DNA of 64,000 bases from IMG/VR virus record IMGVR_UViG_2778261503_000006, one strand, 5' to 3'. Below, piece after piece: positions 1 to 64,000 of this stretch; positions within the stretch are counted from its first letter, which is position 1; every line of letters begins with the position of its first letter. This stretch comes from a virus (lineage: Duplodnaviria; Heunggongvirae; Uroviricota; Caudoviricetes). The notes beneath the pieces are model-generated. The model was not told the origin of the DNA. It did not search any database and was given only the letters and a program-made list of their open reading frames with translations. The translations under genes and the position numbers were made by a program.

Positions 1-141
1 GGAGGGTCGGGTAGGCTCTGGCCAGAACAGGATATTGTTCTTTTGTAAAGGCGCGCCCGTCGCACTTTAACCAGCCTGCTGGCGGTGTGGCGGTGGGCCA
101 CGGAACAGGCACACCAACGGGTAGCGCCGAGCCTTCTCCTA
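1..141 (-). CDS. tail-fibre C-terminal cassette, partial (conserved N-terminal segment of a third tandem copy; runs off the left edge)
   Basis: nt 1-152 is a near-identical copy of 441-592 and 912-1062, which encode the conserved first ~47 aa of the two complete cassettes. Confidence 0.35.
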
Positions 142-159
142 AACCAACGTTTCTATGCC
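134..159. other. candidate invertase crossover site (cix/gix-like)
   Basis: TTCTCCTAAACCAACGTTTCTATGCC resembles my recollection of gix (TTCC...AAACC...GTTTT); sits at a cassette junction. Confidence 0.3.
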
Positions 160-581
160 GCCCTTACGATGTAATTAAACGCAATGTTACGGGGACGAAT
201 GGTCACAAAATTAACCCCATCGCCTCGCGAAGGACCTGCAAATGAAAAACGGGAGAATCCAGGGTGGTTGTCAACGATTTGGTCATAGTTATTGATTGCA
301 TGACCAGACCCAATGTCAAAATTACCTGCGTAATGAGAAAAACTTGTACCATCCTGCCGTGAAAGCAGATCGCGCCCTGTATCCACTTTTCGCCCGTCGT
401 CCCATCCACGGATAAACTCACCGCGTAAATCGGGAAGACGGAGGGTCGGGTAGACTCTGGCCAGAACAGGATATTGTTCTTTTGTAAAGGTGCGCCCGTC
501 GCACTTTAACCAGCCTGCTGGCGGTGTGGCAGTGGGCCACGGAACAGGTACACCAACGGGCAGCGCCGAGCCTTCCCCCAA
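153..581 (-). CDS. phage tail-fibre C-terminal variable cassette with tail-collar-type motif; no ATG (the M in the track is a TTG artefact)
   Basis: 142-aa ORF; motif PWPTATPPAGWLKCDGR...YPxL...LPDLRGEFIRGWDDGR typical of phage tail collar domains; shares start and end (RPRNIAFNYIVRAA) with 592..1053 but differs in the middle. Confidence 0.6.
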   Translation of the reverse strand: MGEGSALPVGVPVPWPTATPPAGWLKCDGRTFTKEQYPVLARVYPTLRLPDLRGEFIRGWDDGRKVDTGRDLLSRQDGTSFSHYAGNFDIGSGHAINNYDQIVDNHPGFSRFSFAGPSRGDGVNFVTIRPRNIAFNYIVRAA

Positions 582-598
582 ACCAACGTTTTTATGCC
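395..598. repeat. direct repeat copy 2
   Basis: ccgcgtaaatcgggaagacggagggtcgggtag...aaaccaacgtt repeated; approximate left boundary. Confidence 0.8.
573..598. other. candidate invertase crossover site (cix/gix-like)
   Basis: TTCCCCCAAACCAACGTTTTTATGCC at the junction between the two cassettes. Confidence 0.3.
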
Positions 599-1053
599 GC
601 CCTTACGATATAATTAAAGGCAATATTACGAGGACGGTTTTCATTAGCTGTTGGCACGACACGAGAGGCGTCGAATCCAAGGTCATCGGTTTTGTCTATA
701 GTAGTTGTGTTATTCGGCATTCTCGCTGATCGTGTTCCTGCATCGTAAAAAGCCCCTCTGATTGCATCAAAAGACATACCGATCCCGCCATCTGCGAATC
801 CCTCAATATTTCTTATTGCATCCCCCTGTGAAGATAATAATTGTCGCCCGGCATCCACACCACGTCCGTCATCCCAGCCACGAATAAATTCACCGCGTAA
901 ATCGGGAAGACGGAGGGTCGGGTAGGCTCTGGCCAGAACAGGATATTGTTCTTTTGTAAAGGCGCGCCCGTCGCACTTTAACCAGCCTTCTGGCGGTGTG
1001 GCGGTGGGCCACGGAACCGGTACACCAACAGGCAATGCAGAGCCTTCCCCCAA
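592..1053 (-). CDS. phage tail-fibre C-terminal variable cassette (second variant)
   Basis: 153-aa ORF with the same conserved N-terminal ~60 aa and C-terminal 14 aa as 153..581 and a divergent central segment. Confidence 0.6.
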   Translation of the reverse strand: MGEGSALPVGVPVPWPTATPPEGWLKCDGRAFTKEQYPVLARAYPTLRLPDLRGEFIRGWDDGRGVDAGRQLLSSQGDAIRNIEGFADGGIGMSFDAIRGAFYDAGTRSARMPNNTTTIDKTDDLGFDASRVVPTANENRPRNIAFNYIVRAA

Positions 1054-1068
1054 ACCAACGTTTATCTC
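865..1068. repeat. direct repeat copy 3, adjacent to invertase gene
   Basis: same sequence as copies 1 and 2; approximate left boundary. Confidence 0.8.
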
Positions 1069-1070
1069 TC
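1045..1070. other. candidate invertase crossover site (cix/gix-like)
   Basis: TTCCCCCAAACCAACGTTTATCTCTC, 55 bp upstream of the invertase start. Confidence 0.3.
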
Positions 1071-1124
1071 AAATCCTCCCCACATTATCTCAGTACTTTA
1101 ACCACTCAAAAGGGAGTATTTTTA

Positions 1125-1697
1125 ATGCTGATTGGCTACATACGTGTGTCAACAAATGACCAAAACACAGATTTGCAACGCAATGCATTAATGTGCGCAG
1201 GATGTGAACAGATTTTTGAGGACAAAATGAGCGGAACCAAGTCGGAACGACCAGGCCTGAAACGCGCTTTAAAGTGCCTTAAAAGAGGGGATACATTGGT
1301 GGTCTGGAAGCTGGATCGGTTGGGTAGAAGAATGAAACACCTCATTGCTCTCACAGAAGAGTTACGCGCAAAAGGTGTCAATTTTCGCAGTCTGACGGAT
1401 TCAATCGATACCAGCACTCCGATGGGAAGGTTCTTTTTTCATATGATGGGTGCACTGGCAGAAATGGAGCGTGAACTGATAGTTGAGCGCACGCTGGCAG
1501 GACTGGCTGCTGCGCGAGCACAAGGAAGAGTTGGAGGACGTCGCCCGAAACTGACGAAGGAGCAGCATGAGCAGATCGCAAGATTGCTCCAGAAAGGGTA
1601 TGACAGAAAGCGGCTGGCAATTATCTATGATATTGGACTGTCAACGATCTACCGCTATCACCCTGTTGGGACTGTCATAACGCAACCTGAAATGTAA
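1125..1697 (+). CDS. cin: Cin/Gin/Pin/Hin-family serine DNA invertase
   Basis: 190 aa from ATG 1125 with AAGGGAG RBS; IGYIRVSTNDQ catalytic-Ser block, VVWKLDRLGR, C-terminal HTH; the track's longer ORF from 996 is an upstream extension. Confidence 0.9.
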   Translation: MLIGYIRVSTNDQNTDLQRNALMCAGCEQIFEDKMSGTKSERPGLKRALKCLKRGDTLVVWKLDRLGRRMKHLIALTEELRAKGVNFRSLTDSIDTSTPMGRFFFHMMGALAEMERELIVERTLAGLAAARAQGRVGGRRPKLTKEQHEQIARLLQKGYDRKRLAIIYDIGLSTIYRYHPVGTVITQPEM

Positions 1698-1913
1698 TTC
1701 TTTTTCAAATAATGAAACGCCGCGTGGATGCCATTTATCGCACAAGATAGAGTGCATTTATCGCGCGGCGCATCATCATTTGTTGATATGCGAATGTATC
1801 CAATAAGCATATGTCTCCCTTGTATGCTAAGGATACGATCCTAGAAGATGTCCTGTAAGGAAATAACAAACTGACTAAGTTAGTGGCGCATTAGATGTTA
1901 TTTCTGGAGGGGT

Positions 1914-2240
1914 ATGTTTGCAGATTATGAAAATCTGGCTGTAGTAGTCATAACATCCCTACTAAGTGGAACCGGCGTATTCCTTCTCGGAGTTAGAGAC
2001 GGGCGCATTTCTGCGTCCCTGCTCAATCTTGCGAGTGAATTGTTTACTGCGGTAACAGCCGGGCTTGCGGGGTATGGGGTGGCGGTTAGCCAAGAATGGC
2101 CTGAAGGTATCATTTTCTGCGTTGTTCTGATTGCCAGTAACAACGGTAGTGAAATTTTACAGGGCTTGAAGTCCAGAGCTAGTTACGTCTTGAATCTCTT
2201 AAGCGTAATAGCGAATGGGGGAAAAGGTGGAGAGAAATAA
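1914..2240 (+). CDS. holin-like small membrane protein (LydA-like by position and size)
   Basis: 108 aa with three hydrophobic segments; first gene of the operon after the invertase, as lydA in P1 (synteny from memory). Confidence 0.5.
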   Translation: MFADYENLAVVVITSLLSGTGVFLLGVRDGRISASLLNLASELFTAVTAGLAGYGVAVSQEWPEGIIFCVVLIASNNGSEILQGLKSRASYVLNLLSVIANGGKGGEK

Positions 2241-2686
2241 TGGGTAACTTTGGAAATTATTTCATTTTTATCATGGCATTTGTTGCCATCATTGACCGTT
2301 TCATTTTTCGTCGCAAGAGTGTTGAGATTTTGAGTATTGGTGACGCTGTAGTGAAAGAATCCGCTATAGCATTTCCTGTTTCGCTACGTGTTAAGCGAAG
2401 CTGGGTCAGCAATGCTCAAATCGAATATTGGTTGCAAGACCTGAAAAATCCATCTGTGGTTATTTCAGGGAAAACGCGACCAGTTGACGCCTCAAAACGC
2501 GGTGAGAGAGAAGAGTATTTGCTCATCGATACGAAATATCTTGAGCCAACGAAGTGGGATCTGAAAGTCACATTGACTAACGGTAACTGCCGACTGAATC
2601 CGCTTTATCGCATTTTCCCTATCAATGACTGCATAGAGCGCCAGTTTACGATCGAAAAGCGTAAAGGAGACTGGGATGTCAAATAA
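2240..2686 (+). CDS. hypothetical protein (LydB-like antiholin by position and size)
   Basis: 148 aa, start overlaps the stop of the previous gene; synteny only. Confidence 0.4.
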   Translation: MGNFGNYFIFIMAFVAIIDRFIFRRKSVEILSIGDAVVKESAIAFPVSLRVKRSWVSNAQIEYWLQDLKNPSVVISGKTRPVDASKRGEREEYLLIDTKYLEPTKWDLKVTLTNGNCRLNPLYRIFPINDCIERQFTIEKRKGDWDVK

Positions 2687-3296
2687 GAATAATTATGTTC
2701 TTCTTAATTATGATGAGTTAAACGAAAAGGGGCTGGCAAAACTCGTCAAAGAAATCAGCAAAGGTGGTTACAAGATAGCGAGGGTGATCCCTGCAAGTAA
2801 TGGCAGGAAGAAAGATGGGATCATGACGCGCACGTTTACCCTTATTGGTATTGATGAACAGACAATGGAAGTTCAGGTTAACGATACCGGTGATATATCT
2901 GGGATCAAACTGAATGGTAAAACAGTACCGTTCAAGCCAGTAAAAACAATGTCGGCTTTGGGGCAATCTCTTGCGGCTTTATTTAATCGCGGAGCAACTT
3001 CTTTCCAGAAGTCATTAGCTCGAAAACTTGCTCGTGCAGCAAAAAATATTGATGACGGAAATAAGAAGCGGCAGGGAGTTAAATCTAACGCTCAGAAATT
3101 AGCTGAAGCGAAAGAATCACGTGATGCACTCCGTGAAGATATCGCTAATGCTAACGACAAACTGTCTAAACTCCAGAGCAAGTCAGACAAAGTAATGCAA
3201 GATACGGGTAACGTTAAAGCTGCCTTGTCTCAGGAAGTAGCTAAGACACGTGCTCTTAAAGAAGAAATCGCGCGCCTGGAGGATGAGCATGATTAA
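2676..3296 (+). CDS. Hdf-like protein (shares a module with the following DarA-like protein)
   Basis: 206 aa; central segment resembles a segment of the 3283..5214 product (beta-rich stretch then K/R-rich helical stretch). Confidence 0.45.
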   Translation: MSNKNNYVLLNYDELNEKGLAKLVKEISKGGYKIARVIPASNGRKKDGIMTRTFTLIGIDEQTMEVQVNDTGDISGIKLNGKTVPFKPVKTMSALGQSLAALFNRGATSFQKSLARKLARAAKNIDDGNKKRQGVKSNAQKLAEAKESRDALREDIANANDKLSKLQSKSDKVMQDTGNVKAALSQEVAKTRALKEEIARLEDEHD

Positions 3297-5214
3297 CAAT
3301 CCTTTACGAATTAATATTCAGTCTACTTTTGCTGATACGATCCCCGGCTATGTGCCAAGTCGCTGGTCTTCAGAAGAATTAAGCGAAGATGACCTGATTT
3401 TTGAGGCGGCGACCTTAGAAGATATTGAGCTTGCCTATATGGGCAATGAAATTCTGGTTGTGTCTGACGAAGCTATGTTTGAGTCCATAACTACAACCAG
3501 AATTCGGTTAGCTCAAACAATGCGAGCTTTCGTCCGTGCGCTGAATCGTGGCCTGAATGGTACGAATATTATGGCAGGGACTGATGAAGCCGGGACCGAT
3601 GAAAATGGACGTAATTGTATTGGTGGTGCGATTATCGGTCGTGTACGTCGGGTAGCTAATATCCCTGTTTTGACCGCGCAGATACCGCTTACTGACGGGC
3701 AGAGTACAAGCATAATTTTCCACTCTCCAACAGCTGACGGGGCAAAAATAAAGAGTAACGACGAGCTTGTTGCATTTCAGTTTTTACTTAATAAGCGTAA
3801 CGTAACTCACGTTGTCGCCCCGATTGGTGGGAGAGATGTTTCTTTAAGCCAGGTATGCCAGGCGCTATCTAATTTGATTGAGCGTAACAGCGAAAAATTT
3901 AAGAAAGCAAAAGAGCGCCAGGACAAAATGAAGGCAGATATTGAGAGTTATCTCAATGAAGCAGATAAACTGGCAGAAGAACGGTCAATAATGATTGATC
4001 AGGTGGACGTTGCGCAACGTGGGCTGACTGAAAAGCGTGCTGCTCTTACGGAGATGCAAAAAAAACTTGATGCCCAGAAAGCCATCAACGAGGAATTACA
4101 AGAAAAACGCGATAAATTGTTGTCTGCTAAAGGTGAAAAAACGAAGGAACGAGCGTTTAGTGACCAGCTGCGACATGTAAAACATAATCTTGCCATTGAC
4201 GGAAAAACAGTGCTGGATAATGGCGCTGAAGTTAATTATATCACGTCCGGCAGTGACAATTTCGTTACGATAGTAGCACCTGAAGGTAAATTCAGTATTG
4301 ATGCCAGTGCTGTCAAAGGAGGCAGTTTGGCAGATGCTGCAACCAAATTACTTAAAGCCTACCGAGAGCATAACGCAGATAAATATAAAGTTGATGTGTT
4401 ACCAGGCCAGCAGGAAGACCCCGAACCACCACAGACAGACCCCGAGACGAACCCAGTATCACAACCAGAGAGCCAGGATGTAGGTAAATACCACTATGCA
4501 CTTCAATCTCGCCCGGCTGGTGTTGGTGCTGTGCCGGATGGAAATAAAGCCGTGCTTGATCGTCCTGACCAGGCTGATCAGTATTACGAATATGCTCGTC
4601 ACGGTATCATTACGTATGACCGTAAACTGACAGATGAAGAAGTCAGCCAGTACGAGTTGCTCTATCTTCCTGATGAAGATGAGCTGAAAGATTTTGCAGG
4701 CCAATTGGTTGTGTCCAGCATGTCGAAACATATTGATGGCTATGTAGACCTGTTTGGCAGTGACCTGAAAACATTCAAGGCGCAAGTGAAAATTCTTTTC
4801 CGCAAAGCGTTTCCAAACGTGGCGTATCCACTTGGTGATGGGGAGAACCTTTTCATTATGGACGTGTATAACGCCCTTCAAAATCATTCAAGCGAAGTAA
4901 AAACAGAGCATGTGGTTGAGCCGGAATCACAACCACAACCAGCACCAGAACAGGAGCCGGAGCCAGAAGAAGCTGGTGAATCAGCAAGTGAAGCTGATCA
5001 GGAGGCAGATAAAGCACTGGAGTACCTGAAATCCGTGCCGGAGCAGTTTACATCCCGCGATCTGACGGTCATCAGTGCTGAACTTGATCATGTGCAGGAA
5101 GCAGCAAACGCTCTAATCAGCGCAGGTCGATACGACGAGAACGAAGCCACTGTTGGTGCAGCAGTTGACTACCTGATCAACATTCTGGCTGAAATTCAGC
5201 AGGGAGGTGCTTAA
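3283..5214 (+). CDS. darA: DarA-like antirestriction/head-associated protein
   Basis: 643 aa from ATG 3283 with GGAGGA RBS; size and operon position match P1 DarA as I recall it; acidic Pro/Glu-rich linkers. Confidence 0.5.
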   Translation: MSMINNPLRINIQSTFADTIPGYVPSRWSSEELSEDDLIFEAATLEDIELAYMGNEILVVSDEAMFESITTTRIRLAQTMRAFVRALNRGLNGTNIMAGTDEAGTDENGRNCIGGAIIGRVRRVANIPVLTAQIPLTDGQSTSIIFHSPTADGAKIKSNDELVAFQFLLNKRNVTHVVAPIGGRDVSLSQVCQALSNLIERNSEKFKKAKERQDKMKADIESYLNEADKLAEERSIMIDQVDVAQRGLTEKRAALTEMQKKLDAQKAINEELQEKRDKLLSAKGEKTKERAFSDQLRHVKHNLAIDGKTVLDNGAEVNYITSGSDNFVTIVAPEGKFSIDASAVKGGSLADAATKLLKAYREHNADKYKVDVLPGQQEDPEPPQTDPETNPVSQPESQDVGKYHYALQSRPAGVGAVPDGNKAVLDRPDQADQYYEYARHGIITYDRKLTDEEVSQYELLYLPDEDELKDFAGQLVVSSMSKHIDGYVDLFGSDLKTFKAQVKILFRKAFPNVAYPLGDGENLFIMDVYNALQNHSSEVKTEHVVEPESQPQPAPEQEPEPEEAGESASEADQEADKALEYLKSVPEQFTSRDLTVISAELDHVQEAANALISAGRYDENEATVGAAVDYLINILAEIQQGGA

Positions 5215-5582
5215 TGACCATCTCTGTTTTAGACCGCCTGAAATTAGGTAAAGAGCTATCAGATCTAATGCAGGCGCAGAAAACGGCGCCAGTATTGCAA
5301 CGCGTCACCATTGGTAAGCAGATTGTTGATGTGATGCTGAAATTGGGCTTGGGGACTGCCGCGCAACCGGCAGCGGAACCGCAACAACAGACTGATCCTG
5401 TTGTAGATGAAGTTCCTAAGATAGTGACTGACTTCCTGGGCGGTGTGTTCACAAAGTCCACACAAATGGAATTTATTGATGCGCTGCGTGGGATCTCAAA
5501 CTATGTTGGCGAGTTCCTTACGTTGGAACAGGCAAAAGAGCAGACCATAAGCTGGGTGAAAGCCAACGGTTATGCAGGGTAA
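5214..5582 (+). CDS. small protein (DdrA-like by position)
   Basis: 122 aa, ATGA start/stop overlap with the DarA-like gene. Confidence 0.4.
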   Translation: MTISVLDRLKLGKELSDLMQAQKTAPVLQRVTIGKQIVDVMLKLGLGTAAQPAAEPQQQTDPVVDEVPKIVTDFLGGVFTKSTQMEFIDALRGISNYVGEFLTLEQAKEQTISWVKANGYAG

Positions 5583-5675
5583 TCAAAGGGGCTGAAATGC
5601 CCCTTTCACTTTCCTGTAAGTCCATAAATCACACACTTTTTACACTTCCTGCTTTCTATGTAAGGGGAGTGTATT

Positions 5676-8600
5676 TTGAACAAGTCAGTTACTTCCGCGC
5701 TATCCGAAGCAGCAGACATTAACAGTGTTATTGCGCTGGTTTCTTCATTAGAGAGGCGAGAAACACGCCAGGGGCGCAGTAGTTACGTAGTCACCAGTAA
5801 AGGGGCAGAGGTAAAGACGGCTTTTAAGGTCGTTGATGCCAGCAGTCTGATCATTTCGAACAACCTTGACGGTACGATTAATCCGGCCTTCCCGGAAGAA
5901 CTCCAGCCACGTGACCGTACACGGCTATCAAGCAAACTCCAGGTTAACCGTATTGCCTCCAATTTACGCCCGGCACAATTAACGGATTCCGGCATGAGCA
6001 GCCACGGAGCGCCGATAGTTGGTCCGGACAACGTTGTTGAATCCGGCAACGGAAGGAGCATGGGTATCTGGCGTGCCTATGAGCAAGGGCAGGCGGATGA
6101 ATATCGCCAGTACCTGATCGATCATGCAAAAGAGTTTGGTCTGAATCCTGACGACATTTCACAAATGTCTATGCCCGTATTGGTGCGAGAAAGACTCACA
6201 GATGTAGACCGCGCACAATTTGCCCGCGATTCAAACATCAGCGATCTGCAAGAGATGGCTGCAAGTGAAAAAGCGTATGCGGATGCGCAATTTCTCACTG
6301 AGAGCGTCATGGCGCTATTTAATCCTTCAGATGATGGAAATCTACTGGCGCGGTCCAATGATGCGTTTATTCGTGCGTTTTTGCGCGAAATAGGTGATAC
6401 GGCGACGGCAGGTTTGCTTACTGCCGATGGGCGTCCAACGAAACAACTTATCGACCGCATCCAGAATGCAATTTTTGCCAAAGCGTACAAGGATGAAAGG
6501 CTTGTTCGGCTGGTGGCGGAAGAGCCAGATCCGGAAATGCGTAACATTCTTACCGCATTAAATACGGCAGCCAGCGATTTTGCGCAAATGCAGTCGCTTT
6601 CAGGTGATGTTCACCATGACACGGTAACCGGACTGGTAGACGGTATAGAGCAATTGAATGGTCTGGATAAACAGGCTATTGCCGCGCTACAGGAAGCAAT
6701 TAACCTTGTTCGTGAAGCAAAAGATAACGGTCAGGCAGTAGAAGAGGTGATCGCACAGCGTGGATTGTTTGGAGATAGCACTCCGGAAGCAGAAGCGCTT
6801 GCTCTGTTTATTGTTGCCAACAACCGAAGCGCTAAGCGAATGGGGGCAGCTTTCAAGAAACTGGCGCAAAAAATTAACGATGAACTTATTCACCAGCAAC
6901 AAGCGTTAGGCGATATGTTCGGCGGCGGAGATGTCGATCTGCGTAGCATTTTATCTGCCGTTTCTGATGAAATTGAGGCTGAGTATGGCGAAGGTAAAGG
7001 GCTTAATTTCGCCATGTTTGAATCGGTTTCAGGAGAGGTCGAACCATACATTTCAAAGCTAATTGCTGATGCGACCAGCGTGGAGGACTTGATCCGAATC
7101 GTGAAGGTGTCAGAAAAAATTAAGGAGTCCGCAAAAAAAATAAAGCGCAATGTATTTTTGGAACTTGGTTTTTATATTCGCAATGTCACCGTTAATGAGA
7201 TTAAGGAGTGGGCTAAACGTTATGGATACAGCGACGCTGTGTTAACAACGATGTTATTGTCTTATCAACGCAGCAATTTTTATGCTAACGCACTGCGTGA
7301 CGCGATTGAAAAAGGAGATGAAGCTCCTTCGCTCGCAGATGAAAGAAATATTGATTGTGATATTGAAACGTTTTGCAACATATCAGAAGAAGGCGTGCCC
7401 GCTGAACAATTTATACGTGTTTTACATAATGCAGCAAAACATATTCCTGATGACTTTAGTATTGATGAATTGCGCAATGGTTGTCTTGTTTGGTTAGGTA
7501 ACTATTTAAAATCTCCAGCGTCTATTGCAGAGAAAACAGCTTTAAGATTTAGAAAGGAAATGAATAAAGCTGGAAGCGCAGAAGAGATGGTGTGCATAAT
7601 CCAAAATACTTTGAAGTTATTCAAAAAGAGCTTGCATAATATCGACGATATTATGGCGGCTGGTAGGAAAATAACAGCCAGTGTCGGAGTTAGCTCTGAA
7701 CTAACGGCAGAGGAGATCGCTGATGCGTATATTGAGACACTTGTCAGGCTTAAGGAGATAGTGGAATTAGCAGAGCATTCCTCATATTACGGAATCAAGG
7801 AGCGTGTTGACTTTACTATAGAACAAATCAATAAAGTTAGGTCAAATAAGGAAAAACTCACTGACTACCTTGCTGAGGTTTTGCACCAGAATGATCATGG
7901 GATTGGATATGATCTGAAAAAAATGCTTGTTTTTAATCTGGACATACCGGAAGACTTGCAAGCAGAACTATATGAAATAGCTTCATTAACACGTGGACAA
8001 AAAGCCTATCCTAATGCGCTTGAAAATGTAGTACATAAAAAAGTCAGAGCCGCATTTGACATGATTCTTGAATCGTCAAATGTGTCACATGACCAGTCTA
8101 AGGAATGGAGTCGTGGGATTGCTATTTCTGATGAAGCAGAGCAGTTAAGTGGTCACGATAATGAAACTTTCTCCCGTAAAGCATACAGTATTCGCGAGAC
8201 GATTGAAAAAGCCTATATTATTTCAGGAGGGACTTTATCTACATTAAAAAATATTAACCACAAGAACAATGTTCGTGCTTTTGCAAGTCGAAATGGGAAT
8301 ATAACAATTGATGCTAATAGTGATCACGAGCGTGTATTATGGCATGAAATAGGTCACCATATAGAACATTCAAATCCCCATCTATTGGAGAGGGCCAAAG
8401 CCTTCATTAAATCAAAAACTAACGGTAAAGTTTCTTATCATAATATTGGTAGCCGTGGCAGTGCTGAGTATTTGGTGCGAACCGACCTAAGTCATGGATA
8501 TATGTCTAAAATTTATATGGAAAATACGGTAAGTTCTGTCAGCGGCAGATTTATATCAAAGCCACCTGCATTAAGCAATTGCAGGGCGACTGAGATTTTT

Positions 8601-8717
8601 TCTATGGCCTTGCAGATGTATGCCGATCCGGAGCAGGCGACTAACTCTGTATTAAACAATGACGGCGTGCTGGAATTTTTCTTGGGATGTATGAAGGAGT
8701 TGCAAAATGAAGTATAG
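5676..8717 (+). CDS. large virion-associated protein (DdrB-like by position) with AT-rich C-terminal HExxH metallopeptidase-like module
   Basis: 1013 aa from TTG 5676 with AAGGGGA RBS; GC drops visibly after ~nt 7100; WHEIGHHIEH at nt 8339-8368. Confidence 0.6.
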   Translation: MNKSVTSALSEAADINSVIALVSSLERRETRQGRSSYVVTSKGAEVKTAFKVVDASSLIISNNLDGTINPAFPEELQPRDRTRLSSKLQVNRIASNLRPAQLTDSGMSSHGAPIVGPDNVVESGNGRSMGIWRAYEQGQADEYRQYLIDHAKEFGLNPDDISQMSMPVLVRERLTDVDRAQFARDSNISDLQEMAASEKAYADAQFLTESVMALFNPSDDGNLLARSNDAFIRAFLREIGDTATAGLLTADGRPTKQLIDRIQNAIFAKAYKDERLVRLVAEEPDPEMRNILTALNTAASDFAQMQSLSGDVHHDTVTGLVDGIEQLNGLDKQAIAALQEAINLVREAKDNGQAVEEVIAQRGLFGDSTPEAEALALFIVANNRSAKRMGAAFKKLAQKINDELIHQQQALGDMFGGGDVDLRSILSAVSDEIEAEYGEGKGLNFAMFESVSGEVEPYISKLIADATSVEDLIRIVKVSEKIKESAKKIKRNVFLELGFYIRNVTVNEIKEWAKRYGYSDAVLTTMLLSYQRSNFYANALRDAIEKGDEAPSLADERNIDCDIETFCNISEEGVPAEQFIRVLHNAAKHIPDDFSIDELRNGCLVWLGNYLKSPASIAEKTALRFRKEMNKAGSAEEMVCIIQNTLKLFKKSLHNIDDIMAAGRKITASVGVSSELTAEEIADAYIETLVRLKEIVELAEHSSYYGIKERVDFTIEQINKVRSNKEKLTDYLAEVLHQNDHGIGYDLKKMLVFNLDIPEDLQAELYEIASLTRGQKAYPNALENVVHKKVRAAFDMILESSNVSHDQSKEWSRGIAISDEAEQLSGHDNETFSRKAYSIRETIEKAYIISGGTLSTLKNINHKNNVRAFASRNGNITIDANSDHERVLWHEIGHHIEHSNPHLLERAKAFIKSKTNGKVSYHNIGSRGSAEYLVRTDLSHGYMSKIYMENTVSSVSGRFISKPPALSNCRATEIFSMALQMYADPEQATNSVLNNDGVLEFFLGCMKELQNEV

Positions 8718-9000
8718 CATTGTGAGTCCCGCTGGGATTAGAGGGATTGTTGAATGCTCTGATGACGGCACATTGCGTATATTTGAAGGCGATATTTCGG
8801 AAGAAAATATTGCGCAAGATTTACGCTTTATCAACACAAATTCCGCAATGGGGATCGTGAATACCATTCATGCCGATGGGGTGTTTGTTCTGCGGAGCCT
8901 GGAAACTGTTGGCTGGGAGGTTGAGTGGCCAGAGGTGGAAGGAGATCCTGACGACGAAGACGATACTGGCGAATCATATCAAGACATTGATGTGAATTGA
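8707..9000 (+). CDS. small acidic protein, possible partner of the upstream C-terminal module
   Basis: 97 aa, overlaps the stop of the 1013-aa gene, Asp/Glu-rich C-terminus, followed by a terminator. Confidence 0.5.
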   Translation: MKYSIVSPAGIRGIVECSDDGTLRIFEGDISEENIAQDLRFINTNSAMGIVNTIHADGVFVLRSLETVGWEVEWPEVEGDPDDEDDTGESYQDIDVN

Positions 9001-9013
9001 TATGATTGATAAT

Positions 9014-9036
9014 CCCGCCGTCAGGCGGGTTTTTTT
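9014..9036. terminator. rho-independent terminator (hairpin plus T-run), shared by convergent genes
   Basis: cccgccgtcaggcggg followed by ttttttt. Confidence 0.75.
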
Positions 9037-9298
9037 AGCGTGGTGTAAGAATAAATTCAGGATGCTCTCCAGCAAGCAATAACAGGTACTCAAATTCACC
9101 AGCCATAAGGCGTCTCGGTTTATTTCTATCTTCTTTGAATTGCCAAGCCCGGAGTTGATACCCCATTTTGTGGGCTAACTCCGTTTGCGTTAGCCCCATT
9201 CGCTGGCGGATTTCAATTATAGTTTCCGGGGTGTTTGGTGGGAGTTGTTTCACAATATGCCCTTTGCCAATGCTGTGATTCGCAACGAAGTATATCAT
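9035..9298 (-). CDS. XRE-family helix-turn-helix regulator
   Basis: 87 aa; RQRMGLTQTELAHKMGYQLRAWQFKE HTH signature. Confidence 0.7.
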   Translation of the reverse strand: MIYFVANHSIGKGHIVKQLPPNTPETIIEIRQRMGLTQTELAHKMGYQLRAWQFKEDRNKPRRLMAGEFEYLLLLAGEHPEFILTPR

Positions 9299-9310
9299 CG
9301 TTGAATCGAT

Positions 9311-9613
9311 TCACAGAGCTGCGCCGAATAGACCGCAGCATGGCATCCCTTCATCACAGTACCTGGCCCATTCTTTTTGGCATTCTTCTGTTTGCGCGTA
9401 TTGGCTTAACGCGTCATCCAGCATATCCCAGGCCTTATAGGAATCCTCTGCAACGCTAAACAAAGTCCTGCCTTCCCGGCTTAGAATTTGCAGATTGTAA
9501 ATGTTTTCATTGCTCAGACATGCGCGGCTGATATGCATGTAAACCGACCATGCAGGAACTCGATTTTTGATAGCAAGTTGGTGTAATTTGGAATTAATTA
9601 AAGAGCTTTTCAT
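9311..9613 (-). CDS. hypothetical protein co-transcribed with the downstream HTH gene (possible toxin-like partner)
   Basis: 100 aa from ATG 9613 with GGAGA RBS; 13-bp gap to the HTH gene. Confidence 0.45.
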   Translation of the reverse strand: MKSSLINSKLHQLAIKNRVPAWSVYMHISRACLSNENIYNLQILSREGRTLFSVAEDSYKAWDMLDDALSQYAQTEECQKEWARYCDEGMPCCGLFGAAL

Positions 9614-9796
9614 GGGATTTCTCCGCAGCAAAGTGGTCAACTTTTTCAATCTTAATGCGCACAATGTGCATATTCAAGTTTTATTCTTCACTTTGTTACG
9701 AGAGGGGCCAGCCAATATTTCTAGTTGAAAAGATCCATCATCAAAAATCACATACTGATTATGCTGCCGCAAACTGAAAACATTTCGCGGTGACTC

Positions 9797-11479
9797 ATGG
9801 CAACGAAAGACAAAAACAAAGGCTTTCTGTCGGCATTGAAGAAAGCCTTCAACAGTGGCGATGTCACGCCTGCCGATCCGGTCGTTTTTACGAGCGGTCA
9901 TAGTGTCGTTGCGCGTTCTGGTCTGTCCGCTTTACGTCCGGGGATACTGGGTGGCAATAGCGATGGCATGACAAGCGCGGCAGATACAGTATCAATTTCG
10001 GCAGAACTGCCCGGCGACCGCCTGCAAAAGTACAACATCCTGGAAACGATGGCTAAAAGCCCGACTATCTCGACGGCTTTAAATATTCACATTGCACATG
10101 CGCTTGCGCCTTCAAAAAAAACCGGACAAGCATTCATCCTTTCGCCAAAGGATGGTTCCGATGCCGAGGCAGTAAGTAGATGTGAAGAGTTAACCGCTGA
10201 TTTGGGGACGATGATTAATGACGGACTTCCTTCATGGGCCATGATTATGGCGATCTTTGGGGTGTCTTATGTCCGACCTTATGCTGAACAGGGCAGGGGG
10301 ATAACAGGCATTGAGTCCAGTTATTACACTCTGCCACACTTCGTCCAGGAGTTTTATCGTGGTAGCCAGCTGGTAGGTTTCAGTGGTGATTACATTCTGG
10401 ATACGCATAGTTTGCGCAGAGTAATAACCGAACCGTGGAATCTGGTTTCCATGAAAAATCCCTATTGGACGCCACAGCATAAAGTTATTCCGGTTAGCTA
10501 CGGCACAAAAGGGTACTCACTGTTAAGTGATCAGGCTGATAAGCCGTTAATGGAGACGCAGAATTACGGAACTTCATTCCTGGAATACAGCTATGAACCT
10601 TACCTTAATTTATGTGCTTCGCTCGCCGCGCTGAAATCAACGCGAAATAATGCAGCCAAAATTGACCGCCTGATTGCTCTTACGACGAACACACTGGACC
10701 CGGTTAATGCGGCGAACTATACGCGTGGCGTCAGCCAGGCATTGAAGCGTCATAGTGACCTGGTGGCGCAAAGGTCGATTAATGCCAACGCTATTCCGAC
10801 TGTGCTTAACCATCTGATACCTGTTATGGGAGACGGGAAGAACGGCATCACCATTGATACGCAATCCATACCCGCAGATATCAGTGGTATCGAAGACGTT
10901 ATGTTTCACCTCCGGCAGCTTGCTGCAAGCCTCGGCATTGACGCAACAATGCTTGGCTGGGCTGATCAGATGAGCGGAGGGCTTGGAGAAGGCGGCTGGC
11001 AGCAAACTGCTATCCAGGCTGCATTGCGTGCGAACTGGATCAGACAGGCCGCCCAGCGAACTATTTATCGGCTTCTGGACATTCACCTCGCTTATAAATA
11101 CGGCAAGGTTTACACCGAAACAAACCGCCCTTATGACGTGCAATTCAACTCAATGAACACAGCTATCCAGGAAGAGGAAAACCGAGAACTGGATGCACGC
11201 GCCAACTTTGTTGCTGTCATCTCCCAAATTATGGACCAGATCCAGAACAACCCGAAACTGGCTGGTAGCGACGCGTTTATGCGTTATCTGTTCACTGAGC
11301 AGTTGCACATCGACGATGACACTCTCAACACCATGATCAAAGAGTTTAAGGCGAATGAATCAGAGCAAAACAACGAGCATGGTATGTACGAATCCGCGCC
11401 GTTGTCGTCCGGTGACGATCCGGAAAACTGGACGCCAGAACAGTTAATAAACTTTGCAAAATTTGTGATGAGCAATTAA
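9797..11479 (+). CDS. large structural/morphogenesis protein (portal-like by size and context; not confirmed)
   Basis: 560-aa ORF with strong coding signal; no diagnostic motif recognised. Confidence 0.55.
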   Translation: MATKDKNKGFLSALKKAFNSGDVTPADPVVFTSGHSVVARSGLSALRPGILGGNSDGMTSAADTVSISAELPGDRLQKYNILETMAKSPTISTALNIHIAHALAPSKKTGQAFILSPKDGSDAEAVSRCEELTADLGTMINDGLPSWAMIMAIFGVSYVRPYAEQGRGITGIESSYYTLPHFVQEFYRGSQLVGFSGDYILDTHSLRRVITEPWNLVSMKNPYWTPQHKVIPVSYGTKGYSLLSDQADKPLMETQNYGTSFLEYSYEPYLNLCASLAALKSTRNNAAKIDRLIALTTNTLDPVNAANYTRGVSQALKRHSDLVAQRSINANAIPTVLNHLIPVMGDGKNGITIDTQSIPADISGIEDVMFHLRQLAASLGIDATMLGWADQMSGGLGEGGWQQTAIQAALRANWIRQAAQRTIYRLLDIHLAYKYGKVYTETNRPYDVQFNSMNTAIQEEENRELDARANFVAVISQIMDQIQNNPKLAGSDAFMRYLFTEQLHIDDDTLNTMIKEFKANESEQNNEHGMYESAPLSSGDDPENWTPEQLINFAKFVMSN

Positions 11480-11492
11480 CCGGAGGGAAATA

Positions 11493-12491
11493 ATGCAATC
11501 ACTGAATACTGTTACGGATCGCTTCTCCCTGGTAGAGAAAATCCGCAAACACACACCGCAGAACAACCGAAATTACGTCATTCAGTCGGTACGAGACACA
11601 TTCAACTCGCCAGAAACAAAAGAGCGTATCGCGCTGGGTGAGATGTATGGTTATTACGGTCATGGTCGCCGGGCGATGCACTATAACAAAACGAAAAGCC
11701 TGAACTTGCCGGAAGTCTCTGTTGTGATGGTAGATGGGAAGCCTGTTGTATTGGAGAACGTGCCGTCAAACAGGACTATCGACATTTCGATTGACGACAA
11801 CGGCATTGTTACTCATACGCAGGAAATACTGGATACAGACACCGGGCGTATTGTTCAGGGCATGATTAATTCTGGTGCTGGTGGTTGGTCGTGGGCTACA
11901 TCTGGTCCAGATTCATCGGTATCCCTGGTAAAGTCTTTCCACGGCTTTGATTACGTAACTGTGCCTAACTATATCAGCCTCGACAAGAAAAGCCTGATGC
12001 TTGAATCAGCAGAAGAGCGCGATGCGGCTATTCATGCAGCACTTATCGAACAAGGTTTTACCGATAACGCTGCTACGGATCTGGTTCACCACTTTTCAGC
12101 AATGAAAAATCAGCAAGCCATGCTCGAATCTGCACATCGTGAAGCCCTGGAATCAGAATTGATGCTCCTTGAAGTGGAAAACATACAGCTTCGAGATAAG
12201 CTGCGCGCTCAAACAGCGATGATGGAAAGCCAGGGGGAAAATGCAAAGCAATACCGCCGGATTTTGCGTGAAGCTATCCAGGAAATGCCTGTTTTTATCA
12301 GCGCAGAACAGCGCCGGGCGCTCTGCCGTATGCAGTCTGAAGATGATGCCCGCATAGTGGCTGCGATGCTTGAATCTCTTGGGGCAAATGCTACTTATGG
12401 CTTACCGGTATCAGGCAAGAAAGAACCAGAGTTATCACCGAAGGAGAACAAAAACACTACCCCGTTACTCTTCGTTTCCAGAAGGGGGTAA
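11493..12491 (+). CDS. hypothetical protein with C-terminal coiled coil (head protease/scaffold-like by context; not confirmed)
   Basis: 332 aa, 14 bp downstream of the previous gene. Confidence 0.5.
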   Translation: MQSLNTVTDRFSLVEKIRKHTPQNNRNYVIQSVRDTFNSPETKERIALGEMYGYYGHGRRAMHYNKTKSLNLPEVSVVMVDGKPVVLENVPSNRTIDISIDDNGIVTHTQEILDTDTGRIVQGMINSGAGGWSWATSGPDSSVSLVKSFHGFDYVTVPNYISLDKKSLMLESAEERDAAIHAALIEQGFTDNAATDLVHHFSAMKNQQAMLESAHREALESELMLLEVENIQLRDKLRAQTAMMESQGENAKQYRRILREAIQEMPVFISAEQRRALCRMQSEDDARIVAAMLESLGANATYGLPVSGKKEPELSPKENKNTTPLLFVSRRG

Positions 12492-12502
12492 TCGCCTTGT
12501 TA

Positions 12503-12520
12503 AGTTAAATTTCTAACATA
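12503..12520 (-). promoter_or_regulatory. operator-like motif (core TGTTAGAAA, reverse orientation)
   Basis: agttaaatttctaacata; member of the dispersed motif family. Confidence 0.4.
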
Positions 12521-12608
12521 GTGTATTTATATACACTGTTGATCCTGGTGGATGGGATCGAGTAGGATCGCGGTCACTGCTCCGGTAGCGACTGCCAAAA
12601 AAGCAAAA

Positions 12609-12629
12609 GCCGCTTCTCAGCGGCTTTTT
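12609..12629 (+). terminator. rho-independent terminator
   Basis: gccgcttctcagcggc followed by ttttt. Confidence 0.7.
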
Positions 12630-12781
12630 GGGTGTATAAATCCACTGCCATAGATTTATACGGTAGATAGATTTTTTCACGGAACTATCTGGCGAGTATT
12701 TTAAATTCAGTTTCAGTAACTTTCAACACTTCTGAGTATAAAAACAACACTGAATACCACAAAAAAATCAAAGGTCATCAG

Positions 12782-13654
12782 TTGAGTTTTTTTGCTCGTC
12801 ATAGCGGTCTTCTTTCCCCTTCACATAGCGCCATTATTGCCGAGTTCGCCAACCTGGCAGGGTCTACCGATGAATACATGATCCGTCGCTCATATGCTGA
12901 TATGTCCGAGATTACAGGACGCAGTATTTCTACTGTGCGCCGGGCATTTGCTGAAGCGACGAAGTGCGGAATGCTTGTTAAGCAACATCAGGTAGCGAAT
13001 AACAATGCCCAGGTGTGTAACGTATATCGGTTTACGACACAATTTCTCCACTTCATTCATGTAGCAATGGAGATAGGGGGTAAGCAGGGCATCAAATTTG
13101 CCAACGCCACAAAACTGGTTAAGCAGTTGATTTCAAAGGTTCGTTATTTTTTTGAAACTGGGAACCCCCTGTTCAAATTGAACAAGTCCCCCCATGTTCA
13201 AAATGAACAGCCAATAGAAAATAAGAGTCACTCTATAGCCAAAAGAAGAGAAAGATCATGCGCGGTTCAGCCAAAGGCTTCACCTGCAGATAGTTCTCAA
13301 ACGGATAACGGGGTACTGGATAAAAAACCAGTAATCAGGGAAGAACATACCAACCACTGCCTGGCGGCGGCAAAAGCGAGAGCTGCAAAGCGTCGTTCAG
13401 ACGAGGGGCACGCAAAACGGCAGGCTCTGTATCGTACCGCTGAAAATCTGGCAAAAAAATTTGCATGGATACGTAGTGCCGCTACCGCAGTGAATAAGCC
13501 TAAACAATCCAGTGCCCTAGATTTCTCAATGGATTATTCTGGCTCCCAGGGGTGTGCAACCATTGGTGAAGCCTTTGACCTGATGAAACAGCGTGGCTAT
13601 CGGTCTGAATTTGACCGTGAGGATTGGTCAATCCCTGCGGGATTTAGGGGATGA
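12782..13654 (+). CDS. DNA-binding protein, possible replication initiator (RepL-like by size and context)
   Basis: 290 aa from TTG 12782; HTH-like ITGRSISTVRRAFAEA; preceded by GATC cluster and palindrome. Confidence 0.4.
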   Translation: MSFFARHSGLLSPSHSAIIAEFANLAGSTDEYMIRRSYADMSEITGRSISTVRRAFAEATKCGMLVKQHQVANNNAQVCNVYRFTTQFLHFIHVAMEIGGKQGIKFANATKLVKQLISKVRYFFETGNPLFKLNKSPHVQNEQPIENKSHSIAKRRERSCAVQPKASPADSSQTDNGVLDKKPVIREEHTNHCLAAAKARAAKRRSDEGHAKRQALYRTAENLAKKFAWIRSAATAVNKPKQSSALDFSMDYSGSQGCATIGEAFDLMKQRGYRSEFDREDWSIPAGFRG

Positions 13655-13707
13655 CCTGTGTGTCTACAAAACATCCCAATGATCGGAAAATGCTCGGCCG
13701 ATTATTT

Positions 13708-13738
13708 ATGTTAGAAAATTAATTTGCTGTTTCTAAAA
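13708..13738 (+). promoter_or_regulatory. operator-like motif pair (atgttagaaaattaattt plus inverted partial gtttctaaaa)
   Basis: upstream of the icd-like/ant operon. Confidence 0.45.
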
Positions 13739-14067
13739 CGGAATGTATGATCTGCATCATCGACTGAAGTCATCCATTGCTGAAATTTTTAGTTGATCTT
13801 CCATGTTTTCAGGCTTATATTCATGCCGTCGTAGCAAATTCTGCGACCGGGTTTGACAGCCTGAATGTTAGTGCGGACAACCGCAGATTTCCGATATTGC
13901 GGTATTTTTGTGTCCGTAAACCGCGTTACGCCCGAATTATGGTGGGGCGTGATGGGGAGGCTTCGGCCTGCTGGTTTCACTAACGCCAGTCTGTCAACCC
14001 TGTCACGTCCTGCCACCTGTTTGACAGCGGGTGGCAGGTTGTTAAACCTGTTAGTGAGGCCGTAACT

Positions 14068-14292
14068 ATGGTTAATGCCAATCCTTGCTCACGTCCAGAA
14101 TTCATCTGGCGTTTCCACTCCCTGCAAAAACGCTGCGATCACTTCGCAATTGCCGCAACCGAAAAAGAAGCCCGTTCTCTGATCCCTGATCAGCATGGTG
14201 TTCTTACTGGTCGTTTCTCTACTTCCCCACAACCAAACACTAATCCCTGGTATCGCAATATTACCAATCCCGGCATTGCGGAGGCTCACTGA
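14068..14292 (+). CDS. icd: Icd-like host cell division inhibitor family small protein
   Basis: 74 aa; EFIWRF...AATEKEAR pattern; immediately precedes an antirepressor gene with TGATG overlap. Confidence 0.55.
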   Translation: MVNANPCSRPEFIWRFHSLQKRCDHFAIAATEKEARSLIPDQHGVLTGRFSTSPQPNTNPWYRNITNPGIAEAH

Positions 14293-14999
14293 TGGGTATC
14301 TGCATTCTCGAAAAACTATCAATGACCAGCATTGAGATTGCGGAGCTGGTGGGAAGCCAACACTCTGACGTTAAACGTAGTATTGAGCGTATGGTTGCTC
14401 GAAGCATTATCCGAAAACCGCCAATGGCTGTTTTCGAAAAAATCAATAACTTAGGATTGCGTCGTGGCGTTGAGGCTTACGTCTTCGAAGGCGAGCAAGG
14501 CAAACGAGACAGCATCATTGTCGTCGCGCAGCTCTCTCCCGAATTCACCGCCCGGCTGGTGGACCGCTGGCGCGAACTGGAAGAACAAGTACGCCAGCCG
14601 TTGACCGAAATAGAGATGATCGCTGCAATGGCTGCGAATGCAGTTCAGCAGCAAAAGCTGATTCATGCTGTTGAGTCAAAGGTTAGCCAGGTCGCTGAAA
14701 CCGTCGAGCAAATAAAGAAAGGCAATATTCCGGAAGGCTACATTGGCTACCGCCAGTTGGCGGCGAAATGCGGCCTGACTGAAGCCAAATGCCGAAACCT
14801 TGTCAACGCTTACCGGATTCCCACCGATACACATGAGTTTTTGACTCCAGAGGGGGTATTGTCGCGTCGTTCCATCGTGGCCTTATCTCCCTTCATGAAT
14901 GCTTTTAACCGGATGATGTCGGAGGCTGAACACCGAGGAAAACGCTGGTATCACCCCAAAATGGGGCAATTCCAGGTGATCGGTTGGGGAGGTGAGTGA
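14292..14999 (+). CDS. ant: phage antirepressor (Rha/Ant family)
   Basis: 235 aa; MTSIEIAELVGSQHSDVKRSIERM N-terminal Rha-type motif; C-terminal half near-identical to 52799..53740. Confidence 0.7.
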   Translation: MGICILEKLSMTSIEIAELVGSQHSDVKRSIERMVARSIIRKPPMAVFEKINNLGLRRGVEAYVFEGEQGKRDSIIVVAQLSPEFTARLVDRWRELEEQVRQPLTEIEMIAAMAANAVQQQKLIHAVESKVSQVAETVEQIKKGNIPEGYIGYRQLAAKCGLTEAKCRNLVNAYRIPTDTHEFLTPEGVLSRRSIVALSPFMNAFNRMMSEAEHRGKRWYHPKMGQFQVIGWGGE

Positions 15000-15196
15000 T
15001 GGACATCATGCAGGCGGTAAAAAAAATCAGGGAAGGACAGGCTGAAGTGTGCCGCCGTAAAGCATGGAGTGTTGGTGTATGGGCCTGGCCTGATAATTAC
15101 TCTACTACCGGATGGTTTTGTATTAATGGACTCCAGATCCGGGAAGTTGATTTATCGACGGCTGATATAGTCGGTAATGATTGGATCGTGACTTGA
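14996..15196 (+). CDS. DUF2829-like small protein (Tad2-like fold candidate)
   Basis: 66 aa; KKIREGQAEVCRRKAWSVGVWAWP...NDWIVT; homologous to the C-terminus of the fused 313-aa Ant at 52799..53740. Confidence 0.5.
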   Translation: MMDIMQAVKKIREGQAEVCRRKAWSVGVWAWPDNYSTTGWFCINGLQIREVDLSTADIVGNDWIVT

Positions 15197-15204
15197 AGCG
15201 TGAT

Positions 15205-15229
15205 GCCCCGGCCTGGCCGGGGCTTTTTT
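15205..15229. terminator. bidirectional rho-independent terminator between convergent genes
   Basis: gccccggcctggccggggc followed by tttttt. Confidence 0.7.
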
Positions 15230-15714
15230 CATGCCTCATTAGTTGAGGTTGCTGCGTCTCCGACTGGTAACAGGGCGGTATTGCGTGGTTCGCCAGCAGG
15301 CCAGCGATAGCCAGACACTCTTGATGTTGGGAATGCGCGAATATTAACCGCATCCCCCTGGTTCCCACCCAGGACAAGCAGATCGCCATTGGCGCGGCGT
15401 CCGACAACGAAGCCTACGTGCCCACCGCCTACGCGGGTAAATACAACGATACATCCGTATGCCGGTGTATCTAATTTCTCGCCCCAATCCAGATAGGATT
15501 TTGCCGACTCAAATCTTGTTGAGCGAATGCCTACACGTTCCAGCATTGCACCGACAAATGCTGCGCACCACGGCGTTTCATCGTCTTTAATTCCGCCGCG
15601 CTTGATGTCGCGCCAGAACTGAACGATTTCAGGGTTGTGTTTAGCGCCTTTTATTTCAGTCAAGCCAATGTGCTTACGGGCTTCAATTAGCCAGCGAGGT
15701 TCAATGTTTGCCAT
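15229..15714 (-). CDS. CHAP/NlpC-P60-like putative peptidoglycan hydrolase (TIGR02594-like)
   Basis: 161 aa; N-terminal Cys (PWCAAFVG) and downstream His (GGGHVGFVVG) spaced as in papain-fold amidases. Confidence 0.55.
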   Translation of the reverse strand: MANIEPRWLIEARKHIGLTEIKGAKHNPEIVQFWRDIKRGGIKDDETPWCAAFVGAMLERVGIRSTRFESAKSYLDWGEKLDTPAYGCIVVFTRVGGGHVGFVVGRRANGDLLVLGGNQGDAVNIRAFPTSRVSGYRWPAGEPRNTALLPVGDAATSTNEA

Positions 15715-15865
15715 ATTTTTCTCCCGGTCATGGGTTAATAAGTAGGCAAACTATGGGGAGTATGTGATTTTGACGGTAGTATCGTCCCCCTGAAAATAAC
15801 ATTCTCCATACCCTCTCAACCGTACCGCATAGCGGAATTTTTTACGGTTTAGAGGGGGAAATCCT

Positions 15866-18800
15866 TTGGACAAACTACTTCATTCAATCAGTGAAGCCTC
15901 CAGCTTAGGCGAACTGATTGAAATTGTTAGTCGGTTGCATAAATTACGTGCTGTTGCGACCTTTGGCGTCAGGAAAGCCGATGGCGTCAGTATTCAGAAA
16001 ACACGCCGGGCAGCAAACAATGCCGCAGTAAATCTTCTTAATTCCCTTCCGCCCGGCTTCGATGGGGCGAAATTAACTGACGAACAACGTCAGATTCTTG
16101 CTGGGTATACCGGTGAAGGCGGCCTGACAGATGGTGAGGGCAGCCAATACGAATACTACACGCCACAGTTTATGGCTGAAGGTATATGGGAGCTGTTTGC
16201 TGACTACGGTATTGATGGCGGTCACGTACTGGAACCATCAGCTGGCACGGGTATTTTCCAGGAGACAAAACGGCAGGGAATGATAATGACCAGCGCCGAG
16301 CTGTCTCCGATCTCCGGTCGAATCAACCAGCTGTTGCACCCGGAAGACGATGTGAACATTGGGGCGTTTGAGGCTCTGGCGGCGAAAGACGCAATGTATG
16401 ACCACGCTGTTGGTAACGTACCGTTTGGCGAAGGCCGTTCCGGCGTTGCAGGGCTTGATCCGGCATATGCAAACGAGAAGAACGTTGGCAATTACTTTGT
16501 GCTGCGCACGATCGACAAGGTTAAACCTGGTGGGCTTATCGTATTGGTGGTGCCGAATGGCATGACTGATGGTACGAAATACAAAAAATTGCGCGATAAA
16601 GTCAGCCGTAAAGCGGAATTTTTGGGCGCGCATCGTATGCCTTCCGGTACGTTCAGTGAATCAGGTACAGATACCGTGGTGGACGTATGGGTATTGCGTA
16701 AACACCCGGAAGCCTTCCTGGAGATGATCCCCGATACGGATGATTCGACGCTCAAATCGGCAAACGTCCTTTGGGTTACCTTCCTCAAAGGGAAATGGTT
16801 TACAACCGAAGGGAAGCGATTTGTTTACGGCGACATGGAACGTACCAGCTTCCGCAATACCCTAGTGGTGAAAAAAGACGGTCGTGTATCCAATGAGTCG
16901 ATGAAAACCGCGCTATCTCGTCGCTTTGATAGTCGCATCAATTGGGATTTGCTCGGCGTAACTACTCAGGCATGGCAGGGCGCGAAAGTGGGCGATAAAC
17001 GCCTTGTAGGCGGTATCTGGCATGAGTTTGATGGTCTGAAATGGGTTCAGGACACGACAACCAAATCCTCCGCGCTTGATGTAAGTCGATATGGTGTTTC
17101 GACGTTTGGCGATCTGCAGATCGCGTTCCAGTCAACAAACGGGATTCTGGCTTTGTCATGGGACCAGATATCGGCGATCGCGTCCGACTATCCATCGGTT
17201 GTCAGTGATGAAGTGGCAGCAATGATTCGCTTTGCTGGCAAGCAGCGAGAAAAAGACAGGGAGCGCGTTATGCGCGGTGCACTGATAGGTCAGTTGATCA
17301 ACAAGGCACTTGATTTGCGTAACCTGGGGGTGAACGTTGATGACAAACTGGCAGATGCATCCCGCTTGGCGGCAGCAGAAGTTGCGAAGTATGGACCACC
17401 GCACGCGATTAAGCTGAATGGGCTTGCTGAAGCTGGCGCTAAAAACTGGATGACGTTCACTGGCAATGTGAAACAGGATGGTTCCACTTCTGACCTTCTG
17501 GCAGGGCGACTTGATGTAACGGATGGTGCTGCCGGTATTGACTTTACGCGTCCTGAACAAGTGATAGCACATCTTTTTAGTGATGTAGCCCTTAATCCTA
17601 TAACGCTGGGCGACTTTCGTGAGGCGTTTGCTGGTGAACTGCCAGAGGACGACGACGCGGTCCTTGAATACCTGGCGAAATTTGATGATATCGCTATTGA
17701 TGGGTATGGCTGTCTGCTGCCGATGGACCGCGCCACCAGCGGCGATGTTGCAACCAAAACAGCACTGCTGGTGGGCTGGCGTGATGCGTCAACAGGTGAG
17801 CAGAAAGCGAACTTTGAGCGTCAGTTGGCGAAAATCGAAGAGAAACGCATTTTCACGCCACTAAATAAAGTCACCGTTAATCTGAATGCCCGCTGGCTGG
17901 ATCGCCGCTTGATAAAAGAGTTCCTGGCAGAGCAGGGCTATGACGAGTTTAAGTACACTGAACCTGATCTGAAGGTCGTCGATGGCATTCTGGTATCTCC
18001 GGACGATTACGAAGGTAAGGACGGGGTATTTACCGGCTATCAGCTACGAACCGTAAACGGCAAAAACGGGAATGAGTTCAAGAAGGCCAACAATAAAGAC
18101 GGCTTCCTGAACCAGTTAGAAAACTACCTGAACGGTGTTAAACCGCGTGGGCAGAACGCTAACGAGTACCTGGATAAAATTGCTCAACTGGAAGTTAGCT
18201 TTAACGACTGGTTACGCACCCACCCGCAGGCGGATCAGATAGCCCGTGACTATAACGACGCATTCAATGGTTTCATTCCGTTCACACATTCTGACGCACC
18301 GCTTGGCCTGGAAGGGATTAGTGGAAAGCGCATTCCTCTGACTTATCAGAATGAAGAAGTTCGGCGCTTGTCAGAAGATGGGCGTGGCATCATGGGATTT
18401 GGTACCGGGCTGGGTAAAACCACGACCGCGCTTGCGCTTGAGGCGTATAACTTCGAAACAGGTCGCACTAAACGCACGTGTATTGTTGTTCCGAAGGCGG
18501 TTTATCAGAACTGGTATCACGAGGCACAGAGTTTCTACAGTGCTGATGCCTTCGCCAATATGATGTTTATCGGTTTGGATGAAGTTCGTGATGACAGCGG
18601 AAATATTCTGACCGCGCCGGTGCTTGATGAAAATGGCGAACCACGCCTCGACAGTAACGGGCAGCCTCTTACCAGAAATGTTGTGAAAGAGTCCTCCAGC
18701 GCCGTTATCGTTCAGCGTATGAACATGATCCCGTCGTCAAATTGGCGAACGGTCATCATGACAAAAGAACAATTCGCGTCTATCCCGCTACGAGAAAAAA

Positions 18801-21800
18801 CCATCGAGGAGAACTCACAGCAAGCTGTCTTTAATGCTGTGGAAATGGGGCGTCTTGACCTGGCGTCCGGTAAACACCGTGATGCGCAGAAGAAGAACAA
18901 GATTAAGGATCAGGCCGCGAATACCGGTACAACGAAGAAGCAGAATATCCCTTACTTTGAGGATATGAACTTCGATAGCGTGATTGCCGACGAGGGGCAT
19001 AACTACCGCAACTCCTTTAATGCCGGGCGTGAAGCGGGACAACTGGCATATTTGCCTAACCCGGCAGTATCCAAGATGGCCCGCGACATGGCTGTAAAAG
19101 CTGCGTACATGATGAAACGCAACAACGGGCGTGGTGTAGTCATGCTGACGGCAACACCGCTGGTGAACAGTCCGATTGATGCCTTCAACATGCTGTCTAC
19201 TGTCATTCCGCAGGAAGAGTGGATGCGTATGGGCATCATTACGCCTGATGATTTCGTTCGTGTGTTTGGCAAAACAGCCACAGTTCAGGTCCAGAAAATT
19301 TCCGGGGAAGTGGAAGAGAAGCAGGGGCTGGTGGGCTTCCAGAACCTTGACGGCCTGCGTGGTATTTTCCATCGTTGGACCACTCTGAAGACTGCTGCAG
19401 ATGTCGGAGCGACGGTTAAAATTCCCGACATCATCGAGAACACCTTGCAGATCCCGATGACAGGGGAGCAGGAGACTGCTTATGAAGAGCTTCGTAAGCG
19501 TGCTCAGGAGTTAAGTCGCAATGATGAGCTGACAGTCGATGAAAACGGGCATATCACTAACGACAAACCGGATGATTTCATCTTCTCCATCATCCGTGAC
19601 ATGGATAAGGTTGCTATAGACCCGGATCTGTATGCCAGTGCGATTACATTCCAGTTCCCCGTTGAGCTTGCAGACCAGGTAAAAGCTATTGCTGATGCCT
19701 TGCCAAAAGTAGCTGGCGGTAAAGTGGCAGATGATGTTGATGAGGCCGAGGAAGACGGCGCTGGCGGGCTGGTCAGTACGCGTACCAGCAAGGTAGTGAA
19801 GACCGCTTTTAGTGAACATCCGACGCATGTTGAAATACGTGCCAGCATTGAACTGGAAGCTGAAATACTGAAGGCCATTGCGGCTGCCGGCATTGATATG
19901 CAGCAGGTGTCGCACCCCATCCCGCCGAAGTATGCCGCGCTGATCGAAAATCTTCGTGAAGGTCTGAAGAACGGTAAGCAGATCGTCTTTATTGATGAAA
20001 AAGCCCAGCACCAGAAGCTGCGCCGTATTATCGCCAGTGCACTGCAAATGCCGGAGCAGGAGATTGGCATTATCAATGCGACGACAGTTAGCCAGGCTGG
20101 TGGCATCAAGCTGAAGAAGGTGAATAAGCCGACCGAACCTACTCCAAACAAAAACGGTGAATACAAAGAAGGGGCATGGGAAACCTACTACAGCAAACTT
20201 GCCCAATATGAGGATTATCTCTCCGCTAAAAATGATGCTGGCCTTGAGGGCATGGAAGGTATTGCCGCCGACTATAACGAAGGTCGCACGCGCATCATAA
20301 TCTGTAACAAGAAGGCTGAAGTAGGTATTAACCTGCACATCGGGACAACCGATATCCACCACCTGACACTACCCTGGACACCAGCCAGTATCGACCAACG
20401 AAATGGGCGCGGTGCGCGCGTAGGTTCACCGCAAGAAAAGGTCAATGTTCACTACTATTGTGGCAAAGGCACATTCGACGACTTCCGTCTGGATACGCTG
20501 AAACGTAAGAAAGACTGGATCAAGATGGTGATGACATCCGACATGTCAGAGATCGCCAATGGTGATGCGGATGATGCTGATGAACGCGCCATTATGCTGG
20601 CGGCAAACCCGGAAGAACGCCGCGCAATCATGGCTCGCCAGGCGCAAGAGCGTGAAGAACGTCTGAAACTGAAAGCACAGCGCGAGGCCAACAATGCTCT
20701 CGATATCTACCTGAAAGCGGCAAACGCCGCCGGAAAAGATATCGGCATGATGGAGACAGAACTGAAAAGCGCGATGGAACAGATAGAGTATTACCAGCGC
20801 AATCTTGACGACCTGATAAAAGCGGGTACGAACAGGAATGGGCAAAAATACGCGCTTGAGCAGTTGAGTAGCTACAGAAAACGTGCGCGGGTGCTGCGGT
20901 TTGCGATCACCAGGGCAAAAGACGCGGATACCATAATGAAACGCTCTCGTGGTGATGTGGAGCGCGCTATTAAGTCTGGTGTGCTGGATATCAGTATCGA
21001 TGTTATTCAGAACCCACAGGAATATATGCGCACTGACAAGAATATCCTGTTGCATAAAGGTAGTTATTACCGTGCAGTCATTGATGATCGCGAAACAACA
21101 GCGATTGTCCGGGTGGAAAAAATTGACGGTGAAAAAGCACAATACCTCTGCCGTATCGCCTGGCTGGATAGAGCAAGTCGTTACGCTCGAGCACCGGGGT
21201 CAATCGTTACATTGCCGTTTGACTCTGTGATTGAAGCGGTAACTTTTGAAGAGGGGGTAGCTGAATCGCGCGCAACGGCTGCGCGTGGTGTTCAGTGCCA
21301 CCAGCTATCAACAATACTTACTCGCGATCAGTTCTATGATGCTATTCGCAATGGGGTAATGAATGTTATTGCTGGTAAACCTGGTAATGCATGGGGCGGT
21401 GGGTCAGCTATTAAATACTGGGCATATCGCACAGATGATGGTCAGATCGCGCTGTCATCGGCCTATGATGGCGTGATAGGCCAAAAAATCGGGCGAGCAT
21501 CGGATATAGCACCTGAGCGATGGATATATCCTGATGGCAACGACGAGGCGCTGAAGCGTGAAGTGGCAAAAATACAAGCCAGTGATAACCCGCTGAATAT
21601 CGTGGACGGCGAGGGATTCCTCCAGGCATTGTATGGGTATGATTACACCCAGGGAATGCAGGCATGGGGCGCACAGGCAACGATGGATGATGTTGCCCAT
21701 GAGTTCGAAAACTGGATGGCTGGGCGTGGTCTGTCAGGTCGTTCGCTTAATAAAGTCACTTCTGAAGATATTCTTAGCTTGTTCCGCAAACCGTCCGGAG

Positions 21801-22702
21801 AAGGTCTGGAATCATTCTGGAGGACCGTGCTGGCATACCGTTTATTCCAGGGCAGGATGAAAGCCTTTAGCAATATCGATGATATTGAACGGATGTTTAA
21901 TCAGGTCAAGATCGCGAAAATTAAGGCGAAGATCGAAAAAACACGTTCTGCGCTGGTGGCCTGGCGCGATGCATTGTTTGAGCAATATAAATCACTCAGT
22001 GATGCAGATGGATGGGCGGCATTGGAACAGCTGGCGAATAATGGGGTAGATGGAGCGAAACTCGCCATTGTTCAGGCTGATAACCCCCTGGAATCACCGG
22101 CAGCACAGTGGATTAAGGTGGGGGCTGTCATCAATGCATTTGATGAAAAACACATTAGTAAGGACGATTTTGCTGATGCTGTTTCTGTTAATCGCCTGGT
22201 AGAAATGGCTACCCGCCGCGCCCGTGAGTTGAAAGACGGCGACTATGTGAATGAGTTGCCGGATACGCTCAAATCGGCAACGTGGCAGGACTATGTATCG
22301 CTGAAAAACGGCGGGGCCACTGAATCAGAGATCGCGGAAAGGCTTGAGCAGGCTGAAAGCAAAAGAGAAGAGCAGGCGGCAGTGGCTGAAGCCAGAGCTG
22401 ATGAAGCGGCGAATGATGACTATATCATTGTGGTTAATGATAAGCCGATTCGCGCTAAGGCGCGTGTTCGCGGGCGCTGGTGGAGCGTCAGCGAGGACGT
22501 TGGCGCGGTTTATCTCATTGCCGACCAACCAGGTTCCTCGACAATACGGAACGCCAAAGACGCGATTAAGAAGATTGGCGGACGTTTCTGGAATTTTGAA
22601 GCAAACCCGGTTGCTGATGTGAACTTTGACCGTCCTGCATGGATGGTATCTACGCGTTACTCGGTAGATGAACTGCGTAAAATAATCGCCGATGCGGCCT
22701 AA
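15866..22702 (+). CDS. darB: DarB-like giant antirestriction protein: N-terminal N6-adenine-methyltransferase-like domain plus SF2 helicase domain
   Basis: 2278 aa from TTG 15866 with AGAGGGGGAA RBS; EPSAGTGIF (nt 16232-16258) and GNVPF MTase-like motifs; Walker A GFGTGLGKTT (nt ~18394-18423), DEGH box (nt ~18986-19000), motif VI QRNGRGAR. Confidence 0.75.
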   Translation: MDKLLHSISEASSLGELIEIVSRLHKLRAVATFGVRKADGVSIQKTRRAANNAAVNLLNSLPPGFDGAKLTDEQRQILAGYTGEGGLTDGEGSQYEYYTPQFMAEGIWELFADYGIDGGHVLEPSAGTGIFQETKRQGMIMTSAELSPISGRINQLLHPEDDVNIGAFEALAAKDAMYDHAVGNVPFGEGRSGVAGLDPAYANEKNVGNYFVLRTIDKVKPGGLIVLVVPNGMTDGTKYKKLRDKVSRKAEFLGAHRMPSGTFSESGTDTVVDVWVLRKHPEAFLEMIPDTDDSTLKSANVLWVTFLKGKWFTTEGKRFVYGDMERTSFRNTLVVKKDGRVSNESMKTALSRRFDSRINWDLLGVTTQAWQGAKVGDKRLVGGIWHEFDGLKWVQDTTTKSSALDVSRYGVSTFGDLQIAFQSTNGILALSWDQISAIASDYPSVVSDEVAAMIRFAGKQREKDRERVMRGALIGQLINKALDLRNLGVNVDDKLADASRLAAAEVAKYGPPHAIKLNGLAEAGAKNWMTFTGNVKQDGSTSDLLAGRLDVTDGAAGIDFTRPEQVIAHLFSDVALNPITLGDFREAFAGELPEDDDAVLEYLAKFDDIAIDGYGCLLPMDRATSGDVATKTALLVGWRDASTGEQKANFERQLAKIEEKRIFTPLNKVTVNLNARWLDRRLIKEFLAEQGYDEFKYTEPDLKVVDGILVSPDDYEGKDGVFTGYQLRTVNGKNGNEFKKANNKDGFLNQLENYLNGVKPRGQNANEYLDKIAQLEVSFNDWLRTHPQADQIARDYNDAFNGFIPFTHSDAPLGLEGISGKRIPLTYQNEEVRRLSEDGRGIMGFGTGLGKTTTALALEAYNFETGRTKRTCIVVPKAVYQNWYHEAQSFYSADAFANMMFIGLDEVRDDSGNILTAPVLDENGEPRLDSNGQPLTRNVVKESSSAVIVQRMNMIPSSNWRTVIMTKEQFASIPLREKTIEENSQQAVFNAVEMGRLDLASGKHRDAQKKNKIKDQAANTGTTKKQNIPYFEDMNFDSVIADEGHNYRNSFNAGREAGQLAYLPNPAVSKMARDMAVKAAYMMKRNNGRGVVMLTATPLVNSPIDAFNMLSTVIPQEEWMRMGIITPDDFVRVFGKTATVQVQKISGEVEEKQGLVGFQNLDGLRGIFHRWTTLKTAADVGATVKIPDIIENTLQIPMTGEQETAYEELRKRAQELSRNDELTVDENGHITNDKPDDFIFSIIRDMDKVAIDPDLYASAITFQFPVELADQVKAIADALPKVAGGKVADDVDEAEEDGAGGLVSTRTSKVVKTAFSEHPTHVEIRASIELEAEILKAIAAAGIDMQQVSHPIPPKYAALIENLREGLKNGKQIVFIDEKAQHQKLRRIIASALQMPEQEIGIINATTVSQAGGIKLKKVNKPTEPTPNKNGEYKEGAWETYYSKLAQYEDYLSAKNDAGLEGMEGIAADYNEGRTRIIICNKKAEVGINLHIGTTDIHHLTLPWTPASIDQRNGRGARVGSPQEKVNVHYYCGKGTFDDFRLDTLKRKKDWIKMVMTSDMSEIANGDADDADERAIMLAANPEERRAIMARQAQEREERLKLKAQREANNALDIYLKAANAAGKDIGMMETELKSAMEQIEYYQRNLDDLIKAGTNRNGQKYALEQLSSYRKRARVLRFAITRAKDADTIMKRSRGDVERAIKSGVLDISIDVIQNPQEYMRTDKNILLHKGSYYRAVIDDRETTAIVRVEKIDGEKAQYLCRIAWLDRASRYARAPGSIVTLPFDSVIEAVTFEEGVAESRATAARGVQCHQLSTILTRDQFYDAIRNGVMNVIAGKPGNAWGGGSAIKYWAYRTDDGQIALSSAYDGVIGQKIGRASDIAPERWIYPDGNDEALKREVAKIQASDNPLNIVDGEGFLQALYGYDYTQGMQAWGAQATMDDVAHEFENWMAGRGLSGRSLNKVTSEDILSLFRKPSGEGLESFWRTVLAYRLFQGRMKAFSNIDDIERMFNQVKIAKIKAKIEKTRSALVAWRDALFEQYKSLSDADGWAALEQLANNGVDGAKLAIVQADNPLESPAAQWIKVGAVINAFDEKHISKDDFADAVSVNRLVEMATRRARELKDGDYVNELPDTLKSATWQDYVSLKNGGATESEIAERLEQAESKREEQAAVAEARADEAANDDYIIVVNDKPIRAKARVRGRWWSVSEDVGAVYLIADQPGSSTIRNAKDAIKKIGGRFWNFEANPVADVNFDRPAWMVSTRYSVDELRKIIADAA

Positions 22703-22738
22703 CAGATAAGGAGCGGCCCCAACTGGGGCCGAATTTGA

Positions 22739-23173
22739 ATGACGACATTAATTGACACTGTAAAACCGACGGAATCCTACCTTGAGGACATTTTGCCGCA
22801 GGCGCTCAATGGCAGGAGTGAAGAGGCGTTTCTGGATGCATATCTGAATGGCATGGTGGAAAGGCTGAAACGAGATCCACAGCTTTATCACCTTTATGGG
22901 CCGTGGTGGCCTGCGCTTAAAACGTTATTGCTGGAGCGCGGCGACATATCATTTGGACAAGTTGTAGATAGTGATGTGGCAGAGATCTACAAAATGAGTC
23001 GCCCGGCGCTTACGGTTTTGGCTGGGCATCTGTATTCGAGCGATCGCCTGGAAAATGACGCGGTATACAATCCTGTTCATGCTCTGGAAGTCGCACCTTA
23101 TGCCGATGATACAGAGCCATACGTGTACACAAGTTACGACGAGTCTATAGAGAAATATCGAATTATGGGGTAG
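22739..23173 (+). CDS. hypothetical protein
   Basis: 144-aa ORF directly downstream of darB-like gene. Confidence 0.5.
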   Translation: MTTLIDTVKPTESYLEDILPQALNGRSEEAFLDAYLNGMVERLKRDPQLYHLYGPWWPALKTLLLERGDISFGQVVDSDVAEIYKMSRPALTVLAGHLYSSDRLENDAVYNPVHALEVAPYADDTEPYVYTSYDESIEKYRIMG

Positions 23174-23175
23174 CC

Positions 23176-23436
23176 ATGCGAAAGAATCGTAGGTTTACGG
23201 TCGAAGACCTAAAGGAATATTCCATATCGAAGGGGTATATCCTTGAGTTCCACCGATACAAGAAGGTTTTTACGCTGCGAAAAGCAGAAAACCCTGCGAA
23301 CTGGAGCTGGATATACTTTCCTCACACCGATGATAAGTTGGTAGAACTTGTTGATGATTTAACCTATGAAGGTTGGTTGATCGCAATCGACAAGACAATC
23401 AAAGAATTATCCGAACAGGATAAAATAACCCTTTAA
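23176..23436 (+). CDS. hypothetical protein
   Basis: 86-aa ORF, 3-bp gap from previous. Confidence 0.45.
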   Translation: MRKNRRFTVEDLKEYSISKGYILEFHRYKKVFTLRKAENPANWSWIYFPHTDDKLVELVDDLTYEGWLIAIDKTIKELSEQDKITL

Positions 23437-23572
23437 AAATAACAGGTTGGGTAAATGCCATGCGATTTACCCTCCTTGTTGATTAAGGTCACTCTTTACT
23501 CTAAAAGCAAATCCGACCTGTTGCATATAGACCATCCTTGAGTAGTATCTCTCTTGTTTTACAAATCTAACG

Positions 23573-24067
23573 TTGTTGTTATTATTTCGCATATTTACTA
23601 TCAATGGGTGTGTTAGAAAAATAGCGCGAAAGAGAAGGCGTCGCAGTGAATATTCTGAAACATCCCCACATGCCGCAGCTCTTAGAGAACTGGAGAAAAA
23701 CCCAGATCTAATCAAAAGGAACCATGAGCATTACGAGCAGGTTCGCGTCCTGGACTGGATGTATCGCAATATGCGTTATGTGTATGAGCATACTCACGCC
23801 ACTCCAAACGGTGGCCTGCGAGGCATAAGGACGGCAATAAAAATGGTGGCAGAGGGCCAAAAGAAGGGATATCCCGATCTTTCTATAGACCTTGCTTGTG
23901 GGGGATACCACGGAATGCGCATTGAGATGAAACATGGGAGAAATCGCCTGACTCCCGAACAACTCGTCTGGATGACTCGCCTCACAGAAGCCGGTTACTA
24001 CTGCTTTGAGGCGCGCAGTGCCGCTGAAGCCATAAAAGCTATCACGGAGTATGTTTGTCTTGATTAA
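23573..24067 (+). CDS. VRR-NUC domain nuclease (true start uncertain, probably internal)
   Basis: HEHYEQVRVLDWM...GYPDLSIDLACGGYHGMRIEMKHG: PD-(D/E)xK VRR-NUC pattern; operator-like motif lies inside the track's N-terminal extension. Confidence 0.55.
   Translation: MLLLFRIFTINGCVRKIARKRRRRSEYSETSPHAAALRELEKNPDLIKRNHEHYEQVRVLDWMYRNMRYVYEHTHATPNGGLRGIRTAIKMVAEGQKKGYPDLSIDLACGGYHGMRIEMKHGRNRLTPEQLVWMTRLTEAGYYCFEARSAAEAIKAITEYVCLD
23608..23625 (+). promoter_or_regulatory. operator-like motif (gtgtgttagaaaaatagc)
   Basis: core TGTTAGAAA. Confidence 0.4.
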
Positions 24068-24081
24068 ACGGAGAAATCGTT

Positions 24082-24282
24082 TTGCGGTTACTTAACGTGG
24101 CAGAACTTATCCCTGCAGGAACTAATGCTATCGCTCGTCGTCGCTCATGGCAGCAGGCTCTATGTATTGAGATCTCGAAACGTATCAATGGAAGTTTTGA
24201 AGCTCGCAATATTGTTACTGGCGATAAGGTTCACATAACCCCGGAAAGTGCAAGCGCTGATGATTGGGAGTTTGTACATTGA
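24082..24282 (+). CDS. hypothetical small protein
   Basis: 66-aa ORF. Confidence 0.3.
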   Translation: MRLLNVAELIPAGTNAIARRRSWQQALCIEISKRINGSFEARNIVTGDKVHITPESASADDWEFVH

Positions 24283-24578
24283 GCAAAAAATATTATGTGA
24301 GTCTGGCGTTCGCTGACGATGCGGGGAGGACGCGGAGTATCACGTTGAGCACACCGGTTAAGGCTGTGACAGCGCCGTTAATCCGTGAAGCTCTCAGAGA
24401 GCTGGAATTGGGGGAAAACTCGGCACTGTTGTCGGTTAGTTGGTTCGGGAAAATGTCAGAGAAACAATACGTGGATGGAGTTACCCCAATAACAGTAATG
24501 AGGCTACTTTCATTGCTGCAATGGGCCATCGTACCTGTATTTATCGCGTATCTTATTTATCAGGCTGCAACACAGTAA
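24264..24578 (+). CDS. small protein with C-terminal transmembrane anchor (start probably TTG 24279)
   Basis: C-terminal LLSLLQWAIVPVFIAYLIY hydrophobic helix; followed by terminator. Confidence 0.4.
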   Translation: MGVCTLSKKYYVSLAFADDAGRTRSITLSTPVKAVTAPLIREALRELELGENSALLSVSWFGKMSEKQYVDGVTPITVMRLLSLLQWAIVPVFIAYLIYQAATQ

Positions 24579-24588
24579 TTGCATAAAA

Positions 24589-24611
24589 ACCCGCCAATTA
24601 GCGGGTTTTTT
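24589..24611 (+). terminator. rho-independent terminator
   Basis: acccgccaattagcgggt followed by tttttt. Confidence 0.75.
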
Positions 24612-24650
24612 GTTTATTGCATCTTTCGATACTGTCATCAAACTAATAAA

Positions 24651-24670
24651 ATATGTTAGAAAAATAATTT
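24651..24670 (+). promoter_or_regulatory. operator-like motif (atatgttagaaaaataattt)
   Basis: 20 bp upstream region of 24692 gene. Confidence 0.45.
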
Positions 24671-24691
24671 AACAAAGTAACGGGAATAGCA

Positions 24692-25900
24692 ATGAGTCAA
24701 CACACTGATACTTCTAATCTGGAAATTATCTCGACAGCAATTGAAACGCTGCGCACACAAATCGCTCTTATACAGAAACGGAATCCGGGTGATGACCTGT
24801 CAAAGCGACTGCACGAGAGTGTCATTGCCACTACAGATAACCTGGTGGCGGAAATCAACAAGCTGCTTGATGATGGGGCAGTTGATTACAATAAGCTGGT
24901 GGATCAGTTTGAGGAATACCAACAAGCAGTTAATGATGGCTTGATCCGTTTTTCACAAGTCACAGGCGTATCAGCGACAGTTGAAAGCCTGGGTGATGCA
25001 GTTAATCAATTTGCCGCGAATATGCGTAATGAGATCGGCAATCTGGAAGCGCGTCTTGAACAGGCAAATACACTGCGTAAATCTGCCGAAGCCGATTTGA
25101 ACCGTTACAAAAAAGACTATCCGCCAAGCCTGACAAAGCGGCTGGATGTTGCGGAGAAGGATAACCGCACGCTGAAAAGAGAGCGCCGGGAACTAAAAGA
25201 GCGTTTAACCAAGCTCAATCAGCAATGCATTGATTATCAAGGCGAAGGCGTCACACTGCGTAAAAAGTTGGCTACAGCGCAGAGCATTATCGAAACATTA
25301 AAGCGAGAGTGCTCACAGCTTGGTCACGATCTGAACCGTGCTTGTGGCATGGGACAAAGACCAGAGACATTTCCACTTATGTATGATGGAAGGGATGCCA
25401 TTGCCTACATCCATGAGTATCCGCACGGCCTGGTTGCGGAAACTGGGCAGCGTGGCGAAGCACTGCTGACGGCTAATTACCATCAACAAATCAGAACCAA
25501 TCGCCTGTTAACGATGGATGTGATCCCATCGGTATGGGGAACGCCGCTTTACTATCGCCTGCCGGGCTTCGAAAAGGACTGGAATACCGACATAGACGAA
25601 TGTCTCGCAGATAAAATTATGGCGTATCTGGAGACGGATTTTCCGCGCTTATATCGCCGGATTATGGACTCTAAGGATGCGCCAATCGATGAATTAAAAA
25701 TGCGTCCGGAGACGCTGGAGGCAATCAAGCAGACGGAGTTTGATACTGTATTCAGTGTGGCCTGCATTCCAAGCTGTTTCCATGAAAGCATCCCGTTCAT
25801 GCAAGGAGATCGTCGTCAGGAAATCATTGACGCTTGCCGGGTATGGGCGAACGAATGGGATAAGAAGAATGGGGGTGTAGAAGATCTTTATGGGAAATAA
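24692..25900 (+). CDS. coiled-coil protein, function unknown
   Basis: 402 aa; long heptad-rich N-terminal half. Confidence 0.55.
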   Translation: MSQHTDTSNLEIISTAIETLRTQIALIQKRNPGDDLSKRLHESVIATTDNLVAEINKLLDDGAVDYNKLVDQFEEYQQAVNDGLIRFSQVTGVSATVESLGDAVNQFAANMRNEIGNLEARLEQANTLRKSAEADLNRYKKDYPPSLTKRLDVAEKDNRTLKRERRELKERLTKLNQQCIDYQGEGVTLRKKLATAQSIIETLKRECSQLGHDLNRACGMGQRPETFPLMYDGRDAIAYIHEYPHGLVAETGQRGEALLTANYHQQIRTNRLLTMDVIPSVWGTPLYYRLPGFEKDWNTDIDECLADKIMAYLETDFPRLYRRIMDSKDAPIDELKMRPETLEAIKQTEFDTVFSVACIPSCFHESIPFMQGDRRQEIIDACRVWANEWDKKNGGVEDLYGK

Positions 25901-25919
25901 TGTGTTAGAAATCTAAAAT
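25899..25919 (+). promoter_or_regulatory. operator-like motif (aatgtgttagaaatctaaaat)
   Basis: core TGTTAGAAA. Confidence 0.4.
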
Positions 25920-26055
25920 CACAATTCGAATGTATTGATTGTGAAGATAACTTAACATAGAATTTTCCTTGCTGGTGGGCGGTACCCACGTTTCGCTTGC
26001 TGGGCTTGATAGTCACTTATTGGTTATTGTTCGCCCACCAGCATTTAACAAATTA

Positions 26056-26074
26056 AAGTGTTAGAAATGTATAG
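26056..26074 (+). promoter_or_regulatory. operator-like motif (aagtgttagaaatgtatag)
   Basis: core TGTTAGAAA. Confidence 0.4.
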
Positions 26075-26650
26075 TAATGCAAGAGCACGCTTTGGCACCG
26101 TGCAGGCCAAAGTTCAGCAGGTTTAGTGCGGAAAGTGGTTTCAGAGAGAGCACTTTGCGGAGTAAACGACAATACATGTTGAGCCACGGAAGGTCTTTTT
26201 AAGGTGTTCATTGATGATGGTCCGGCAGAGAGTAACGGTACATGCTGCATCTAATCATCAATGCACATCTTCAACATTAAGGAGGCATAGGGATTTTTGT
26301 GGCGGTTACCTTTTGCCCTGAGTCTCCTTAATGTTGCGGTAATGCACCTATGCGGATGTGGCCTTGCATTGTGTCTTGAAAGAATGGGGTAAGGCCGGGG
26401 ATATCCCCAGGGGGAGGCACCCCCGCTGCAACGAACAGCCACAGACGGCAGTCGAGTGATGGAAACGTGTAAAGACTTTAAACCTCGTTACGGCTGGCGT
26501 GGCAAACGCGACAACCGAGACAGAGCGGTGACGGGCGGAGAGAGTGCCGCATCAAGAAAGAAGCCGACTTGTGATCCCTTTCAGCGGGCATTTGAAAGTG
26601 AATCCAGCTCAGGCAGTCGGCTTCTTTCTTGTGTGAGATGTAGCGTATTT

Positions 26651-26675
26651 GCCCATCTTCGGGTGGGCTTTTTTA
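26651..26675 (+). terminator. hairpin plus T-run
   Basis: gcccatcttcgggtgggc followed by tttttt. Confidence 0.5.
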
Positions 26676-27135
26676 GGGTTTTCGTCATGGTTAGCGACTT
26701 TGCGGCGGTTTAGAAACTGACCATTAAAGTAAATGCAAACGATGATCTGATGATGGTAGCGGCCTAAGAAGCCAGACGCCACGGGGTATGAGTCGTCCCC
26801 CGTCAAAAAAATCGACCGCAGAGTGTCCCCGTCTGTGTATTAGGGAACGGGGAGGCATAACAGGCAAGGGCGCTGGTGTGATTAACCAGATGAATGAGAA
26901 GGGTCAGGTCTTTCTGGTCAGCGCCCTTACCTGTTGCGTCCTTCCCGCGTAACAGCCATTGCTTAATGGCATCCTGGGAGAACTTCTTGTAACGGGTATA
27001 TCCCGTCATGCTGAAGGCGCTAATCACGCTGGAAGCCAGGGTTGTGCATCCCCTGTTACCGAATTGCAGCCAGGGCGCGGTGCGCCGAAAAGCATACGGA
27101 GGTGGAAGCCCTCGCCGGAGACGTACCCGGCAAGT

Positions 27136-27210
27136 GATGGTGTAGCTCAGCGGTAGAGCAGTTGGCTGTTAACCAACTGGTCGGTGGTTCGAATCCACCC
27201 ACCATCGCCA
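27136..27210 (+). tRNA. tRNA-Asn (anticodon GUU)
   Basis: manual cloverleaf: acceptor gatggtg/caccatc, D-arm gctc/gagc, anticodon loop ctGTTaa, T-loop ttcgaat, 3' CCA. Confidence 0.85.
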
Positions 27211-27215
27211 ATTTA

Positions 27216-27302
27216 GGGGAGTTAGTCCGTAGGGGTAGCGGGGTAGACTGTAAATCTACTGTCATTGCGACTCGGGTGGTTCGACTCCATCACTCCCCAC
27301 CA
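27216..27302 (+). tRNA. type II tRNA-like gene, anticodon GUA (Tyr) by manual fold; D-arm non-canonical
   Basis: acceptor ggggagt/actcccc, anticodon stem gtaga/tctac with loop ctGTAaa, long variable arm, T-loop ttcgact, 3' CCA. Confidence 0.55.
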
Positions 27303-27306
27303 AATT

Positions 27307-27382
27307 GCCGGTTTAGCTCAGTTGGTAGAGCAGTCGCTTTGTAAGCGAATGGTCAGCGGTTCGATCCCGTTAACCGGCACCA
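27307..27382 (+). tRNA. tRNA-Thr (anticodon UGU)
   Basis: acceptor gccggtt/aaccggc, D-arm gctc/gagc, anticodon loop ttTGTaa, T-loop ttcgatc, 3' CCA. Confidence 0.8.
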
Positions 27383-27836
27383 ACACAACAGGTAAGAGCA
27401 TTTGTAGAGTTCGACTCTCTACCGTGGGCTTTTTCCCGCGATGCGAGCCATAAATGCTCTTACCGTTGTGATGAAGTGCAGCTCTTTGAAGCAACCAGAA
27501 GATAAGCATCTGGCTTCACAACATAAACCGCAGGAACGACCAATAAACGGTAGTCCGTATGGAGAACACCCCGTTGAGGAAGAGGTCTGGCCGGAACCGT
27601 AACCGGCACTACAACGTTGAGAACACTGGCGTAACGGGGTCATATCCCAATCTACGAATAAATGTTGCGTTGCAGCGTGACAACCAGTGTTCTCAACATT
27701 GTGGTGAATGCGCAGGCTGATGCGCGAAAGACATTGCAGCTATTGCGGAAAAGAGCTGTTCGGCGGGGCAATTAAACGCCCGTGAGAGTCTGAAATAACC
27801 GCAAGCCGGAGATCAGCACCGGTCGCCACAATAACG

Positions 27837-27923
27837 GGAGAGTAGGGAGCATGGTGCTCAAGCGGTCTTGAAAACCGTCCCATTGCGCAAGCGATGATGG
27901 TTCGATTCCATTACTCTCCGCCA
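27837..27923 (+). tRNA. type II tRNA-Ser-like (anticodon UGA); D-arm short
   Basis: acceptor ggagagt/actctcc, anticodon arm gcggt-ctTGAaa-accgt (very like E. coli tRNA-Ser), 17-nt variable arm, T-loop ttcgatt, 3' CCA. Confidence 0.55.
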
Positions 27924-28214
27924 GTGCAACATTAAGGGTATTTGGCTAATTAAGCGAATGCCGGAAGCAGAACCGGATCACCAAATGCGTACAGGCGTCA
28001 TCGCCGCCCAGTCAGCCAAATGCTCTTACCATTGCGGTGAATGCGGCTAAGCGCACGCGGAACAGTTAAAACAGTAAAGGTGGTCTTTTTACTGGCGTAA
28101 CGAGAATCCATAAGTGATCCGGCGTTAATTGTTAACTGGTTAACGTCACCGGGAGGCGCCCGGCACCGCAACCTAACAGCAATGGCGTTTTGTCTTAAAA
28201 GGTGGCTGCAAGTG

Positions 28215-28343
28215 ATGGATTTTTGGGCGTTTGCCGATAAAAACCCGGAGTGGACATTATTGTTTCTGCTGGTGGTTGCATACGGGGTAGAGCAAGCGGC
28301 AAAAGCCTTACGCGGTTCTGGCAAAAAGCGTAAGCGTAATTAA
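28215..28343 (+). CDS. candidate 42-aa small membrane protein (below the track's size cut-off)
   Basis: ATG 28215 preceded by AAGGTGG; hydrophobic core TLLFLLVVAYGV and K/R-rich tail; ends 10 nt before a tRNA. Confidence 0.25.
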   Translation: MDFWAFADKNPEWTLLFLLVVAYGVEQAAKALRGSGKKRKRN

Positions 28344-28352
28344 CAGTAATCT

Positions 28353-28428
28353 GGCCCTTTAGCTCAGTGGTTAGAGCGGGCGACTCATAATCGCACGGTC
28401 ACCGGTTCAAGTCCGGTAGGGGCCACCA
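28353..28428 (+). tRNA. tRNA with anticodon CAU (elongator Met or Ile2/lysidine type)
   Basis: acceptor ggccctt/aggggcc with G1-C72, D-arm gctc/gagc, anticodon loop ctCATaa, T-loop ttcaagt, 3' CCA. Confidence 0.8.
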
Positions 28429-28880
28429 CATTTGGTTGTAACACGGCGTATGGCACATGCGTCGTTAGCGGTCTGGTGTAGCTGTTAGGTACCTTTTACT
28501 AACACTGCATGGGCACACCAGGTAGCCGGAATGTGCAAGCCCCGTTCATAGCGTCGGACTGCGGATTCACCATCCTGGCGATTCGGTGTGACAGCCGGAA
28601 GAGCACGGCGCACAACAGGAAAAGGCGTTTAATTAGCGTGAGCGCCGTTTCCGTTGTGGTAATTGCGGCTATGCGCTCGTGACGAAGCCATTTTCATTCA
28701 CTACGTTCTGATAAGTGACGTCGCCAGGAGTGGCTAACCTGGCAGGTGGAGGCACCACCGCCACAACTCCTTTCAATTCATCATATAGCCGCTCAGGCTG
28801 TACCCCTTAATTAATACGAAGTTACGACATCACTACCGGTACTTCCGGGGGATAGTCGCGCGTGTAAAAAAGGAAACGTT

Positions 28881-29456
28881 ATGTTAATGGCGAACGATAA
28901 CGCATATACAGAAGAAGATCTCATTTTGAGTGACTTCATAGGGAAGCGTGAACGCTGGACCCAAAAGCGAGAGGAAATTTACGCCTCATTAGTTCGCAAA
29001 GGCGTCAATATCGAAACCGCACAGAGCGGCGATATGACAGTGGTAAGCGTTGGATTGCACGGTGTAAGCGTGTCAGCAATCAATCATGAGCCATACGTTG
29101 CGTTATCCGAGTCAATGGTAAGGTTAGTTAAGTTCCTGAAATACACAGAAGCGAATAATGTAATCATTGGCAAAAAGAATATCCCTTTTTCCTCGGCTTT
29201 TTACTGGATGATGAAAGGGCTTGATGCCCGGCGGACATCATGGCCCAAAGGGAGCTATATATCGATGTTCCGTGGCAGTATTGGCAGCAAAGAAAAGCTC
29301 TTCGAATTCTTGCCGGAAGAGGCATTCGATATTGTGGAAGGGTGCGATGTGATGGTGATGCCTCGCCTGGTAATGATGAATGGGGATTTACAGGCGCAGA
29401 CAGACTGGTTTGCAACTGGTGTGGATATTATCGCGACTGACTGGGAGGCTTTCTGA
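28881..29456 (+). CDS. hypothetical protein with DUF2829-like C-terminal region
   Basis: 191 aa; C-terminal AFYWMMKGLDARRTSWPKGSYI...ATDWEAF resembles the DUF2829 pattern. Confidence 0.45.
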   Translation: MLMANDNAYTEEDLILSDFIGKRERWTQKREEIYASLVRKGVNIETAQSGDMTVVSVGLHGVSVSAINHEPYVALSESMVRLVKFLKYTEANNVIIGKKNIPFSSAFYWMMKGLDARRTSWPKGSYISMFRGSIGSKEKLFEFLPEEAFDIVEGCDVMVMPRLVMMNGDLQAQTDWFATGVDIIATDWEAF

Positions 29457-29848
29457 TGTACGGGACTACCAAATTAAGCACTCAACAGGCCACCAATATG
29501 GAGTGGTCTATCGCTAACTGTAAGATCGAGTCATGCAATGCCACGCGTACTGATGTGGGCCATAAAAGCACTATAACAGGCTATCTAGTAATGACCACCA
29601 GGGGGATAAGGGTTAGATTTCGCTGGAAAGCAGAGCAAGTAACCCCATTCAGAGAGCCATCAATGCCGCTGCAGGTTGAGCAGGATTATCTATGTTTACC
29701 AGAAATAGATGGAGGAATGCTGGTGGAGTCTGATGGTAGTAAGGCTGATTTTGAAGCCAATTTGAAGCTGGCACAGGCCGTAATCAATAGTTATCGCGGA
29801 CAGTGGATCGCAAAAGTGAAACATGTTGTTCGTTTGTCTCGCTGGTAG
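29456..29848 (+). CDS. hypothetical protein
   Basis: 130-aa ORF, start overlaps previous stop. Confidence 0.45.
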   Translation: MYGTTKLSTQQATNMEWSIANCKIESCNATRTDVGHKSTITGYLVMTTRGIRVRFRWKAEQVTPFREPSMPLQVEQDYLCLPEIDGGMLVESDGSKADFEANLKLAQAVINSYRGQWIAKVKHVVRLSRW

Positions 29849-29864
29849 CATTAGATATTTAGTA

Positions 29865-29883
29865 TTAATTTTCTAATACATTC
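29865..29883 (-). promoter_or_regulatory. operator-like motif, variant core (attaattttctaatacatt), reverse orientation
   Basis: upstream of Lpa-like gene; second variant ttagatatt at 29851-29859. Confidence 0.35.
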
Positions 29884-29956
29884 ATCTTTTTACCAGTCTA
29901 TACAGTTTTAACATTCTCATTATCATCCCCTCGGTCATTTCCTGCCCGGGGGATTA

Positions 29957-30349
29957 ATGGAACAAATCAGCAGCGCAGAAATTGCGGATATCATGATCAG
30001 GGCTGACTGCTATCTGACAGTCACTGAAATTACCACTCTCGCCAAAGAAAAATACCCTCATCTCCATGTTTCACGAGTAAGTGTAACTAACATCATTCGT
30101 CATTTTGTTCGTTCAAGCAGGGCAATCTGTGAGCTTGATGATCGTGTTTACCCACGAAAATACTGGTTGCATGGCCTGAACGGATATCAGTTCAAGGTGC
30201 GTGGGCGAACCCCTGAATATGGCAGTTTACTGGTTAAAAACTGTAGCAGGAAATCAGTCGAACAGGCGCGAAAAGAGCAACGAGAGCTGGTGGACATGGC
30301 GAATAAGCTGTGGAATGCCGCCGTTAAAAAGCGTGGTGTTGCTTTATGA
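29957..30349 (+). CDS. small regulatory protein (Lpa-like late promoter activator by position)
   Basis: 130 aa immediately upstream of terminase genes; synteny only. Confidence 0.4.
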   Translation: MEQISSAEIADIMIRADCYLTVTEITTLAKEKYPHLHVSRVSVTNIIRHFVRSSRAICELDDRVYPRKYWLHGLNGYQFKVRGRTPEYGSLLVKNCSRKSVEQARKEQRELVDMANKLWNAAVKKRGVAL

Positions 30350-31176
30350 GTCTGGTTAATTGGGAGGAGCACCGCGCCCGCTTTATAGCGTTGCGTGAAG
30401 AAAAAGGGATCACTGTAAAGGAATACTGTGAGGAGCATGGCCTTAGCTTCAATACAGCCAGAAAGCATCTCAATATGAAAAAAAATGAGGTGCGGTCGCA
30501 GGTAAAGACAACAAAAAAAAGCACCAAATCACCTGAAAAAAAACGGGCGGGAAGAGCAACAAAAAAGCTGGAAGAGGGTGCAGAAAAAACAAAATTTACA
30601 GAAATTGACAATTCGCAGGGCGCAGGTTCTTTCCGAAGTATGCCGAGAAAGAAAACTTCGGATCATGAAAATAATTCAAATAATAACAATGAGATAAAAG
30701 AATCTGTCAGGAGATCATTGCGCGAAAAAATGGCGAAAATGATCCCCGAAGAAGATAAAAACGCCCCAAAAATTGAGGGATCTTCTGCAATGATCCCTGA
30801 CGGTGCTGTGCAGCGTGCCACATTGCCAACTACGAATGTGGCTCGCGATATGATGAAGAACGGCGCAGAAGAACACCTGCGGTTAGCAATTCAAATGGCG
30901 CAAGAGCGCGCACTTCAGTATCAAAGCATTGTTGATCAGGAGGCCGAACGTCTACAGGCGGAAATAGACGCCTTGGGCGATAAAGAGCCAGAAGGAATGC
31001 ACCCTGGGCAGCGCCTTCTCGGTCTAATCAGTGACGCGGCCTACTACATTTTGGGATGTTCCCCTCCCACCAGCAGCAGCAGATCATTCAGTCAGTGCAG
31101 GAAACGGGGAGTAGGACGACCGTCACGTCCGGACACGGAACGGGGAAGTCGTCCCTTACCGCGATGTTGCTGTTGA
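30346..31176 (+). CDS. terminase small-subunit-like protein (PacA-like); 3' end probably not as in the track
   Basis: N-terminal HTH-like region; last ~40 aa (PPTSSSRSFSQCRKRG...) look like out-of-frame read of the next gene; overlaps 31056..32456 by 121 nt. Confidence 0.45.
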   Translation: MSLVNWEEHRARFIALREEKGITVKEYCEEHGLSFNTARKHLNMKKNEVRSQVKTTKKSTKSPEKKRAGRATKKLEEGAEKTKFTEIDNSQGAGSFRSMPRKKTSDHENNSNNNNEIKESVRRSLREKMAKMIPEEDKNAPKIEGSSAMIPDGAVQRATLPTTNVARDMMKNGAEEHLRLAIQMAQERALQYQSIVDQEAERLQAEIDALGDKEPEGMHPGQRLLGLISDAAYYILGCSPPTSSSRSFSQCRKRGVGRPSRPDTERGSRPLPRCCC

Positions 31177-32456
31177 TTTTTATGATCCTGTTCCCCGATG
31201 CCCGTGTCATCATTGTTGCTAACAAGATAGGCCAGGTAAAAACAGGCGTATTCAAATACGTTAAACAGTATTGGGCGAATGCAGTTAAGCGTCATGGGTG
31301 GTTGCAGACCTATTTTGTCCTCTCTGACACCATGTTTTATGAGCGCTCCCGTAAGGGGATTTGGGAAGTTCTCTGCAAAGGTTATCGACTCGGCAACGAA
31401 GAAGCGCTGGCGGGGGAACACGCGGCACATTTGCTTCTAATTCTGGATGAAGCATCTGGTATATCTGATAAGGCGATCGGCGTAATGACCGGTGCTCTTA
31501 CTGAAGAAGATAACCGGATGTTGATGCTATCCCAGCCAACAAGGCCAAGTGGTTATTTCTACGATTCGCACCATTCTCGAGCAAAAACCCCAGACAACCC
31601 GAAAGGGATCTGGACAGCAATTGTTCTTAACTCGGAAGAATCACCGTTCGTCACACCACAATTCATCAAGGAGAAGCTTCTGGAATATGGTGGGCGCGAT
31701 TCTATTGAGTACATGGTCAAGGTGCTTGGTCAGTTCCCACGAGAAATTAACGGCTATTTGCTTGGTCGTGATGAATGCGATCGCTCTGCTCGCCGCAAGG
31801 TGTTGTTGGAGAAAAACTGGGGATGGGTGGCAACGGCTGACGTTGGTAATGGGCGAGATAAGTCGGTCCTCAACATCTGCAAGGTATCAGGTCACAGGGA
31901 TAAGCGGCGCGTTGTTAACTTTAAGGTAATGGAGATGCCTGGCACTATGGACCCATTGGCCTTTGCTGACTTCATATATAACGAATGTACGCCGGAAAAA
32001 TACCCGAATATAACAATCGCGGTTGATGCTGATGGTTTTGGTTCTGATACGTGTGCGCAGTTGGTGCGTCGTGGTGCGAACCCGGTACGTATTCGGTGGG
32101 GAAAACCCATGTTTGCGAACAAAGACAGGGAGCGATTTGTTAATCAGCGTGCCTACGCAAATATTATGGCGCGAGATGCCATAAAGTCAGGGCGTATGCG
32201 GATAGACAGTGACCCTAAAACGGCAGAGCAAGCGTCAAAAATCCCCTTTTTACTGAATGAAGAAGGGAAAATGGCGATGATGCGCAAAGAGCACATGCGG
32301 CAAAAGCTAAACATCAAATCGCCTGACCGATGGGATACCTACTGCTTCACTATGCTGGTGGACTATGTGCCTGCTAATGAAGATATTGGTGCCGAAATGG
32401 CAACTTTCCGAGATCAGGTTCTGGCGGATATCGAAATGCCGGATCTGGATATATAA
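31056..32456 (+). CDS. terminase large subunit (PacB-like ATPase-nuclease)
   Basis: 466 aa; Walker A GHGTGKSS, Walker B LLLILDEASG, conserved GYFYDSHH block. Confidence 0.7.
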   Translation: MFPSHQQQQIIQSVQETGSRTTVTSGHGTGKSSLTAMLLLIFMILFPDARVIIVANKIGQVKTGVFKYVKQYWANAVKRHGWLQTYFVLSDTMFYERSRKGIWEVLCKGYRLGNEEALAGEHAAHLLLILDEASGISDKAIGVMTGALTEEDNRMLMLSQPTRPSGYFYDSHHSRAKTPDNPKGIWTAIVLNSEESPFVTPQFIKEKLLEYGGRDSIEYMVKVLGQFPREINGYLLGRDECDRSARRKVLLEKNWGWVATADVGNGRDKSVLNICKVSGHRDKRRVVNFKVMEMPGTMDPLAFADFIYNECTPEKYPNITIAVDADGFGSDTCAQLVRRGANPVRIRWGKPMFANKDRERFVNQRAYANIMARDAIKSGRMRIDSDPKTAEQASKIPFLLNEEGKMAMMRKEHMRQKLNIKSPDRWDTYCFTMLVDYVPANEDIGAEMATFRDQVLADIEMPDLDI

Positions 32457-32483
32457 AGCCCCGCGATGCGGGGCCGGTTGTGA

Positions 32484-33521
32484 TTACCAGAGCTTCGCGG
32501 CGTACTGCGTTTGGGGGAATGTGTATCCGTAACGTTCTTCGATTGCTTTGCCGTATTTTTTACGAGCTTCATTCAGTTTTATGCCGGTCAGGTCGTCTCC
32601 AGAGGCCATCATTACGTCTAACAATTCCAGATCCATTTTATCCAGCCTTGCCATTGCTTCACGTGATGTACGTATCTTACGCTCAATGATATGGCGAATA
32701 GCCGGATCGGCATCCTCCAGCATCTTAGCGGATTTCTGCTTAAGGCTTTCATTGCGAATATCGATGTTCCTTAAGATGTACGACTTCGCAACGTAGCTTG
32801 GCTGGTGTTTTTCCAGGTCACGAACACGATATAAGTTAAAATCGCCGAGAAGGCTGCAAGGTACCGATTCGACGCCAGAATAAATTGTAATGCTCCGGCG
32901 CTCACCAACATTATTGACAACGGGGATCGTTGTCTTCGGTAGTCTTGCGAAAACCAATGCGCCATGTGCGCCAACTCTAAAGCGAGAAAGGGCATTGCTG
33001 CCTTCGATGTTTGTTGTCAGCACAACATCTGTATATGCCTCTTTACGCGCCCGGTAGATCTCGCCTTCAGGCTCAGCTTCAAAGAAGCGCTGTTCTTCTT
33101 CAAGAGCACCTACGATTTGAGAAAAAACCCTATTTTTCAGGCTTTTCTTTATGATTTTGTCGTATTTTTTGAGCAATTGTTCACGTGTAAATGTACGTGT
33201 TGTTGTAGCGCTTTGCACAACAACATGCGTGCTTTGATTGGTGTCCTCAATGATGAATGGGATCGGAGAATATACAGACTCAACAATGTTCGACGCTTTG
33301 CCGTCGGCATCGCGGCACATGTCAACGAAGGCTTTCCATTCAGCAAGACATTTTTCAGCTTCTTCTAATATGTTTTGGTCATGCGTTAATGCAACATGGC
33401 GGAATTCCTCGCCAGCATAACTGGTATCATGGAAAACAGAGTTTGCGACCACCAGCTCTTTCCACCGTTCAGCGGTTTGCAGGAACCGTTTGTACTCTTT
33501 CTCGATCGACTTCTTACTCAT
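32484..33521 (-). CDS. hypothetical protein divergent from the recombinase locus (candidate immunity repressor by position only)
   Basis: 345 aa; operator-like motif 14-37 bp upstream of its start; no motif recognised. Confidence 0.5.
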   Translation of the reverse strand: MSKKSIEKEYKRFLQTAERWKELVVANSVFHDTSYAGEEFRHVALTHDQNILEEAEKCLAEWKAFVDMCRDADGKASNIVESVYSPIPFIIEDTNQSTHVVVQSATTTRTFTREQLLKKYDKIIKKSLKNRVFSQIVGALEEEQRFFEAEPEGEIYRARKEAYTDVVLTTNIEGSNALSRFRVGAHGALVFARLPKTTIPVVNNVGERRSITIYSGVESVPCSLLGDFNLYRVRDLEKHQPSYVAKSYILRNIDIRNESLKQKSAKMLEDADPAIRHIIERKIRTSREAMARLDKMDLELLDVMMASGDDLTGIKLNEARKKYGKAIEERYGYTFPQTQYAAKLW

Positions 33522-33534
33522 TATTCCTACTCGA

Positions 33535-33558
33535 TTTAGTTTTCTAACATAAAATTAC
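33535..33558 (-). promoter_or_regulatory. operator-like motif overlapping the promoter region of the 32484..33521 gene
   Basis: tttagttttctaacataaaattac; core TGTTAGAAA on minus strand. Confidence 0.45.
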
Positions 33559-33731
33559 TATGACAAATTTATGTCGAATAACAGAGTGAGTAAAGGATCG
33601 AACTGTGATTTTTTGTCATCAAATTTAGAAAACCAACTGTATAAACCACGCTTCGCAAATTAAAGACCATGAAGGCAACGTGTTACTGGTCAGAATCAAT
33701 CTGTGATGGATTAAAAAAAATCGCCATTTTA

Positions 33732-33763
33732 TAACTTTAAATAATTGGCATTATTTAAAGTTA
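33732..33763. other. rox-like 32-bp recombination site (14-bp inverted arms, 4-bp spacer)
   Basis: taactttaaataat tggc attatttaaagtta is a perfect 14-4-14 palindrome; its reverse complement matches the rox site of the Dre recombinase as I recall it; ~150 bp upstream of the recombinase gene. Confidence 0.8.
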
Positions 33764-33915
33764 GGCTATAATTATGGGTAGATGATCAGTATTGACATCA
33801 CTGAAAATACGCGCCTCGAATCAAAGGCTTGAATCTTGAAAATTAACTTATAGCTACCCTGTCATTTTTATATTTTTCGCGTAGCGTTATCTGTATATAG
33901 AGGTTAAATAGTTTC

Positions 33916-34944
33916 ATGAGTGAATTAATTATCTCTGGCAGCTCCGGTGGTTTTCTGCGCAACATTGGCAAAGAGTACCAGGAGGCCGCAGAAAACTTTA
34001 TGCGGTTCATGAATGACCAGGGGGCTTATGCGCCGAATACTCTGCGCGACCTCCGGTTGGTGTTTCATTCATGGGCGCGCTGGTGTCACGCTCGCCAGCT
34101 TGCCTGGTTTCCGATCTCACCAGAAATGGCCCGCGAGTATTTTCTTCAGCTGCATGATGCCGATCTGGCTTCGACCACCATTGATAAGCACTACGCCATG
34201 CTGAATATGCTGCTTTCGCATTGTGGCCTTCCGCCACTTTCGGATGATAAAAGTGTTTCTCTGGCTATGCGGCGCATCCGGCGCGAAGCGGCAACTGAAA
34301 AAGGCGAACGAACAGGCCAGGCTATACCGCTTCGGTGGGACGATCTGAAACTGCTCGACGTCCTGTTGTCCAGGTCAGAACGGCTGGTGGACCTGCGCAA
34401 CCGGGCTTTTCTCTTTGTTGCATACAATACGCTGATGCGTATGTCGGAAATCTCGCGTATTCGTGTAGGAGATCTGGATCAAACAGGTGACACTGTCACG
34501 CTACATATTTCACACACGAAGACAATAACGACCGCCGCCGGGCTTGATAAGGTGCTTTCCCGTCGCACTACCGCTGTGCTGAATGACTGGCTGGATGTTT
34601 CCGGGCTTCGCGAACATCCTGACGCAGTGCTGTTCCCGCCGATACACCGTAGCAATAAGGCCAGGATCACGACAACGCCCCTTACTGCACCTGCAATGGA
34701 GAAAATATTCAGCGACGCCTGGGTGTTGCTGAATAAAAGAGATGCTACGCCAAACAAAGGAAGATACCGGACGTGGACCGGGCATAGTGCACGCGTCGGG
34801 GCCGCTATTGATATGGCTGAAAAGCAGGTGTCTATGGTGGAGATCATGCAGGAAGGAACCTGGAAGAAACCGGAAACACTTATGCGGTATCTTCGCCGTG
34901 GCGGCGTGTCTGTGGGGGCTAATAGCCGCCTGATGGATTCGTAA
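33916..34944 (+). CDS. dre: Cre-family tyrosine recombinase (Dre-like)
   Basis: 342 aa; SVSLAMRRIRRE, LRNRAFLFVAYNTLMRMSEISRIRVGDL and WTGHSARVGAAIDMAEKQVSMVEIMQEGTW align block-for-block with P1 Cre. Confidence 0.85.
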   Translation: MSELIISGSSGGFLRNIGKEYQEAAENFMRFMNDQGAYAPNTLRDLRLVFHSWARWCHARQLAWFPISPEMAREYFLQLHDADLASTTIDKHYAMLNMLLSHCGLPPLSDDKSVSLAMRRIRREAATEKGERTGQAIPLRWDDLKLLDVLLSRSERLVDLRNRAFLFVAYNTLMRMSEISRIRVGDLDQTGDTVTLHISHTKTITTAAGLDKVLSRRTTAVLNDWLDVSGLREHPDAVLFPPIHRSNKARITTTPLTAPAMEKIFSDAWVLLNKRDATPNKGRYRTWTGHSARVGAAIDMAEKQVSMVEIMQEGTWKKPETLMRYLRRGGVSVGANSRLMDS

Positions 34945-34963
34945 ATTAAATTTCTAACACATC
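34943..34963 (-). promoter_or_regulatory. operator-like motif (aaattaaatttctaacacatc)
   Basis: starts within the recombinase stop codon. Confidence 0.4.
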
Positions 34964-35017
34964 TTTTTAGATTAACGCCTTTGCTGTAAAGTACCCTCGC
35001 CTATTTAGGAGGGTGCT

Positions 35018-35362
35018 TTGCAGAGTCAAATCACGGAATCAAGACGCTTCAAGGTGGATGGTTACACCGTAACCTTCGCCGCTGGTGTTAAGAACAGTCA
35101 TGCTGTCGTTGTGTTCGGCATCATGACCGGGCTTGAGGCCGTCCCTGTGTTTACCCTCGAAAAAAACTGGCGAAATCTGGAGGAAGCAGAAAGCTACGTC
35201 CGGAAAGTAACCATCATTGCCGCCGAAAAACTCCTGGCCCACTATCAGGAAAATTATCGCACTATGGTCGAGAAGATTAATCTCGCTTTCACTCGCCCCA
35301 CTACCGGCTTTATTGCACCGGATACTAATGCCGGTCGATATCCTGCAAGGGGGTGTCGGTGA
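35018..35362 (+). CDS. hypothetical protein downstream of recombinase
   Basis: 114 aa from TTG 35018 with AGGAGGG RBS. Confidence 0.4.
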   Translation: MQSQITESRRFKVDGYTVTFAAGVKNSHAVVVFGIMTGLEAVPVFTLEKNWRNLEEAESYVRKVTIIAAEKLLAHYQENYRTMVEKINLAFTRPTTGFIAPDTNAGRYPARGCR

Positions 35363-35835
35363 AAACTTATTACCCATCTCTGAATTGTTACCCGTCTTCC
35401 TATCCAGAATTATCCGGGAAGCTGTTAGCTCTATTAGCTAAAGCACCTACGGAATGGTTTAAGCCAGTCGTTATCAATCCACACTTCCTGGGTTACGGAT
35501 CTGTTCGCACTCGTAACGAACTCAAAAACCTACTGGCGCATGGATTCATTCGACACCGTGCCGGGAAAGGCTATCAGTTAGCGATTGCGCCAGAAGAGGC
35601 CGTGCGGCTATTCGCATATCGTGACAGCCAGACAAAAACTCGGGTAATAGCTCAAATACTTCATAACGGCAGCACCTATGCCCGCCAGTTTGGCGGCGAC
35701 ACGTCGCAGTTCTTGCGGGCGGTGCGATCGCTGGATGAGCAAGGAGTTATTGAAAGTTCCTGTCTTCCTGTTCCTACCGTTCCACATATCAAACGTCGGG
35801 TTTACACCTTCACGCAGAGAGCTAAAAAACAATGA
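35353..35835 (+). CDS. hypothetical protein
   Basis: 160-aa ORF from GTG 35353. Confidence 0.4.
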   Translation: MSVKTYYPSLNCYPSSYPELSGKLLALLAKAPTEWFKPVVINPHFLGYGSVRTRNELKNLLAHGFIRHRAGKGYQLAIAPEEAVRLFAYRDSQTKTRVIAQILHNGSTYARQFGGDTSQFLRAVRSLDEQGVIESSCLPVPTVPHIKRRVYTFTQRAKKQ

Positions 35836-36326
35836 TTTACGTAAAAGTGAAACGCCTACATCCGGCAGCAAAACTTCCAGCTTATGCCACCTCCGGATCG
35901 GCGGCGATGGATTTTGAGGCTGTTGAAATAAAACCATGCGTCGATAGCAATGGTGCAATTTCCTCAAGCTGGTGGGTGTATACCGGACTGGCTATGGAGA
36001 TCCCGCCCGGCTGGTGTCTGAAACTCTATCCGCGATCAGGATTGGGCTGCAAAAAACATACTCGCCTGGCTAACTGCGTAGGAATTATCGACTCCGATTA
36101 TCGCGGCGAAATCATGGCAAAACTGATTACTGATCCCGGCGGGGAAGGCGTTTGTCTCAAGCCTGGAATGGCTGTCATGCAAGGAATTTTTGAGCGTGTT
36201 GAACAAGTCTCACTAGTCGAGGTTGAGGAACTCAACGAAACGGAGCGTGGTGCTGGTGGCTTTGGTAGCACATCGGAAGGCCACTTTGAAATTAAGCGTT
36301 CACCGCTTCAGTACGAAAAGTTATAA
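35832..36326 (+). CDS. dut: dUTP diphosphatase (dUTPase)
   Basis: 164 aa; GIIDSDYRGEI and C-terminal RGAGGFGSTS motifs. Confidence 0.8.
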   Translation: MIYVKVKRLHPAAKLPAYATSGSAAMDFEAVEIKPCVDSNGAISSSWWVYTGLAMEIPPGWCLKLYPRSGLGCKKHTRLANCVGIIDSDYRGEIMAKLITDPGGEGVCLKPGMAVMQGIFERVEQVSLVEVEELNETERGAGGFGSTSEGHFEIKRSPLQYEKL

Positions 36327-36340
36327 GCAGAGAAAAGACT

Positions 36341-36781
36341 ATGAATAACATGGCAACGAAAGAGCTTTTTAAGTTCCGTCCCAAATACAAAGCTCACAAA
36401 AAAAATGGAACCACGGTCATCATTACGGATGACAACGGCGTGATGATTAATCTTACCGGGAGCGTAACTATTTCTGCTGGTGGCATCACCACCCAGCAAG
36501 AAGAAATCGACCTTGAAGCAGCCGACTTTTCAGACGCGCTGATGTGGCTGAAGGAAGGCAAGAAAGTTGCTCGACGCGGGTGGAACGGCGAAAACCAATT
36601 CTGCTGGCTGGTTCCTGAAGGACAGTACCCGGCACGAATGGAAGCCATTAAGGGATATTTCCCCGGCGACCTCGTTCCGTATGGTGCTTATTTCGCCTTA
36701 AAAAATGCACAAGGTGTAGTTGTTCCGTGGGTGCCTTCAGTTGGCGACCTGCTGGCCTGTGACTGGTTTGTTGTGGAGTGA
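36341..36781 (+). CDS. DUF2829-domain protein (Tad2-like fold candidate)
   Basis: 146 aa; FSDALMWLKEGKKVARRGWNGENQF...ACDWFVVE matches the DUF2829 hallmark as I recall it. Confidence 0.6.
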   Translation: MNNMATKELFKFRPKYKAHKKNGTTVIITDDNGVMINLTGSVTISAGGITTQQEEIDLEAADFSDALMWLKEGKKVARRGWNGENQFCWLVPEGQYPARMEAIKGYFPGDLVPYGAYFALKNAQGVVVPWVPSVGDLLACDWFVVE

Positions 36782-36787
36782 TTTGAC

Positions 36788-37555
36788 ATGGAAAGCACTA
36801 AAACAATTCAATACCGCTTGCGTAATGGCCTGCTGGTGGCTGTTAACGCCGACATGTCACTGCCGTTTGACACGATTGAACGCACTATCATGACGTATCT
36901 CGGCTTTAATGAAGAGCTGAATGAAGAGCATGGCGTAGCTATATGGAGTGATGCAGACAGCGGCGTTCGTCGTTACATCACCGCCAGGGGCAAAGACTAC
37001 TCTCTGGAAGAACTGTTTGCCCTTGCGCAGTCTTTCGAATGTGTAGCATTAGACCTGTTTAATGATCCTGCTATAGCGCAACGACTTATACGCGAGCTTG
37101 GGCTATCCGTTACACCAATTATATTTAAAAATGGCAGCCTGACTGGCACATGGCGCGTAGAACGCATCTCAAACTACCTTCCATATAACCGACAGTTAAA
37201 TGGAGTAATCTCCGGCGTTAACCAGCCCGTAGCGTGTGAAAATGTAAACCTAGTTGTCGCTGTTTTGGCAACCGCATGTCGTGTTATCGGTTTGGCTAAA
37301 CAGGCATTTATTCATTTCCCAAATGGTGCAGAAGGTAGCGCAGAGATTATCGCGTGTGATTTCGAATTTACCTGGATGCTACGCGAATATCTGGACCAAA
37401 CAGTATTCCGTGCCGAAGAACTGGATATGTATATCACGTCAACGATTCCAGACGATGTGCGAGCTGAAGCAATCGCTACAGCCAGGGCGAAATGCCGTGC
37501 GGCGATTGCAGAACAGGCCAAAGAAGAAGTTAAGGAAGTGGCAGATGGCGACTAA
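36788..37555 (+). CDS. hypothetical protein
   Basis: 255-aa ORF. Confidence 0.45.
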   Translation: MESTKTIQYRLRNGLLVAVNADMSLPFDTIERTIMTYLGFNEELNEEHGVAIWSDADSGVRRYITARGKDYSLEELFALAQSFECVALDLFNDPAIAQRLIRELGLSVTPIIFKNGSLTGTWRVERISNYLPYNRQLNGVISGVNQPVACENVNLVVAVLATACRVIGLAKQAFIHFPNGAEGSAEIIACDFEFTWMLREYLDQTVFRAEELDMYITSTIPDDVRAEAIATARAKCRAAIAEQAKEEVKEVADGD

Positions 37556-38639
37556 GAGCAATATTTATAAAGATCCGCGCTGGCTGTCGCTGGTGGAGAA
37601 ATATAAAGACAATTGGGTACTGGCAGCAAAAGAATTGTTTGATATTGATTTAAGCCACCAGCAACAACAAATTGTTGAAGCTATACAGCCCAATAATGCA
37701 AAAGCTACTGTCACCACTCCGTATGGGATCGGACGACCGCAAGTGCTTGCTGTTATTAGTACCCTTTATACGATTATGTATCCTGATTCCCGGACAGTAA
37801 TTGTTTATCCAAAATCAAATGTTTGCAAAAGAGGAATTGTTGCATATGTGTGGCAATGTTGGGAGGCATTGCTGAAAAAACAACCTTTTATCATTGAGTA
37901 TTTTAAGGTCGGTGATAGCGGTCTGATGTTCAATGAATTTTGGGGAATGTGCTTTTGTAACTTCCGCCTTAACTATGAAGATAGCATTGCAGGTCACTAC
38001 GCCGACCATCTTTTATTCATTATTGTGGATTCCGCACATATCAGCGATCGGGCATACAGCATTGTGTGGGCAAGCATGACTAGTGGTGATTCACGCATAT
38101 TGCTCACTTCAATTCCGTCACCAGAGGAAATAGGCTTTTTTTATGATTCACATCATGGACGTGCTTTAGCTGAAGATAATCCGAGTGGTGTATATAAAGC
38201 CATTAAGCTGAGTGCGGAGGATTCACCATTTATTACCCAAGAATATCTTGATCATTTTGCCGAAAGGTATGGCGGGCGAAATAGTGATGACTATCGTCGT
38301 ATGATTCTTGGTGAGTTCCCTGGTATTAGGGAGGCTGTTCTTGAATCAGATATGCCGAAGACAATGCGCTTTTCGATGCCTGATGGTAGTGAATGGACAA
38401 TACCATTACGAGTGATAGCCCGGCATCATGCGCAGCACCACGCCAAAAAACATGGCGTCACGACATTAGAATGGTTGAAATCGCACACCATTCCACTCTT
38501 CACTGCAGATCACAATGCTATCGTTGAGTGGGCAAAAACAATTCCGTGGGAGAATGTCGCTGAATACGCCCACATGCTAAAACCGCCGAAAGACAGGCAA
38601 GAAATTAGCTGGCTGACAGCAGAAAAAATCATTGAGTGA
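37545..38639 (+). CDS. terminase large-subunit ATPase-domain paralogue with degenerate catalytic motifs
   Basis: 365 aa from ATG 37545; aligns with 31056..32456 (SHQQQQI, HLLFIIVDSAH vs HLLLILDEASG, GFFYDSHHGRA vs GYFYDSHHSRA) but Walker A is TTPYGIGRP and no nuclease domain follows. Confidence 0.6.
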   Translation: MATKSNIYKDPRWLSLVEKYKDNWVLAAKELFDIDLSHQQQQIVEAIQPNNAKATVTTPYGIGRPQVLAVISTLYTIMYPDSRTVIVYPKSNVCKRGIVAYVWQCWEALLKKQPFIIEYFKVGDSGLMFNEFWGMCFCNFRLNYEDSIAGHYADHLLFIIVDSAHISDRAYSIVWASMTSGDSRILLTSIPSPEEIGFFYDSHHGRALAEDNPSGVYKAIKLSAEDSPFITQEYLDHFAERYGGRNSDDYRRMILGEFPGIREAVLESDMPKTMRFSMPDGSEWTIPLRVIARHHAQHHAKKHGVTTLEWLKSHTIPLFTADHNAIVEWAKTIPWENVAEYAHMLKPPKDRQEISWLTAEKIIE

Positions 38640-38645
38640 TAGTAA

Positions 38646-38675
38646 GAAGCCCGCCTGGTTGAGCGGGCTTCTTTT
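38646..38675. terminator. bidirectional terminator between convergent genes
   Basis: gaagcccgc...gcgggcttc hairpin followed by tttt. Confidence 0.7.
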
Positions 38676-39055
38676 CAAATATTGGAACCATATAGTTCAC
38701 GTAGTTTTTTCGCTACTGAAGATACGGGGATTTCACCAGTTGCAGCCCCCACTGCAAGCTCCACCAGCACGGGATCATCATATACCTGTATACCGTTACG
38801 GCGTAGAAATAGCAGCGCACTGTTTAGCGCGGTACGCTTATTGGCATCATTGAATATATGCCCTCTCGCCGTAGCCACCAGGTAGGTGGCGGAGACTTCG
38901 AAAAGGTCGGTGATCTCTTCGTAGGCAACTCTGGCCTGAACTCTCCCGATAATGGCCTCTGCCCTACCCGGATCTGACATTCCCGGCAGGCCGCCGTAGC
39001 GGCTTATATTCGCATCATGAAGCGCAATAAGTTCTTCCGGTGATATATGCCTCAT
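38675..39055 (-). CDS. doc: Doc toxin (Fic-fold kinase, death on curing)
   Basis: 126 aa; [22 protein letters not shown]... and Fic motif HIFNDANKR; matches P1 Doc as I recall it. Confidence 0.9.
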
Positions 39056-39276
39056 TATCGGTTAACCAGTTCCTTGTTGGTGGAGTCCAGGGTGTCAAAC
39101 AGGGATGCAAATTCGGCATCCAGCGCCGCTTTTTTGTAGGCTTCAAAAGTAGCCTTGCTGACAATTACTGCTGGCTCACGGCCTCTGCGGGTGATTTCAA
39201 CCTCTTCCCCGGCTTCAACATTGTTGAGCACTTCAGAAAGGTTGCCGCGCGCGGTACGGAAGTTAATGGATTGCAT
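39055..39276 (-). CDS. phd: Phd antitoxin
   Basis: 73 aa from ATG 39276 ([49 protein letters not shown]...); track's start at 39282 is an upstream GTG. Confidence 0.9.
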
Positions 39277-39384
39277 AAACACCTCGTGTGCTCGTTATGT
39301 GTACGCAATTATAGGTTTTAATGATGCTGAATACCACTTCTTGGTGCCTTAAATCCTCGAGATGCAGTCTTGCAATTGCTGGGA

Positions 39385-39807
39385 TTAAGCAGAATAAGTG
39401 GTTGGAATTCTGAGCAGTAATCCAATCTTGGCTATGTGCTCATATGGCAGCTCTCCGGTTTTACCATCATGTATCGAGGCTATCAGATTCAATTCTTGCG
39501 CCGCTTTACGAATTTCAGTTTCTGATGGAACAAGGCGAAAACCGATGTGTAACATTTTGATATAGAAAGGTAATAGTTCGTACTTCACCCGTAACTGTGC
39601 TGCCGCATCTTTCAAATCATGGATGATTTCTTGTTTTAAGTCAGAGCGGGGATTCGATAGCTTTGCTTGGTTAGACAATAACAGATGCGATATTTCCCCC
39701 AACTGTTCCTTGAATGAAATGTAAGACTCAACCCCCTTGATGATGAGTCGACCTAGGACAAAAACGCTTACTCCAGTGACAACAGTGACAAAAGCAGACG
39801 AACTCAT
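39385..39807 (-). CDS. hypothetical protein with N-terminal membrane anchor
   Basis: 140 aa; N-terminal FVTVVTGVSVFVLGRLII hydrophobic segment. Confidence 0.45.
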   Translation of the reverse strand: MSSSAFVTVVTGVSVFVLGRLIIKGVESYISFKEQLGEISHLLLSNQAKLSNPRSDLKQEIIHDLKDAAAQLRVKYELLPFYIKMLHIGFRLVPSETEIRKAAQELNLIASIHDGKTGELPYEHIAKIGLLLRIPTTYSA

Positions 39808-39941
39808 TCGCGTACCTAAAAAGAGAATTATAACCTCATCTTATCTTCAAGTGAGTAACCGCGTCTAATGGGAGGAATCATTTAAATGGCCAGGGCGATA
39901 TAGATCCAGTCATGCCTCTCTATGGTTTCTCTGAAAACAAA

Positions 39942-40331
39942 TCATATAGCAGGACTATCATCAAATTCACCGCCCCTGGCGTCATTGATAATGTGGGTGA
40001 TCACACCAAAAACAGCATTACTACCCGTGTAACCATCGTCATCTACTGGTAACGCCTCTTTCTTCCCGGTGCTTAAATCCTCCAGGTGCTGGCGCGGATA
40101 CTTCCGGTATCTTTTTACGCGATATTCTCCCTCCATAGCGCACACAAGCAGCGAACCATCAACTGGAGTAAGCGAAGAATCAACCACCAGCAAAGCACCC
40201 TGCAATATTCCCTCACGGTGATGGCTGTCTGCCGCCCGCATGAAGTATGTCGCTGATGGATGCCTGATTAGTTGCTGATCAAGAGAAATTCGGCTTTCAA
40301 CATAGTCCGCCGCAGGAGAAGGGAAGCCCAT
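39942..40331 (-). CDS. humD: UmuD-like S24 peptidase-fold protein (HumD-like)
   Basis: 129 aa; GFPSPAADYVE start typical of UmuD-prime-like proteins; sits upstream of phd-doc as humD does in P1. Confidence 0.65.
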   Translation of the reverse strand: MGFPSPAADYVESRISLDQQLIRHPSATYFMRAADSHHREGILQGALLVVDSSLTPVDGSLLVCAMEGEYRVKRYRKYPRQHLEDLSTGKKEALPVDDDGYTGSNAVFGVITHIINDARGGEFDDSPAI

Positions 40332-40578
40332 AGCGTTTTCACCTCAATAATACTGTTCATTTATACAGTATACATTAAAGAGACACATTTGGTGCAAACG
40401 CGTTACGTACATCAACCACCGCAGATGATTTTGTGCGCTTTGCTACTATTCATCACCAACGAATCAGCGTAACCTCGTTGCCCGGATTAGAGAAATGCAA
40501 AACGATAATAAAGGCTAAATCGAGGTAGAAAACACATTGTTTAAGGCCACTAATTGTGACCTCAAAGGGGAGAGATGC

Positions 40579-41130
40579 TTATTGGCTATGGCTAAAAATC
40601 AAATGAGACACTTCATGTGGTTGTAGCTCGTCAAGATCCGGGGCCACAAAACCTTTTCCGAAAGACTTCACAAGTGATTCACCAGCCGCATCATTGTCAC
40701 CTATTACGCGAAAGTCATACGGCAGCATCGCAAGTTGACGGCGTAATCCTGCGGAGAAAGTTGAACCTAACAGCGCCCACGAATTGCCGCCCGCGTTGTG
40801 TACAGCTGCGCTCTTAAAAATAGACTCAGTTATCCATATTGGGCCATCTTTTAAAGGAAGATAGGTTCCCCAAAGTAACTGTCTGCCGTGTGATCGCGTG
40901 AAATACCGGGCCATCTTCGGATTGCTATGCTGCTTAGGTGCACCTGGTCTATATGTCTGATACCCAGCCAACATCCCATCAAACCTGTAGAGAGGGAATG
41001 TAACTACTCCTTCGCTTTCATCGATCCACTGTCTATATGGGTGTATATCATGGCGGTAGTTGCGAGTTAGCAAATGAGCTTCCAGCTTTCCAAATTTTGT
41101 CATATTCCGTTCTTCCTGCATACTGGGCAT
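40579..41130 (-). CDS. hypothetical protein
   Basis: 183-aa ORF. Confidence 0.45.
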   Translation of the reverse strand: MPSMQEERNMTKFGKLEAHLLTRNYRHDIHPYRQWIDESEGVVTFPLYRFDGMLAGYQTYRPGAPKQHSNPKMARYFTRSHGRQLLWGTYLPLKDGPIWITESIFKSAAVHNAGGNSWALLGSTFSAGLRRQLAMLPYDFRVIGDNDAAGESLVKSFGKGFVAPDLDELQPHEVSHLIFSHSQ

Positions 41131-41405
41131 GTGTTCTCTGTGAAATATGGGAAACTATTATCCAGCTCATCTACCCACTGTTTATGGTCGAAGCAGAAAA
41201 ATATCTCCCACGGCATTCCATATTCTTCCATCCATAGGCGGATCTGCATTTCTATTGGAATCGGCGGTATTGCAGACACCATATCAACAGGATAACAGTT
41301 CAGACGACGTTCCAGTTCTTCTACTCTCTTCTGGAGATGAAATATCCGATCCAGATGCACACGCCGCTCCCGTGCCATTTTAAAATAAAGCTCGCCGGTC
41401 ATCAT
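41100..41405 (-). CDS. small coiled-coil protein with C-terminal Cys motif (paralogue of 41405..41689)
   Basis: C-terminal FFCFDHKQWVDELDNSFPYFTENTCPVCRK parallels AFWCYDHRRWCDELDSSFPYFAEGNSCPECRR. Confidence 0.4.
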   Translation of the reverse strand: MMTGELYFKMARERRVHLDRIFHLQKRVEELERRLNCYPVDMVSAIPPIPIEMQIRLWMEEYGMPWEIFFCFDHKQWVDELDNSFPYFTENTCPVCRKNGI

Positions 41406-41689
41406 TAACGCCTACATTCAGGGCAAGAGTTCCCTTCTGCAAAATAGGGGAAACTGCTATCAAGCTCATCACACCATCTGCGATGGTCGTAGCACCAAAA
41501 CGCCTCCCACGGTGCACGGAAATACTTCATCCACCAGGACACTCGATCAGGTATATCTGCTGGTGGCAGTTCTTCTGGCAATAATTTGCCTGATAATTCC
41601 CTTTCCGCCCGCGACAGCATTTTTTTGAGGCTCGCGTTCTCTTTTTCAAGCTCATCTACGCGCACCTGTAATTCAGCTTTCGTTGGCAT
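41405..41689 (-). CDS. small coiled-coil protein with C-terminal Cys motif (paralogue of 41100..41405)
   Basis: start set at internal ATG 41689 (MPTKAELQ...); track's longer ORF overlaps the upstream gene. Confidence 0.4.
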   Translation of the reverse strand: MPTKAELQVRVDELEKENASLKKMLSRAERELSGKLLPEELPPADIPDRVSWWMKYFRAPWEAFWCYDHRRWCDELDSSFPYFAEGNSCPECRR

Positions 41690-43193
41690 GGTCCACCTCA
41701 TGCTTTTCAGCCACCAGCGGCAATAAAGCCCTGGCCATCTTATGAACCAATAGTGCATCAATAATGCCAAGCGTATGCCCCGGCTTAATGTTTAATGCCG
41801 CCTCAAGGCGACACCTTTCCAGGCCACTTTTCTCGGCTTGTTTATGATGATCTGGTGTAATAACGTCGCCCAAAACACGGCTAATTCTTTCTCGTAATTG
41901 CTGGGTGCCAGCACACTTGATCGCTGTATCGTGGAGACGGTTAACCAGTTCGCGATAAACATGCGGCTTAATGCGGATACGTTCACCGGTGACGCCCTTT
42001 CCTGGCGCTGGCACCGAACTATCCGGAATATCCGGATAGTTGCCTGCCAGTCTACGCAACACAGCCTTAACGGCCTCAATACGGTCATCATCGCAACTTT
42101 CCGCCGTATCTATGCGGTCGAGCATGATGATGGCGTTATCAATATCAGGATTGCCGGTCCACTCATTACCGCGATTGGATTCGGCAGACTGGTTACCAGA
42201 TGCGGGTTGATTGTCGGCCTTACCCAGCCTGTCGTCGCTGCATGAATGCCCTTCCAGCCAGGCCAATGCTTGTCGCATGAAATACGCAATATGCTTGCCG
42301 TGGTAATCGTCTTCATCGATGTGAAAAGCGATACTGCGGATATATTCAATTGCGTTTTCAATGGCCTCCGGCGTTACCGGTGCTGACATATTTTGATTTT
42401 GGAGTGCCAAGACGCGGCTGGCATCCTCTACGCCTTTAACTGCATCTGCGCAGTAGTTATAGCGATTGCATTCCACTAACTTCTGCTTGAGATTTTCAAT
42501 TGCTTGCGCGACATCAGCCTGTATTGGCGGAACGGCTGTTTGCTCTCGAACGTCATTAGTCGCTATCGGTTCTGCTGCCAACTGACTGGCATATTTGTTA
42601 ATGGTAACGATAAGCTCTTGCTCGGCCTCATCCAGACAATCACCGATACCTCGCCTGTCACCGTCAAAATCATCGAAATCGGCACGAACTCTGGCAAACT
42701 TCAGGATTGCTGACAACACCTCACTAGGAATTACCGGATAGTTGGTTGACGTTTCCGCGATTTCCCGAAAATTATTGGTTGACGAATTCTTGCTTTCCCG
42801 AAAGTTTCCGGACTGAAGCATGGCGGTGCGGCAGGCGTTCCATATTTCGGCAGCAATATCGCGCTCGCTATCGGTTAATTTGTACGTGGAAACATAGCCA
42901 GAGAGCATTTCTACGTTTTCCGGAGTTGCTTCTTCCGGCACTACCGGCGCTGGCGGGGCGATGCGTCCAAGCAACTTATTTACCTCTTTCGCCATCGCGT
43001 CATATTTATCTAAATGGCGATTAGCTTCTAAGCAGACTCGGCGCATCTGATCTGAGTTAACTCGTTTAACTGGATCTGCTTCCAGCGATGCCAGCGCAAT
43101 CCGTGCCAGTTCCATTTGTTCACCACGGGTAAGCCCGTTTTCAAGCGGATTTTTAATGAACAATTCAATACGTTCTTTGGTAATAGTGGTCAT
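41673..43193 (-). CDS. large hypothetical early protein
   Basis: 506 aa; N-terminal MTTITKERIELFIKNPLENGLTRGEQMELARIALASLEA shared with 43469..43879; C-terminal segment resembles that of 50310..50921. Confidence 0.5.
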   Translation of the reverse strand: MTTITKERIELFIKNPLENGLTRGEQMELARIALASLEADPVKRVNSDQMRRVCLEANRHLDKYDAMAKEVNKLLGRIAPPAPVVPEEATPENVEMLSGYVSTYKLTDSERDIAAEIWNACRTAMLQSGNFRESKNSSTNNFREIAETSTNYPVIPSEVLSAILKFARVRADFDDFDGDRRGIGDCLDEAEQELIVTINKYASQLAAEPIATNDVREQTAVPPIQADVAQAIENLKQKLVECNRYNYCADAVKGVEDASRVLALQNQNMSAPVTPEAIENAIEYIRSIAFHIDEDDYHGKHIAYFMRQALAWLEGHSCSDDRLGKADNQPASGNQSAESNRGNEWTGNPDIDNAIIMLDRIDTAESCDDDRIEAVKAVLRRLAGNYPDIPDSSVPAPGKGVTGERIRIKPHVYRELVNRLHDTAIKCAGTQQLRERISRVLGDVITPDHHKQAEKSGLERCRLEAALNIKPGHTLGIIDALLVHKMARALLPLVAEKHEVDHANES

Positions 43194-43203
43194 GTGTTAC
43201 TCC

Positions 43204-43467
43204 TTAACCCGCAGTGCTTTCAACTGATGAGGGGAACAAAATCTTTTCATCAAACCCTGCATTCATATCATGAACAGCAACACACCAATCCATCGACGAA
43301 CGATTATCAAGAGTCTCCATGATTTCATCCATGCGGCGCAGGTCATACAGGTAAATGCTTTTATCGCCAATGGTGTAAAAACCAATTTTTTTCGGTGATG
43401 GACAGCGATCAAGAACGTCCTGTAATTCGTTCAACCATGCCCGTTCTTTTTTTGTTAAAGTTGCCAT
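43204..43467 (-). CDS. hypothetical small protein
   Basis: 87 aa from ATG 43467 (MATLTKKERAWLNELQ...) with AGGAGA RBS. Confidence 0.4.
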   Translation of the reverse strand: MATLTKKERAWLNELQDVLDRCPSPKKIGFYTIGDKSIYLYDLRRMDEIMETLDNRSSMDWCVAVHDMNAGFDEKILFPSSVESTAG

Positions 43468-43468
43468 A

Positions 43469-43879
43469 TCACTCTCCTTTCCCATGAAGCATAGCGGCGC
43501 GGCAGGCGTTCCAGCCTGTAGCGTATGCAGCCGCTTTGCTGCTGCCTTCAACTGGCGCATCCTGCCAATACATTTCATCCGGCACTACCGGCGCTGGCAA
43601 GGCAGCGTGATAGTAGAGTGGCATAGTTTTGTACAGTGGTTCGCCAGGACTTCCGTCAACCTGATTCCATTCTTCAACCCAGGCATCAACAACCGCTTTG
43701 CTGGTTGATACATGTTCTTCTGAATCTACATTTTGTCCTGATATACAGAACATAACTGCCTCTGCTTCCAGCGATGCCAGAGCAATTCGTGCCAGTTCCA
43801 TTTGTTCGCCACGAGTAAGTCCGTTATCAAGCGGATTTTTAATGAATAATTTGATACGTTCTTTGGTTATAGCGTTCAT
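43469..43879 (-). CDS. hypothetical protein sharing the N-terminal module of 41673..43193
   Basis: 136 aa from ATG 43879 (MNAITKERIKLFIKNPLDNGLTRGEQMELARIALASLEA). Confidence 0.45.
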   Translation of the reverse strand: MNAITKERIKLFIKNPLDNGLTRGEQMELARIALASLEAEAVMFCISGQNVDSEEHVSTSKAVVDAWVEEWNQVDGSPGEPLYKTMPLYYHAALPAPVVPDEMYWQDAPVEGSSKAAAYATGWNACRAAMLHGKGE

Positions 43880-43880
43880 C

Positions 43881-44636
43881 TCACTCTCCTTTGATGCGAA
43901 TGCCAGTAGCGCGGATTGCATCGATGACTTCAGAAACTTTGTATGCCATTACCGTTTGGTAATCATCGTGAAAATCTGTTCGATGAAGCATGCTGCTACG
44001 TTCCGGGAGCGATATTTCCCGAGCATCCAGTTCCTTAACGCGCTCCTCCAGTTCGTAGACCCTGCATTGTTCTCTATCATCAATCAGATATAACCCAAGA
44101 CATTCGCTTTCTACCCAACCGCCAAAATCATGATCGTAACGCTCACATGAAAACTCACCGTCACCGTCCTTTGTTGGAATGGTGTAACTATCTAATGGGC
44201 CACCATATGTCGGCACATTTCCCAATGTTGGATGCTCAATCCACATGAAAAATGCACGTCCGGTTATTGGGCAAATATCTGGCCGCCATTGGTTACGAAC
44301 AGCCTTGGTTTCGGATAATTCTTCAGCGTGTTGTTTTACTTCCTCAAGCTCAACTCTCAGCTTCCCAACCGTAAGAGCAATATCCTCGTTCTTCTGGTCG
44401 CGGCGTTTGATGTATTGCTGGTTTCTTTCCAGTTCATCCAGTAATGCCAAAGCAACCTTTGGATTAAAGGCAGCAATAAATTCAGCGTTGTTTTTCAGAA
44501 CGTGTTGCGCAATGGCCTGACCACTTAGTCGGACCTTATAACCACGTGCGCCACGGTGTGGTTTATATGAGTCCCAGTCTCCCCACGTTGCTTTCTCTGC
44601 CGCCTCACGCAGTGCCTGGTAATTAATTTTGCTCAC
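43881..44636 (-). CDS. Ead/Ea22-like family protein
   Basis: 251 aa; N-terminal YQALREAAEKATWGDW...AAFNPKVALALLDELE pattern. Confidence 0.5.
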   Translation of the reverse strand: MSKINYQALREAAEKATWGDWDSYKPHRGARGYKVRLSGQAIAQHVLKNNAEFIAAFNPKVALALLDELERNQQYIKRRDQKNEDIALTVGKLRVELEEVKQHAEELSETKAVRNQWRPDICPITGRAFFMWIEHPTLGNVPTYGGPLDSYTIPTKDGDGEFSCERYDHDFGGWVESECLGLYLIDDREQCRVYELEERVKELDAREISLPERSSMLHRTDFHDDYQTVMAYKVSEVIDAIRATGIRIKGE

Positions 44637-45072
44637 TGACTGCCTCCTTCTTAATCAGTTTACACAGGTGCTCCACAGCCACAGAGAGTGCATCCACCGC
44701 TCGTTTATCCAGACGCGGGGCCAGAGCAAGCAGTTCATTTATTGCAATCTGAATACCATGCTCCGCCGCCAGCGCCGCGCGATTGCTCTCCAGCTCTGCA
44801 ATGCGCTGTTTTGCGGTATCAAGTTCAATCGATAATTTTTCCAACTGCTCTTTATGCTTCTTGTATTCCTGATATGCGTGCCAGGACTGACCTTTGCGCA
44901 CACTATCAGTAATATCAGTAATCTGTTCTGGTGTTAGAGTGGTCAGTGGCTGTGCTGGGAAAATCAGCACTTTCCCGGAATCCCAATCAAAACCAGCGTG
45001 AATTGACTGAACCTCAACTGAGGGTGTTGAACCAATGCTGCCAGGCGAATGAACAACGATCGTTACATCCAT
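44623..45072 (-). CDS. hypothetical coiled-coil protein (start uncertain)
   Basis: ORF in track 44623..45168; internal ATG 45072 (MDVTIVVHSP...) preferred. Confidence 0.4.
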   Translation of the reverse strand: MDVTIVVHSPGSIGSTPSVEVQSIHAGFDWDSGKVLIFPAQPLTTLTPEQITDITDSVRKGQSWHAYQEYKKHKEQLEKLSIELDTAKQRIAELESNRAALAAEHGIQIAINELLALAPRLDKRAVDALSVAVEHLCKLIKKEAVSEQN

Positions 45073-45164
45073 ATCGCGACGATGGCTGTGGTTGTTGGAC
45101 AAAATACGATTCAACAAAATACGATTCACCAACTCAGAAAATTTGGAGAATTTCATGCGGAGCC

Positions 45165-45575
45165 TCAATATGCAAAATAGACCGTTGCCACGCCGTTATA
45201 GTGATCAAACGATACGGCGTTTACTTCATAACTGGCCGGGAGCTTCGAGCCAAGAACGTATCCGGGCCACGTTTTCCATGGAATTTCTCTATTCTCACTA
45301 CCCCCATATACCGTACATCCAAGTGAACCTACAGCTTCATTAGAACGCGTGCCGCACGTTATGAATCCCAGATTTTGCTTACTGCTCTTAATGGTGATTG
45401 AGTGAACGCTGGCTGATGCATTAGCAGCACGCTGTGCCTGTTGGTTTGCGATATTCGCAGAGTTCGCAGCAGCTACAGCAGCCGTAGTCGCGGCGGTAGA
45501 GGCTACAATAGCTGCTGAAGCATGCACTTGTTGGATATTCACCAACAATGCCGCGATAAAAATCATCTTCTTCAC
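45165..45575 (-). CDS. secreted Ala-rich protein with signal peptide
   Basis: 136 aa; MKKMIFIAALLVNIQQVHA signal-like N-terminus. Confidence 0.45.
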   Translation of the reverse strand: MKKMIFIAALLVNIQQVHASAAIVASTAATTAAVAAANSANIANQQAQRAANASASVHSITIKSSKQNLGFITCGTRSNEAVGSLGCTVYGGSENREIPWKTWPGYVLGSKLPASYEVNAVSFDHYNGVATVYFAY

Positions 45576-46294
45576 TTGTCAGCTCCTTTGCGAATCTGTT
45601 CCGCCCATTCTTCAAGGGATTTCTCCGCATATTCACCAGACAGGCCATCAATCGGATGCGCTTCATTAGCCAACTCTTCTTTCGCTGACAAAATCATGCG
45701 TGTAACGTCGAAAACTTCACGCAAAGACTTATTGATAAATCCGTGATTGAACGCAGCAGCAAGACGGCTGGCGGTATAGTTAACTCCCTCGTTGCGTGCT
45801 TCCGCACGAATTTCAGCCAGAAAAGCATCGGTGGCTGGCATATTTCCTGTTGCCTTCATGGCCTCCAAAATAACCAGAACGCCATCTCGCCCAACCTCCT
45901 CAGCGATAACCTCGGTGTTGTCGCCAACAACATCGCAGAATGCCTGAACTGCCTTACGAGCCAGTTCATTCTCCGCCGCCAGCGCCGCGAGATTAGTCTC
46001 AAGCTCTGCAATTCGACACATAGCATCAATATTTGTGTCCTCCAGGCGCTTAATTTCACCAAGAAGCTCCAGTGCAACCTTTGGGTTGAACGCGGCAACA
46101 TAACGAGCGTTGTTCTCTGCATTTTTCTGTCCATCAAAGCCGGTCCATTTGATAACGTCTTCACATCGTTCATCACCGGGCGTGTGCACCGCATAAGTAC
46201 CAGTATCCGTCGAAATAAATGCGACCCATTCGTCTGGTGTTGCCTTTTCTGCCGCCTCACGCAGTACCTGATAGTCAATTGTCATTCTCGCCAT
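45572..46294 (-). CDS. Ead/Ea22-like family protein
   Basis: 240 aa; YQVLREAAEKATPDEW...AAFNPKVALELLGEIKRLE; C-terminal region paralogous to 49503..50006. Confidence 0.5.
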   Translation of the reverse strand: MARMTIDYQVLREAAEKATPDEWVAFISTDTGTYAVHTPGDERCEDVIKWTGFDGQKNAENNARYVAAFNPKVALELLGEIKRLEDTNIDAMCRIAELETNLAALAAENELARKAVQAFCDVVGDNTEVIAEEVGRDGVLVILEAMKATGNMPATDAFLAEIRAEARNEGVNYTASRLAAAFNHGFINKSLREVFDVTRMILSAKEELANEAHPIDGLSGEYAEKSLEEWAEQIRKGADK

Positions 46295-46926
46295 CCTTCA
46301 CAGTTGTAATCACGACAGCCTTCAAAATCATATGGGCTGTACTGCCAGGTTATTTTTCCGCAATGCGGACAATTCCAACGCACCTTCCCGCTTCGCGACT
46401 TCTTTCTTCTGTTCTGCTCTTTCAACCAGTCAGGCATGACCAAACCTGCGCCCTGAACCATTGTTCTGCGGTTAAAGTTATTGATATTGAACGTCCGGCG
46501 CTTTGCTGCATCAGCAATGGAAAATGGCAACCAAACTATTCCTGGTTCGTTTTTGTTGGCGAAGCTAAAGATGGTCGCTTTACTGAAGTCATCTGTTGGC
46601 AATCCACCGTGTTGAAGCCAGTAAACATCGTTGCCGTTCCAGCTACCTTTTTTGTAGGCCACATACTCAGTGCAATCTGACTCAATCAGGCTTTCTGTAG
46701 GGATGTACTGGCAATCAACGTGCCACACAGCCATTGCATCCACACTATCGGCACAAACAGGCTGATCGATATCTCGCCCACAATTCCAGGCTTTTTGGGC
46801 TTCTTCCAGCGTGTAAATATGAGCGCGATCGATATCAGAACTGTAACCATTGCCGTTATGGCAATGGAATGAGGCGTTATTACCCACAGTTTCACGCAAG
46901 CACATCATGTAAAAGCGGTTATTCAC
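46282..46926 (-). CDS. hypothetical protein with C-terminal zinc-ribbon-like Cys cluster
   Basis: 214 aa; WNCPHCGK...CRDYNCEG. Confidence 0.45.
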   Translation of the reverse strand: MNNRFYMMCLRETVGNNASFHCHNGNGYSSDIDRAHIYTLEEAQKAWNCGRDIDQPVCADSVDAMAVWHVDCQYIPTESLIESDCTEYVAYKKGSWNGNDVYWLQHGGLPTDDFSKATIFSFANKNEPGIVWLPFSIADAAKRRTFNINNFNRRTMVQGAGLVMPDWLKEQNRRKKSRSGKVRWNCPHCGKITWQYSPYDFEGCRDYNCEGWRE

Positions 46927-47212
46927 TGGTTGCCTCCGCTTCCCACGTTTTCAGACTTTCACCACAGAATGGGCAAAATGAAACTCGAATAGGCGATTTA
47001 GAAAATTCACCAGACCGCAGCATGATCAGGTCTTGTGAATGAATTAATTCATGGTTATAGATTTTGTATTTCAGCAGACCTTTCCGCGTCGTGTATTCAG
47101 CATCCTGCTCCAGAGATTGTGCCAACGCCGCGCACGGTTCTATTTTTTTGTCATTAATCAAACAAGTGGAGATTCTGCACTTTGCAGCTCCGTCACCATT
47201 ACCTTGACTCAT
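46919..47212 (-). CDS. hypothetical small Cys-rich protein
   Basis: 97 aa; CPFCGES motif. Confidence 0.4.
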   Translation of the reverse strand: MSQGNGDGAAKCRISTCLINDKKIEPCAALAQSLEQDAEYTTRKGLLKYKIYNHELIHSQDLIMLRSGEFSKSPIRVSFCPFCGESLKTWEAEATSE

Positions 47213-47225
47213 TGCATTGCTCCCA

Positions 47226-48221
47226 TCAGTTATTGAACGTGATCACTCCGCGCTCAATGGCGAAGTCGAAAAGCTGGTTAGCGGCTACGTAAAGGCGTAT
47301 GCCATGTGCTTTTTCCCATGCCCGGACATCGTTTTCTGCGCTTCTGGCGCAGTCATCGCAAAGAGGAACAGTCCAGCGGTCGTGTTCGTTTAACGAGCGG
47401 GCGCGGTACATGAATGGGTGATTAACCTTGCCGCCGCAGCCTACACACGGGCGAGACACCACAAACCGGAGATAAGCCGGGCTTTTTCCGAGTAAGGTTT
47501 TTGGACGGCGCATATATAGGAGGCCAGAATCTTCATCGACGGACAGATTGACGATCTGCTCTGCGGAAATATCCACCAGCTCGCGGGTACTATGCTCCCA
47601 AGTAATATCCGACTCTTTCAGAGTGCCGGTAGGGATTTCAGTTTTTGGCTGACAAAATGCAATGCGACCAGCTTCATCAGGCAGTTCGTCTTTAAGATTC
47701 CGGCGAATGGCCCAAAAGGTGAGTTCAACCATGCTCAGATCGCGATCTGGCGGAAGTTTTAACTCGCTGGCAGCCCAGTTCATAATCCAGTTGGCGCGAT
47801 TCAGTGACAGTTGGTCTTCCAGCTTGCCGTATCCCTTCATCATGTATTCCGCATCATGCTTCCAGCACAGGCGAACGGCAGAACCGTTATAGAAATGGGT
47901 GGTTAGCTGGTGGCTGCAATCGCGCTTATCATGCACCTGGCAATCGTGAATGTTGGTGCTAACCCAGTGAACGAGAGAATCCTCACCACCTAACGCGTTA
48001 AATACGCGCTCACTTTGAAAAAAGGGTGCCAGTGACTGGTTGGCAACCAGTGAATAATTCAGGTCAACGACACCATCAGGGGTGTTTTCAGCCTGTTCAC
48101 GCGGCAATGGGGATATAAGAAAACGGCGTCCTGCGCCGATGTAATTGCTGGTGGGCTTATCTACAGGAAAGACAGCCACACCAGTTTCATTTACGACATA
48201 TGGGGTGATTATTGCACTCAT
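47226..48221 (-). CDS. hypothetical protein with C-terminal Cys/His zinc-finger-like motifs (DUF968-like impression)
   Basis: 331 aa; CVGCGGKVNHPFMYRARS...DRWTVPLCDDCA; operator-like motif pair upstream. Confidence 0.5.
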   Translation of the reverse strand: MSAIITPYVVNETGVAVFPVDKPTSNYIGAGRRFLISPLPREQAENTPDGVVDLNYSLVANQSLAPFFQSERVFNALGGEDSLVHWVSTNIHDCQVHDKRDCSHQLTTHFYNGSAVRLCWKHDAEYMMKGYGKLEDQLSLNRANWIMNWAASELKLPPDRDLSMVELTFWAIRRNLKDELPDEAGRIAFCQPKTEIPTGTLKESDITWEHSTRELVDISAEQIVNLSVDEDSGLLYMRRPKTLLGKSPAYLRFVVSRPCVGCGGKVNHPFMYRARSLNEHDRWTVPLCDDCARSAENDVRAWEKAHGIRLYVAANQLFDFAIERGVITFNN

Positions 48222-48260
48222 AATGCATACCGACTCTGTTTTGTTCCGATCGGTAAAATA

Positions 48261-48293
48261 ATATGTTAGAAAACTAAAATCAATGTTCTAACG
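48261..48293 (+). promoter_or_regulatory. operator-like motif pair in inverted orientation (atatgttagaaaactaaaatc / aatgttctaacg)
   Basis: 40-70 bp upstream of minus-strand gene starting at 48221. Confidence 0.45.
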
Positions 48294-48449
48294 TGATTTT
48301 GAGTGCGTAAATGATTTGATCAGACTTTAAGCTGCCCTCCCTTCACCTGCATTAGCGTCAGATTTCCGCTAAAAACCGCGCCCGTGTCTAGTTTCTATAG
48401 CCAGAACCATCAATACGGCTATATAAATTCACTTCATGCAGAGCCTGGG

Positions 48450-48761
48450 TCATGCGGCAACCTTCTCACGCAGCCAGATACAAACCGGACCATCTTCAGT
48501 GTCATGAATAGAGCCAACAAACCAGCCTTCACCCTCTGGTCGCTCCGGTTCCCAGGCGGCAATATCGGGACCAGCTGCGTCCAGATCAAAATCATCTTCA
48601 TCCATACTGCGAATAGTCCACTGAAGATTATTTTCCTTCATCCAGGCGTCAAATTCCTCAGTGGAAATATATTCACGACCTGCGCAAAACTTCTCATACT
48701 CCGGATGTGTCCAGCAGCCATATTCATCACGTTCTACCGGCATTTCTTTAATTGTGTTCAC
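48450..48761 (-). CDS. hypothetical acidic protein
   Basis: 103-aa ORF. Confidence 0.4.
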   Translation of the reverse strand: MNTIKEMPVERDEYGCWTHPEYEKFCAGREYISTEEFDAWMKENNLQWTIRSMDEDDFDLDAAGPDIAAWEPERPEGEGWFVGSIHDTEDGPVCIWLREKVAA

Positions 48762-48982
48762 TCTTCATCCTCCAAATCAGCAACCGCGTCCATCACATCA
48801 GAACCGCGAATAACTTCAAAAGCGCGGCAGGCCATTTGAAATACCCGTTGCTCTTGCGGGTGCGGAGACTCCCAATATTTGAAGCCTGGGCGATGCGTGT
48901 ACCCCATCATGGAATAAAAATCGCCAGCAAGTTCAATCGCGGCATCAACAAGTTCGCGATTTGTCATCGTCTGTTCTGTCAT
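48758..48982 (-). CDS. hypothetical small protein
   Basis: 74-aa ORF, overlapping stop/start with neighbours. Confidence 0.4.
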   Translation of the reverse strand: MTEQTMTNRELVDAAIELAGDFYSMMGYTHRPGFKYWESPHPQEQRVFQMACRAFEVIRGSDVMDAVADLEDEE

Positions 48983-49254
48983 TTGGTTTTCTCCTGTCTG
49001 AACATCACTATCATCAGGTCGCCTTTTGTCGCTATTCTGGCTGTTGTGCCTGGTTCAATGCGGCTAAGTTCAAATGCGTCATAGAACGCTTCTAATGCCT
49101 TCTGGCGTAGTTCCTGTTTGCGCCGTTTTTTCCACTCTTTTAGGAAAATGGAACCCAGCCATCGCCAGGTACGGGACATGATGTAAAGCCAACCAAGAAG
49201 TGCCAGACCGGTATTTAGGGCCGTATCGAGCGTTATCGTGGTGTCGATATTCAC
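48979..49254 (-). CDS. hypothetical small membrane-anchored protein
   Basis: 91 aa; LALLGWLYIM hydrophobic segment. Confidence 0.4.
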   Translation of the reverse strand: MNIDTTITLDTALNTGLALLGWLYIMSRTWRWLGSIFLKEWKKRRKQELRQKALEAFYDAFELSRIEPGTTARIATKGDLMIVMFRQEKTK

Positions 49255-49499
49255 TGTGGTGGTTCCTGCTTTTCTGCCTTCAATACCATGCGAGAACCAT
49301 CATCCAGCTCCCAATTAATTTCACCGCCTTCTGCCATGACCAGATGCCAGACGAGTTGAGCGGCCTCGTTGGTTACATCACGACCGCGATCATTGCCAAC
49401 ACGACGTTTTGTTCCATCCCCTAAGTCACGCATTTTTGCCAACACGATGGTTTTTGATAGCGGTGAAAAACCAAGCTGTAGTCGTGCGGTATTACTCAC
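49251..49499 (-). CDS. hypothetical small protein
   Basis: 82-aa ORF. Confidence 0.4.
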   Translation of the reverse strand: MSNTARLQLGFSPLSKTIVLAKMRDLGDGTKRRVGNDRGRDVTNEAAQLVWHLVMAEGGEINWELDDGSRMVLKAEKQEPPQ

Positions 49500-49502
49500 T
49501 GT

Positions 49503-50006
49503 TTACCTTCCTTTTCTAAGCTGTTCGGCGATATCTTCGAGAACGCCATCAGAGAATGAGCGGTCAAAATCGCCTTCCCGCGCATTAGCCATAAACTCAG
49601 TAGAGGTAAGAATCATCCGGGCAATATCCGCGGCGTTCTTCGCAGTATCATCAATAAAACCAGCTTCCCAAGCAGCCAGCATCCTGTTCGCCACAAAGTA
49701 AGCGCCCTCCTTGCGTGCTTCAGTCTTCACTTCATCCAGGAAAGTGTCGGTCGCAGGAGTGGTTTTTTGTGGTGATAGGGCGAGACGAATTGTTTCGAGA
49801 GCTGGATCTATTTCCACTGTTGGCACCTTGATAAAGCCAAGCTGCACGCCATTCATAATGAACGTGCGGCGATCCTCACATATCGCATTCAGTCTCGCAT
49901 TCTCCGCCGCCAGCGCAGCACACGCTTTCTCAAGTCGGGAAATTTCCGTTACATACTCAGCGTTACGCTCTGCCAGTTGTGCTGGCGTTAAACCTTCAGA
50001 CTTCAT
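49503..50006 (-). CDS. Ea22-like C-terminal-module protein
   Basis: 167 aa; DTFLDEVKTEARKEGAYFVANRMLAAWEAGFID parallels the C-terminus of 45572..46294. Confidence 0.45.
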   Translation of the reverse strand: MKSEGLTPAQLAERNAEYVTEISRLEKACAALAAENARLNAICEDRRTFIMNGVQLGFIKVPTVEIDPALETIRLALSPQKTTPATDTFLDEVKTEARKEGAYFVANRMLAAWEAGFIDDTAKNAADIARMILTSTEFMANAREGDFDRSFSDGVLEDIAEQLRKGR

Positions 50007-50313
50007 GTACTCTCCTTTCGAAATAAACGTACTGATTAATCATGCCCAGGGGCATTTCGAGTTTTTCCGCGATCTCACGGCGGGGAACACCACACTGATG
50101 AAGCTGCCGCGCCAGTTCTATATCGCTCTGCCGGAATTTGGCTGACGGATGAAAGTCTCCTTTCAGAATCATGCTGATCCCCAACTCCCGCGCTTTAGTC
50201 CTGACGGCATCACCGGTACGACCGATCAGCTTCCCAATACTCTCGACCGTCATAGTTCCGGCGCACTGGCGGAGTATCATGATTTCTGCCCTTCCCCATC
50301 CCCGCCAGCTCAC
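49996..50313 (-). CDS. small DNA-binding protein (HTH-like)
   Basis: 105 aa; IGKLIGRTGDAVRTKAREL and RREIAEKLEM helix-turn-helix-like segments. Confidence 0.4.
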   Translation of the reverse strand: MSWRGWGRAEIMILRQCAGTMTVESIGKLIGRTGDAVRTKARELGISMILKGDFHPSAKFRQSDIELARQLHQCGVPRREIAEKLEMPLGMINQYVYFERRVHEV

Positions 50314-50921
50314 GCAGAACTCCTTCTAACCAAAAGAACGCCATCTTCAGAAACAACGTTGCAGGACTTCAGGTAATTCATTGCCTCTTTCGGTAATGGA
50401 TTCTTTGGATCGGCGTTTGCCAGGGATTTCGATAACCTCATGATAAATTTGATCATTACCTTCTGGCGGAGCTTGTGCTCATGAGATAAAGACAGGTAAT
50501 AGGAAATGGTATGGGCTAAACGCTCACGAAGCTGTTCTGTGCCGTGATATACAGCAGCGATATCACGCAGTGCATTGACCAGTTCCCGGTAAATATGCGG
50601 AGCAACCTGGCATTCAATGTTGGTTGGTGACTCATAAATTACAGTCAGCCCCAGCTTTTCAGCCAGCGCGTGCTCTGCGCGAGCACCAACCGATTCTTCC
50701 CATCGATTGAGCAAGTAGATCGCATCAGCAGAACGCACCATTGCCAGGCAAATATCCATGTATTCACTCTGACAAAGGCCACCAGGTAACATAGCTGGAT
50801 TCAGAACGATATGCCCTTCAGCCATCAACTCGCTCGCTTTCGCATTAAACGCCGCACGGTTGTAATCTGGATAACCAGTCATCGGCCCCGCGATGTAAAT
50901 TTTCAAAACACGTTTCACCAT
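50310..50921 (-). CDS. DUF4406-like (nucleoside 2-deoxyribosyltransferase-like) N-terminal domain protein
   Basis: start set at ATG 50921 (MVKRVLKIYIAGPMTG...); KIYIAGPMTG motif. Confidence 0.5.
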   Translation of the reverse strand: MVKRVLKIYIAGPMTGYPDYNRAAFNAKASELMAEGHIVLNPAMLPGGLCQSEYMDICLAMVRSADAIYLLNRWEESVGARAEHALAEKLGLTVIYESPTNIECQVAPHIYRELVNALRDIAAVYHGTEQLRERLAHTISYYLSLSHEHKLRQKVMIKFIMRLSKSLANADPKNPLPKEAMNYLKSCNVVSEDGVLLVRRSSA

Positions 50922-51073
50922 CAAAATTTCCCCAGAATCGTGACGCAAAACATAAGCACTGCGAAAAGCTCAATACCAAGCTCAAGTAGCGCCAACGCCC
51001 CGAAAAACAACACATAGAACAGGCCAATCTCATTCACAGATGGCTGGTGGATCGCACTTAAAGCTATAAGCAT
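50921..51073 (-). CDS. candidate 50-aa hydrophobic peptide (below the track's size cut-off)
   Basis: manual translation MMLIALSAIHQPSVNEIGLFYVLFFGALALLELGIELFAVLMFCVTILGKF; GGAGGA RBS; stop overlaps next ATG (TGATG). Confidence 0.25.
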   Translation of the reverse strand: MLIALSAIHQPSVNEIGLFYVLFFGALALLELGIELFAVLMFCVTILGKF

Positions 51074-51113
51074 CATGTCCTCCAAACAGTTATCAGGAAT
51101 GATATTAATGTTT

Positions 51114-51146
51114 TGTGTTAGAAAATCAATTTTGAATATCTAACCA
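51114..51146 (+). promoter_or_regulatory. operator-like motif pair (tgtgttagaaaatcaatttt plus inverted variant atatctaacc) in a divergent promoter region
   Basis: between minus-strand operon ending 51073 and plus-strand gene at 51194. Confidence 0.45.
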
Positions 51147-51193
51147 TTTTGATCAATCATAGAAAAATCGTTGAAAAGTAAGAGACTGCCATC

Positions 51194-51772
51194 ATGCAGA
51201 AACAGAGTTATTGGGAGAAACAGAGACAAAAAGCCATGCAAAAATTGGCTGACCCGGCCTGGCGAGAGGAACAAAGGGCAAAGCGCCTTCAACAAGCTCA
51301 ACGCCAGCAGCAGCGAGCGAGAGAAAAAGCCGCATCGCCTGAATATCGGCAAAAGAAAATTGAAAAAGCAAAGCAATATGAACAGCGGAGAAAAGATAAA
51401 GCTGTATCCGCTCCGTCCAAAAAAACACGCACGTCACGCGGCCTGAAAGGCAGATCACTCACAGCCGATGAACGCCGGATACAGACCGCTATCGGTGCTC
51501 TCCCCTGCATTGCCTGCCATATTCACGGGCAACATAGCCCAGTGGTATCCCTGCACCATATCTTCGGGAGAACGGCAGAGAACGCGCATAAATATGTCCT
51601 CCCTTTGTGTAAATGGCACCACCAGTACGCAGCGCCAGCCGAGGTCAGAGAACAATATCCCTGGCTGGTCCCTGTTCATGCTGACGGAAAAATAGGCGGA
51701 AAAGCAGATTTCATGCGGCACAATGCCGATGAAATGACGTTGTATCAGATGGCGATTGAGTTGATAAATTAG
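51194..51772 (+). CDS. ref: Ref-like HNH-family nuclease with basic disordered N-terminus
   Basis: 192 aa; K/R/Q-rich first ~80 aa then Cys/His cluster LPCIACHIHG...SLHHIFGR...LPLCKWHHQ. Confidence 0.55.
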   Translation: MQKQSYWEKQRQKAMQKLADPAWREEQRAKRLQQAQRQQQRAREKAASPEYRQKKIEKAKQYEQRRKDKAVSAPSKKTRTSRGLKGRSLTADERRIQTAIGALPCIACHIHGQHSPVVSLHHIFGRTAENAHKYVLPLCKWHHQYAAPAEVREQYPWLVPVHADGKIGGKADFMRHNADEMTLYQMAIELIN

Positions 51773-51787
51773 TTTTCTAACATTTTA
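51767..51787 (-). promoter_or_regulatory. operator-like motif (aaattagttttctaacatttt)
   Basis: overlaps the Ref-like gene stop. Confidence 0.4.
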
Positions 51788-52103
51788 AGTTGAATTGAAA
51801 AACTCTCCGATGTACATTCACTACCGATTGGCACACCGGTCAACTTTTTGAGACAAACTGTTTAGTTTTTCGTATTATTGCCTCCGCCATACCTATGGCG
51901 GTGCAATATAGGTGGCTGAAAAGCCCCCGTTGACTCACGGTGTTCCAGCCTTTATTGCGCCGCCACCAGACCGTGGAACAGTCGATGGCGGCTCCGAAAG
52001 CAAGGAGTCACAACACTATGAACAACTACAGTCTTTTCCCATCACTCGTCTTCCACCACTCACGCGATAATCTGCATTCTTTACTCGCGCTGGAGGTGTC
52101 AAA

Positions 52104-52271
52104 ATGACGGTTCGCTACCTCAACTTTCAAATCAAGAACATTACTGGCGGTTGCTATGACTGGTTTGTCACTCTCGGAAAAGAAGTGATCACCGGGAAGC
52201 TGGATGAAGTGAAAGCTAAAGCAATGGCCTACGCCTGCAAGCAAGCCCGGAAGAAATCCGCCAAAGCATAA
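52104..52271 (+). CDS. candidate 55-aa small protein
   Basis: ATG 52104 with GGAGGTG RBS; below track size cut-off. Confidence 0.3.
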   Translation: MTVRYLNFQIKNITGGCYDWFVTLGKEVITGKLDEVKAKAMAYACKQARKKSAKA

Positions 52272-52376
52272 AATACTGACTGTTGCGCCCTGGCATTATC
52301 GTGGGGTATATTTCTACGGCACCTTAGAAAAACGGGTGCCGGGATTGAGACCCCGGATAATGCAAAAGGCGACACA

Positions 52377-52398
52377 GACGCCGAAAGCGTCTTTTTTT
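52377..52398 (+). terminator. rho-independent terminator
   Basis: gacgccgaaagcgtc followed by ttttttt. Confidence 0.7.
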
Positions 52399-52447
52399 GT
52401 GTCATGCCATCGCACAGCCATACGTAGCGTATAGCTCCAAGATCAAT

Positions 52448-52523
52448 GGTAGTGCTGGCTGGGCTGCCGAAAGGCAGGCCGGTTCCCTTTTGCGCCGGTA
52501 GTCTCAACCCAGCCAGTGCTACC
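52448..52523 (+). ncRNA. candidate structured antisense-type RNA upstream of the icd-like gene (c4-like by analogy); unverified
   Basis: 16-bp outer stem ggtagtgctggctggg/cccagccagtgctacc enclosing two hairpins. Confidence 0.3.
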
Positions 52524-52583
52524 GCCATTGAGATTGAGACCTCACGCGGTAGCTCCTTAAATTAGCAAAAGGAGGCTGCCAAT

Positions 52584-52799
52584 ATGGCTACTATCCCTAC
52601 CCCAACTCATTCTGAATTTATCTGGCGTTTCTATTCCTGCCAAAAGCACCTGTATATCTGCGTCATGGCTGCTACCGAATCAGAGGCGCGCTCATACCTT
52701 CCCGAAGAACCCTGCATTTTTGCTGCTCGCTTCACTCTTGATGCGATGGAGATCCTCAATTACTGGAATCTGCCGATGAACTGCGTGGAGGTGCGCTGA
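52584..52799 (+). CDS. icd: Icd-like small protein (second copy)
   Basis: 71 aa; SEFIWRFYSCQKH...AATESEARSYLPEEPCIFAARF; TGATG overlap with the ant gene. Confidence 0.55.
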   Translation: MATIPTPTHSEFIWRFYSCQKHLYICVMAATESEARSYLPEEPCIFAARFTLDAMEILNYWNLPMNCVEVR

Positions 52800-53740
52800 T
52801 GAATCTGTCCATCTCTCAAAAAGCGACAATGACCAGCATTGAGATCGCGGAGCTGGTAGGAAGTCGCCCAGATAGTGTGAAGAGAACTATCGAAACACTG
52901 GCTAAAAAGAGTGTGATCCAATTTCCACAATCTGTGGAAATTGAAAATAAACAATCAGTTGGCCCTCGTCGATTTTCCAAGGCTTACATCTTTGAAGGCG
53001 AACAAGGAAAACGAGACAGCATCATTGTCGTCGCGCAGCTCTCTCCGGAATTCACCGCCCGGCTGGTGGACCGCTGGCGCGAACTGGAGAATGCCCGGGT
53101 ACAGTTAAAATCAAAAGCCGAAATCCTGGCTGAAATGGCGCAAATGCATCTTGAGCATGAACGCCGGATCAACGCCGTAAATGCCCAGGTAGCCGAGGTA
53201 TCAGCACAAGTATCGATGGTCGCTGAAACCGTCGAGCAAATAAAGAAAGGCAATATTCCGGAAGGCTACATTGGCTACCGCCAGTTGGCGGCGAAATGTG
53301 GCCTGACTGAAGCCAAATGTCGCAACCTGGTTAACGCTTACCGGATTCCCACCGATACGCATGAGTTTTTAACTCCAGATGGTTTGCTTGCGCGACGCTC
53401 CATTGTGGCCCTGGCCCCCTTCCGGAAAGCCTTTAAGCAGGTGATGTCAGAGGCAGAACCACGCAATAAACGCTGGTATCATCCAAAGATGGGGATGTTT
53501 CAGGCAATCCACCATCCTGTGCCTGAAAGTCCAAAGGCAAACCTGTCGTTGCATACCGCCAGAGAGAGGATTAAAACAGGCTATGCAATCGTATGCCGTC
53601 GAGCATCCTGGCCTGAAGGTGTATGGGTGTGGCCCGAAGGTGGATCACGAAAGCACTGGCGCACTATCCGGGATGGGAAAATCCATGCGATTGATTTAGC
53701 TCCAGAGGATGTTGTTGCTACGGACTGGATTGTTAGTTAA
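52799..53740 (+). CDS. ant: phage antirepressor (Rha/Ant family) fused to a C-terminal DUF2829-like domain
   Basis: 313 aa; N-terminal MTSIEIAELVGSRPDSVKRTIE; C-terminal YAIVCRRASWPEGVWVWPE...ATDWIVS equals the separate 66-aa ORF of the first copy. Confidence 0.7.
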   Translation: MNLSISQKATMTSIEIAELVGSRPDSVKRTIETLAKKSVIQFPQSVEIENKQSVGPRRFSKAYIFEGEQGKRDSIIVVAQLSPEFTARLVDRWRELENARVQLKSKAEILAEMAQMHLEHERRINAVNAQVAEVSAQVSMVAETVEQIKKGNIPEGYIGYRQLAAKCGLTEAKCRNLVNAYRIPTDTHEFLTPDGLLARRSIVALAPFRKAFKQVMSEAEPRNKRWYHPKMGMFQAIHHPVPESPKANLSLHTARERIKTGYAIVCRRASWPEGVWVWPEGGSRKHWRTIRDGKIHAIDLAPEDVVATDWIVS

Positions 53741-53799
53741 TTACTGTTGCCCCGGCCTGTCCGGGGCTTTAACTACTAAATAACCGGATTCTCCGCACG

Positions 53800-54087
53800 A
53801 TGAAGAAAATAGATTTCACTTACTCTGCTGCCACAATCCAGCGACGTTTCAGTCTCATAAGGGAAGTGGAACTATCAAAAAACTGCTATCAAATTCTACT
53901 GGATGAAGAGTTTTCACTGATGGTTATAGCAGAAAAATTGGCTATGCCGAATGACCGACACAAGGTCATAGCCAGCCTCGATCTGGTGACAAACAGATAC
54001 TGGGAGACAGAGGAACTACATGAAGCGGGAGTAATTCGTGGCCTGATGGAGAATTCCGTTCCCCGTCGTTATAGTGTGATGAGCTAA
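53800..54087 (+). CDS. hypothetical protein
   Basis: 95-aa ORF. Confidence 0.4.
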   Translation: MKKIDFTYSAATIQRRFSLIREVELSKNCYQILLDEEFSLMVIAEKLAMPNDRHKVIASLDLVTNRYWETEELHEAGVIRGLMENSVPRRYSVMS

Positions 54088-54413
54088 AACTCACCTGCAC
54101 ACCGTCAGGCCCAACGCAAATAAATGAAACATCCCGCTCTTGGTGTTTCAGTGAAATAGCTCATTTTTAGCTTGGAAGCAACTTGATTATGAGCTAAGCC
54201 TGACATACACTTCAGCGAGAAAATGATCAAGTTAAAGACACAAAAGCTCTGTTTTAACAGAGCTTTTGTGTCTTTAAAACATAGATATCATGCCATATAT
54301 AGTGCCAAAATTAGTTTTAGACACTATATATATTATAAAAGGTAAAAACCGCTTCTACTTTTAACATCCACAGAAAAAAGAAAGCGGTTATAGATAAGGG
54401 AAAAGGAGGGGTT

Positions 54414-54719
54414 ATGCTCTATGCGGTTCCTCAGCAAGCTTCTGATTCTTTGAAGTTAATCAAGACTGTACTTCAGCTTATAGCATCTCAACAAGAAGTG
54501 TCACAGCAGTTAAAGTTACGGGTTTATGAGGTGATCAGAGAAGCCTCAAACTTAAGTGTAGATAAAGGTGATCAATTACAGATTCCTTCTCACAGAGAGT
54601 CCATCTCGCTCGCGGTAGAGATACGCCACACTAAGGCGCTCGCCCAGGTGCTAACCAAAGTAACTAGCGAAGATATGTTAGAACCCGTAATGGCCCGGAA
54701 TGTATTAGAGTACATTTAA
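54414..54719 (+). CDS. small helical protein, first gene of AT-rich three-gene operon
   Basis: 101 aa; ATG 54414 with AAAAGGAGGGG RBS. Confidence 0.5.
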   Translation: MLYAVPQQASDSLKLIKTVLQLIASQQEVSQQLKLRVYEVIREASNLSVDKGDQLQIPSHRESISLAVEIRHTKALAQVLTKVTSEDMLEPVMARNVLEYI

Positions 54720-55792
54720 TGCTTGCATTTACACAACTTACATTAGTTCGAAATAAGCTAAGGGAGATATCAGAATCTCCCTATTTTTCTAAAGACATGC
54801 ATGAATATCTTGCTGTTCTACAAGAAGCGGTAGATAAGCTCTATGAAAACCATGTGAATGTTGCTGATAAAATAATTGCGGATTGTACTTTTTTTATCAC
54901 CGATGCAGTTAATTTTTTCACTGGCAGTACTACAAAGAAAATTCCCTACGAGATTGTTTATTGCTTAAATGATGCCTGTAAAAAATGGATAAGTGAAAAA
55001 ACACTTATAACCACAGCCCTATCTCCAGATATGCATGGGTTTTATTTTAAGTCTGTAAACAAGAATTTGTATTCTTTATTTGATGAAGTTTTAAATGTCA
55101 AATTCGAGGTCGAATTAATTCAGATTTCATTACCTGAAATGTACAGAAGACGACCATTATGCTCTATACCTTTATATCACGAATTGGGACATTTCGTTGA
55201 TATTAGCAAAGGTATTTCTGAGCTTGCCTGTCTTAACTATCGTTCCAAGGACAAAGGCACACTTCCAGGACCAGAATGGAGTAATCTACCTGATGTTATT
55301 TGGATAAATCATTGCAGAGAATATTTTGCAGATCTATTTAGTGCCCAATTTATTGGAAAAAGTGGGGTAGATTTCTTATACAAATTAGCTGGCTCTCATC
55401 CTGCAAGCTATACTCACCCATCCACAGAAGATAGAGTTAAAATTGTAAGCGACTTTTTGAACAAAGTGGAAAATCCAGTTGTTGGCATGTTCAATGCTGT
55501 GATATCAGCCTTACATAAGGGTGGGCAGATTATTTCTCCTTGTTTGACATTGCCGACACCTTTGCTTGATGTGAAATCAGCTTTTGATAATGTGCGTCCT
55601 TTTGTTATTCGCGACCACAATGAAATGCATGCTTTTATTAACAGCAGCTGGCAGTACTTATGCTCTGAATGGGAAAAACCTACGGGTATATGGTCTGGGT
55701 TGTCAAAAGAAGCCATAGAAAAAACTATAAATGATTTGGTTGAAAAATCGATTCGAAACGTAATGATTCTTGAAAAATGGAGTGCACAATGA
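54719..55792 (+). CDS. HExxH zinc-metallopeptidase-like protein
   Basis: 357 aa; HELGH at nt 55178-55192; AT-rich; translationally coupled to both neighbours. Confidence 0.6.
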   Translation: MLAFTQLTLVRNKLREISESPYFSKDMHEYLAVLQEAVDKLYENHVNVADKIIADCTFFITDAVNFFTGSTTKKIPYEIVYCLNDACKKWISEKTLITTALSPDMHGFYFKSVNKNLYSLFDEVLNVKFEVELIQISLPEMYRRRPLCSIPLYHELGHFVDISKGISELACLNYRSKDKGTLPGPEWSNLPDVIWINHCREYFADLFSAQFIGKSGVDFLYKLAGSHPASYTHPSTEDRVKIVSDFLNKVENPVVGMFNAVISALHKGGQIISPCLTLPTPLLDVKSAFDNVRPFVIRDHNEMHAFINSSWQYLCSEWEKPTGIWSGLSKEAIEKTINDLVEKSIRNVMILEKWSAQ

Positions 55793-56406
55793 ATCTCCTA
55801 AGCAAAGCTGAATTGCTGCAATATTATGAATCAGAAGAACCTGAGTCGTTGTTCATTGAACCTCTTCTAAATAAAAACCAAATTGGAAACTTCACCATAG
55901 ACCTTAGACTTGGTTACGATTTTTTAGTGTCTATTATGACAAGGAAGCCGTCAATAGAGTTAATTCCCTCAAAAAACAATGATACTCATCAACCAATCAG
56001 AACATTTTTCCAGGAAACAAGGAGAGATCTTGGGGATAGGTTCATTGTTTACCCGAATCAAGTGGTACTGGCAACAACATTAGAATATGTTTGTTTGCCA
56101 CCAGATTGCTACGCTGATGTATTGTCCAGAAGCAGCTATACAAGGCTTGGTCTTTCATTAAATACCATGATACAACCAGGGTACAGAGGCTGTATATCTT
56201 TAGAGTTATTTAATCATGGGAATAGCCCTGTAGAACTTATTGTTGGATCTCGCATATGTCAAATTCGTATATTCAAGAATGAAACTGTCGGTGAATACAT
56301 AAGTCATGAGTCTCACAGGAAATATTTCGGAAATGTGAGGCCAACCGTCTCAGCAGCAGAAAGTGATAATGAATTAAATATGCTGGAAAAGATCCGACAA
56401 AAATGA
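55777..56406 (+). CDS. dCTP deaminase / dUTPase-fold enzyme (Dcd-like); alternative start ATG 55789
   Basis: IDLRLG, SSYTRLGL, PGYRGCISLELFN, GSRICQIRIF blocks align with E. coli Dcd. Confidence 0.7.
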   Translation: MECTMNLLSKAELLQYYESEEPESLFIEPLLNKNQIGNFTIDLRLGYDFLVSIMTRKPSIELIPSKNNDTHQPIRTFFQETRRDLGDRFIVYPNQVVLATTLEYVCLPPDCYADVLSRSSYTRLGLSLNTMIQPGYRGCISLELFNHGNSPVELIVGSRICQIRIFKNETVGEYISHESHRKYFGNVRPTVSAAESDNELNMLEKIRQK

Positions 56407-56494
56407 AAACTTTAATGCTTTATATTATAAAAACATACAGCGACAACGCAGCCACCAAGATGTGTTGTCGCCATGTTCAAAGTGCTAACACAGT

Positions 56495-56887
56495 TTAAAA
56501 ATCACCTGCGCGCTGTTTTTCAAGCACAGATTTAACATTTGGCACTTTCCCTTTAAAAGAATGGAAAGTGCCACATTTTTCTGTTTTAACTTCGCGCAGA
56601 GCTTCGCCATCGGCGTTCTGCCATTGATGGGATAATGTCATATCACCGCGAGAAGGAACATCCAGCGAGTACAGCGTGTAAGTTCCCCCCATCTCCGCAT
56701 ACTCCTGGAACACATAGCTCATTACGTCAGATTCAGTTTTTCGGTGTACGTTATCAACCTTATTCCCATTCAGAAATATGGCATCTGGATAGATTTTTAT
56801 ATCAAACCGACCGCACTTAACTTGTAAATTTCCGGCGCTCGCGATCAAAGGGAAAGACGCCAGTAAAGCAATTGTCAATCTTTTCAA
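56495..56887 (-). CDS. secreted small protein with signal peptide
   Basis: 130 aa; MKRLTIALLASFPLIASA signal peptide. Confidence 0.5.
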   Translation of the reverse strand: MKRLTIALLASFPLIASAGNLQVKCGRFDIKIYPDAIFLNGNKVDNVHRKTESDVMSYVFQEYAEMGGTYTLYSLDVPSRGDMTLSHQWQNADGEALREVKTEKCGTFHSFKGKVPNVKSVLEKQRAGDF

Positions 56888-56907
56888 TTCTGCCTCCGCT
56901 GCGTAAC

Positions 56908-57531
56908 TTATTGCCCGTATTTTTTACACCATTGCTCTGCCATTTGTTTGGCTAAAGGCCCGGCTACTGCACTGTATTCTGCTGTTTTACTTTGCACACA
57001 TGAAGCAGATGGTTTTTTATTTCGCTGCTCGGTTAGTTTGCGCTCATAAGCCATCATGCTATCGAACCCGGCAATATCACTTTGGCGAAGCATTCCCTTT
57101 TTAACCAAAAATTGCTGCCCCTCGGGCACCAACGCAAGCATAAAAAGTGGTTGCAATAACTCACCTAATCCTTGCTGGCGATACACTTCGAATTGCTGCC
57201 ATCCCTGACTTAATCTGGAAAGAGTATCTTTGGTTGAATAACCTGTTTTTGTTATAGCTTTGTCCGTCAGATATGCTGTATATGCAAAAACGCAAAAGTC
57301 AGTTTTACCAATAAACTGAGTTCCAACAGGCCGTAATGGAATGCCCTCCCTCTTGCAAAAGTCCATAATGGCCGCTTGTGAATGATCCCCACCAGCATTA
57401 TTCATAACCTGCTGCCCTGCCCTGAATTGTGCAGGTAACGCAGTTGCATTGGCAGTATTAGCAGATACGCATCCCAACATAGCCGCGAGCGCGGCCCCTA
57501 AAACCCTTAACTTCACTACACCATCCTTCAT
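56908..57531 (-). CDS. secreted/periplasmic protein with signal peptide
   Basis: 207 aa; LRVLGAALAAMLGCVSANTANA N-terminus. Confidence 0.5.
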   Translation of the reverse strand: MKDGVVKLRVLGAALAAMLGCVSANTANATALPAQFRAGQQVMNNAGGDHSQAAIMDFCKREGIPLRPVGTQFIGKTDFCVFAYTAYLTDKAITKTGYSTKDTLSRLSQGWQQFEVYRQQGLGELLQPLFMLALVPEGQQFLVKKGMLRQSDIAGFDSMMAYERKLTEQRNKKPSASCVQSKTAEYSAVAGPLAKQMAEQWCKKYGQ

Positions 57532-57799
57532 GTAAACAAAATGAAGTTTTATGTTATAAAAACAATTAACTACATCAACATGATTTAGGCCAAATTTCGG
57601 TCAAAAAATAAAATCCACAAAAAGTGGTTGACACTATTTTGGAAATCACAAACTGCACATAATCCATCGCGCTAACGGCTCCCGTTGAAGGTTCTTTTGA
57701 CGATTAACTTTCAGCCGAAGCGCGGTAGGGAGTCATAACGCCAAAGCAGGCCGCCATGTGCGGCCTTTTTTTGTATCCGTCATCCGTGGAGGAAGGAAA

Positions 57800-58453
57800 A
57801 TGGAAAAGATCGCAATATTCAGCCTGACCACCAGCAAGCCTCAAATGCTCACTGCAATACTGAAAGACGGTGCTCTCATTATTAACGAAGTAAAACCCCT
57901 TCCCGCGTCAGCATTGGAGCAAAAGCAAAAAATTCCTCCAGCTATAGCAGCCCTGCGGAAAAGCAAATTTAAGGTTCTAGTAGACGAAATTACGCCAACG
58001 ATCTCCGCTGGCACCGGAGCAAGCCAGGTGACTCTCAAGACCCGTCATGCCGATGGTAGAGCAGCAATCATCGTTGGGATGGAAAGATACAGAGAGTTAA
58101 AACTCCAGAAACTATTATCCCTGCCGCAAAATAACAAAGGTGCTTTCGAAATCCCCGACTCTATCGTTGATACCGAATACAACGGTAACGGAGAAGAAGT
58201 CTACAGGGTGAACTGGCAGGATATCAGGCCGGAGCATATTTTGATGATCCTGTGTTGCTACGCGACCGTATACCACAACGTTGCCAGTGCAGATTATGTA
58301 GAGCAGATGACCGGTACAGTCGAGAAAGAGCAAAAAACAGGCATACTCGCTTCGTTCCTGTCCATTATTGGGCATGAAAAAGTTAAAGCAGGCACCTCCC
58401 AGCCAAAGTCACTGGCTGGGAAAGAAGTTGATGAAGATACCGTGATACTTTGA
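57800..58453 (+). CDS. hypothetical protein
   Basis: 217 aa from ATG 57800 with GGAGGAAGG RBS. Confidence 0.45.
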   Translation: MEKIAIFSLTTSKPQMLTAILKDGALIINEVKPLPASALEQKQKIPPAIAALRKSKFKVLVDEITPTISAGTGASQVTLKTRHADGRAAIIVGMERYRELKLQKLLSLPQNNKGAFEIPDSIVDTEYNGNGEEVYRVNWQDIRPEHILMILCCYATVYHNVASADYVEQMTGTVEKEQKTGILASFLSIIGHEKVKAGTSQPKSLAGKEVDEDTVIL

Positions 58454-58781
58454 TCACATTAGTAGCTTTGTTAACTCCCTCAATACCAGGTAGAAGAGTA
58501 ACAAAAATATTGACGCGAGTATTTGAGTGGTCAATGAAGCGTTCATAAACAGATCAATTAGCATTAATAATTCGAATATAACATCCATGTCATTCACTCC
58601 GTTTAATTTTTAATCTAATGCCAGCAAATGAAGCTGGCCCCCGCACAAAGATTAATGAAAGTCACTTGTCACCAGTGAGGGGATTTATGAACCACATCCC
58701 CCTGAACTGGTGGCCTGTCTGTTTCTCACATTTCACACCCTGCATACAGTTTCCCCCAGGTTATGACTGAGAGGCTTTGTT

Positions 58782-59111
58782 ATGGGCTATAGCAGACTCG
58801 ACGACAGGTACATTGAAGACGATATTTTTCGTGCGCTGTTTCACCAGGAAATGATTAAGCGGGTATCGGAGTATCACTCTGATAATTTCCAGTACACGAT
58901 AAAGATTGATGAAGTATATCGTTCAGACCTTGCAGCCTACCGGGCGTATGGCAATGCAGATTTGCGCTGGGTATTCCGGGTGCTGGTGGGCCATGAGTCA
59001 GAAATGGAAGAAATGCCCGCCGGGACCACGTTAACTCTTCCTGATGTGGCATGGCTGAGGAACAAGATCCGTGATTACGCGAGCGCGGAACCGGAGATAG
59101 AAAATGCCTGA
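58782..59111 (+). CDS. hypothetical protein
   Basis: 109-aa ORF. Confidence 0.4.
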   Translation: MGYSRLDDRYIEDDIFRALFHQEMIKRVSEYHSDNFQYTIKIDEVYRSDLAAYRAYGNADLRWVFRVLVGHESEMEEMPAGTTLTLPDVAWLRNKIRDYASAEPEIENA

Positions 59112-60297
59112 TTTCCTGAAAAACCAGGACGGGCGCTATATCACTGACGGCCTGTCCTCTAAGGACTTCACGCGTTTATTCGACCTTATCAGGAAAGAAC
59201 AAACCCGTAAGCGCCGACAAGCTCACCGGACGCTGACGCCAGGTAGACTGAGGAACAAATCCGCCGAAGATATTCTCAAGTTAGGGAAGAAAAAAGGCGG
59301 CACGTTCTTCACGCGAGACGACCTGAAAGGTTTCGAAAAGCTACGGAGTAAAACACGCGAAAAATATGACAGCAAGACGGCTGGCATCACATACGCCCAG
59401 CTGGTGGCATCCAGCCAGGCAATCGATATTAAGCGTGCAAATAACGCCGTGGATGACGGATCTGGTATCAAAAGAGCTACACCCGTATCTCTTCGCCACA
59501 ACGTGATTAATATCCGCGTAGAAGCATCGGATATATCCGTCCACCAGCACCATATCGTCCGGATACGCTTTGAAGAATGGGATCAGATGGTTGATGACAT
59601 CGCAGAAGACGATAAATCAGCTCTGAAAATCACTAAATCACTGTGCGCCGGGCGAGTGTCTTTCGATTGTGACTGTGGTCGTCATCAATACTGGTATCGT
59701 TACATCGCTACTGCGGGTAACTTTGCCCTGGCCCCGCCAAAAGAATACGCCTATCCAAAAGTTCGTAACCCTAAGCTACAAGGCGTCGCCTGTAAACACG
59801 TGATCCACTCAATGACGCGGTTACAGTCCGCAAGTTGGCAAATGAGTATTGCTCGTGCACTACAAAAGGCTGCAACGCAAATTGCATTTGGTGACGATCG
59901 CCGACGTACAACCAAACACTTCTCAAAAGAAGACGAGAAGGAGTTTAATCGCAATCGTAGCAGTAAAACGAACGTTGAAGCCGCCAAACGCGAATGGAGA
60001 CTCTATCAGAAGCGCCAGGCAGCTTTAAGTACAAAACTGGCAAAGGACAACGGCAAGATCGACAAACTACGTGACCAATTGACCAAGGCCAGAAAGTTGT
60101 CAGATGCACAGAAAAAACGGGCGGCAGCAAAAGAAGCGGCCTTGCAACGTGAGAAACAGAAAAACAAGGAGCTTCAGCAACGCCTTGCCGATCAGTTCGC
60201 ACTGAAGAAGCAGGCGTTCATTGATGCGCTTGTCATGGCTGGAACACCACCAGCACAAGCTGAAAAAATGTTCATGGAGTATGTAAAAAAAGCATAA
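59104..60297 (+). CDS. SWIM-type zinc-finger protein with K/R-rich coiled-coil tail
   Basis: 397 aa; FDCDCGRHQYW...(x30)...CKHVIH fits CxCxnCxH. Confidence 0.5.
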   Translation: MPDFLKNQDGRYITDGLSSKDFTRLFDLIRKEQTRKRRQAHRTLTPGRLRNKSAEDILKLGKKKGGTFFTRDDLKGFEKLRSKTREKYDSKTAGITYAQLVASSQAIDIKRANNAVDDGSGIKRATPVSLRHNVINIRVEASDISVHQHHIVRIRFEEWDQMVDDIAEDDKSALKITKSLCAGRVSFDCDCGRHQYWYRYIATAGNFALAPPKEYAYPKVRNPKLQGVACKHVIHSMTRLQSASWQMSIARALQKAATQIAFGDDRRRTTKHFSKEDEKEFNRNRSSKTNVEAAKREWRLYQKRQAALSTKLAKDNGKIDKLRDQLTKARKLSDAQKKRAAAKEAALQREKQKNKELQQRLADQFALKKQAFIDALVMAGTPPAQAEKMFMEYVKKA

Positions 60298-60330
60298 ACC
60301 ACACATAGCCTAGCTGCCTAGGCTAGGCTT

Positions 60331-61059
60331 TCATCTTTTTGAAAAATCAATTTCCGTTTTATCAAATAAATTTGAAATATCAGCAACCAATTTATTAAAA
60401 TCATGATCGCCATTATAAAGCGAAGTCTTCTTTATTGCCATTACAAAATCATATAACTTTTCTGGGGAGTCAATACCAACCCCTCTACTTTTAAAAAGCT
60501 CAATGATAACTCCAACATCATCATATAATAATTTTATTGCCGCCATAATCTCTTTTTGCTGCCTAAGCAATCTCTCAAGTTCATTTTTATTTTCATCCAT
60601 AATTCTTTTGTTGAATTGTGTATCATTAATACTTTTTATTATTTCAGTCTCTTTTATTTGCAACGCCTTTCTTTTATTTTGATCCATGTCGGCATCCAAA
60701 TACCTTATCTCTGTATATATTTTACTTGTTAGCTTTGATACGCAAAGAGTGACAATCGGAGCTGCAATTGATGCAATAATTCCAAAAATAAATGGCAAGC
60801 AAAAATGATAAAACCAAGGAGACAAAACGCCTTCATAAACTAGAGGAATCTTACCTCCAACAAATGTTACAGATAAAGTATATAGGATATCATCCTTTGA
60901 CTTCATCAATATTAGTATATCTTTCCAATTAATAATTAGAAAAGAAATGAATATATATGCAAACACTTTATTAAAAAGCTTGTCTTTTATGGCATCTCCA
61001 AAAGATACTTTGATTAGATCATTTTCAGTCAATTTTTCTGTTGATGAATCTGTATTCAT
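60331..61059 (-). CDS. AT-rich membrane protein, candidate abortive-infection/exclusion protein
   Basis: 242 aa; two hydrophobic helices (VFAYIFISFLIINW; FCLPFIFGIIASIAAPIVTLCV) then coiled-coil tail; very low GC. Confidence 0.5.
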   Translation of the reverse strand: MNTDSSTEKLTENDLIKVSFGDAIKDKLFNKVFAYIFISFLIINWKDILILMKSKDDILYTLSVTFVGGKIPLVYEGVLSPWFYHFCLPFIFGIIASIAAPIVTLCVSKLTSKIYTEIRYLDADMDQNKRKALQIKETEIIKSINDTQFNKRIMDENKNELERLLRQQKEIMAAIKLLYDDVGVIIELFKSRGVGIDSPEKLYDFVMAIKKTSLYNGDHDFNKLVADISNLFDKTEIDFSKR

Positions 61060-61198
61060 ATAAACTACCGTGATTTCTAATATCTATTTTATGAAAATTC
61101 ATTTCCGGTTCGTTATCGAACATCGGTTCGACCGCACGCAGTGCGGCCTCATAATCTTGTTCTGTACGGATAGATTTAATGTTCATTAATTACAAAGG

Positions 61199-61225
61199 AA
61201 AGCCCACTTGCTAAGTGGGCTTTTT
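61199..61225. terminator. hairpin plus T-run between minus-strand genes
   Basis: aaagcccacttgctaagtgggcttt followed by tttt. Confidence 0.6.
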
Positions 61226-61242
61226 GTATGTGTTTTACTATA

Positions 61243-61581
61243 TCAGGCTGCTTTTTTATTCAGGTTCCGCTGAGAAATAAATTTTTCAGCAGTATTGATA
61301 CGACTTAACTCTTCCTGAACGCGCATATCATTTTCGACTTCCCACAGGTCTACTGCGGTCTGAAGATTAATCCAAAAATCTACAGAAGTATCGAATGCTT
61401 TTGCCAGGCGATATGCCATATCCATCGTTAGCTTACGATTATTATTAACAAGAGCACTTACGGTGTTACGATGAACATGAAGTATTTCTGCTAACTCGTT
61501 GATCTTCAGCTCTAACGGCTCCAGGTATTCGTACAGCAGGATATCACCTACGGTCGTCGGTTTTCTGGTTGCCTGTTTCAT
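61243..61581 (-). CDS. higA: HigA-family antitoxin (HTH)
   Basis: 112 aa; ILLYEYLEPLELKINELAEILHVHRNTVSALVNN HTH. Confidence 0.8.
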   Translation of the reverse strand: MKQATRKPTTVGDILLYEYLEPLELKINELAEILHVHRNTVSALVNNNRKLTMDMAYRLAKAFDTSVDFWINLQTAVDLWEVENDMRVQEELSRINTAEKFISQRNLNKKAA

Positions 61582-61651
61582 TTTTTGCCCTTACTAGCGT
61601 GCGTATTAAGTGGACTCTGGTCAGAACCCGGTCCGTAACCGGGTATCTGTT

Positions 61652-61954
61652 TTAGTATTTGTGAGGGTCGAGATACAAGTCCTCGGCCTTTCCGTTAACC
61701 CACCTAAAAATTAACCTATATTGCTTATTCACCCTTACTGATGAATAGCCATTTAGCTTCCCTGACAGTTCCTCATACCGATTACCTGGTGGTGATCTTA
61801 AATCCTTACAGGTAGTTGCGGCATTGATAATGTCCAACTTCCGTGACAATGTCATATGAATATCAGGAGGTATCTTTCTATGTGGTGTTGAAAATTCAAA
61901 AAAATCATCAAGCCACGCATCCCTGAAATCCTTTATGTTAATTTTTTTGGTCAT
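61652..61954 (-). CDS. higB: HigB-family toxin (RelE/ParE superfamily)
   Basis: 100 aa; GNRYEELSGKLNGYSSVRVNKQYRLIFRWVNGKAEDLYLDPHKY matches HigB C-terminal pattern; toxin-first order. Confidence 0.8.
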   Translation of the reverse strand: MTKKINIKDFRDAWLDDFFEFSTPHRKIPPDIHMTLSRKLDIINAATTCKDLRSPPGNRYEELSGKLNGYSSVRVNKQYRLIFRWVNGKAEDLYLDPHKY

Positions 61955-62116
61955 TAGTCATTTGATCCTCCGTGATGATTACCGAATGCCATAACTATAG
62001 CGCACCGTTGCACTGTGCGCAAGTGCATTTTATGAATTCCCCCTCCTTCATCCAAAATCACAATCTCCAGAAAATCTTCCTTTCGATACCTGACAGATCG
62101 ACCTTTGAGGATGCTT

Positions 62117-62908
62117 ATGGGCCGTTTTGACGAATGGTTTGCTGACGATGCAAACCTGGCAAGTAAGGAGTCAGAACATGACAGCACGCAGAGAGAAACG
62201 CCAGCGCCGATTGAAGCGAATGCAGGAGGCGCGCCGGAACATGGCAATACCGGTTCGGATTCATTCAGCATTCTGGAAGAGCAACCCGCCGCCAAAGCTG
62301 ATAGCCATGATAATTTTGCTGATAGCAACGGTGGCCTTACTCCGGATGCTGGCGAATCAGATATAGCCATACTTCCATCTTCCCTGGCTGGCAGAGAACC
62401 GACTCCACAGTTAAAAGCACGCTATAACGGGCATAAAGCCTTTAACGACCAAATCCGCGCAGACTGGATGCTGATTATTGAATCCAGCCCAGACGCGTTT
62501 CAGGCTCTCTTATATCGACCAGATGTTGGCACATATGGGGTAGTCAGCGACGAAACAGGAGAAGAGTCATTCACCGAACTGGATAACAACCAACGCGAAC
62601 TGACTTACCAGGAACCTGAAATCGTTTATGTGCTGGATAACCCTGACGGGCGTGACTCTTTCCATGCGATTGACGCAGACGGTGAGCAGGATGGCTTAAC
62701 CGATGATGTTCTGATTCTGCGTATTGCAGCAAATAACGTCCCCGTCGGCTCAATTCTTGAATGGAATGAAGAGATGGTAAACGGCGTAGCGCGCCGCTGG
62801 TGGTACGTGCACCGTATTTTTAGCTACGGCACACAGCATGTTGGTTCGCTTTACTACTGCATACCTGCCAGGAATTTTGATACGACTCAAAACGGAGTGA
62901 TCGAATGA
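62117..62908 (+). CDS. hypothetical acidic protein (possible virion protein)
   Basis: 263 aa from ATG 62117 with GAGG RBS. Confidence 0.45.
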   Translation: MGRFDEWFADDANLASKESEHDSTQRETPAPIEANAGGAPEHGNTGSDSFSILEEQPAAKADSHDNFADSNGGLTPDAGESDIAILPSSLAGREPTPQLKARYNGHKAFNDQIRADWMLIIESSPDAFQALLYRPDVGTYGVVSDETGEESFTELDNNQRELTYQEPEIVYVLDNPDGRDSFHAIDADGEQDGLTDDVLILRIAANNVPVGSILEWNEEMVNGVARRWWYVHRIFSYGTQHVGSLYYCIPARNFDTTQNGVIE

Positions 62909-63672
62909 CTTCAAATAAAACCCTCCTGGCGCGAACAGGTGAATGGCAAACCTCACGCACAGGAAAATTCCAGACCACGGGCTTTGAAAACGTGGATAAC
63001 GCGTTTGCGACGCTAATCAGCAACATTTTTTCTGATATCTTACTGGTGGCCCCCGCGCCGGAAGAAAAACGCTTTGCGTCATTCCTGAATCGTCCACCAG
63101 CAGAGCGTGTCTATGTGGCCCGTTTCGACAATGCGATCGAGTTTCTTAAAGCAGTTCGTCGCGCAAATGCCGGGCAAGGGAGAAAACCTGAAAACCAGAA
63201 CATTAACCGGGATGCTCTCCCCCTGGTCAATATCTCACGCAATATGGATATCAATTATATCAACGATGATCAGCAGATTGACCGCAAAAAAGTAGCCAGT
63301 TTTTGCGAACCGGATACCGGAATGCCTTTAGCAGAACTGGAATACACCCAGGCCATTCTGACGTATGACGTTACGTTAATGGCAACTGATAAAGCGACCA
63401 TGAGTCTGATGTGTAATTCGCTGGGCGCACGGCTTCGCCTGATGACAGGTACACAATTTGAAGCAACCACTCACCTTGTTCGTGTCCCGGTCCCGCTGAT
63501 TTGCTCGATACAGGATGCCAAAGAAGTCGGCTTTACGGATGTTTCAGCACCAATTGGAGAAGAGCGTATTTATGCCACACAAGCGCCGATAAGTGTGATT
63601 GCAGACGTGATCACAGCATGGGAGTTGGACGCAAAACGTATTATTACCGAAACCTCGATATCTATGGGGTGA
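62905..63672 (+). CDS. hypothetical protein (possible virion protein)
   Basis: 255-aa ORF with overlapping start. Confidence 0.45.
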   Translation: MTSNKTLLARTGEWQTSRTGKFQTTGFENVDNAFATLISNIFSDILLVAPAPEEKRFASFLNRPPAERVYVARFDNAIEFLKAVRRANAGQGRKPENQNINRDALPLVNISRNMDINYINDDQQIDRKKVASFCEPDTGMPLAELEYTQAILTYDVTLMATDKATMSLMCNSLGARLRLMTGTQFEATTHLVRVPVPLICSIQDAKEVGFTDVSAPIGEERIYATQAPISVIADVITAWELDAKRIITETSISMG

Positions 63673-63675
63673 TAA

Positions 63676-64000
63676 GTGGCCCAGGAGTTACAACAATATT
63701 TTCTACAGTCAGTGCTCATTAACGATAACAAAGTGCCACGAGACTGGATTTTTACCGCAGTATATGTAGAAAAAACCAGCCTCAAAGCCCCTTTGCTAAA
63801 ACTGGAAATTCATGACGCTACCGGCACCGTAATTGATGACTGGAAAGCCAAATACGGTGCATCGCTGGTGGCTGAAATGGGCGATCCAAACGGTAATGCA
63901 GGCACTTTTAAAACAGATTTCTTTGTTACGTCTGCAATGCTGGCTGGTGATGTTGTTACCGTTATTGCTGTCAGTGAAGACGTGCGCAGGTTTAAGATCC
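63676..64000 (+). CDS. hypothetical protein, partial (runs off the right edge)
   Basis: open frame from GTG 63676 to window end; not in the track because no stop is reached. Confidence 0.35.
   Translation, partial: MAQELQQYFLQSVLINDNKVPRDWIFTAVYVEKTSLKAPLLKLEIHDATGTVIDDWKAKYGASLVAEMGDPNGNAGTFKTDFFVTSAMLAGDVVTVIAVSEDVRRFKI

Follow-up and report, generated by a model that had tools for sequence, protein, structure and literature searches.

Mosaicism of Ea22 genes is established, as are the variable regions of P1-like phage-plasmids and the control of early operons by C1. In the modular (linker-sequence) theory of Susskind and Botstein and in later work on lambdoid phages, short conserved boundary sequences reportedly serve as crossover points. 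Ea22 genes have been described as mosaic (PMC10834534, PMC7093339), and a C-terminal K/R-G-E tripeptide is a feature of the family (PMC7093339). In P1, ref is controlled by C1 (PMC4713147), while the genes from pap to humD are non-essential, as is lambda ea22 (PMC10695390).

Identity of the element

The window analyzed here, a stretch of 64,000 nucleotides, is by its gene order and sequence a D6-like (D6-type, P1-related) phage-plasmid of E. coli. It features the arrangement cre-...-phd/doc-humD-block-ref-icd/ant of the D6-like phages (P1 subgroup 2) together with D6 immunity, and the block under study (40579-51073), which is syntenic with phage D6, is situated between ref and the LexA-controlled humD. 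A C1-family repressor, as expected for a P1/P7-type C1-controlled early operon, is encoded at 32484-33521 on the minus strand. The protein is 100% identical to C1 of phage D6 (D6 orf1, annotated as 'prophage repressor similar to P1 C1') and shares 20% identity over 241 aa with P7 C1 (E 2e-8). Cre-like and Cin-like recombinases are encoded elsewhere on the element. The E. coli plasmid p95_MLI121 covers 100% of the block at 99.9% identity; upstream, the plasmid is not collinear with the window and an offset of ~764 nt is seen near repL. PLSDB holds roughly 800 related plasmids.

We are fairly confident that the block is a dispensable leftward early accessory operon of a D6-type phage-plasmid, the modules of which have been reshuffled by recombination. 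It may consist of two nested operons.

Gene content of the block

The block comprises 21 minus-strand ORFs, all co-directional, and 12 of the 20 gene junctions overlap by 1-17 nt, in line with the sequence-only reading of the window, which had described about 20 small overlapping genes. In the direction of transcription, the features are:

50921-51073, minus strand: g21, 50-aa hydrophobic protein, phrog_8890, counterpart of D6 orf88
50310-50921, minus strand: g20, DUF4406 (nucleoside 2-deoxyribosyltransferase-like) domain and a C-terminal module shared with g04
49996-50280, minus strand: g19, small DNA-binding protein by family (phrog_323, D5-like regulator)
49503-50006, minus strand: g18, chimera of N18 module, coiled-coil core and C-module b
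48450-49499, minus strand: four conserved small genes overlapping by 4 nt, g17 (DUF7446), g16 (DUF4752), g15 and g14
48320-48453, minus strand: remnant of ppp (metallophosphoesterase gene), 559 nt deleted relative to relatives, frame ending after 21 codons
47226-48221, minus strand: g13, DUF968/HNH-type protein, PdcB-like
46282-47212, minus strand: g12 and g11, homologous to upf87.4 and upf87.6 of P7
45572-46294, minus strand: g10, chimera of Ead/Ea22 N-domain, coiled-coil core and C-module a
44757-45988, minus strand: movable cassette made up of C-module a of g10, the whole of g09 and the N-domain of g08, flanked by core copies
within 44757-45988, minus strand: g09, 136 aa, signal-peptide-like N-terminus
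44623-45156, minus strand: g08, chimera of N08 domain (phrog_6026), coiled-coil core and short tail c
43881-44636, minus strand: g07, Ead/Ea22-like protein with KGE end
43204-43879, minus strand: g06 (N-module plus short body) and g05 (phrog_1714)
41673-43193, minus strand: g04, 506-aa composite of the P7 Upf89.5/D6 orf104 type
41100-41689, minus strand: g03 and g02, adjacent paralogues (phrog_3797) with leucine-zipper-like N-terminus and C-x2-H ... C-x2-C tail
40579-41103, minus strand: g01, toprim/primase-fragment protein

The composite g04 is built from the N-module, a phrog_14306 part (residues 116-266) and a phrog_21459 part (residues 357-506, containing the motif shared with g20). A weak terminator-like hairpin (40540-40566) lies 3' of g01. 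The only large intergenic gap, 228 nt at 48222-48449, coincides in part with the ppp remnant, and no clean microhomology was detected at the ends of the deletion. The block had been read as two halves, each headed by a motif pair; motifs are present at both places, and the gap separating the halves is in part a deleted ppp gene.

By homology, the genes are shown to be drawn from a pool common to lambdoid prophages (Ea22-like, EaA-like, DUF968, DUF4752, DUF4406). The proposed comparison with lambdoid prophage regions bore this likeness out at the nucleotide level, with segments of 42727-46937 being 94-97% identical to Stx prophages. PADLOC defence-protein models gave no match among 20 block proteins, a PDB sequence search gave none for g07 and g10, and Rfam returned no RNA family within the block. 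By analogy with lambda Ea22 and the P1 counterparts, most of the products would be non-essential and would modulate host physiology or the choice between lysis and lysogeny. The designation 'early/accessory' likewise appears apt, judging from the positional counterparts in P1 and from the dispensability of lambda ea22 (PMC10695390).

Internal repeats and paralogous modules

When the block was compared with itself, ten direct self-hits scored above the best match in 30 dinucleotide shuffles (30.1 bits), and internal repeats thus exceed chance. One of the repeats resides at the start of two genes:

43067-43205 (start of g04) and 43753-43891 (start of g06), minus strand: repeat D1, copies 1 and 2

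The copies are 89% identical over 127 nt (43067-43193/43753-43879), and the extended 139 nt are 86% identical; the direct repeats proposed from the letters are real, their stated length of ~118 bp being slightly short. The coiled-coil repeat occurs on the minus strand in three copies (44757-44805, 45967-46015 and 49898-49946), all of which contain the exact 15-mer GCGCTGGCGGCGGAG. Further direct repeats are found at 41115-41213/41411-41512, 44587-44628/46239-46280 and 45778-45838/49697-49757.

On the protein level, every shared module that the sequence-only reading had named proved significant. The N-termini of g04 and g06 share 43% identity over 144 aa (E 2e-23). The Ea22-like N-termini of g07 and g10 (37% over 122 aa, E 4e-13) both fall into Pfam PF13935 (Ead_Ea22; 104.5 and 73.6 bits, cut-off 27), a domain that Pfam does not find in g08 and g18. 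The C-module is common to g10 and g18 (32% over 162 aa, E 1e-20), the Cys-motif tails belong to the paralogues g02 and g03 (43% over 89 aa, E 4e-23, both PHROG 3797), and the coiled-coil segment AALAAE(N/H) is present in g08, g10 and g18. Beyond what had been noted before, residues 402-455 of g04 resemble the C-terminal part of g20 (42%, E 3e-9). The family's terminal tripeptide is present in g07, which ends in IKGE, and absent from g10 (RKGADK) and g18 (RKGR).

Such paralogous modules could have arisen by duplication in place followed by divergence, without any exchange with other elements. The adjacent position of g02 and g03, their about 74% identical DNA and their single PHROG fit this explanation, as does the distance of only 686 nt between g04 and g06. 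All other modules, however, have a relative elsewhere that is 90-100% identical in nucleotide sequence, stands in a different context and is far closer than the paralogue within the block, and the cassette is found at different loci in different plasmids. As a general explanation, in-place duplication is improbable.

Recombination at the coiled-coil core

The comparison of 14 related loci points at exchange between elements. Ends of homology blocks coincide with internal repeats or gene boundaries in 26 of 46 clusters versus 8.9 expected (p = 2e-8), a statistic derived from BLAST block ends that are partly shaped by the repeats and from relatives that are not independent of each other. Homology blocks begin or end exactly at the core in eight loci, many breakpoints fall inside g04, and locus L009 carries a g06-type N-module on a g04-type body. 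Three N-modules and three C-modules are linked by the core (19-49 nt). Of the nine possible N/C combinations, six exist in PLSDB, and all six chimeras looked for were recovered from other plasmids, with junction counts of 3, 15, 43, 13, 10 and 8 (3-43 plasmids each); the g08 junction (N08-core-tail c) is confined to only 3 plasmids. C-modules are interchangeable among the relatives, one of them occurring on at least seven different N-modules. Among the contigs listed from IMG/VR, a sample capped at 120 and chosen by the exact core, this core connects at least 23 N-types to at least 32 C-types. Breakpoint clustering and the six chimeras in other plasmids thus support the view of the region as recombination-prone.

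A core of this kind might also be conserved only for helix oligomerization, by convergence or purifying selection, without being a recombination joint. Ea22 of lambda forms a tetramer and has a central coiled coil (PMC10834534), and AlphaFold predicts a confident long helix for residues 8-55 of g18 (pLDDT >90), in a model that was built from an 18-sequence alignment and has a mean pLDDT of 62 and values of ~50 in the C-module. Yet conservation extends to synonymous positions: the ALAAE(N/H) joints share an identical 18-mer in 20 of 27 cases, the others being off by a single synonymous change, while the flanks are unrelated. Together with the exact coincidence of homology-block ends with the core, this nucleotide identity makes a purely structural explanation highly improbable. 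That the repeats are sites of programmed site-specific shuffling of the shufflon/invertase type, switching Ea22-like variants within a population, is scarcely credible in spite of the three exact copies of the 15-mer and the Cre-like and Cin-like enzymes, since all core copies have the same orientation, dyad symmetry is absent from the core, the shared length differs between pairs (19 to 49 nt), no recombinase gene adjoins the repeats, the block lacks the combination of inverted sites and a dedicated recombinase, and three plasmids isolated in Mali, Germany and Vietnam agree at 100% identity across the junctions, indicating a stable arrangement.

Homologous recombination between elements is the best explanation, and at the level of sequence these comparisons show that the internal repeats are recombination joints. 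Crossovers occur repeatedly at short, in-frame joints conserved at the nucleotide level and thereby generate the paralogous modules. The main joint is the 19-49 nt core encoding (I)AELExNxAALAAEN; the 127-nt N-terminal module, the Ea22 N-termini, a second joint encoding TPATDAFLAE and gene boundaries serve in the same way. The ~1.1-kb cassette resides in the left half here, whereas most relatives (L005, L006, L010, L013, L015, L016) carry it in the right half. In the present lineage, crossovers at the core would have removed it (C-module a, g09 and N08) from the g18-g17 interval, and its present location in the left half, within a gene of the Ea22-like type, would account for the chimeric g18, g10 and g08. 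The move may have been an excision followed by re-insertion, an exchange by double crossover with a donor prophage, or the outcome of two separate events.

The core also contains a 7/8 match to Chi (GCTGGCGG). We regard it as unlikely that selection on the DNA itself keeps the 19-nt core, GCGCTGGCGGCGGAG(A/C)ATG, as a hotspot dedicated to in-frame crossovers, a true 'linker' that combines dozens of N-terminal and C-terminal effector domains. Such a linker would serve enterobacterial temperate phages as well as phage-plasmids, with the intervening gene carried along as a cassette, and the Ref/RecA system nearby might stimulate the exchange.

Candidate operators

Two operator-like sites are located in the spacers upstream of ref-proximal g21 and of the DUF968 gene:

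51116-51144: operator-like site in the g21-ref spacer, strong half TGTTAGAAAATCA at 51116-51128 (plus strand) and a weak inverted half
48264-48292: operator-like site in the DUF968-ppp spacer, strong half TGTTAGAAAACTA at 48264-48276 (plus strand) and a weak inverted half

Exact copies of the palindromic form GTTAGA-N16-TCTAAC lie at 48265-48292 and 51117-51144, and matches with up to two mismatches number seven versus 1.64 expected. The 'operator-like motif pairs' of the sequence-only reading hence exist as motifs, but each consists of one strong half-site and a weak inverted half. Enrichment is also displayed by the asymmetric motif TGTTAGAAAnnTA, which has 13 matches with at most one mismatch in the 64-kb stretch versus 1.06 expected, and a strong copy of which lies inside each of the two pairs. 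Twelve of the 13 sites are intergenic, at places equivalent to those in P1/P7. They are found upstream of c1, lpa, a pmgS-like gene, repL, both C4-icd-ant modules including both C4 RNAs, and ref, and match the annotated P7 sites Op(lpa), Op(sht), Op(hea) and Op(c1) in position. Like the operators of P1/P7-type C1-controlled operons, this asymmetric site of ~17 nt recurs at c1, lpa, immI, repL, ref and the accessory operons. The motif itself is absent from P7, which uses ATTGCTCTAAT. P1 immunity was considered and rejected: the P1 consensus ATTGCTCTAATAAATTT has no match with up to three mismatches in the whole 64-kb stretch, and the specificity of the repressor must therefore differ from that of P1.

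Both sites are kept at the same places in 13 of 13 D6-like loci examined; they align, and at the DUF968 site the TGTTAGAAAnnTA matches are exact. The flanking DNA is conserved equally, so that conservation alone provides no footprint. By eye, a possible leftward promoter, TTGATT-16-TAATAT (51129 to 51102, minus strand), overlaps the 51116-51144 site, and another, TTGATT-17-TATTTT (minus strand), overlaps the 48264-48292 site. Both are weak, with hexamers matching at 8 of 12 positions, and an automatic scan reported no minus-strand promoter at either site, the candidates being below threshold.

Motif enrichment, the P1/P7-equivalent positions, the D6-identical C1 and conservation across 13 loci support, by sequence analogy, the proposal that the region is under repressor control, and we infer that C1 controls the block, with its binding being predicted. 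In the plasmid prophage state, D6-type C1 would bind the ~17-nt asymmetric site with the consensus TrTGTTAGAAAwnTAA and thereby cover weak sigma-70 promoters at ~51110 and ~48270, such that expression of the block genes would have to await infection or induction. The analysis also puts forward a candidate operator for D6-type immunity.

Comparison with known systems

The mosaicism described here is a sound and ordinary, though unusually clear, phage case. It supplies concrete coordinates for the rebuilding of phage accessory proteins, in which a single short coding sequence connects domains in many different combinations. Joint and candidate operator leave current understanding unchanged and should be useful for annotating the roughly 800 related plasmids and for designing recombination experiments.

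The closest counterparts are D6 orf88-orf108 and the 'hea' operon of P1/P7 (pap/upf86.8 ... hot-humD), which occupy the same position, between ref or early functions and humD-phd-doc, and share DUF4406, DUF4752, DUF968, Ea22-like, upf87.4/87.6 and pmgU/Upf89.5-type genes with the block. In P7, an annotated C1 operator heads the operon. The block is alignable to D6 over 44% and to P7 over 23%. It differs from these counterparts by the deletion of ppp, from P1/P7 by a toprim gene in place of hot, and by an operator sequence distinct from the P1/P7 consensus ATTGCTCTAATAAATTT.

Ea22 proteins of lambda and Stx phages exhibit a three-part build of N-terminal Ead_Ea22 domain, coiled coil and swappable C-terminal domain, which the Ea22-like proteins of the block probably share, and the exo-xis and nin accessory regions of these phages are early and dispensable, as the block would be by analogy. 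The block, however, resides on a plasmid prophage with a C1-type repressor as its probable regulator instead of cI/N control. Its place between ref and humD also differs from the exo-xis interval of the lambdoid pL operon; vB_EcoS-689R5, a lambdoid phage, carries homologues of the block between O and Q. Unlike in lambda/Stx Ea22, the non-Ea22 N-modules N08 and N18 use the same joint, and the K/RGE end is kept only in g07. Finally, as in the modular theory and in relaxed homologous recombination of temperate phages, crossovers at boundaries would create new combinations, but the main joint of the block lies inside coding sequence with the frame kept, so that protein domains and a three-part cassette are swapped and not whole genes.

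Identity of the element and layout of the block

Over its full length, the region 40500-51200 shares 99.9% identity with Escherichia coli plasmid p95_MLI121 (NZ_CP117014), and about 800 further plasmids from Escherichia, Salmonella and Shigella, mostly non-mobilizable and of about 90-97 kb, also match it. The best phage match is D6 (44% covered at 94.7%), followed by P7, SJ46 and P1, and many Stx-converting lambdoid phages share short stretches at 94-97% identity. According to the annotation of p95_MLI121 and D6, the block is flanked by humD-phd-doc on one side and by divergent ref on the other. The repressor gene is found elsewhere in the window:

32484-33521, minus strand, C1-type repressor of 345 aa, 100% identical to D6 orf1

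D6 orf1 is annotated as 'prophage repressor, similar to P1 C1', and the protein is a distant homologue of P7 C1 (20% identity, E 2e-8). Because of the position of the block and the identity of the repressor with D6 orf1, the element is a D6-type phage-plasmid with D6 immunity. Outside the block, at about 9800-14000, window and NZ_CP117014 are not collinear, with an offset of about 764 nt near the portal and repL genes, and the window therefore stems from a plasmid that is related to p95_MLI121 but distinct from it. At 40353-40368, 22 nt upstream of humD, there is a perfect LexA box (CTGTTCATTTATACAG) that matches the LexA site annotated in P7.

The long co-directional block with overlapping stops and starts described in the sequence-only reading comprises 21 minus-strand genes (g01 to g21 by rising coordinate, 40579-51073), with 12 of the 20 junctions overlapping and a sole large gap of 228 nt. 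IS903 splits the P7 homologue of the toprim gene g01 (L012, the P7 locus, 5001-6331). Pfam families were assigned as follows:

g07, Ead_Ea22
g10, Ead_Ea22
g13, DUF968
g16, DUF4752
g17, DUF7446
g20, DUF4406

All-against-all BLASTP of the block proteins recovered every pair of recurring modules listed before and added one, in which residues 402-455 of g04 resemble the DUF4406 protein g20 in its C-terminal part. Several non-overlapping PHROGs families match along each of g04, g07, g10, g18 and g20, as would be expected of composite proteins. PADLOC defence models gave no match among 20 block proteins, g07 and g10 have no sequence match among solved structures, and the AlphaFold model of g18 is confident only in a long N-terminal helix. 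The gene g08 is absent from the CDS entries in the gene tables of p95_MLI121; a single-base indel relative to that plasmid is present at 45161, just upstream of the g08 start codon.

The internal direct repeats also held up at the DNA level: in a self-comparison, ten of them outscore the best match of 30 dinucleotide-preserving shuffles, the strongest being 43067-43193 versus 43753-43879 (89% over 127 nt). A conserved ribosome-binding/start context, AAGGAGAGTGAnATG, is repeated where g04, g05 and g06 begin (43173-43206, 43447-43480 and 43859-43892); repeats of this type, at gene boundaries, have been proposed as linker sequences.

A candidate operator motif

The P1/P7 operator consensus was not found in a search of the whole window. 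The two operator-like pairs noted earlier are both exact matches to the palindrome GTTAGA-N16-TCTAAC (48265-48292 and 51117-51144), and inspection of all GTTAGA sites brought out a longer asymmetric motif with the consensus TrTGTTAGAAAwnTAA. At one mismatch or fewer, TGTTAGAAAnnTA occurs 13 times in the window versus 1.06 expected, and 12 of the 13 sites are intergenic. The intergenic sites lie at these places:

16 nt upstream of c1
between an orf5-like gene and lpa
upstream of a PmgS-like gene
upstream of repL
upstream of each of two C4 antisense RNA-icd-ant modules (C4 by Rfam)
at both ends of ref
upstream of the DUF968 gene

These positions coincide with C1 operators annotated in the P7 record, i.e. 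Op(lpa), Op(sht), Op(hea) and Op(c1a-d); the motif is not present in P7. Every D6-like locus examined carries it at both block positions, and it is also found upstream of D6 c1. Since the sites match annotated P7 operator places and are kept in D6-like loci, and since P1 ref is under C1 control (PMC4713147), we read the motif, by positional analogy, as a candidate D6-type C1 operator, a sequence that may be new to the literature. Enrichment and P7-like positions thus lend support to the repressor control proposed from the sequence. Two weak minus-strand promoter candidates read by eye, TTGATT-16-TAATAT (51129-51102) and TTGATT-17-TATTTT (near 48270), each overlap a block operator site and score below the promoter-scan threshold; C1 binding, early timing and promoters of the block are what we infer.

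Copies of the motif accompany further features. Two immI-like modules (13815-14999 and 52319-53740) each lie downstream of a motif copy; both comprise a C4 antisense RNA, a gene resembling icd and an antirepressor of the Ant/Rha type, and the second additionally contains an isrK-like RNA. At 27136-28428, tRNA genes for Asn, Tyr, Thr, Ser and Met form a cluster of five; the gene-poor stretch around them is flanked by motif copies at 25903 and 26059.

Within the block, one candidate operator is situated in a conserved 98-nt spacer between the DUF968 gene and the metallophosphoesterase gene ppp. All ppp-bearing relatives align to 48390 and then resume at 48391; 559 nt are gone from within ppp in the window, p95_MLI121 and pB2C_96, a deletion not seen in 11 other relatives. 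A remnant remains at 48320-48453, its frame stopping after 21 codons, and no clean microhomology was found at the junction.

Module exchange at short in-frame joints

When compared by BLASTN with 14 related loci, the block appears as a patchwork of homology. The segment 44757-45838 (to 45988 in locus L015) is 92-94% identical to a right-half segment of L005, L006, L010, L013, L015 and L016. In those loci the g17 and g19 homologues enclose this cassette, which carries the complete g09 between the g10 C-module and the g08 N-domain. In the left half of L005 the cassette flanks are joined directly at a 49-nt repeat, and g18 of the window combines the N-terminus of the relatives' g18' with the C-module of their gene X, the crossover falling within 49888-49919. 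Relocation of this three-part cassette in the lineage may be new to the literature. The N-terminus of the cassette-borne g09 (45165-45575) resembles a signal peptide (MKKMIFIAALLVNIQQVHA), and the protein, which also has an Ala-rich stretch, may be an exported moron-type product.

In translation, three N-modules (Ea22-type, N08 and N18) are joined to three C-modules (a, b and tail c) at AALAAE(N/H), and nucleotide alignment reveals that unrelated flanks surround an identical core, GCGCTGGCGGCGGAG(A/C)ATG. Probes of 281 nt detected the window's three junctions in 3, 15 and 43 plasmids, respectively; for the three alternative junctions the counts were 13, 10 and 8. The chimeras and alternative module arrangements are directly visible; the recombination pathway and its direction are inferred. 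Among 27 ALAAE(N/H) joints from loci not selected by nucleotide sequence, 20 have an identical 18-mer and the remaining seven differ by one synonymous change each, which favours common descent of the joint over convergence at the protein level. The core contains GCTGGCGG, a 7/8 match to Chi on the coding strand (44761-44775, 45971-45985 and 49902-49916, minus strand).

The joint is widespread among viruses. At least 120 IMG/VR viral contigs contain the exact 19-mer core, and 111 complete ORFs running through it combine at least 23 N-terminal with at least 32 C-terminal clusters in at least 43 combinations. Among 3552 relatives retrieved with the g18 protein, the nearly invariant C-module b follows N-termini of at least seven kinds, and in all of them the switch is at ALAAEN. 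That an in-frame joint of 19-49 nt serves so many module combinations may likewise be new to the literature.

Other joints behave similarly. Homology ends in four relatives at a second one, TPATDAFLAE (45778-45838 / 49697-49757); the 39-aa N-module starts ORFs that range from 55 to 576 aa in relatives, and locus L009 carries a g06-type copy of it in fusion with a g04-type body. Of 46 clusters of homology-block ends, 26 coincide with internal repeats or gene boundaries versus 8.9 expected, the relatives not being independent and the BLAST block ends being partly influenced by the repeats themselves. Patchwork homology, chimeras, alternative junctions and clustered breakpoints together bear out the recombination-prone region suspected earlier; the observation as a whole proved real and the comparative evidence supports its interpretation.

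Chi (GCTGGTGG) occurs 45 times in the 64-kb window versus 1.5 expected and is absent from 41719-47572 (5.85 kb, the most mosaic, lambdoid-like part of the block) and from 48155-51042 (2.9 kb). Its absence there and abundance across the window suggest that both stretches are recent imports from Chi-poor phages.

Comparison with known systems

Regions of this kind are known, and the block is an ordinary example that had already been sequenced. P1-group phage-plasmids exchange many genes with phages (PMC10879196), and neither the P1 counterparts (pap to humD) nor lambda ea22 are essential for lytic growth (PMC10695390). Ea22 of lambda and Stx phages is built from an N-terminal segment followed by a coiled coil and C-terminal domains that vary; its genes have been called mosaic and a pro-lysogenic effect has been reported (PMC7093339, PMC10834534).

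What the first reader, a model, noticed from the sequence alone, without database searches (positions are those of the whole stretch)
54414..56406. AT-rich three-gene cargo operon: small protein + HExxH peptidase-like protein + dCTP-deaminase-fold enzyme (best candidate for an undescribed system)
Seen: three translationally coupled + strand ORFs (stop/start overlaps at 54716-54721 and 55789-55792) in a ~2 kb block whose GC content is visibly lower than the flanking backbone, preceded by a 17-bp perfect hairpin (54235-54274). ORF2 (357 aa) carries H-E-L-G-H at nt 55178-55192. ORF3 aligns block for block with E. coli Dcd (IDLRLG, SSYTRLGL, PGYRGCISLELFN, GSRICQIRIF). Established: defensive dCTP deaminases that deplete dCTP on infection are known, but as I recall them they are single large kinase-deaminase fusions; HExxH peptidases of the ImmA/IrrE type act as proteolytic switches. 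Inference: a compact split module in which a peptidase (and perhaps the 101-aa protein) gates a dCTP-deaminase effector, carried by a P1-like phage-plasmid as an exclusion system or as a nucleotide-pool counter-defence. I could not match the three-gene architecture to any named system from memory.
Basis: partly seen in the sequence, partly recalled or inferred. Interest (0 to 1): 0.85.

Follow-up and report, generated by a model that had tools for sequence, protein, structure and literature searches.

The report
Unnamed peptidase–dCTP-deaminase three-gene defence-island module
A phage-plasmid of E. coli carries a compact, evolutionarily conserved three-gene cassette (small helical protein, novel zinc peptidase, dCTP-deaminase-fold enzyme) that sits in defence islands across two bacterial phyla and, in a third of cases, right next to bacterial ubiquitin-like "Bub" operons, so it is most likely an undescribed nucleotide-pool-attacking immune or exclusion module.

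Summary
Three translationally coupled + strand genes lie at 54414-56406 in an AT-rich block behind a perfect palindrome.

- **ORF3:** a Dcd-fold dCTP deaminase. It scores 113 bits against TIGR02274 (cutoff 92.8), and every catalytic and triphosphate-binding residue of E. coli Dcd is invariant.
- **ORF2:** a cytosolic zinc peptidase with M48-type motifs (HExxH, ExxAD, HP..R), invariant in 55/55 relatives. It is not ImmA/IrrE. Its overall fold has no solved neighbour.
- **ORF1:** a fast-evolving all-helical protein.

The trio is a conserved unit. Of 57 ORF2-bearing loci from Proteobacteria and Bacteroidota, 54 have the deaminase directly downstream and 52 have an ORF1 homologue upstream. Two loci carry in-frame ORF2-ORF3 fusions.

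Neighbours are integrases, toxin-antitoxin pairs, restriction-modification genes and QatABCD. One copy is inserted inside a type I R-M locus. In 18 of 57 loci the cassette abuts a CapH/CapP-regulated Type I Bub operon, in several arrangements.

PADLOC models and the searchable literature do not describe it.

The host element is phage D6-like. The cassette occupies the variable slot that holds the simB-like superimmunity gene in D6.

Best reading: a protease-controlled dCTP-depleting defence or exclusion module. The mechanism is inferred, not shown.

The parts
54026..57473 (.). Variable accessory segment of the D6-like phage-plasmid. It contains the cassette plus two minus-strand secreted-protein ORFs.
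   Evidence: Relatives without the cassette (L068, L069) align at 96-97% up to 54025 and again from 57474. In phage D6 this slot holds orf80 and a simB-like superimmunity gene, between a pmgF-like gene and mat.
54232..54277 (.). Perfect palindrome (22-nt arms, 2-nt spacer) that marks the left edge of the transferred cassette. It may be an insulator/terminator hairpin or an operator.
   Evidence: Folding gives -31.1 kcal/mol with z = -9.15. The arms are listed. The same palindrome lies upstream of the Dickeya cassette. The Proteus cassette has a 24-nt version whose arm changes are compensated. Nucleotide homology between the window and Dickeya starts at 54230. The palindrome is not found upstream of distant family members.
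54274..54331 (+). Promoter-like site (TTAAAA-18-TATAGT, 54274-54303) that overlaps a second inverted repeat (54295-54310 / 54316-54331).
   Evidence: The consensus scan is weak: 9 of 12 matches, and the count of such sites is not above the shuffle expectation. The second inverted repeat recurs at the same relative position in the Proteus, Dickeya and Aeromonas cassettes.
54414..54719 (+). ORF1, 101 aa: an all-helical small protein and the fastest-evolving member of the cassette. It is the proposed inhibitor, adaptor or sensor subunit.
   Evidence: ORF and Shine-Dalgarno sequence. There is no significant Pfam, NCBIfam or PADLOC hit; it matches PHROG 27938, of unknown function. An iterated HMM finds a homologue directly upstream of ORF2 in 52 of 57 loci. 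The AF2 model has five helices but is of low confidence, pLDDT 55. Mean pairwise identity is 20%. There is no conserved C-terminal glycine.
54719..55792 (+). ORF2, 357 aa: a cytosolic zinc metallopeptidase with an M48-like catalytic core flanked by novel helical domains.
55178..55192 (+). HELGH zinc-binding and catalytic motif of ORF2 (residues 154-158).
   Evidence: Read directly from the sequence. Invariant in 55/55 relatives.
55319..55435 (+). Second half of the ORF2 active site: E201-Y-F-A-D205 (third zinc ligand helix, M48-type ExxAD) and T232-H-P-S...R239.
   Evidence: These are invariant columns. The sub-threshold Pfam M48 match covers residues 198-243, which is profile positions 137-182 of 186.
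55789..56406 (+). ORF3, 205 aa: a Dcd-fold (dUTPase-like) dCTP deaminase and the proposed effector.
   Evidence: Pfam DCD at E = 1.2e-30. TIGR02274 at 113.4 bits, above the 92.8 cutoff. Aligns to PDB 4xjc and 1xs1. Among 54 family sequences, the residues equivalent to E. coli Dcd R110, S111, S112, R115, G117, E138, K178 and Y179 are at least 98% conserved. The clade is tight: the 120 best database hits are 55-100% identical to ORF3 and 184-222 aa long.
56128..56205 (+). ORF3 active-site stretch, from R114-S115-S116 and R119 to E139. E139 is equivalent to the catalytic Glu138 of E. coli Dcd.
   Evidence: Alignment to E. coli Dcd together with family conservation. Codons were read.
56438..56473 (.). 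Inverted repeat (GCGACAAC...GTTGTCGC) in the 90-nt gap between ORF3 and the convergent minus-strand ORF. It is a possible shared terminator.
   Evidence: The scan flags a terminator-like site on the minus strand at 56457-56438. The sequence was read. It is not conserved in the Proteus or Dickeya copies.

Best explanation
The cassette spans 54230-56410 and consists of the palindrome, a promoter region and ORF1, ORF2 and ORF3. It is a self-contained, horizontally mobile conflict module, expressed from the D6-like prophage-plasmid to protect the lysogen from other phages or mobile elements.

**Shown**
- The three genes are inherited and transferred as a unit.
- The deaminase and the peptidase both keep complete catalytic sites under strong purifying selection.
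- The module lives in defence islands.

**Inferred**
- The Dcd-fold enzyme is the effector. Once unleashed, it converts dCTP to dUTP, or to dUMP. This starves replication of dCTP and floods the pool with deoxyuridine nucleotides.
- That outcome matches the kinase-deaminase dCTP-deaminase defence, but it is reached with an unrelated fold.
- ORF2 physically associates with ORF3. It controls ORF3 by proteolysis, either of the fast-evolving ORF1 (an inhibitor or decoy) or of the deaminase's own C-terminal lid and extension, in response to an infection cue.
- In about a third of family members the same module is wired to a CapH/CapP-regulated Type I Bub ubiquitin-like conjugation operon. This suggests it can act as that pathway's downstream arm or as its target.
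For: **Unit of inheritance**
- Of 57 ORF2-bearing loci from GTDB species representatives (Alpha-, Beta-, Gamma- and Deltaproteobacteria, Leptospirales and Bacteroidota), 54 have the Dcd-like gene immediately downstream. The three exceptions are L014, whose contig ends there, and L016 and L055.
- 52 of the 57 have an ORF1-family gene immediately upstream.
- All three members of the ORF3 clade picked from the ORF3 hit list for their long contigs show the same three-gene layout.

**Physical coupling**
- Start/stop overlaps join the genes in the window.
- In-frame ORF2-ORF3 fusions occur in L038 and L053, and P0334 (631 aa) is a likely third by length.

**Catalytic competence**
- ORF3 exceeds the dCTP_deam equivalog cutoff and keeps all Dcd catalytic and lid residues.
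- The ORF2 HExxH, E, D and HP..R residues are invariant in 55/55 sequences.

**Sensor versus effector gradient.** Mean pairwise identity over the same 44 loci is 20% for ORF1, 33.5% for ORF2 and 49% for ORF3.

**Defence context**
- Proteus: a P4-type integrase/AlpA island with QatABCD adjacent.
- Dickeya: an integrase island with an HTH-M78 pair.
- Metagenome copies lie among MazE/PIN, Phd/ParE, VapBC, HNH plus methylase, XamI/Eco57I R-M, Mrr and HipA genes.
- Emticicia plasmid: inserted between hsdR and hsdS/hsdM.
- D6 family: the cassette occupies the slot that holds the simB-like superimmunity gene in D6.

**Regulators and Bub**
- CapH/CapP, BubAB, BubCD and BubE lie next to the cassette in 18 of 57 loci, in at least three arrangements.
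- These loci are scattered over at least 9 clades of the ORF3 tree.
- In Agrobacterium pAt1 the Bub genes and the cassette are annotated as one co-directional gene row.

**Precedent.** dCTP depletion by deamination is an experimentally shown antiphage mechanism.

**Second copy.** E. coli already has a housekeeping dcd (PDB 1xs1 is E. coli Dcd). The cassette is present in only 8 of 5426 complete E. coli genomes, always on plasmids.
Against: - There is no experimental evidence of phage protection, toxicity or dNTP-pool change for any family member.
- PADLOC-DB 2.0 has no model for any of the three proteins. This shows novelty, but it also means no validated relative exists.
- What the peptidase cleaves is unknown. 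ORF1 could not be modelled with confidence and has no conserved cleavage motif.
- The substrate of ORF3 is assumed from homology. It could be dCTP to dUMP (bifunctional), or a modified or other nucleotide.
- Three loci have ribonucleotide reductase genes directly upstream, which hints at nucleotide metabolism.
- Bub operons themselves have not been shown to protect against phage. The association could therefore point to a DNA-damage or stress response rather than immunity.
- The co-occurrence statistics come from loci found through ORF2, with flanks of 6 kb, in one genome per species.
Confidence: 0.5

Rival explanations
1. The cassette is primarily the downstream arm, or the substrate, of Bub-type ubiquitin-like conjugation within a DNA-damage or stress response. 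CapH/CapP de-repress it after DNA damage. The Bub Ubl is conjugated to, or removed from, ORF1, ORF2 or ORF3 to switch the deaminase. The E. coli, Proteus and Dickeya copies are orphaned versions that have lost the Bub genes. This overlaps with the best explanation and differs in the trigger and in the biological role.
For: 18 of 57 loci have CapH/CapP plus Multi_ubiq/E2 (BubAB), JAB-ThiF (BubCD) and DUF6527 (BubE) within 6 kb, often contiguous and co-directional (L017-L021, and Agrobacterium pAt1). The association is spread over at least 9 clades of the ORF3 tree and over two phyla. The targets and function of Bub are unknown, and no effector is known. CapH/CapP respond to DNA damage.
Against: Two thirds of sampled loci, including the window, have no Bub or CapH/CapP genes nearby, so the cassette must work on its own. 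ORF1 has no beta-grasp prediction and no conserved C-terminal glycine. The fraction of Type I Bub operons that carry the cassette could not be measured, because the metagenome scan failed. The Bub papers held in the library do not mention a deaminase.
Confidence: 0.22
2. The cassette is a tripartite toxin-antitoxin or addiction module that stabilises the phage-plasmid or island. The Dcd enzyme is the toxin, ORF1 is a labile antitoxin, and ORF2 is the protease that removes it. Any phage defence is incidental or absent.
For: The layout is compact, translationally coupled and autonomous, with a small fast-evolving first gene. It is located on plasmids, islands and prophages among other TA pairs. 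An upstream palindrome and inverted repeat are compatible with autoregulation.
Against: The D6-like plasmid already carries a RelE/ParE-HigA pair, and relatives lacking the cassette are common: 90 records share at least 80% of the upstream flank 51800-54200, but only 12 carry the cassette. Insertion inside a type I R-M locus, adjacency to Qat, and CapH/CapP regulation are signatures of immune systems. Many TA modules are themselves abortive-infection systems, so this rival is not cleanly separable from the best explanation.
Confidence: 0.13
3. The cassette is ordinary nucleotide metabolism or a phage auxiliary metabolic gene set. An extra Dcd boosts dUMP/dTTP supply for replication of the phage-plasmid or of the host, and ORF1 and ORF2 are unrelated passengers or maturation factors.
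For: RefSeq annotates ORF3 as dcd. It passes the dCTP_deam equivalog threshold. Three Bacteroidota-type loci have nrdAB directly upstream.
Against: The deaminase is almost never found without ORF1 and ORF2 and is sometimes fused to ORF2. The clade is distinct from housekeeping Dcd, scoring only 58 bits against E. coli Dcd. The distribution is sporadic and mobile: 8 of 5426 E. coli genomes and 579 ORF2-family cluster representatives at E <= 0.001 among 1.84 billion. The cassette is rare on viral contigs, with 3 loci in IMG/VR. Neighbours are defence and mobility genes, not metabolic operons.
Confidence: 0.07
4. The deaminase makes a signalling nucleotide and is not a pool-depleting effector (a Kongming-like logic). 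A base-modified deoxynucleotide produced on infection activates a separate effector, for example the peptidase itself or a neighbouring gene such as SIR2.
For: A three-gene antiphage system that signals through a deaminated nucleotide has been described (bioRxiv 10.1101/2024.12.20.629578, abstract seen). In Agrobacterium pAt1 a SIR2-family gene directly follows the dcd gene.
Against: SIR2 adjacency was seen in one locus only and is not among the recurrent neighbours. dUTP and dUMP are abundant normal metabolites and therefore poor alarm signals. No homology to the Kongming components was detected, since PADLOC and Pfam gave no such hits.
Confidence: 0.05

Closest known systems
Defensive dCTP deaminase (Tal et al.; same family as Vibrio AvcD)
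   Same: The predicted chemistry and outcome are the same: deamination of deoxycytidine nucleotides so that an infecting phage runs out of dCTP. That system is also carried in defence islands.
   Different: The known enzyme is a single 576-aa protein with an N-terminal kinase-like domain and a C-terminal zinc-dependent cytosine-deaminase domain. ORF3 is a 205-aa Dcd/dUTPase-fold enzyme with no zinc-deaminase or kinase domain and no PADLOC hit. It always comes with a peptidase and a small protein.
Housekeeping dCTP deaminase Dcd (TIGR02274; E. coli 1xs1, B. halodurans 4xjc)
   Same: Same fold and the same catalytic and triphosphate-binding residues: Arg110, Ser111, Ser112, Arg115, Glu138, Lys178 and Tyr179 in E. 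coli numbering. ORF3 scores above the equivalog cutoff.
   Different: ORF3 belongs to a separate, tight clade (55-100% identity to ORF3 among the 120 best hits) that scores only about 58-64 bits against solved Dcds. Compared with E. coli Dcd it has a loop 3 residues shorter after the RLGL motif and a conserved C-terminal extension. It is mobile and sporadic, and it is locked in an operon with ORF1 and ORF2.
M48 zinc metallopeptidases (HtpX, Ste24/ZMPSTE24, BepA, Oma1)
   Different: ORF2 scores below the Pfam M48 gathering threshold, 16.1 against 20.3 bits. No transmembrane segment or signal peptide is evident from reading the sequence or from the globular helical model. The N- and C-terminal helical domains have no solved counterpart. 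It has no known link to membrane-protein quality control.
Type I Bub (bacterial ubiquitination-like, '6E/DUF6527') operons with CapH/CapP
   Same: In 18 of 57 family loci the cassette lies next to, or in the same gene row as, BubAB, BubCD and BubE plus CapH/CapP. Both are found on mobile elements and in defence loci.
   Different: The window contains no Bub or CapH/CapP gene. None of the three cassette proteins is an E1, E2, Ubl, JAB or DUF6527 protein. The Bub literature held in the library does not mention the cassette.
Protease-switched immune or TA modules (CapH/CapP, RosmerTA RmrA, ImmA/IrrE-ImmR)
   Same: The logic matches the proposal made here: a zinc peptidase that cleaves a small partner protein to release an activity.
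   Different: Those peptidases are M78 (PF06114), and the partner is an HTH repressor or antitoxin. ORF2 has no M78 or PADLOC RmrA/CapP match. ORF1 has no significant HTH match (LacI E = 0.09).

Membership tests
Dcd-type dCTP deaminase (TIGR02274 / Pfam PF22769, dUTPase-like fold) | Profile score above the curated cutoffs | tested here: met
   TIGR02274 scores 113.4 bits against a cutoff of 92.8. PF22769 scores 107.1 bits against a cutoff of 27.
Dcd-type dCTP deaminase (TIGR02274 / Pfam PF22769, dUTPase-like fold) | Catalytic Glu138, Ser111 and Arg115, and the phosphate-binding Arg110/Ser112 and C-terminal Lys178/Tyr179 (E. coli numbering) | tested here: met
   All are present in ORF3 and at least 98% conserved in the 54 family sequences aligned (ORF3 plus 53 loci).
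Dcd-type dCTP deaminase (TIGR02274 / Pfam PF22769, dUTPase-like fold) | Enzymatic conversion of dCTP to dUTP (or dUMP), homotrimeric assembly, dTTP feedback inhibition | not testable with these tools
   This needs an enzyme assay. The loop after RLGL is 3 residues shorter than in E. coli Dcd, so regulation may differ.
Defensive dCTP deaminase (Tal et al. / AvcD) | Zinc-dependent cytosine/dCMP-type deaminase domain | tested here: not met
   There is no such Pfam or NCBIfam domain in ORF1-3, and no PADLOC hit at E <= 1. The family's architecture is described.
Defensive dCTP deaminase (Tal et al. / AvcD) | N-terminal kinase-like (P-loop) domain fused to the deaminase | tested here: not met
   ORF3 is 205 aa and is covered end to end by the Dcd profile.
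Defensive dCTP deaminase (Tal et al. / AvcD) | Infection-triggered dCTP depletion and phage resistance | not testable with these tools
   This requires plaque assays and LC-MS of nucleotide pools.
Peptidase family M48 | HExxH plus a downstream Glu (ExxAD) as zinc ligands, and a (S/T)HP..R motif | tested here: met
   H154, E155, H158, E201, D205, H233, P234 and R239 are invariant in 55/55 sequences.
Peptidase family M48 | Pfam PF01435 score above the gathering threshold, or clear structural superposition | tested here: inconclusive
ImmA/IrrE (M78) proteolytic switches | Peptidase_M78 (PF06114) domain, usually paired with an HTH repressor | tested here: not met
   ORF2 has no PF06114 hit and no RmrA or CapP PADLOC hit. 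True M78/HTH pairs do occur, but as separate neighbouring genes in relatives.
Type I Bub operon | BubAB (Ubl-E2), BubCD (JAB-E1) and BubE (DUF6527) genes | tested here: not met
   None is present in the 64-kb window. They are present next to the cassette in 18 of 57 related loci and in Agrobacterium pAt1.
Anti-phage defence system (generic operational definition) | Enrichment next to known defence genes or on mobile islands | tested here: met
   Neighbours include Qat, type I/III R-M, TA pairs, Mrr, HipA, CapH/CapP and integrases. No formal enrichment statistic was computed.
Anti-phage defence system (generic operational definition) | Experimental protection against phage | not testable with these tools
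   No experiment could be run. No report was found in the searchable literature.

The most novel reading that the evidence does not exclude
The ORF1 / M48-like peptidase / Dcd cassette is the missing effector or target module of Type I Bub ubiquitin-like conjugation pathways. DNA damage or infection de-represses CapH/CapP. The Bub Ubl is then attached to, or removed from, a cassette protein, and the zinc peptidase acts as a dedicated processing or deconjugating enzyme. This switches on a dCTP-destroying enzyme. It would be the first case of ubiquitin-like modification controlling nucleotide-pool immunity in bacteria. The E. coli phage-plasmid copy would be a naturally uncoupled, easily testable minimal version.
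Probability: 0.25. Interest if true: 0.88.

Novelty: new variant of a known kind. Interest (0 to 1): 0.72.

Why it matters
- **A second route to nucleotide starvation.** If the cassette protects against phage, bacteria would have arrived at antiviral nucleotide starvation a second time. They would have done so with a different enzyme fold (Dcd/dUTPase-like rather than zinc cytidine deaminase) and a different control device (a dedicated M48-like protease plus a small protein).
- **A function for an uncharacterised peptidase family.** It would assign a function to a structurally novel peptidase family that has about 580 cluster representatives worldwide.
- **A lead on Bub.** The cassette gives a concrete, testable clue to an open question: what Bub ubiquitination-like operons actually do. 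A third of the sampled cassettes are physically tied to them.
- **A tractable model.** The copy studied here sits on an E. coli phage D6-like phage-plasmid, in the slot that holds the simB-like superimmunity gene in D6. It can therefore be cloned and challenged in a standard host.

Tried and rejected
**Database and literature searches**
- PADLOC-DB 2.0 gave no meaningful hit for any of the three proteins.
- A PDB sequence search with ORF2 returned only noise.
- All ten literature searches, including one with RefSeq accession numbers, found no description of the cassette. They also found no link between Bub or CapH/CapP and a deaminase. The supplement of the Bub paper is not held.
- Megablast against INPHARED phages found no copy of the cassette.

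**Structure**
- The AFDB library was unavailable.
- ORF1 has only 10 close homologues in the word-indexed database. Its model was low-confidence (pLDDT 55), so I did not search with it.

**Hypotheses dropped**
- ORF1 as a ubiquitin-like protein. It is helical and has no conserved C-terminal Gly.
- ORF1 as an HTH regulator. The only support is a LacI-type match at E = 0.09.
- ImmA/IrrE identity for ORF2.
- The upstream palindrome as a family-wide feature. It is restricted to the enterobacterial copies; distant loci match the background.

**Failures and exclusions**
- I tried to measure how many Bub operons carry the cassette. The broad BubCD alignment was too divergent for pattern search.
- The Salmonella plasmids NZ_MK356557 and NZ_MK356558 look like error-rich assemblies, so I did not use them.


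Full report
**1. What is in the sequence**

The three + strand ORFs exist as described.
- ORF1 is 54414-54719 (101 aa), behind an AAGGAGG ribosome-binding site.
- ORF2 is 54719-55792 (357 aa).
- ORF3 is 55789-56406 (205 aa).

The ORF1 stop and ORF2 start share a base (TAATG). The ORF2 stop and ORF3 start overlap as ATGA. HELGH is encoded at 55178-55192.

GC content is 0.33-0.41 over the block, against about 0.47-0.53 upstream. Downstream it is 0.42-0.47 through 58200.

It is a perfect palindrome with 22-nt arms (54232-54253 and 54256-54277), at -31.1 kcal/mol and z = -9.2 against dinucleotide shuffles.

**2. The three proteins**

*ORF3* is a bona fide member of the Dcd (dUTPase-like fold) dCTP deaminase family.
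- Pfam DCD gives E = 1.2e-30. NCBIfam TIGR02274 gives 113.4 bits against a cutoff of 92.8.
- It aligns to solved Dcd structures 4xjc and 1xs1.
- I aligned ORF3 with 53 homologues from other genomes and with E. coli Dcd. The positions equivalent to Arg110, Ser111, Ser112, Arg115, Gly117, the catalytic Glu138 and the C-terminal lid residues Lys178/Tyr179 are all at least 98% conserved.
- Compared with E. coli Dcd, the family has a loop 3 residues shorter after the RLGL motif and a conserved C-terminal extension.

*ORF2* has no significant hit in Pfam, NCBIfam, PADLOC or PDB sequences.
- Its family alignment shows an invariant HExGH...D, E201-x-F-A-D205 and H233-P...R239. These residues are present in 55 of 55 sequences from two phyla.
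- That triad of motifs is the M48 signature. The sub-threshold Pfam M48 match (16.1 bits, cutoff 20.3) covers exactly residues 198-243.
- An AlphaFold2 model built on 86 sequences is very confident, with pLDDT 94.6.
- ORF2 is therefore a soluble zincin with an M48-like core and otherwise novel helical domains. It is not an ImmA/IrrE (M78) protein.

*ORF1* has no family assignment. Its model is low-confidence but all-helical. Only an N-terminal ML-x-A and a few hydrophobic positions are conserved, and there is no C-terminal glycine.

**3. The trio is a conserved unit**

- A word-indexed search found 216 ORF2 homologues. An exhaustive profile search found 579 cluster representatives among 1.84 billion, so the family is rare.
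- A scan of one genome per species returned 57 loci from Alpha-, Beta-, Gamma- and Deltaproteobacteria, Leptospirales and Bacteroidota.
- In 54 of them a Dcd-like gene follows immediately, usually overlapping. In L038 and L053 the two genes are fused in frame through a short linker. P0334, at 631 aa, is a likely further fusion.
- An iterated HMM seeded with ORF1 recovers a small protein directly upstream of ORF2 in 52 of 57 loci and nowhere else in those loci.
- From the deaminase side, the 120 best database hits are 184-222 aa long and 55-100% identical to ORF3. Three of them, chosen for long contigs, all show the same three-gene layout.
- Over the same 44 loci, mean pairwise identity is 20% for ORF1, 33.5% for ORF2 and 49% for ORF3. 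That gradient is what one expects of a fast-evolving sensor or regulator plus a conserved enzymatic effector.

**4. Where it lives**

In E. coli and Salmonella:
- The identical 2.25 kb occurs on 12 plasmids. All are non-mobilizable; eleven are about 90-99 kb and one is 169 kb.
- It is present in 8 of 5426 complete E. coli genomes, never on the chromosome.
- The backbone is 98.8% identical to phage D6.
- Relatives lacking the cassette align up to 54025 and again from 57474.
- In D6 itself this slot holds orf80 and a simB-like superimmunity gene, between the icd-ant-pmgF-like genes and mat.

Elsewhere:
- Proteus mirabilis: on a P4-type integrase/AlpA island, beside QatABCD.
- Dickeya: on an integrase island beside an HTH-M78 pair.
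- Metagenome and MAG contigs: among MazE/PIN, Phd/ParE, VapBC, HNH plus methylase, XamI/Eco57I R-M, Mrr and HipA genes.
- An Emticicia plasmid: inserted between hsdR and hsdS/hsdM of a type I R-M system.
- A Bradyrhizobium plasmid: near HNH and helicase genes.
- Only three loci were found in 2.9 million IMG/VR contigs.

Nucleotide homology between the window and the Dickeya copy begins exactly at the palindrome (54230) and ends just before the ORF3 stop (56392). The Proteus copy has a palindrome with compensated arm changes. The mobile unit is therefore palindrome, promoter region and three genes. Distant family members lack such a palindrome.

**5. An unexpected partner**

I scanned the three nearest genes on each side of the 57 loci against PADLOC and Pfam. 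The commonest neighbours were E1-E2-like proteins, ThiF, Prok-JAB, Multi_ubiq, Prok-E2_E, DUF6527, and HTH plus Peptidase_M78 (CapH/CapP, RmrA-like). These are the components of Type I Bub operons: BubAB is a Ubl-E2 fusion, BubCD is a JAB-E1 fusion and BubE is a DUF6527 serine protease, and the operons are often regulated by CapH+CapP.

Eighteen of the 57 loci carry such an operon within 6 kb of the cassette, in at least three arrangements:
- Bub genes followed co-directionally by ORF1-3 (L017-L021). RefSeq annotates the same row in Agrobacterium fabrum pAt1.
- CapH-CapP-ORF1-3 divergent from Bub (L022, L023, L027).
- The cassette convergent with CapP/CapH, with Bub beyond (L010, L029, L036, L048, L050, L057).

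On a neighbour-joining tree of the deaminases, the Bub-linked cassettes fall in at least nine separate clades, interspersed with stand-alone ones. Bub operons are rare (544 were catalogued), so by inference this adjacency is far above chance and has been gained, kept or lost repeatedly.

The Bub papers in the library do not mention a deaminase or an M48-like peptidase. As of 2026 they state that Bub has not been shown to protect against phage and that its targets are unknown.

The window itself has no Bub or CapH/CapP gene.

**6. How it most likely works**

Shown:
- The three genes form a unit.
- Both enzymes retain intact active sites.
- ORF2 and ORF3 can be a single polypeptide.
- The genomic context is defence and mobile DNA.

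Inferred:
- The Dcd enzyme is the effector. When released it deaminates dCTP, starving replication. This is the outcome demonstrated for the unrelated kinase plus zinc-deaminase dCTP deaminase.
- The peptidase binds the deaminase and controls it by cleaving ORF1 or the deaminase's C-terminal lid extension after an infection cue.
- On the D6-like prophage-plasmid this would act as a lysogen-protecting exclusion function, in the slot that holds the simB-like superimmunity gene in D6.

I put about 0.5 on this overall statement. Sub-claims: about 0.97 that it is a functional three-gene module, about 0.75 that it serves inter-genome conflict, and about 0.35-0.4 for the specific proteolytic-gating step.

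**7. Rivals**

- A Bub-dependent or stress-response role (0.22). This overlaps with the above.
- A tripartite addiction module (0.13).
- Plain nucleotide metabolism or an auxiliary metabolic gene (0.07). The dcd annotation and three nrdAB-adjacent loci support it. Obligatory linkage to ORF1 and ORF2, the sporadic distribution and the defence-type neighbours count against it.
- A Kongming-like signalling deaminase (0.05). The support is a single SIR2 neighbour.
- Counter-defence seems unlikely, given how rare the cassette is on viral contigs.

**8. Novelty and limits**

No PADLOC 2.0 model matches. PHROGs lists the three proteins only as families of unknown function. Ten full-text searches found no description.

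I cannot exclude a report in subscription journals, in supplements, or in newer DefenseFinder or PADLOC releases.

Functionally I file it as a new variant of nucleotide-depletion immunity. Its parts are non-homologous to the known systems, and it is not a member of the known dCTP-deaminase defence family, whose defining domains I tested for and did not find.

Limits of the analysis:
- Co-occurrence numbers derive from ORF2-anchored loci with 6-kb flanks.
- The reverse statistic, the fraction of Bub operons with the cassette, could not be obtained.
- Nothing here is experimental.

Noticed in passing
L017-L023, L027, L029, L036, L037, L043, L048, L050, L055, L057, L004, L010; L079 (Agrobacterium fabrum pAt1): CapH/CapP-regulated Type I Bub ubiquitination-like operons (Multi_ubiq/E2, JAB-ThiF, DUF6527) lie directly next to the cassette in 18 of 57 related loci. 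They occur in several arrangements and in at least 9 clades of the deaminase tree. The Bub papers available here do not mention this.
   Followed up: partly
window 54232-54277 and 54295-54331; L064 9512-9555; L060 9500-9549: A perfect 22-24-nt-arm palindrome and a second inverted repeat over the putative -10 region travel with the enterobacterial cassettes. The Proteus copy has compensatory arm changes. The palindrome marks the exact left end of nucleotide homology between the E. coli and Dickeya copies. Its role (terminator/insulator, operator or recombination site) is unknown.
   Followed up: partly
window 54026-57473: The whole 3.45-kb segment is a swap relative to phage D6 and most D6-like plasmids. 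Those carry orf80 and a simB-like superimmunity gene at this position. The breakpoints fall inside the 3' end of the pmgF-like gene and inside the 5' end of the simB-like gene.
   Followed up: yes
window 56495-56887 (-) and 56908-57531 (-): Two minus-strand ORFs with signal-peptide- or lipoprotein-like N-termini and no Pfam match accompany the cassette on the phage-plasmids but not in other hosts. The second keeps only the N-terminus of the D6 simB-like gene.
   Followed up: partly
L080 (Emticicia oligotrophica plasmid NC_018742, locus 7489-9583): The cassette is inserted between hsdR and hsdS/hsdM of a type I restriction-modification system. This placement is typical of accessory defence genes.
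   Followed up: no
L038 1826-3736; L053 5857-7728; P0334: These are natural in-frame fusions of the peptidase and the deaminase (623-636 aa), with a short, roughly 20-35-residue linker, in Chitinophagales.
   Followed up: partly
L039, L056, L059 (about 3100-5500): Class I ribonucleotide reductase genes (nrdA, and in at least two of the loci nrdB) lie directly upstream of the cassette in three related loci. The three form a single clade in the deaminase tree, so one ancestral insertion is a possible explanation.
   Followed up: no
L060-L063 (Proteus mirabilis island, 3265-9104): A complete QatABCD-like defence system plus an extra 422-aa protein of unknown function sits immediately upstream of the cassette, on a P4-type integrase/AlpA island.
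   Followed up: no
window about 61.3-62.0 kb (from L001 16139-16850): A RelE/ParE-HigA toxin-antitoxin pair is annotated on the same phage-plasmid backbone, as in phage D6.
   Followed up: no
L002 / L082 (Salmonella plasmids NZ_MK356557, NZ_MK356558): These are copies of the cassette at 89-92% nucleotide identity, with heavily fragmented annotation and an apparent second partial copy. They are probably error-rich or redundantly assembled records, not real variants.
   Followed up: partly

Follow-up and report, generated by a model that had tools for sequence, protein, structure and literature searches.

The window analysed here is a 64,000-nt stretch of viral DNA (IMG/VR record IMGVR_UViG_2778261503_000006) that represents a D6/P1-like phage-plasmid, and the region of interest within it is 100% identical to plasmid p95_MLI121 of E. 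coli MLI121. Its gene order runs from Ref, ash, icd, a shortened Rha/ant gene, and a pmgF-like gene, through a low-GC insert of three genes, to a pair of minus-strand genes, here called B and A, which are followed by mat, gene 26, gene 25, and HigBA. The slot occupied by the pair lies between the immI region (icd/ant) and mat. A preliminary description of this DNA had proposed two minus-strand ORFs, of 207 and 130 amino acids, each with a signal peptide; both ORFs are present (Table 1), and the predicted signal peptides are supported by n-region, hydrophobic-core, and AXA features that are conserved in the two families.

The surroundings of the pair present some features of their own. In the immI region, RefSeq describes the Rha/Ant-type antirepressor gene (about 52814–53509, plus strand) as truncated, with its C-terminus missing, and the truncated gene is also found in several related plasmids (L002, L004, L005, and L007). 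Beyond gene 25 there is a HigB/HigA toxin-antitoxin pair (about 61106–61771, minus strand) whose position is conserved in D6 and in two distant D6-like contigs, L008 and L014. The sit gene (tape-measure/transglycosylase) falls outside the window.

Table 1. Positions of the A and B genes and of associated features in the window
Feature	Position	Strand	Remarks
Terminator-like hairpin and T-run	56438..56457	-	Downstream of B; terminator scan
Left cassette breakpoint	56493..56495		Similarity begins exactly at the B stop codon in plasmids without the dcd operon
Gene B	56495..56887	-	130 aa, TTG start; AlphaFold model and alignments
B signal-peptide codons (predicted)	56834..56887	-	MKRLTIALLASFPLIASA, then GN
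A-B spacer	56888..56907	-	20 nt, carries the GGAGG of B; terminator scan negative
Gene A	56908..57531	-	207-aa ORF from ATG; RefSeq/PGAP product WP_000776951
A signal-peptide codons (predicted)	57445..57516	-	MKLRVLGAALAAMLGCVSANTANA, then T, counted from the GTG
Right cassette breakpoint	57474..57480		Within the A signal-peptide codons; megablast and segment BLAST
Divergent intergenic region	57532..57799		Common to A-B and mat; presumed A-B promoter region

Gene structure and predicted products

The ATG at position 57531 that opens the A reading frame is not preceded by a Shine-Dalgarno sequence, and an in-frame GTG at 57516 has AAGGA 7 nt before it and is the start chosen by RefSeq/PGAP, giving a protein of 202 aa. 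The ribosome-binding sequence at the GTG, its absence at the ATG, and the choice made by PGAP together indicate that the true A product is probably this shorter form. Counted from the GTG, the N-terminus of A (MKLRVLGAALAAMLGCVSANTANA, followed by TALPA) combines a K/R n-region, a hydrophobic core, and an AXA-type site. In the window allele, the signal peptide also contains a lipobox-like MLGC motif. In family alignments, however, the cysteine of this motif is replaced by glycine in P0002, P0003, and P0008, and the motif is missing altogether from distant members. Since MLGC is not kept across alleles, a lipoprotein reading of the family was ruled out and A is best classed as a predicted substrate of signal peptidase I, with the window allele remaining ambiguous owing to its MLGC. 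Four cysteines are conserved in A (C59, C80, C178, and C202), and the residues that are invariant across the whole family (C59, C80, G97-Y98-S99, T103, P128, G138, and D152) form a GYS-x-KDT signature. An AlphaFold2 model of A built from an eight-sequence alignment is all-alpha, with nine helices and a mean pLDDT of 83, exceeding 90 for most of residues 30–160 and falling below 50 for residues 1–27. No structural neighbour of this confident model was found in PDB or BFVD, and the modelled fold thus appears to be without a known structural relative. The variable part of the protein is a C-terminal helical hairpin (residues ~165–207) that includes C178 and C202; some alleles carry an alternative version of this hairpin, and in the natural fusions considered below the B domain stands in its place.

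The TTG start of B sits 5 nt after its GGAGG ribosome-binding site, and the N-terminus of the protein (MKRLTIALLASFPLIASA, followed by GN) shows the same succession of K/R n-region, hydrophobic core, and AXA-type site. As read from these sequence features, the hydrophobic cores of A and B both exceed a Kyte-Doolittle value of 2.4 over 10 residues, and the three-part pattern recurs in every member of the A and B families examined, as well as in all three P1 Sim proteins. Alignments of B reveal two conserved cysteines (C25 and C105), and its AlphaFold model is mostly beta, with eight strands and a pLDDT of 67. Taken with the signal-peptide pattern, the conserved cysteines of A and B fit predicted disulfide-bonded periplasmic proteins. 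Pairwise dN/dS values (0.10–0.15 for A and 0.13 for B) identify both as constrained coding genes and, together with their conservation, exclude chance or artefactual ORFs. Structure searches with the folds of A and B returned no functional hint.

The short spacer between A and B and the negative terminator scan within it make co-transcription of the two genes plausible. The terminator-like hairpin downstream of B belongs to DNA brought by the three-gene insert, and this segment is missing in other lineages. The divergent intergenic region upstream of A, on the other side of the pair, constitutes the constant part of the slot, being 96–98% identical in D6 and in plasmids of the SimB type discussed below. 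A simple scan of this region detected no consensus sigma-70 promoter, and the sole candidate for A-B in a relaxed scan is a weak TTGATG-N16-TAACAT on the minus strand (57578–57551). The intergenic region likewise lacks a P1-type late-promoter motif, no P1 C1 operator is present in the window, and Rfam produced only chance-level matches in the region. Since neither a promoter nor a repressor operator was found by these scans, expression of the pair in the lysogen can only be inferred.

The same intergenic region contains, on the plus strand, a strong terminator-like hairpin (AGGCCGCCATGTGCGGCCT followed by T7, 57748–57766) upstream of the mat ATG at 57800. The mechanical ORF call places the start of mat at a GTG inside this hairpin (57758), whereas PGAP selects the ATG. 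Lying after a perfect TTGACA hexamer (about 57626) and before the start of mat, the hairpin suggests a putative leader/attenuator or small RNA ahead of that gene; it has no match in Rfam.

The slot beside mat and its occupants

Two breakpoints delimit the cassette, one coinciding with the end of B and the other interrupting A within its signal-peptide codons. Of the A ORF, D6-type plasmids retain just the initial ~58 nt. The GC content of the pair is backbone-like (42–45%), unlike that of the insert directly to the left of B (33–39%), which occupies 54414–56406 on the plus strand. This insert encodes a 101-aa protein, a 357-aa protein with a zinc-protease-like HELGH (HExxH) motif and a weak match to Peptidase_M48, and a 209-aa dCTP-deaminase-like protein (PF22769, E 1e-30), after which it is here called the dcd insert. 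Its genes match no PADLOC model, and the insert may be an undescribed nucleotide-depletion defence system. The block of five genes formed by the dcd insert, B, and A is present in 12 of 128 related PLSDB plasmids. [quoted passage not shown] The same five-gene block as in the window is present in pSL26_91 at 99% identity.

Comparison of the window with the L004 lineage indicates that the components of the slot have followed different histories. With a dN of 0.24, A exceeds the neighbouring mat (0.079) threefold, gene 26 standing at 0.038, and the dS of B (0.29) lies far below that of its neighbours (0.97 to >1.6), which indicates that B has been exchanged recently between lineages. In L004 and L007 (CP159120) the Mat proteins are identical, but the A alleles differ (dN 0.135) and the second gene is B in one and a long form of SimB in the other. 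The rapid divergence of A, the low dS of B, and the contrast between L004 and L007 identify the slot beside mat, as judged from these alignments, as a recombining cassette and a recombination hot spot. Proteins that evolve fast and are nonetheless constrained are what would be expected of cargo related to conflict.

The coupling of A and B is most evident in natural fusions of the two proteins (P0024, 277 aa, and P0026, 281 aa). These consist of a signal peptide, an A domain (A residues ~6–165), a Gly/Ser/Ala-rich linker, and a B domain without the B signal peptide, which begins near the predicted B cleavage site. The fusions miss the first 16–18 residues of B, and their alignment to B starts at residue 17 in P0024 and at residue 21 in P0026, a boundary that supports removal of the predicted B signal peptide. 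B is 67% identical to P0024 (E 5e-60) and 39% identical to P0026 (E 1e-23), and A is 40% identical to P0024 (E 4e-37). Fusions are encountered in Enterobacter and in metagenomic relatives; they occupy the same slot, divergent from a mat homologue, in an 83.6-kb contig (L008) and in p60214CZ_1 of Enterobacter hormaechei. Natural fusions of this kind are Rosetta-stone evidence that A and B act together as one unit. The A-then-B order is also preserved, with 30–47% identity, in a decayed pair on a Vibrio parahaemolyticus plasmid, which shows the pairing to be old and its genes to be open to loss. This pair (L020, pLH214-1, NZ_CP085859, 3923–4943) adjoins RepB on a conjugative plasmid and has a stop codon in the A signal peptide and frameshifts in B.

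In D6 (L001, NC_050154), the slot holds a different gene, gp048 (4141–5037, minus strand), which encodes 298 aa and is annotated as [quoted passage not shown] Residues 52–137 of its product are 52% identical to P1 SimB (E 9e-27). The annotated D6 ORF is a chimera: it opens with MKLMVLGTALAA, its first ~14–21 codons being left over from the signal peptide of A and fused in frame, and the secreted SimB-like protein itself probably starts at MFFIKNGKR, with a signal peptide of its own. Beyond the SimB domain, the D6 protein comprises a C-terminal domain of ~160 aa without a P1 counterpart. Because L007 carries an A-family gene followed by the long SimB form, D6 looks like a deletion derivative of an A-then-long-SimB arrangement.

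A census by tblastn of all the A loci fetched found A in the promoter-proximal position in every one. The gene is followed by B in the window, in L004, and, in decayed form, in Vibrio; it is fused to B in L008/9, L019, and L010; it is followed by a SimB homologue in L007 and L014 (long form) and in L016 (short form); and nothing follows it in L013, L015, L017, and L021. In L010, a short SimB homologue stands directly before the A::B fusion. Given the rarity of A and the independence of the four contexts in which it adjoins SimB (L007, L014, L016, and L010), these adjacencies cannot be due to chance. The window has no homologue of SimB or SimC, and the link to sim hence consists in the neighbourhood of A in its relatives. 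A secreted 123-aa neighbour of A in L016 was considered as a remote homologue of B and set aside as not significant (2 bits). Neither the A::B fusions nor the linkage of A to SimB was found described in the accessible literature. The analysis shows that secreted proteins of three or more unrelated families (A, B, and SimB) are shuffled in the sim slot, where A and B also occur as natural fusions.

Both families are small. Of 5426 complete E. coli genomes, 48 carry the A and B pair, nearly always on plasmids, and a tblastn search of PLSDB located A in 69 plasmids, 67 of which are non-mobilizable, distributed among Escherichia (52), Shigella (6), Salmonella (6), Enterobacter (2), Citrobacter (2), and Vibrio (1). 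Among the matches listed, these plasmids are mostly of the size of phage-plasmids (~80–97 kb). An exhaustive profile search of 1.84 billion representative proteins yielded 22 matches for A, and a word-indexed search of 5.8 billion clusters yielded 10 clusters for A, 11 for B, and 4 for SimC. No match to A or B was obtained by tblastn in 50,697 phage records. Members of family A that stand alone include one next to an integrase (L017), one on a Rep3 plasmid-like contig with no phage genes in view (L013), and one on an IncF plasmid (L021). A distant member, P0029, is found on a Logan contig (L015, 575–3735), where its neighbours encode a Rep3-type replication protein, a homologue of Mat (51% identity), and a protein resembling that of gene 26, and where the gene of a large autotransporter comes next; L015 looks like a more remote D6-like element. 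A B-family gene without A, 83% identical to that of the window, lies among IS21, IS1, IS3, and IS30 elements in the 129-kb E. coli plasmid pEcFELIX705.1 (L006, NZ_CP101916, 3501–3920).

Comparison with known envelope systems

The preliminary description had recognised no family for either protein, and broader searches agree: A and B have no match in Pfam, NCBIfam, or PADLOC, which returned 0 families of known anti-phage defence for both, nor in PDB sequence profiles, and their only PHROG matches (12786 and 13864) are to families of unknown function. Its view of the pair as envelope-acting cargo also fits, since the two genes encode proteins with predicted signal peptides and belong to a region of the phage-plasmid that is accessory and recombines. 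Three activities had been put forward for this cargo. For inhibition of lysozyme, the terms of comparison are MliC/PliC and Ivy, small exported proteins with disulfides, as A and B are predicted to be, B moreover being predicted as a small eight-stranded beta protein; this identity is not supported, since neither A nor B has a Pfam match to MliC, PliC, Ivy, or LprI, and neither the eight-stranded beta-barrel fold of MliC/PliC nor the Ivy fold was recognised in them. Receptor masking of the Cor/Llp type has no support either, given that the cysteine of the lipobox-like MLGC is not conserved in family A and that PHROG assignments are confined to the two families named above. The third activity, superinfection exclusion, has fared better: the pair occupies the same slot as the SimB-like gene of D6, and A adjoins SimB in four contexts, although homology to SimC is lacking.

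The simA-simB-simC operon of P1 offers the closest term of comparison. This operon was reportedly defined genetically by Devlin and colleagues in 1982 (cited in PMC10695390), is said to cause superinfection exclusion after adsorption, as described by Kliem and Dreiseikelmann in 1989 (cited in PMC10433841), and reportedly needs signal-peptide processing, according to work by Maillou and Dreiseikelmann in 1990. Among the Sim proteins, exclusion has been demonstrated for SimC alone, and the role of SimB is just "putative accessory." To our knowledge, the mechanism of Sim has never been solved, and the Sim proteins are orphans. Like sim, A-B is a prophage-plasmid operon of small proteins, with predicted Sec export, encoded beside immI; both are accessory and belong to tiny orphan families. 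The two nonetheless differ in location, sim lying between pmgC and c4 and A-B between the immI/pmgF-like genes and mat, and in phenotype, exclusion having been demonstrated for P1 sim only. D6 gp048, for its part, shares with A-B the slot, the promoter region, and predicted secretion, but is an unrelated protein.

Homology between these systems was sought directly. The best BLASTP E values of A and B against SimC are 0.57 and 3.3, with an hhalign probability below 1%, and family HMMs of A and B found no match in a six-frame translation of the P1 sim region. The SimB pattern (DFSKxDCN...NKLxCxGxYxxSDG...NSLG) has no equivalent in the pair: A and B give no significant alignment with the SimB-like protein of D6, and hhalign assigns 0.1%. 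With BLASTP, hhalign, and HMMs, neither A nor B shows detectable homology to SimA, SimB, SimC, or the C-terminal domain of the D6 protein, and such a relationship was rejected. By position and neighbourhood, the locus is still of the sim type, with secreted-protein genes in a slot near immI and A linked to SimB, so that it can be assigned to a known kind, that of prophage-encoded secreted accessory proteins at a sim-like exclusion locus, of which families A and B themselves are uncharacterised.

Beyond P1, T4 Spackle (Sp), T4 Imm, and HK97 gp15 are injection blockers located in the periplasm or the inner membrane, and Spackle in particular is a small helical periplasmic protein. They resemble the activity here proposed for A-B in that a phage-encoded envelope protein stops the DNA of related phages from entering after adsorption.

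Possible functions of the A-B pair

The presence of a SimB-like gene in this slot in D6, and of SimB homologues next to A in relatives, leads us to propose, tentatively and at slightly less than even odds, that A-B is a Sim-like superinfection-exclusion module, a periplasmic complex made by the lysogen. The proposal draws on position and neighbourhood, since the pair has no homology to SimC from which an exclusion function could be transferred. According to this proposal, A and B would be exported by Sec and processed by signal peptidase I; disulfides would stabilise them in the periplasm, and they would probably act there as a complex. The lysogen would thus hold the pair in its periplasm, where it would stop superinfecting D6/P1-like phages after adsorption, presumably by attaching to some component of the incoming DNA-ejection apparatus that is exposed to the periplasm, as has been supposed for P1 Sim.

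The same proteins could instead serve the host, as a periplasmic protective or immunity module against lysozyme or other peptidoglycan hydrolases, colicins, or T6SS periplasmic effectors. Small proteins predicted to contain disulfides and to reside in the periplasm, carried as cargo on a mobile element, would suit such a role; some A members do occur where no phage context can be recognised (L013, L017, and, on an IncF plasmid, L021), and the eight-stranded model of B superficially resembles the folds of small periplasmic inhibitors. We nevertheless regard host protection as unlikely, because A and B match neither MliC, PliC, Ivy, LprI, nor any other family in Pfam, and because family A is almost confined to D6-like phage-plasmids, in which it is linked to SimB.

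A role in the lytic cycle, in which the pair would be transcribed with late or maturation genes and would remodel the envelope, time lysis, or block the re-adsorption or injection of progeny, would account for the divergent arrangement of A-B with mat (maturation control), for the proximity of the baseplate genes 26 and 25, for a base composition closer to the backbone than to the dcd insert, and for the failure of the simple scan to detect a sigma-70 consensus promoter. The slot, however, is dispensable and variable, and D6, which lacks A and B, has yet been propagated as a phage on E. coli C600. Moreover, the P1-type late-promoter motif is missing from the intergenic region, and the sim genes of P1 are non-essential (PMC10695390), all of which makes a lytic function decidedly improbable.

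Very improbable, finally, is a secreted effector with its partner, be it a toxin accompanied by an immunity protein or a chaperone, or a factor for adhesion or virulence directed at other cells or at the animal host. The two-gene architecture, the polymorphic C-terminal modules of A, the exchange of cassettes, and the proximity of an autotransporter in L015 and of sslE and Ail/Lom in L021 would be in keeping with it. Toxin-immunity pairs, however, do not usually have Sec signals on both proteins or occur as fusions, as A and B do in relatives. Searches of Pfam, NCBIfam, and PADLOC revealed no domain of a toxin, an enzyme, or a secretion system in A or B, and no dedicated export route past the periplasm is encoded nearby.

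A more ambitious form of the exclusion proposal can also be envisaged, although it must be considered doubtful. Here A, B, SimB in its short and long forms, and SimC would be interchangeable parts of a combinatorial periplasmic exclusion toolkit, in which A would contribute a previously unseen all-alpha fold and A-B would act as an allele-specific trap for the ejection apparatus, for instance for the tape-measure/Sit transglycosylase. If this were true, phage-plasmid competition would be structured by "exclusion types," and the 40-year-old problem of the Sim mechanism would become tractable.

Phage-plasmids of the D6/P1 type are widespread in E. coli, Salmonella, and Shigella, and resistance genes are carried by elements related to them. 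Whether such elements co-infect a cell or displace one another depends on their immunity and exclusion functions, and A and B provide concrete, small, soluble targets for pull-downs of virion proteins and for structure determination. Should their function prove not to be exclusion, A-B would still represent a conserved periplasmic two-component module on plasmids that are frequent in the clinic.
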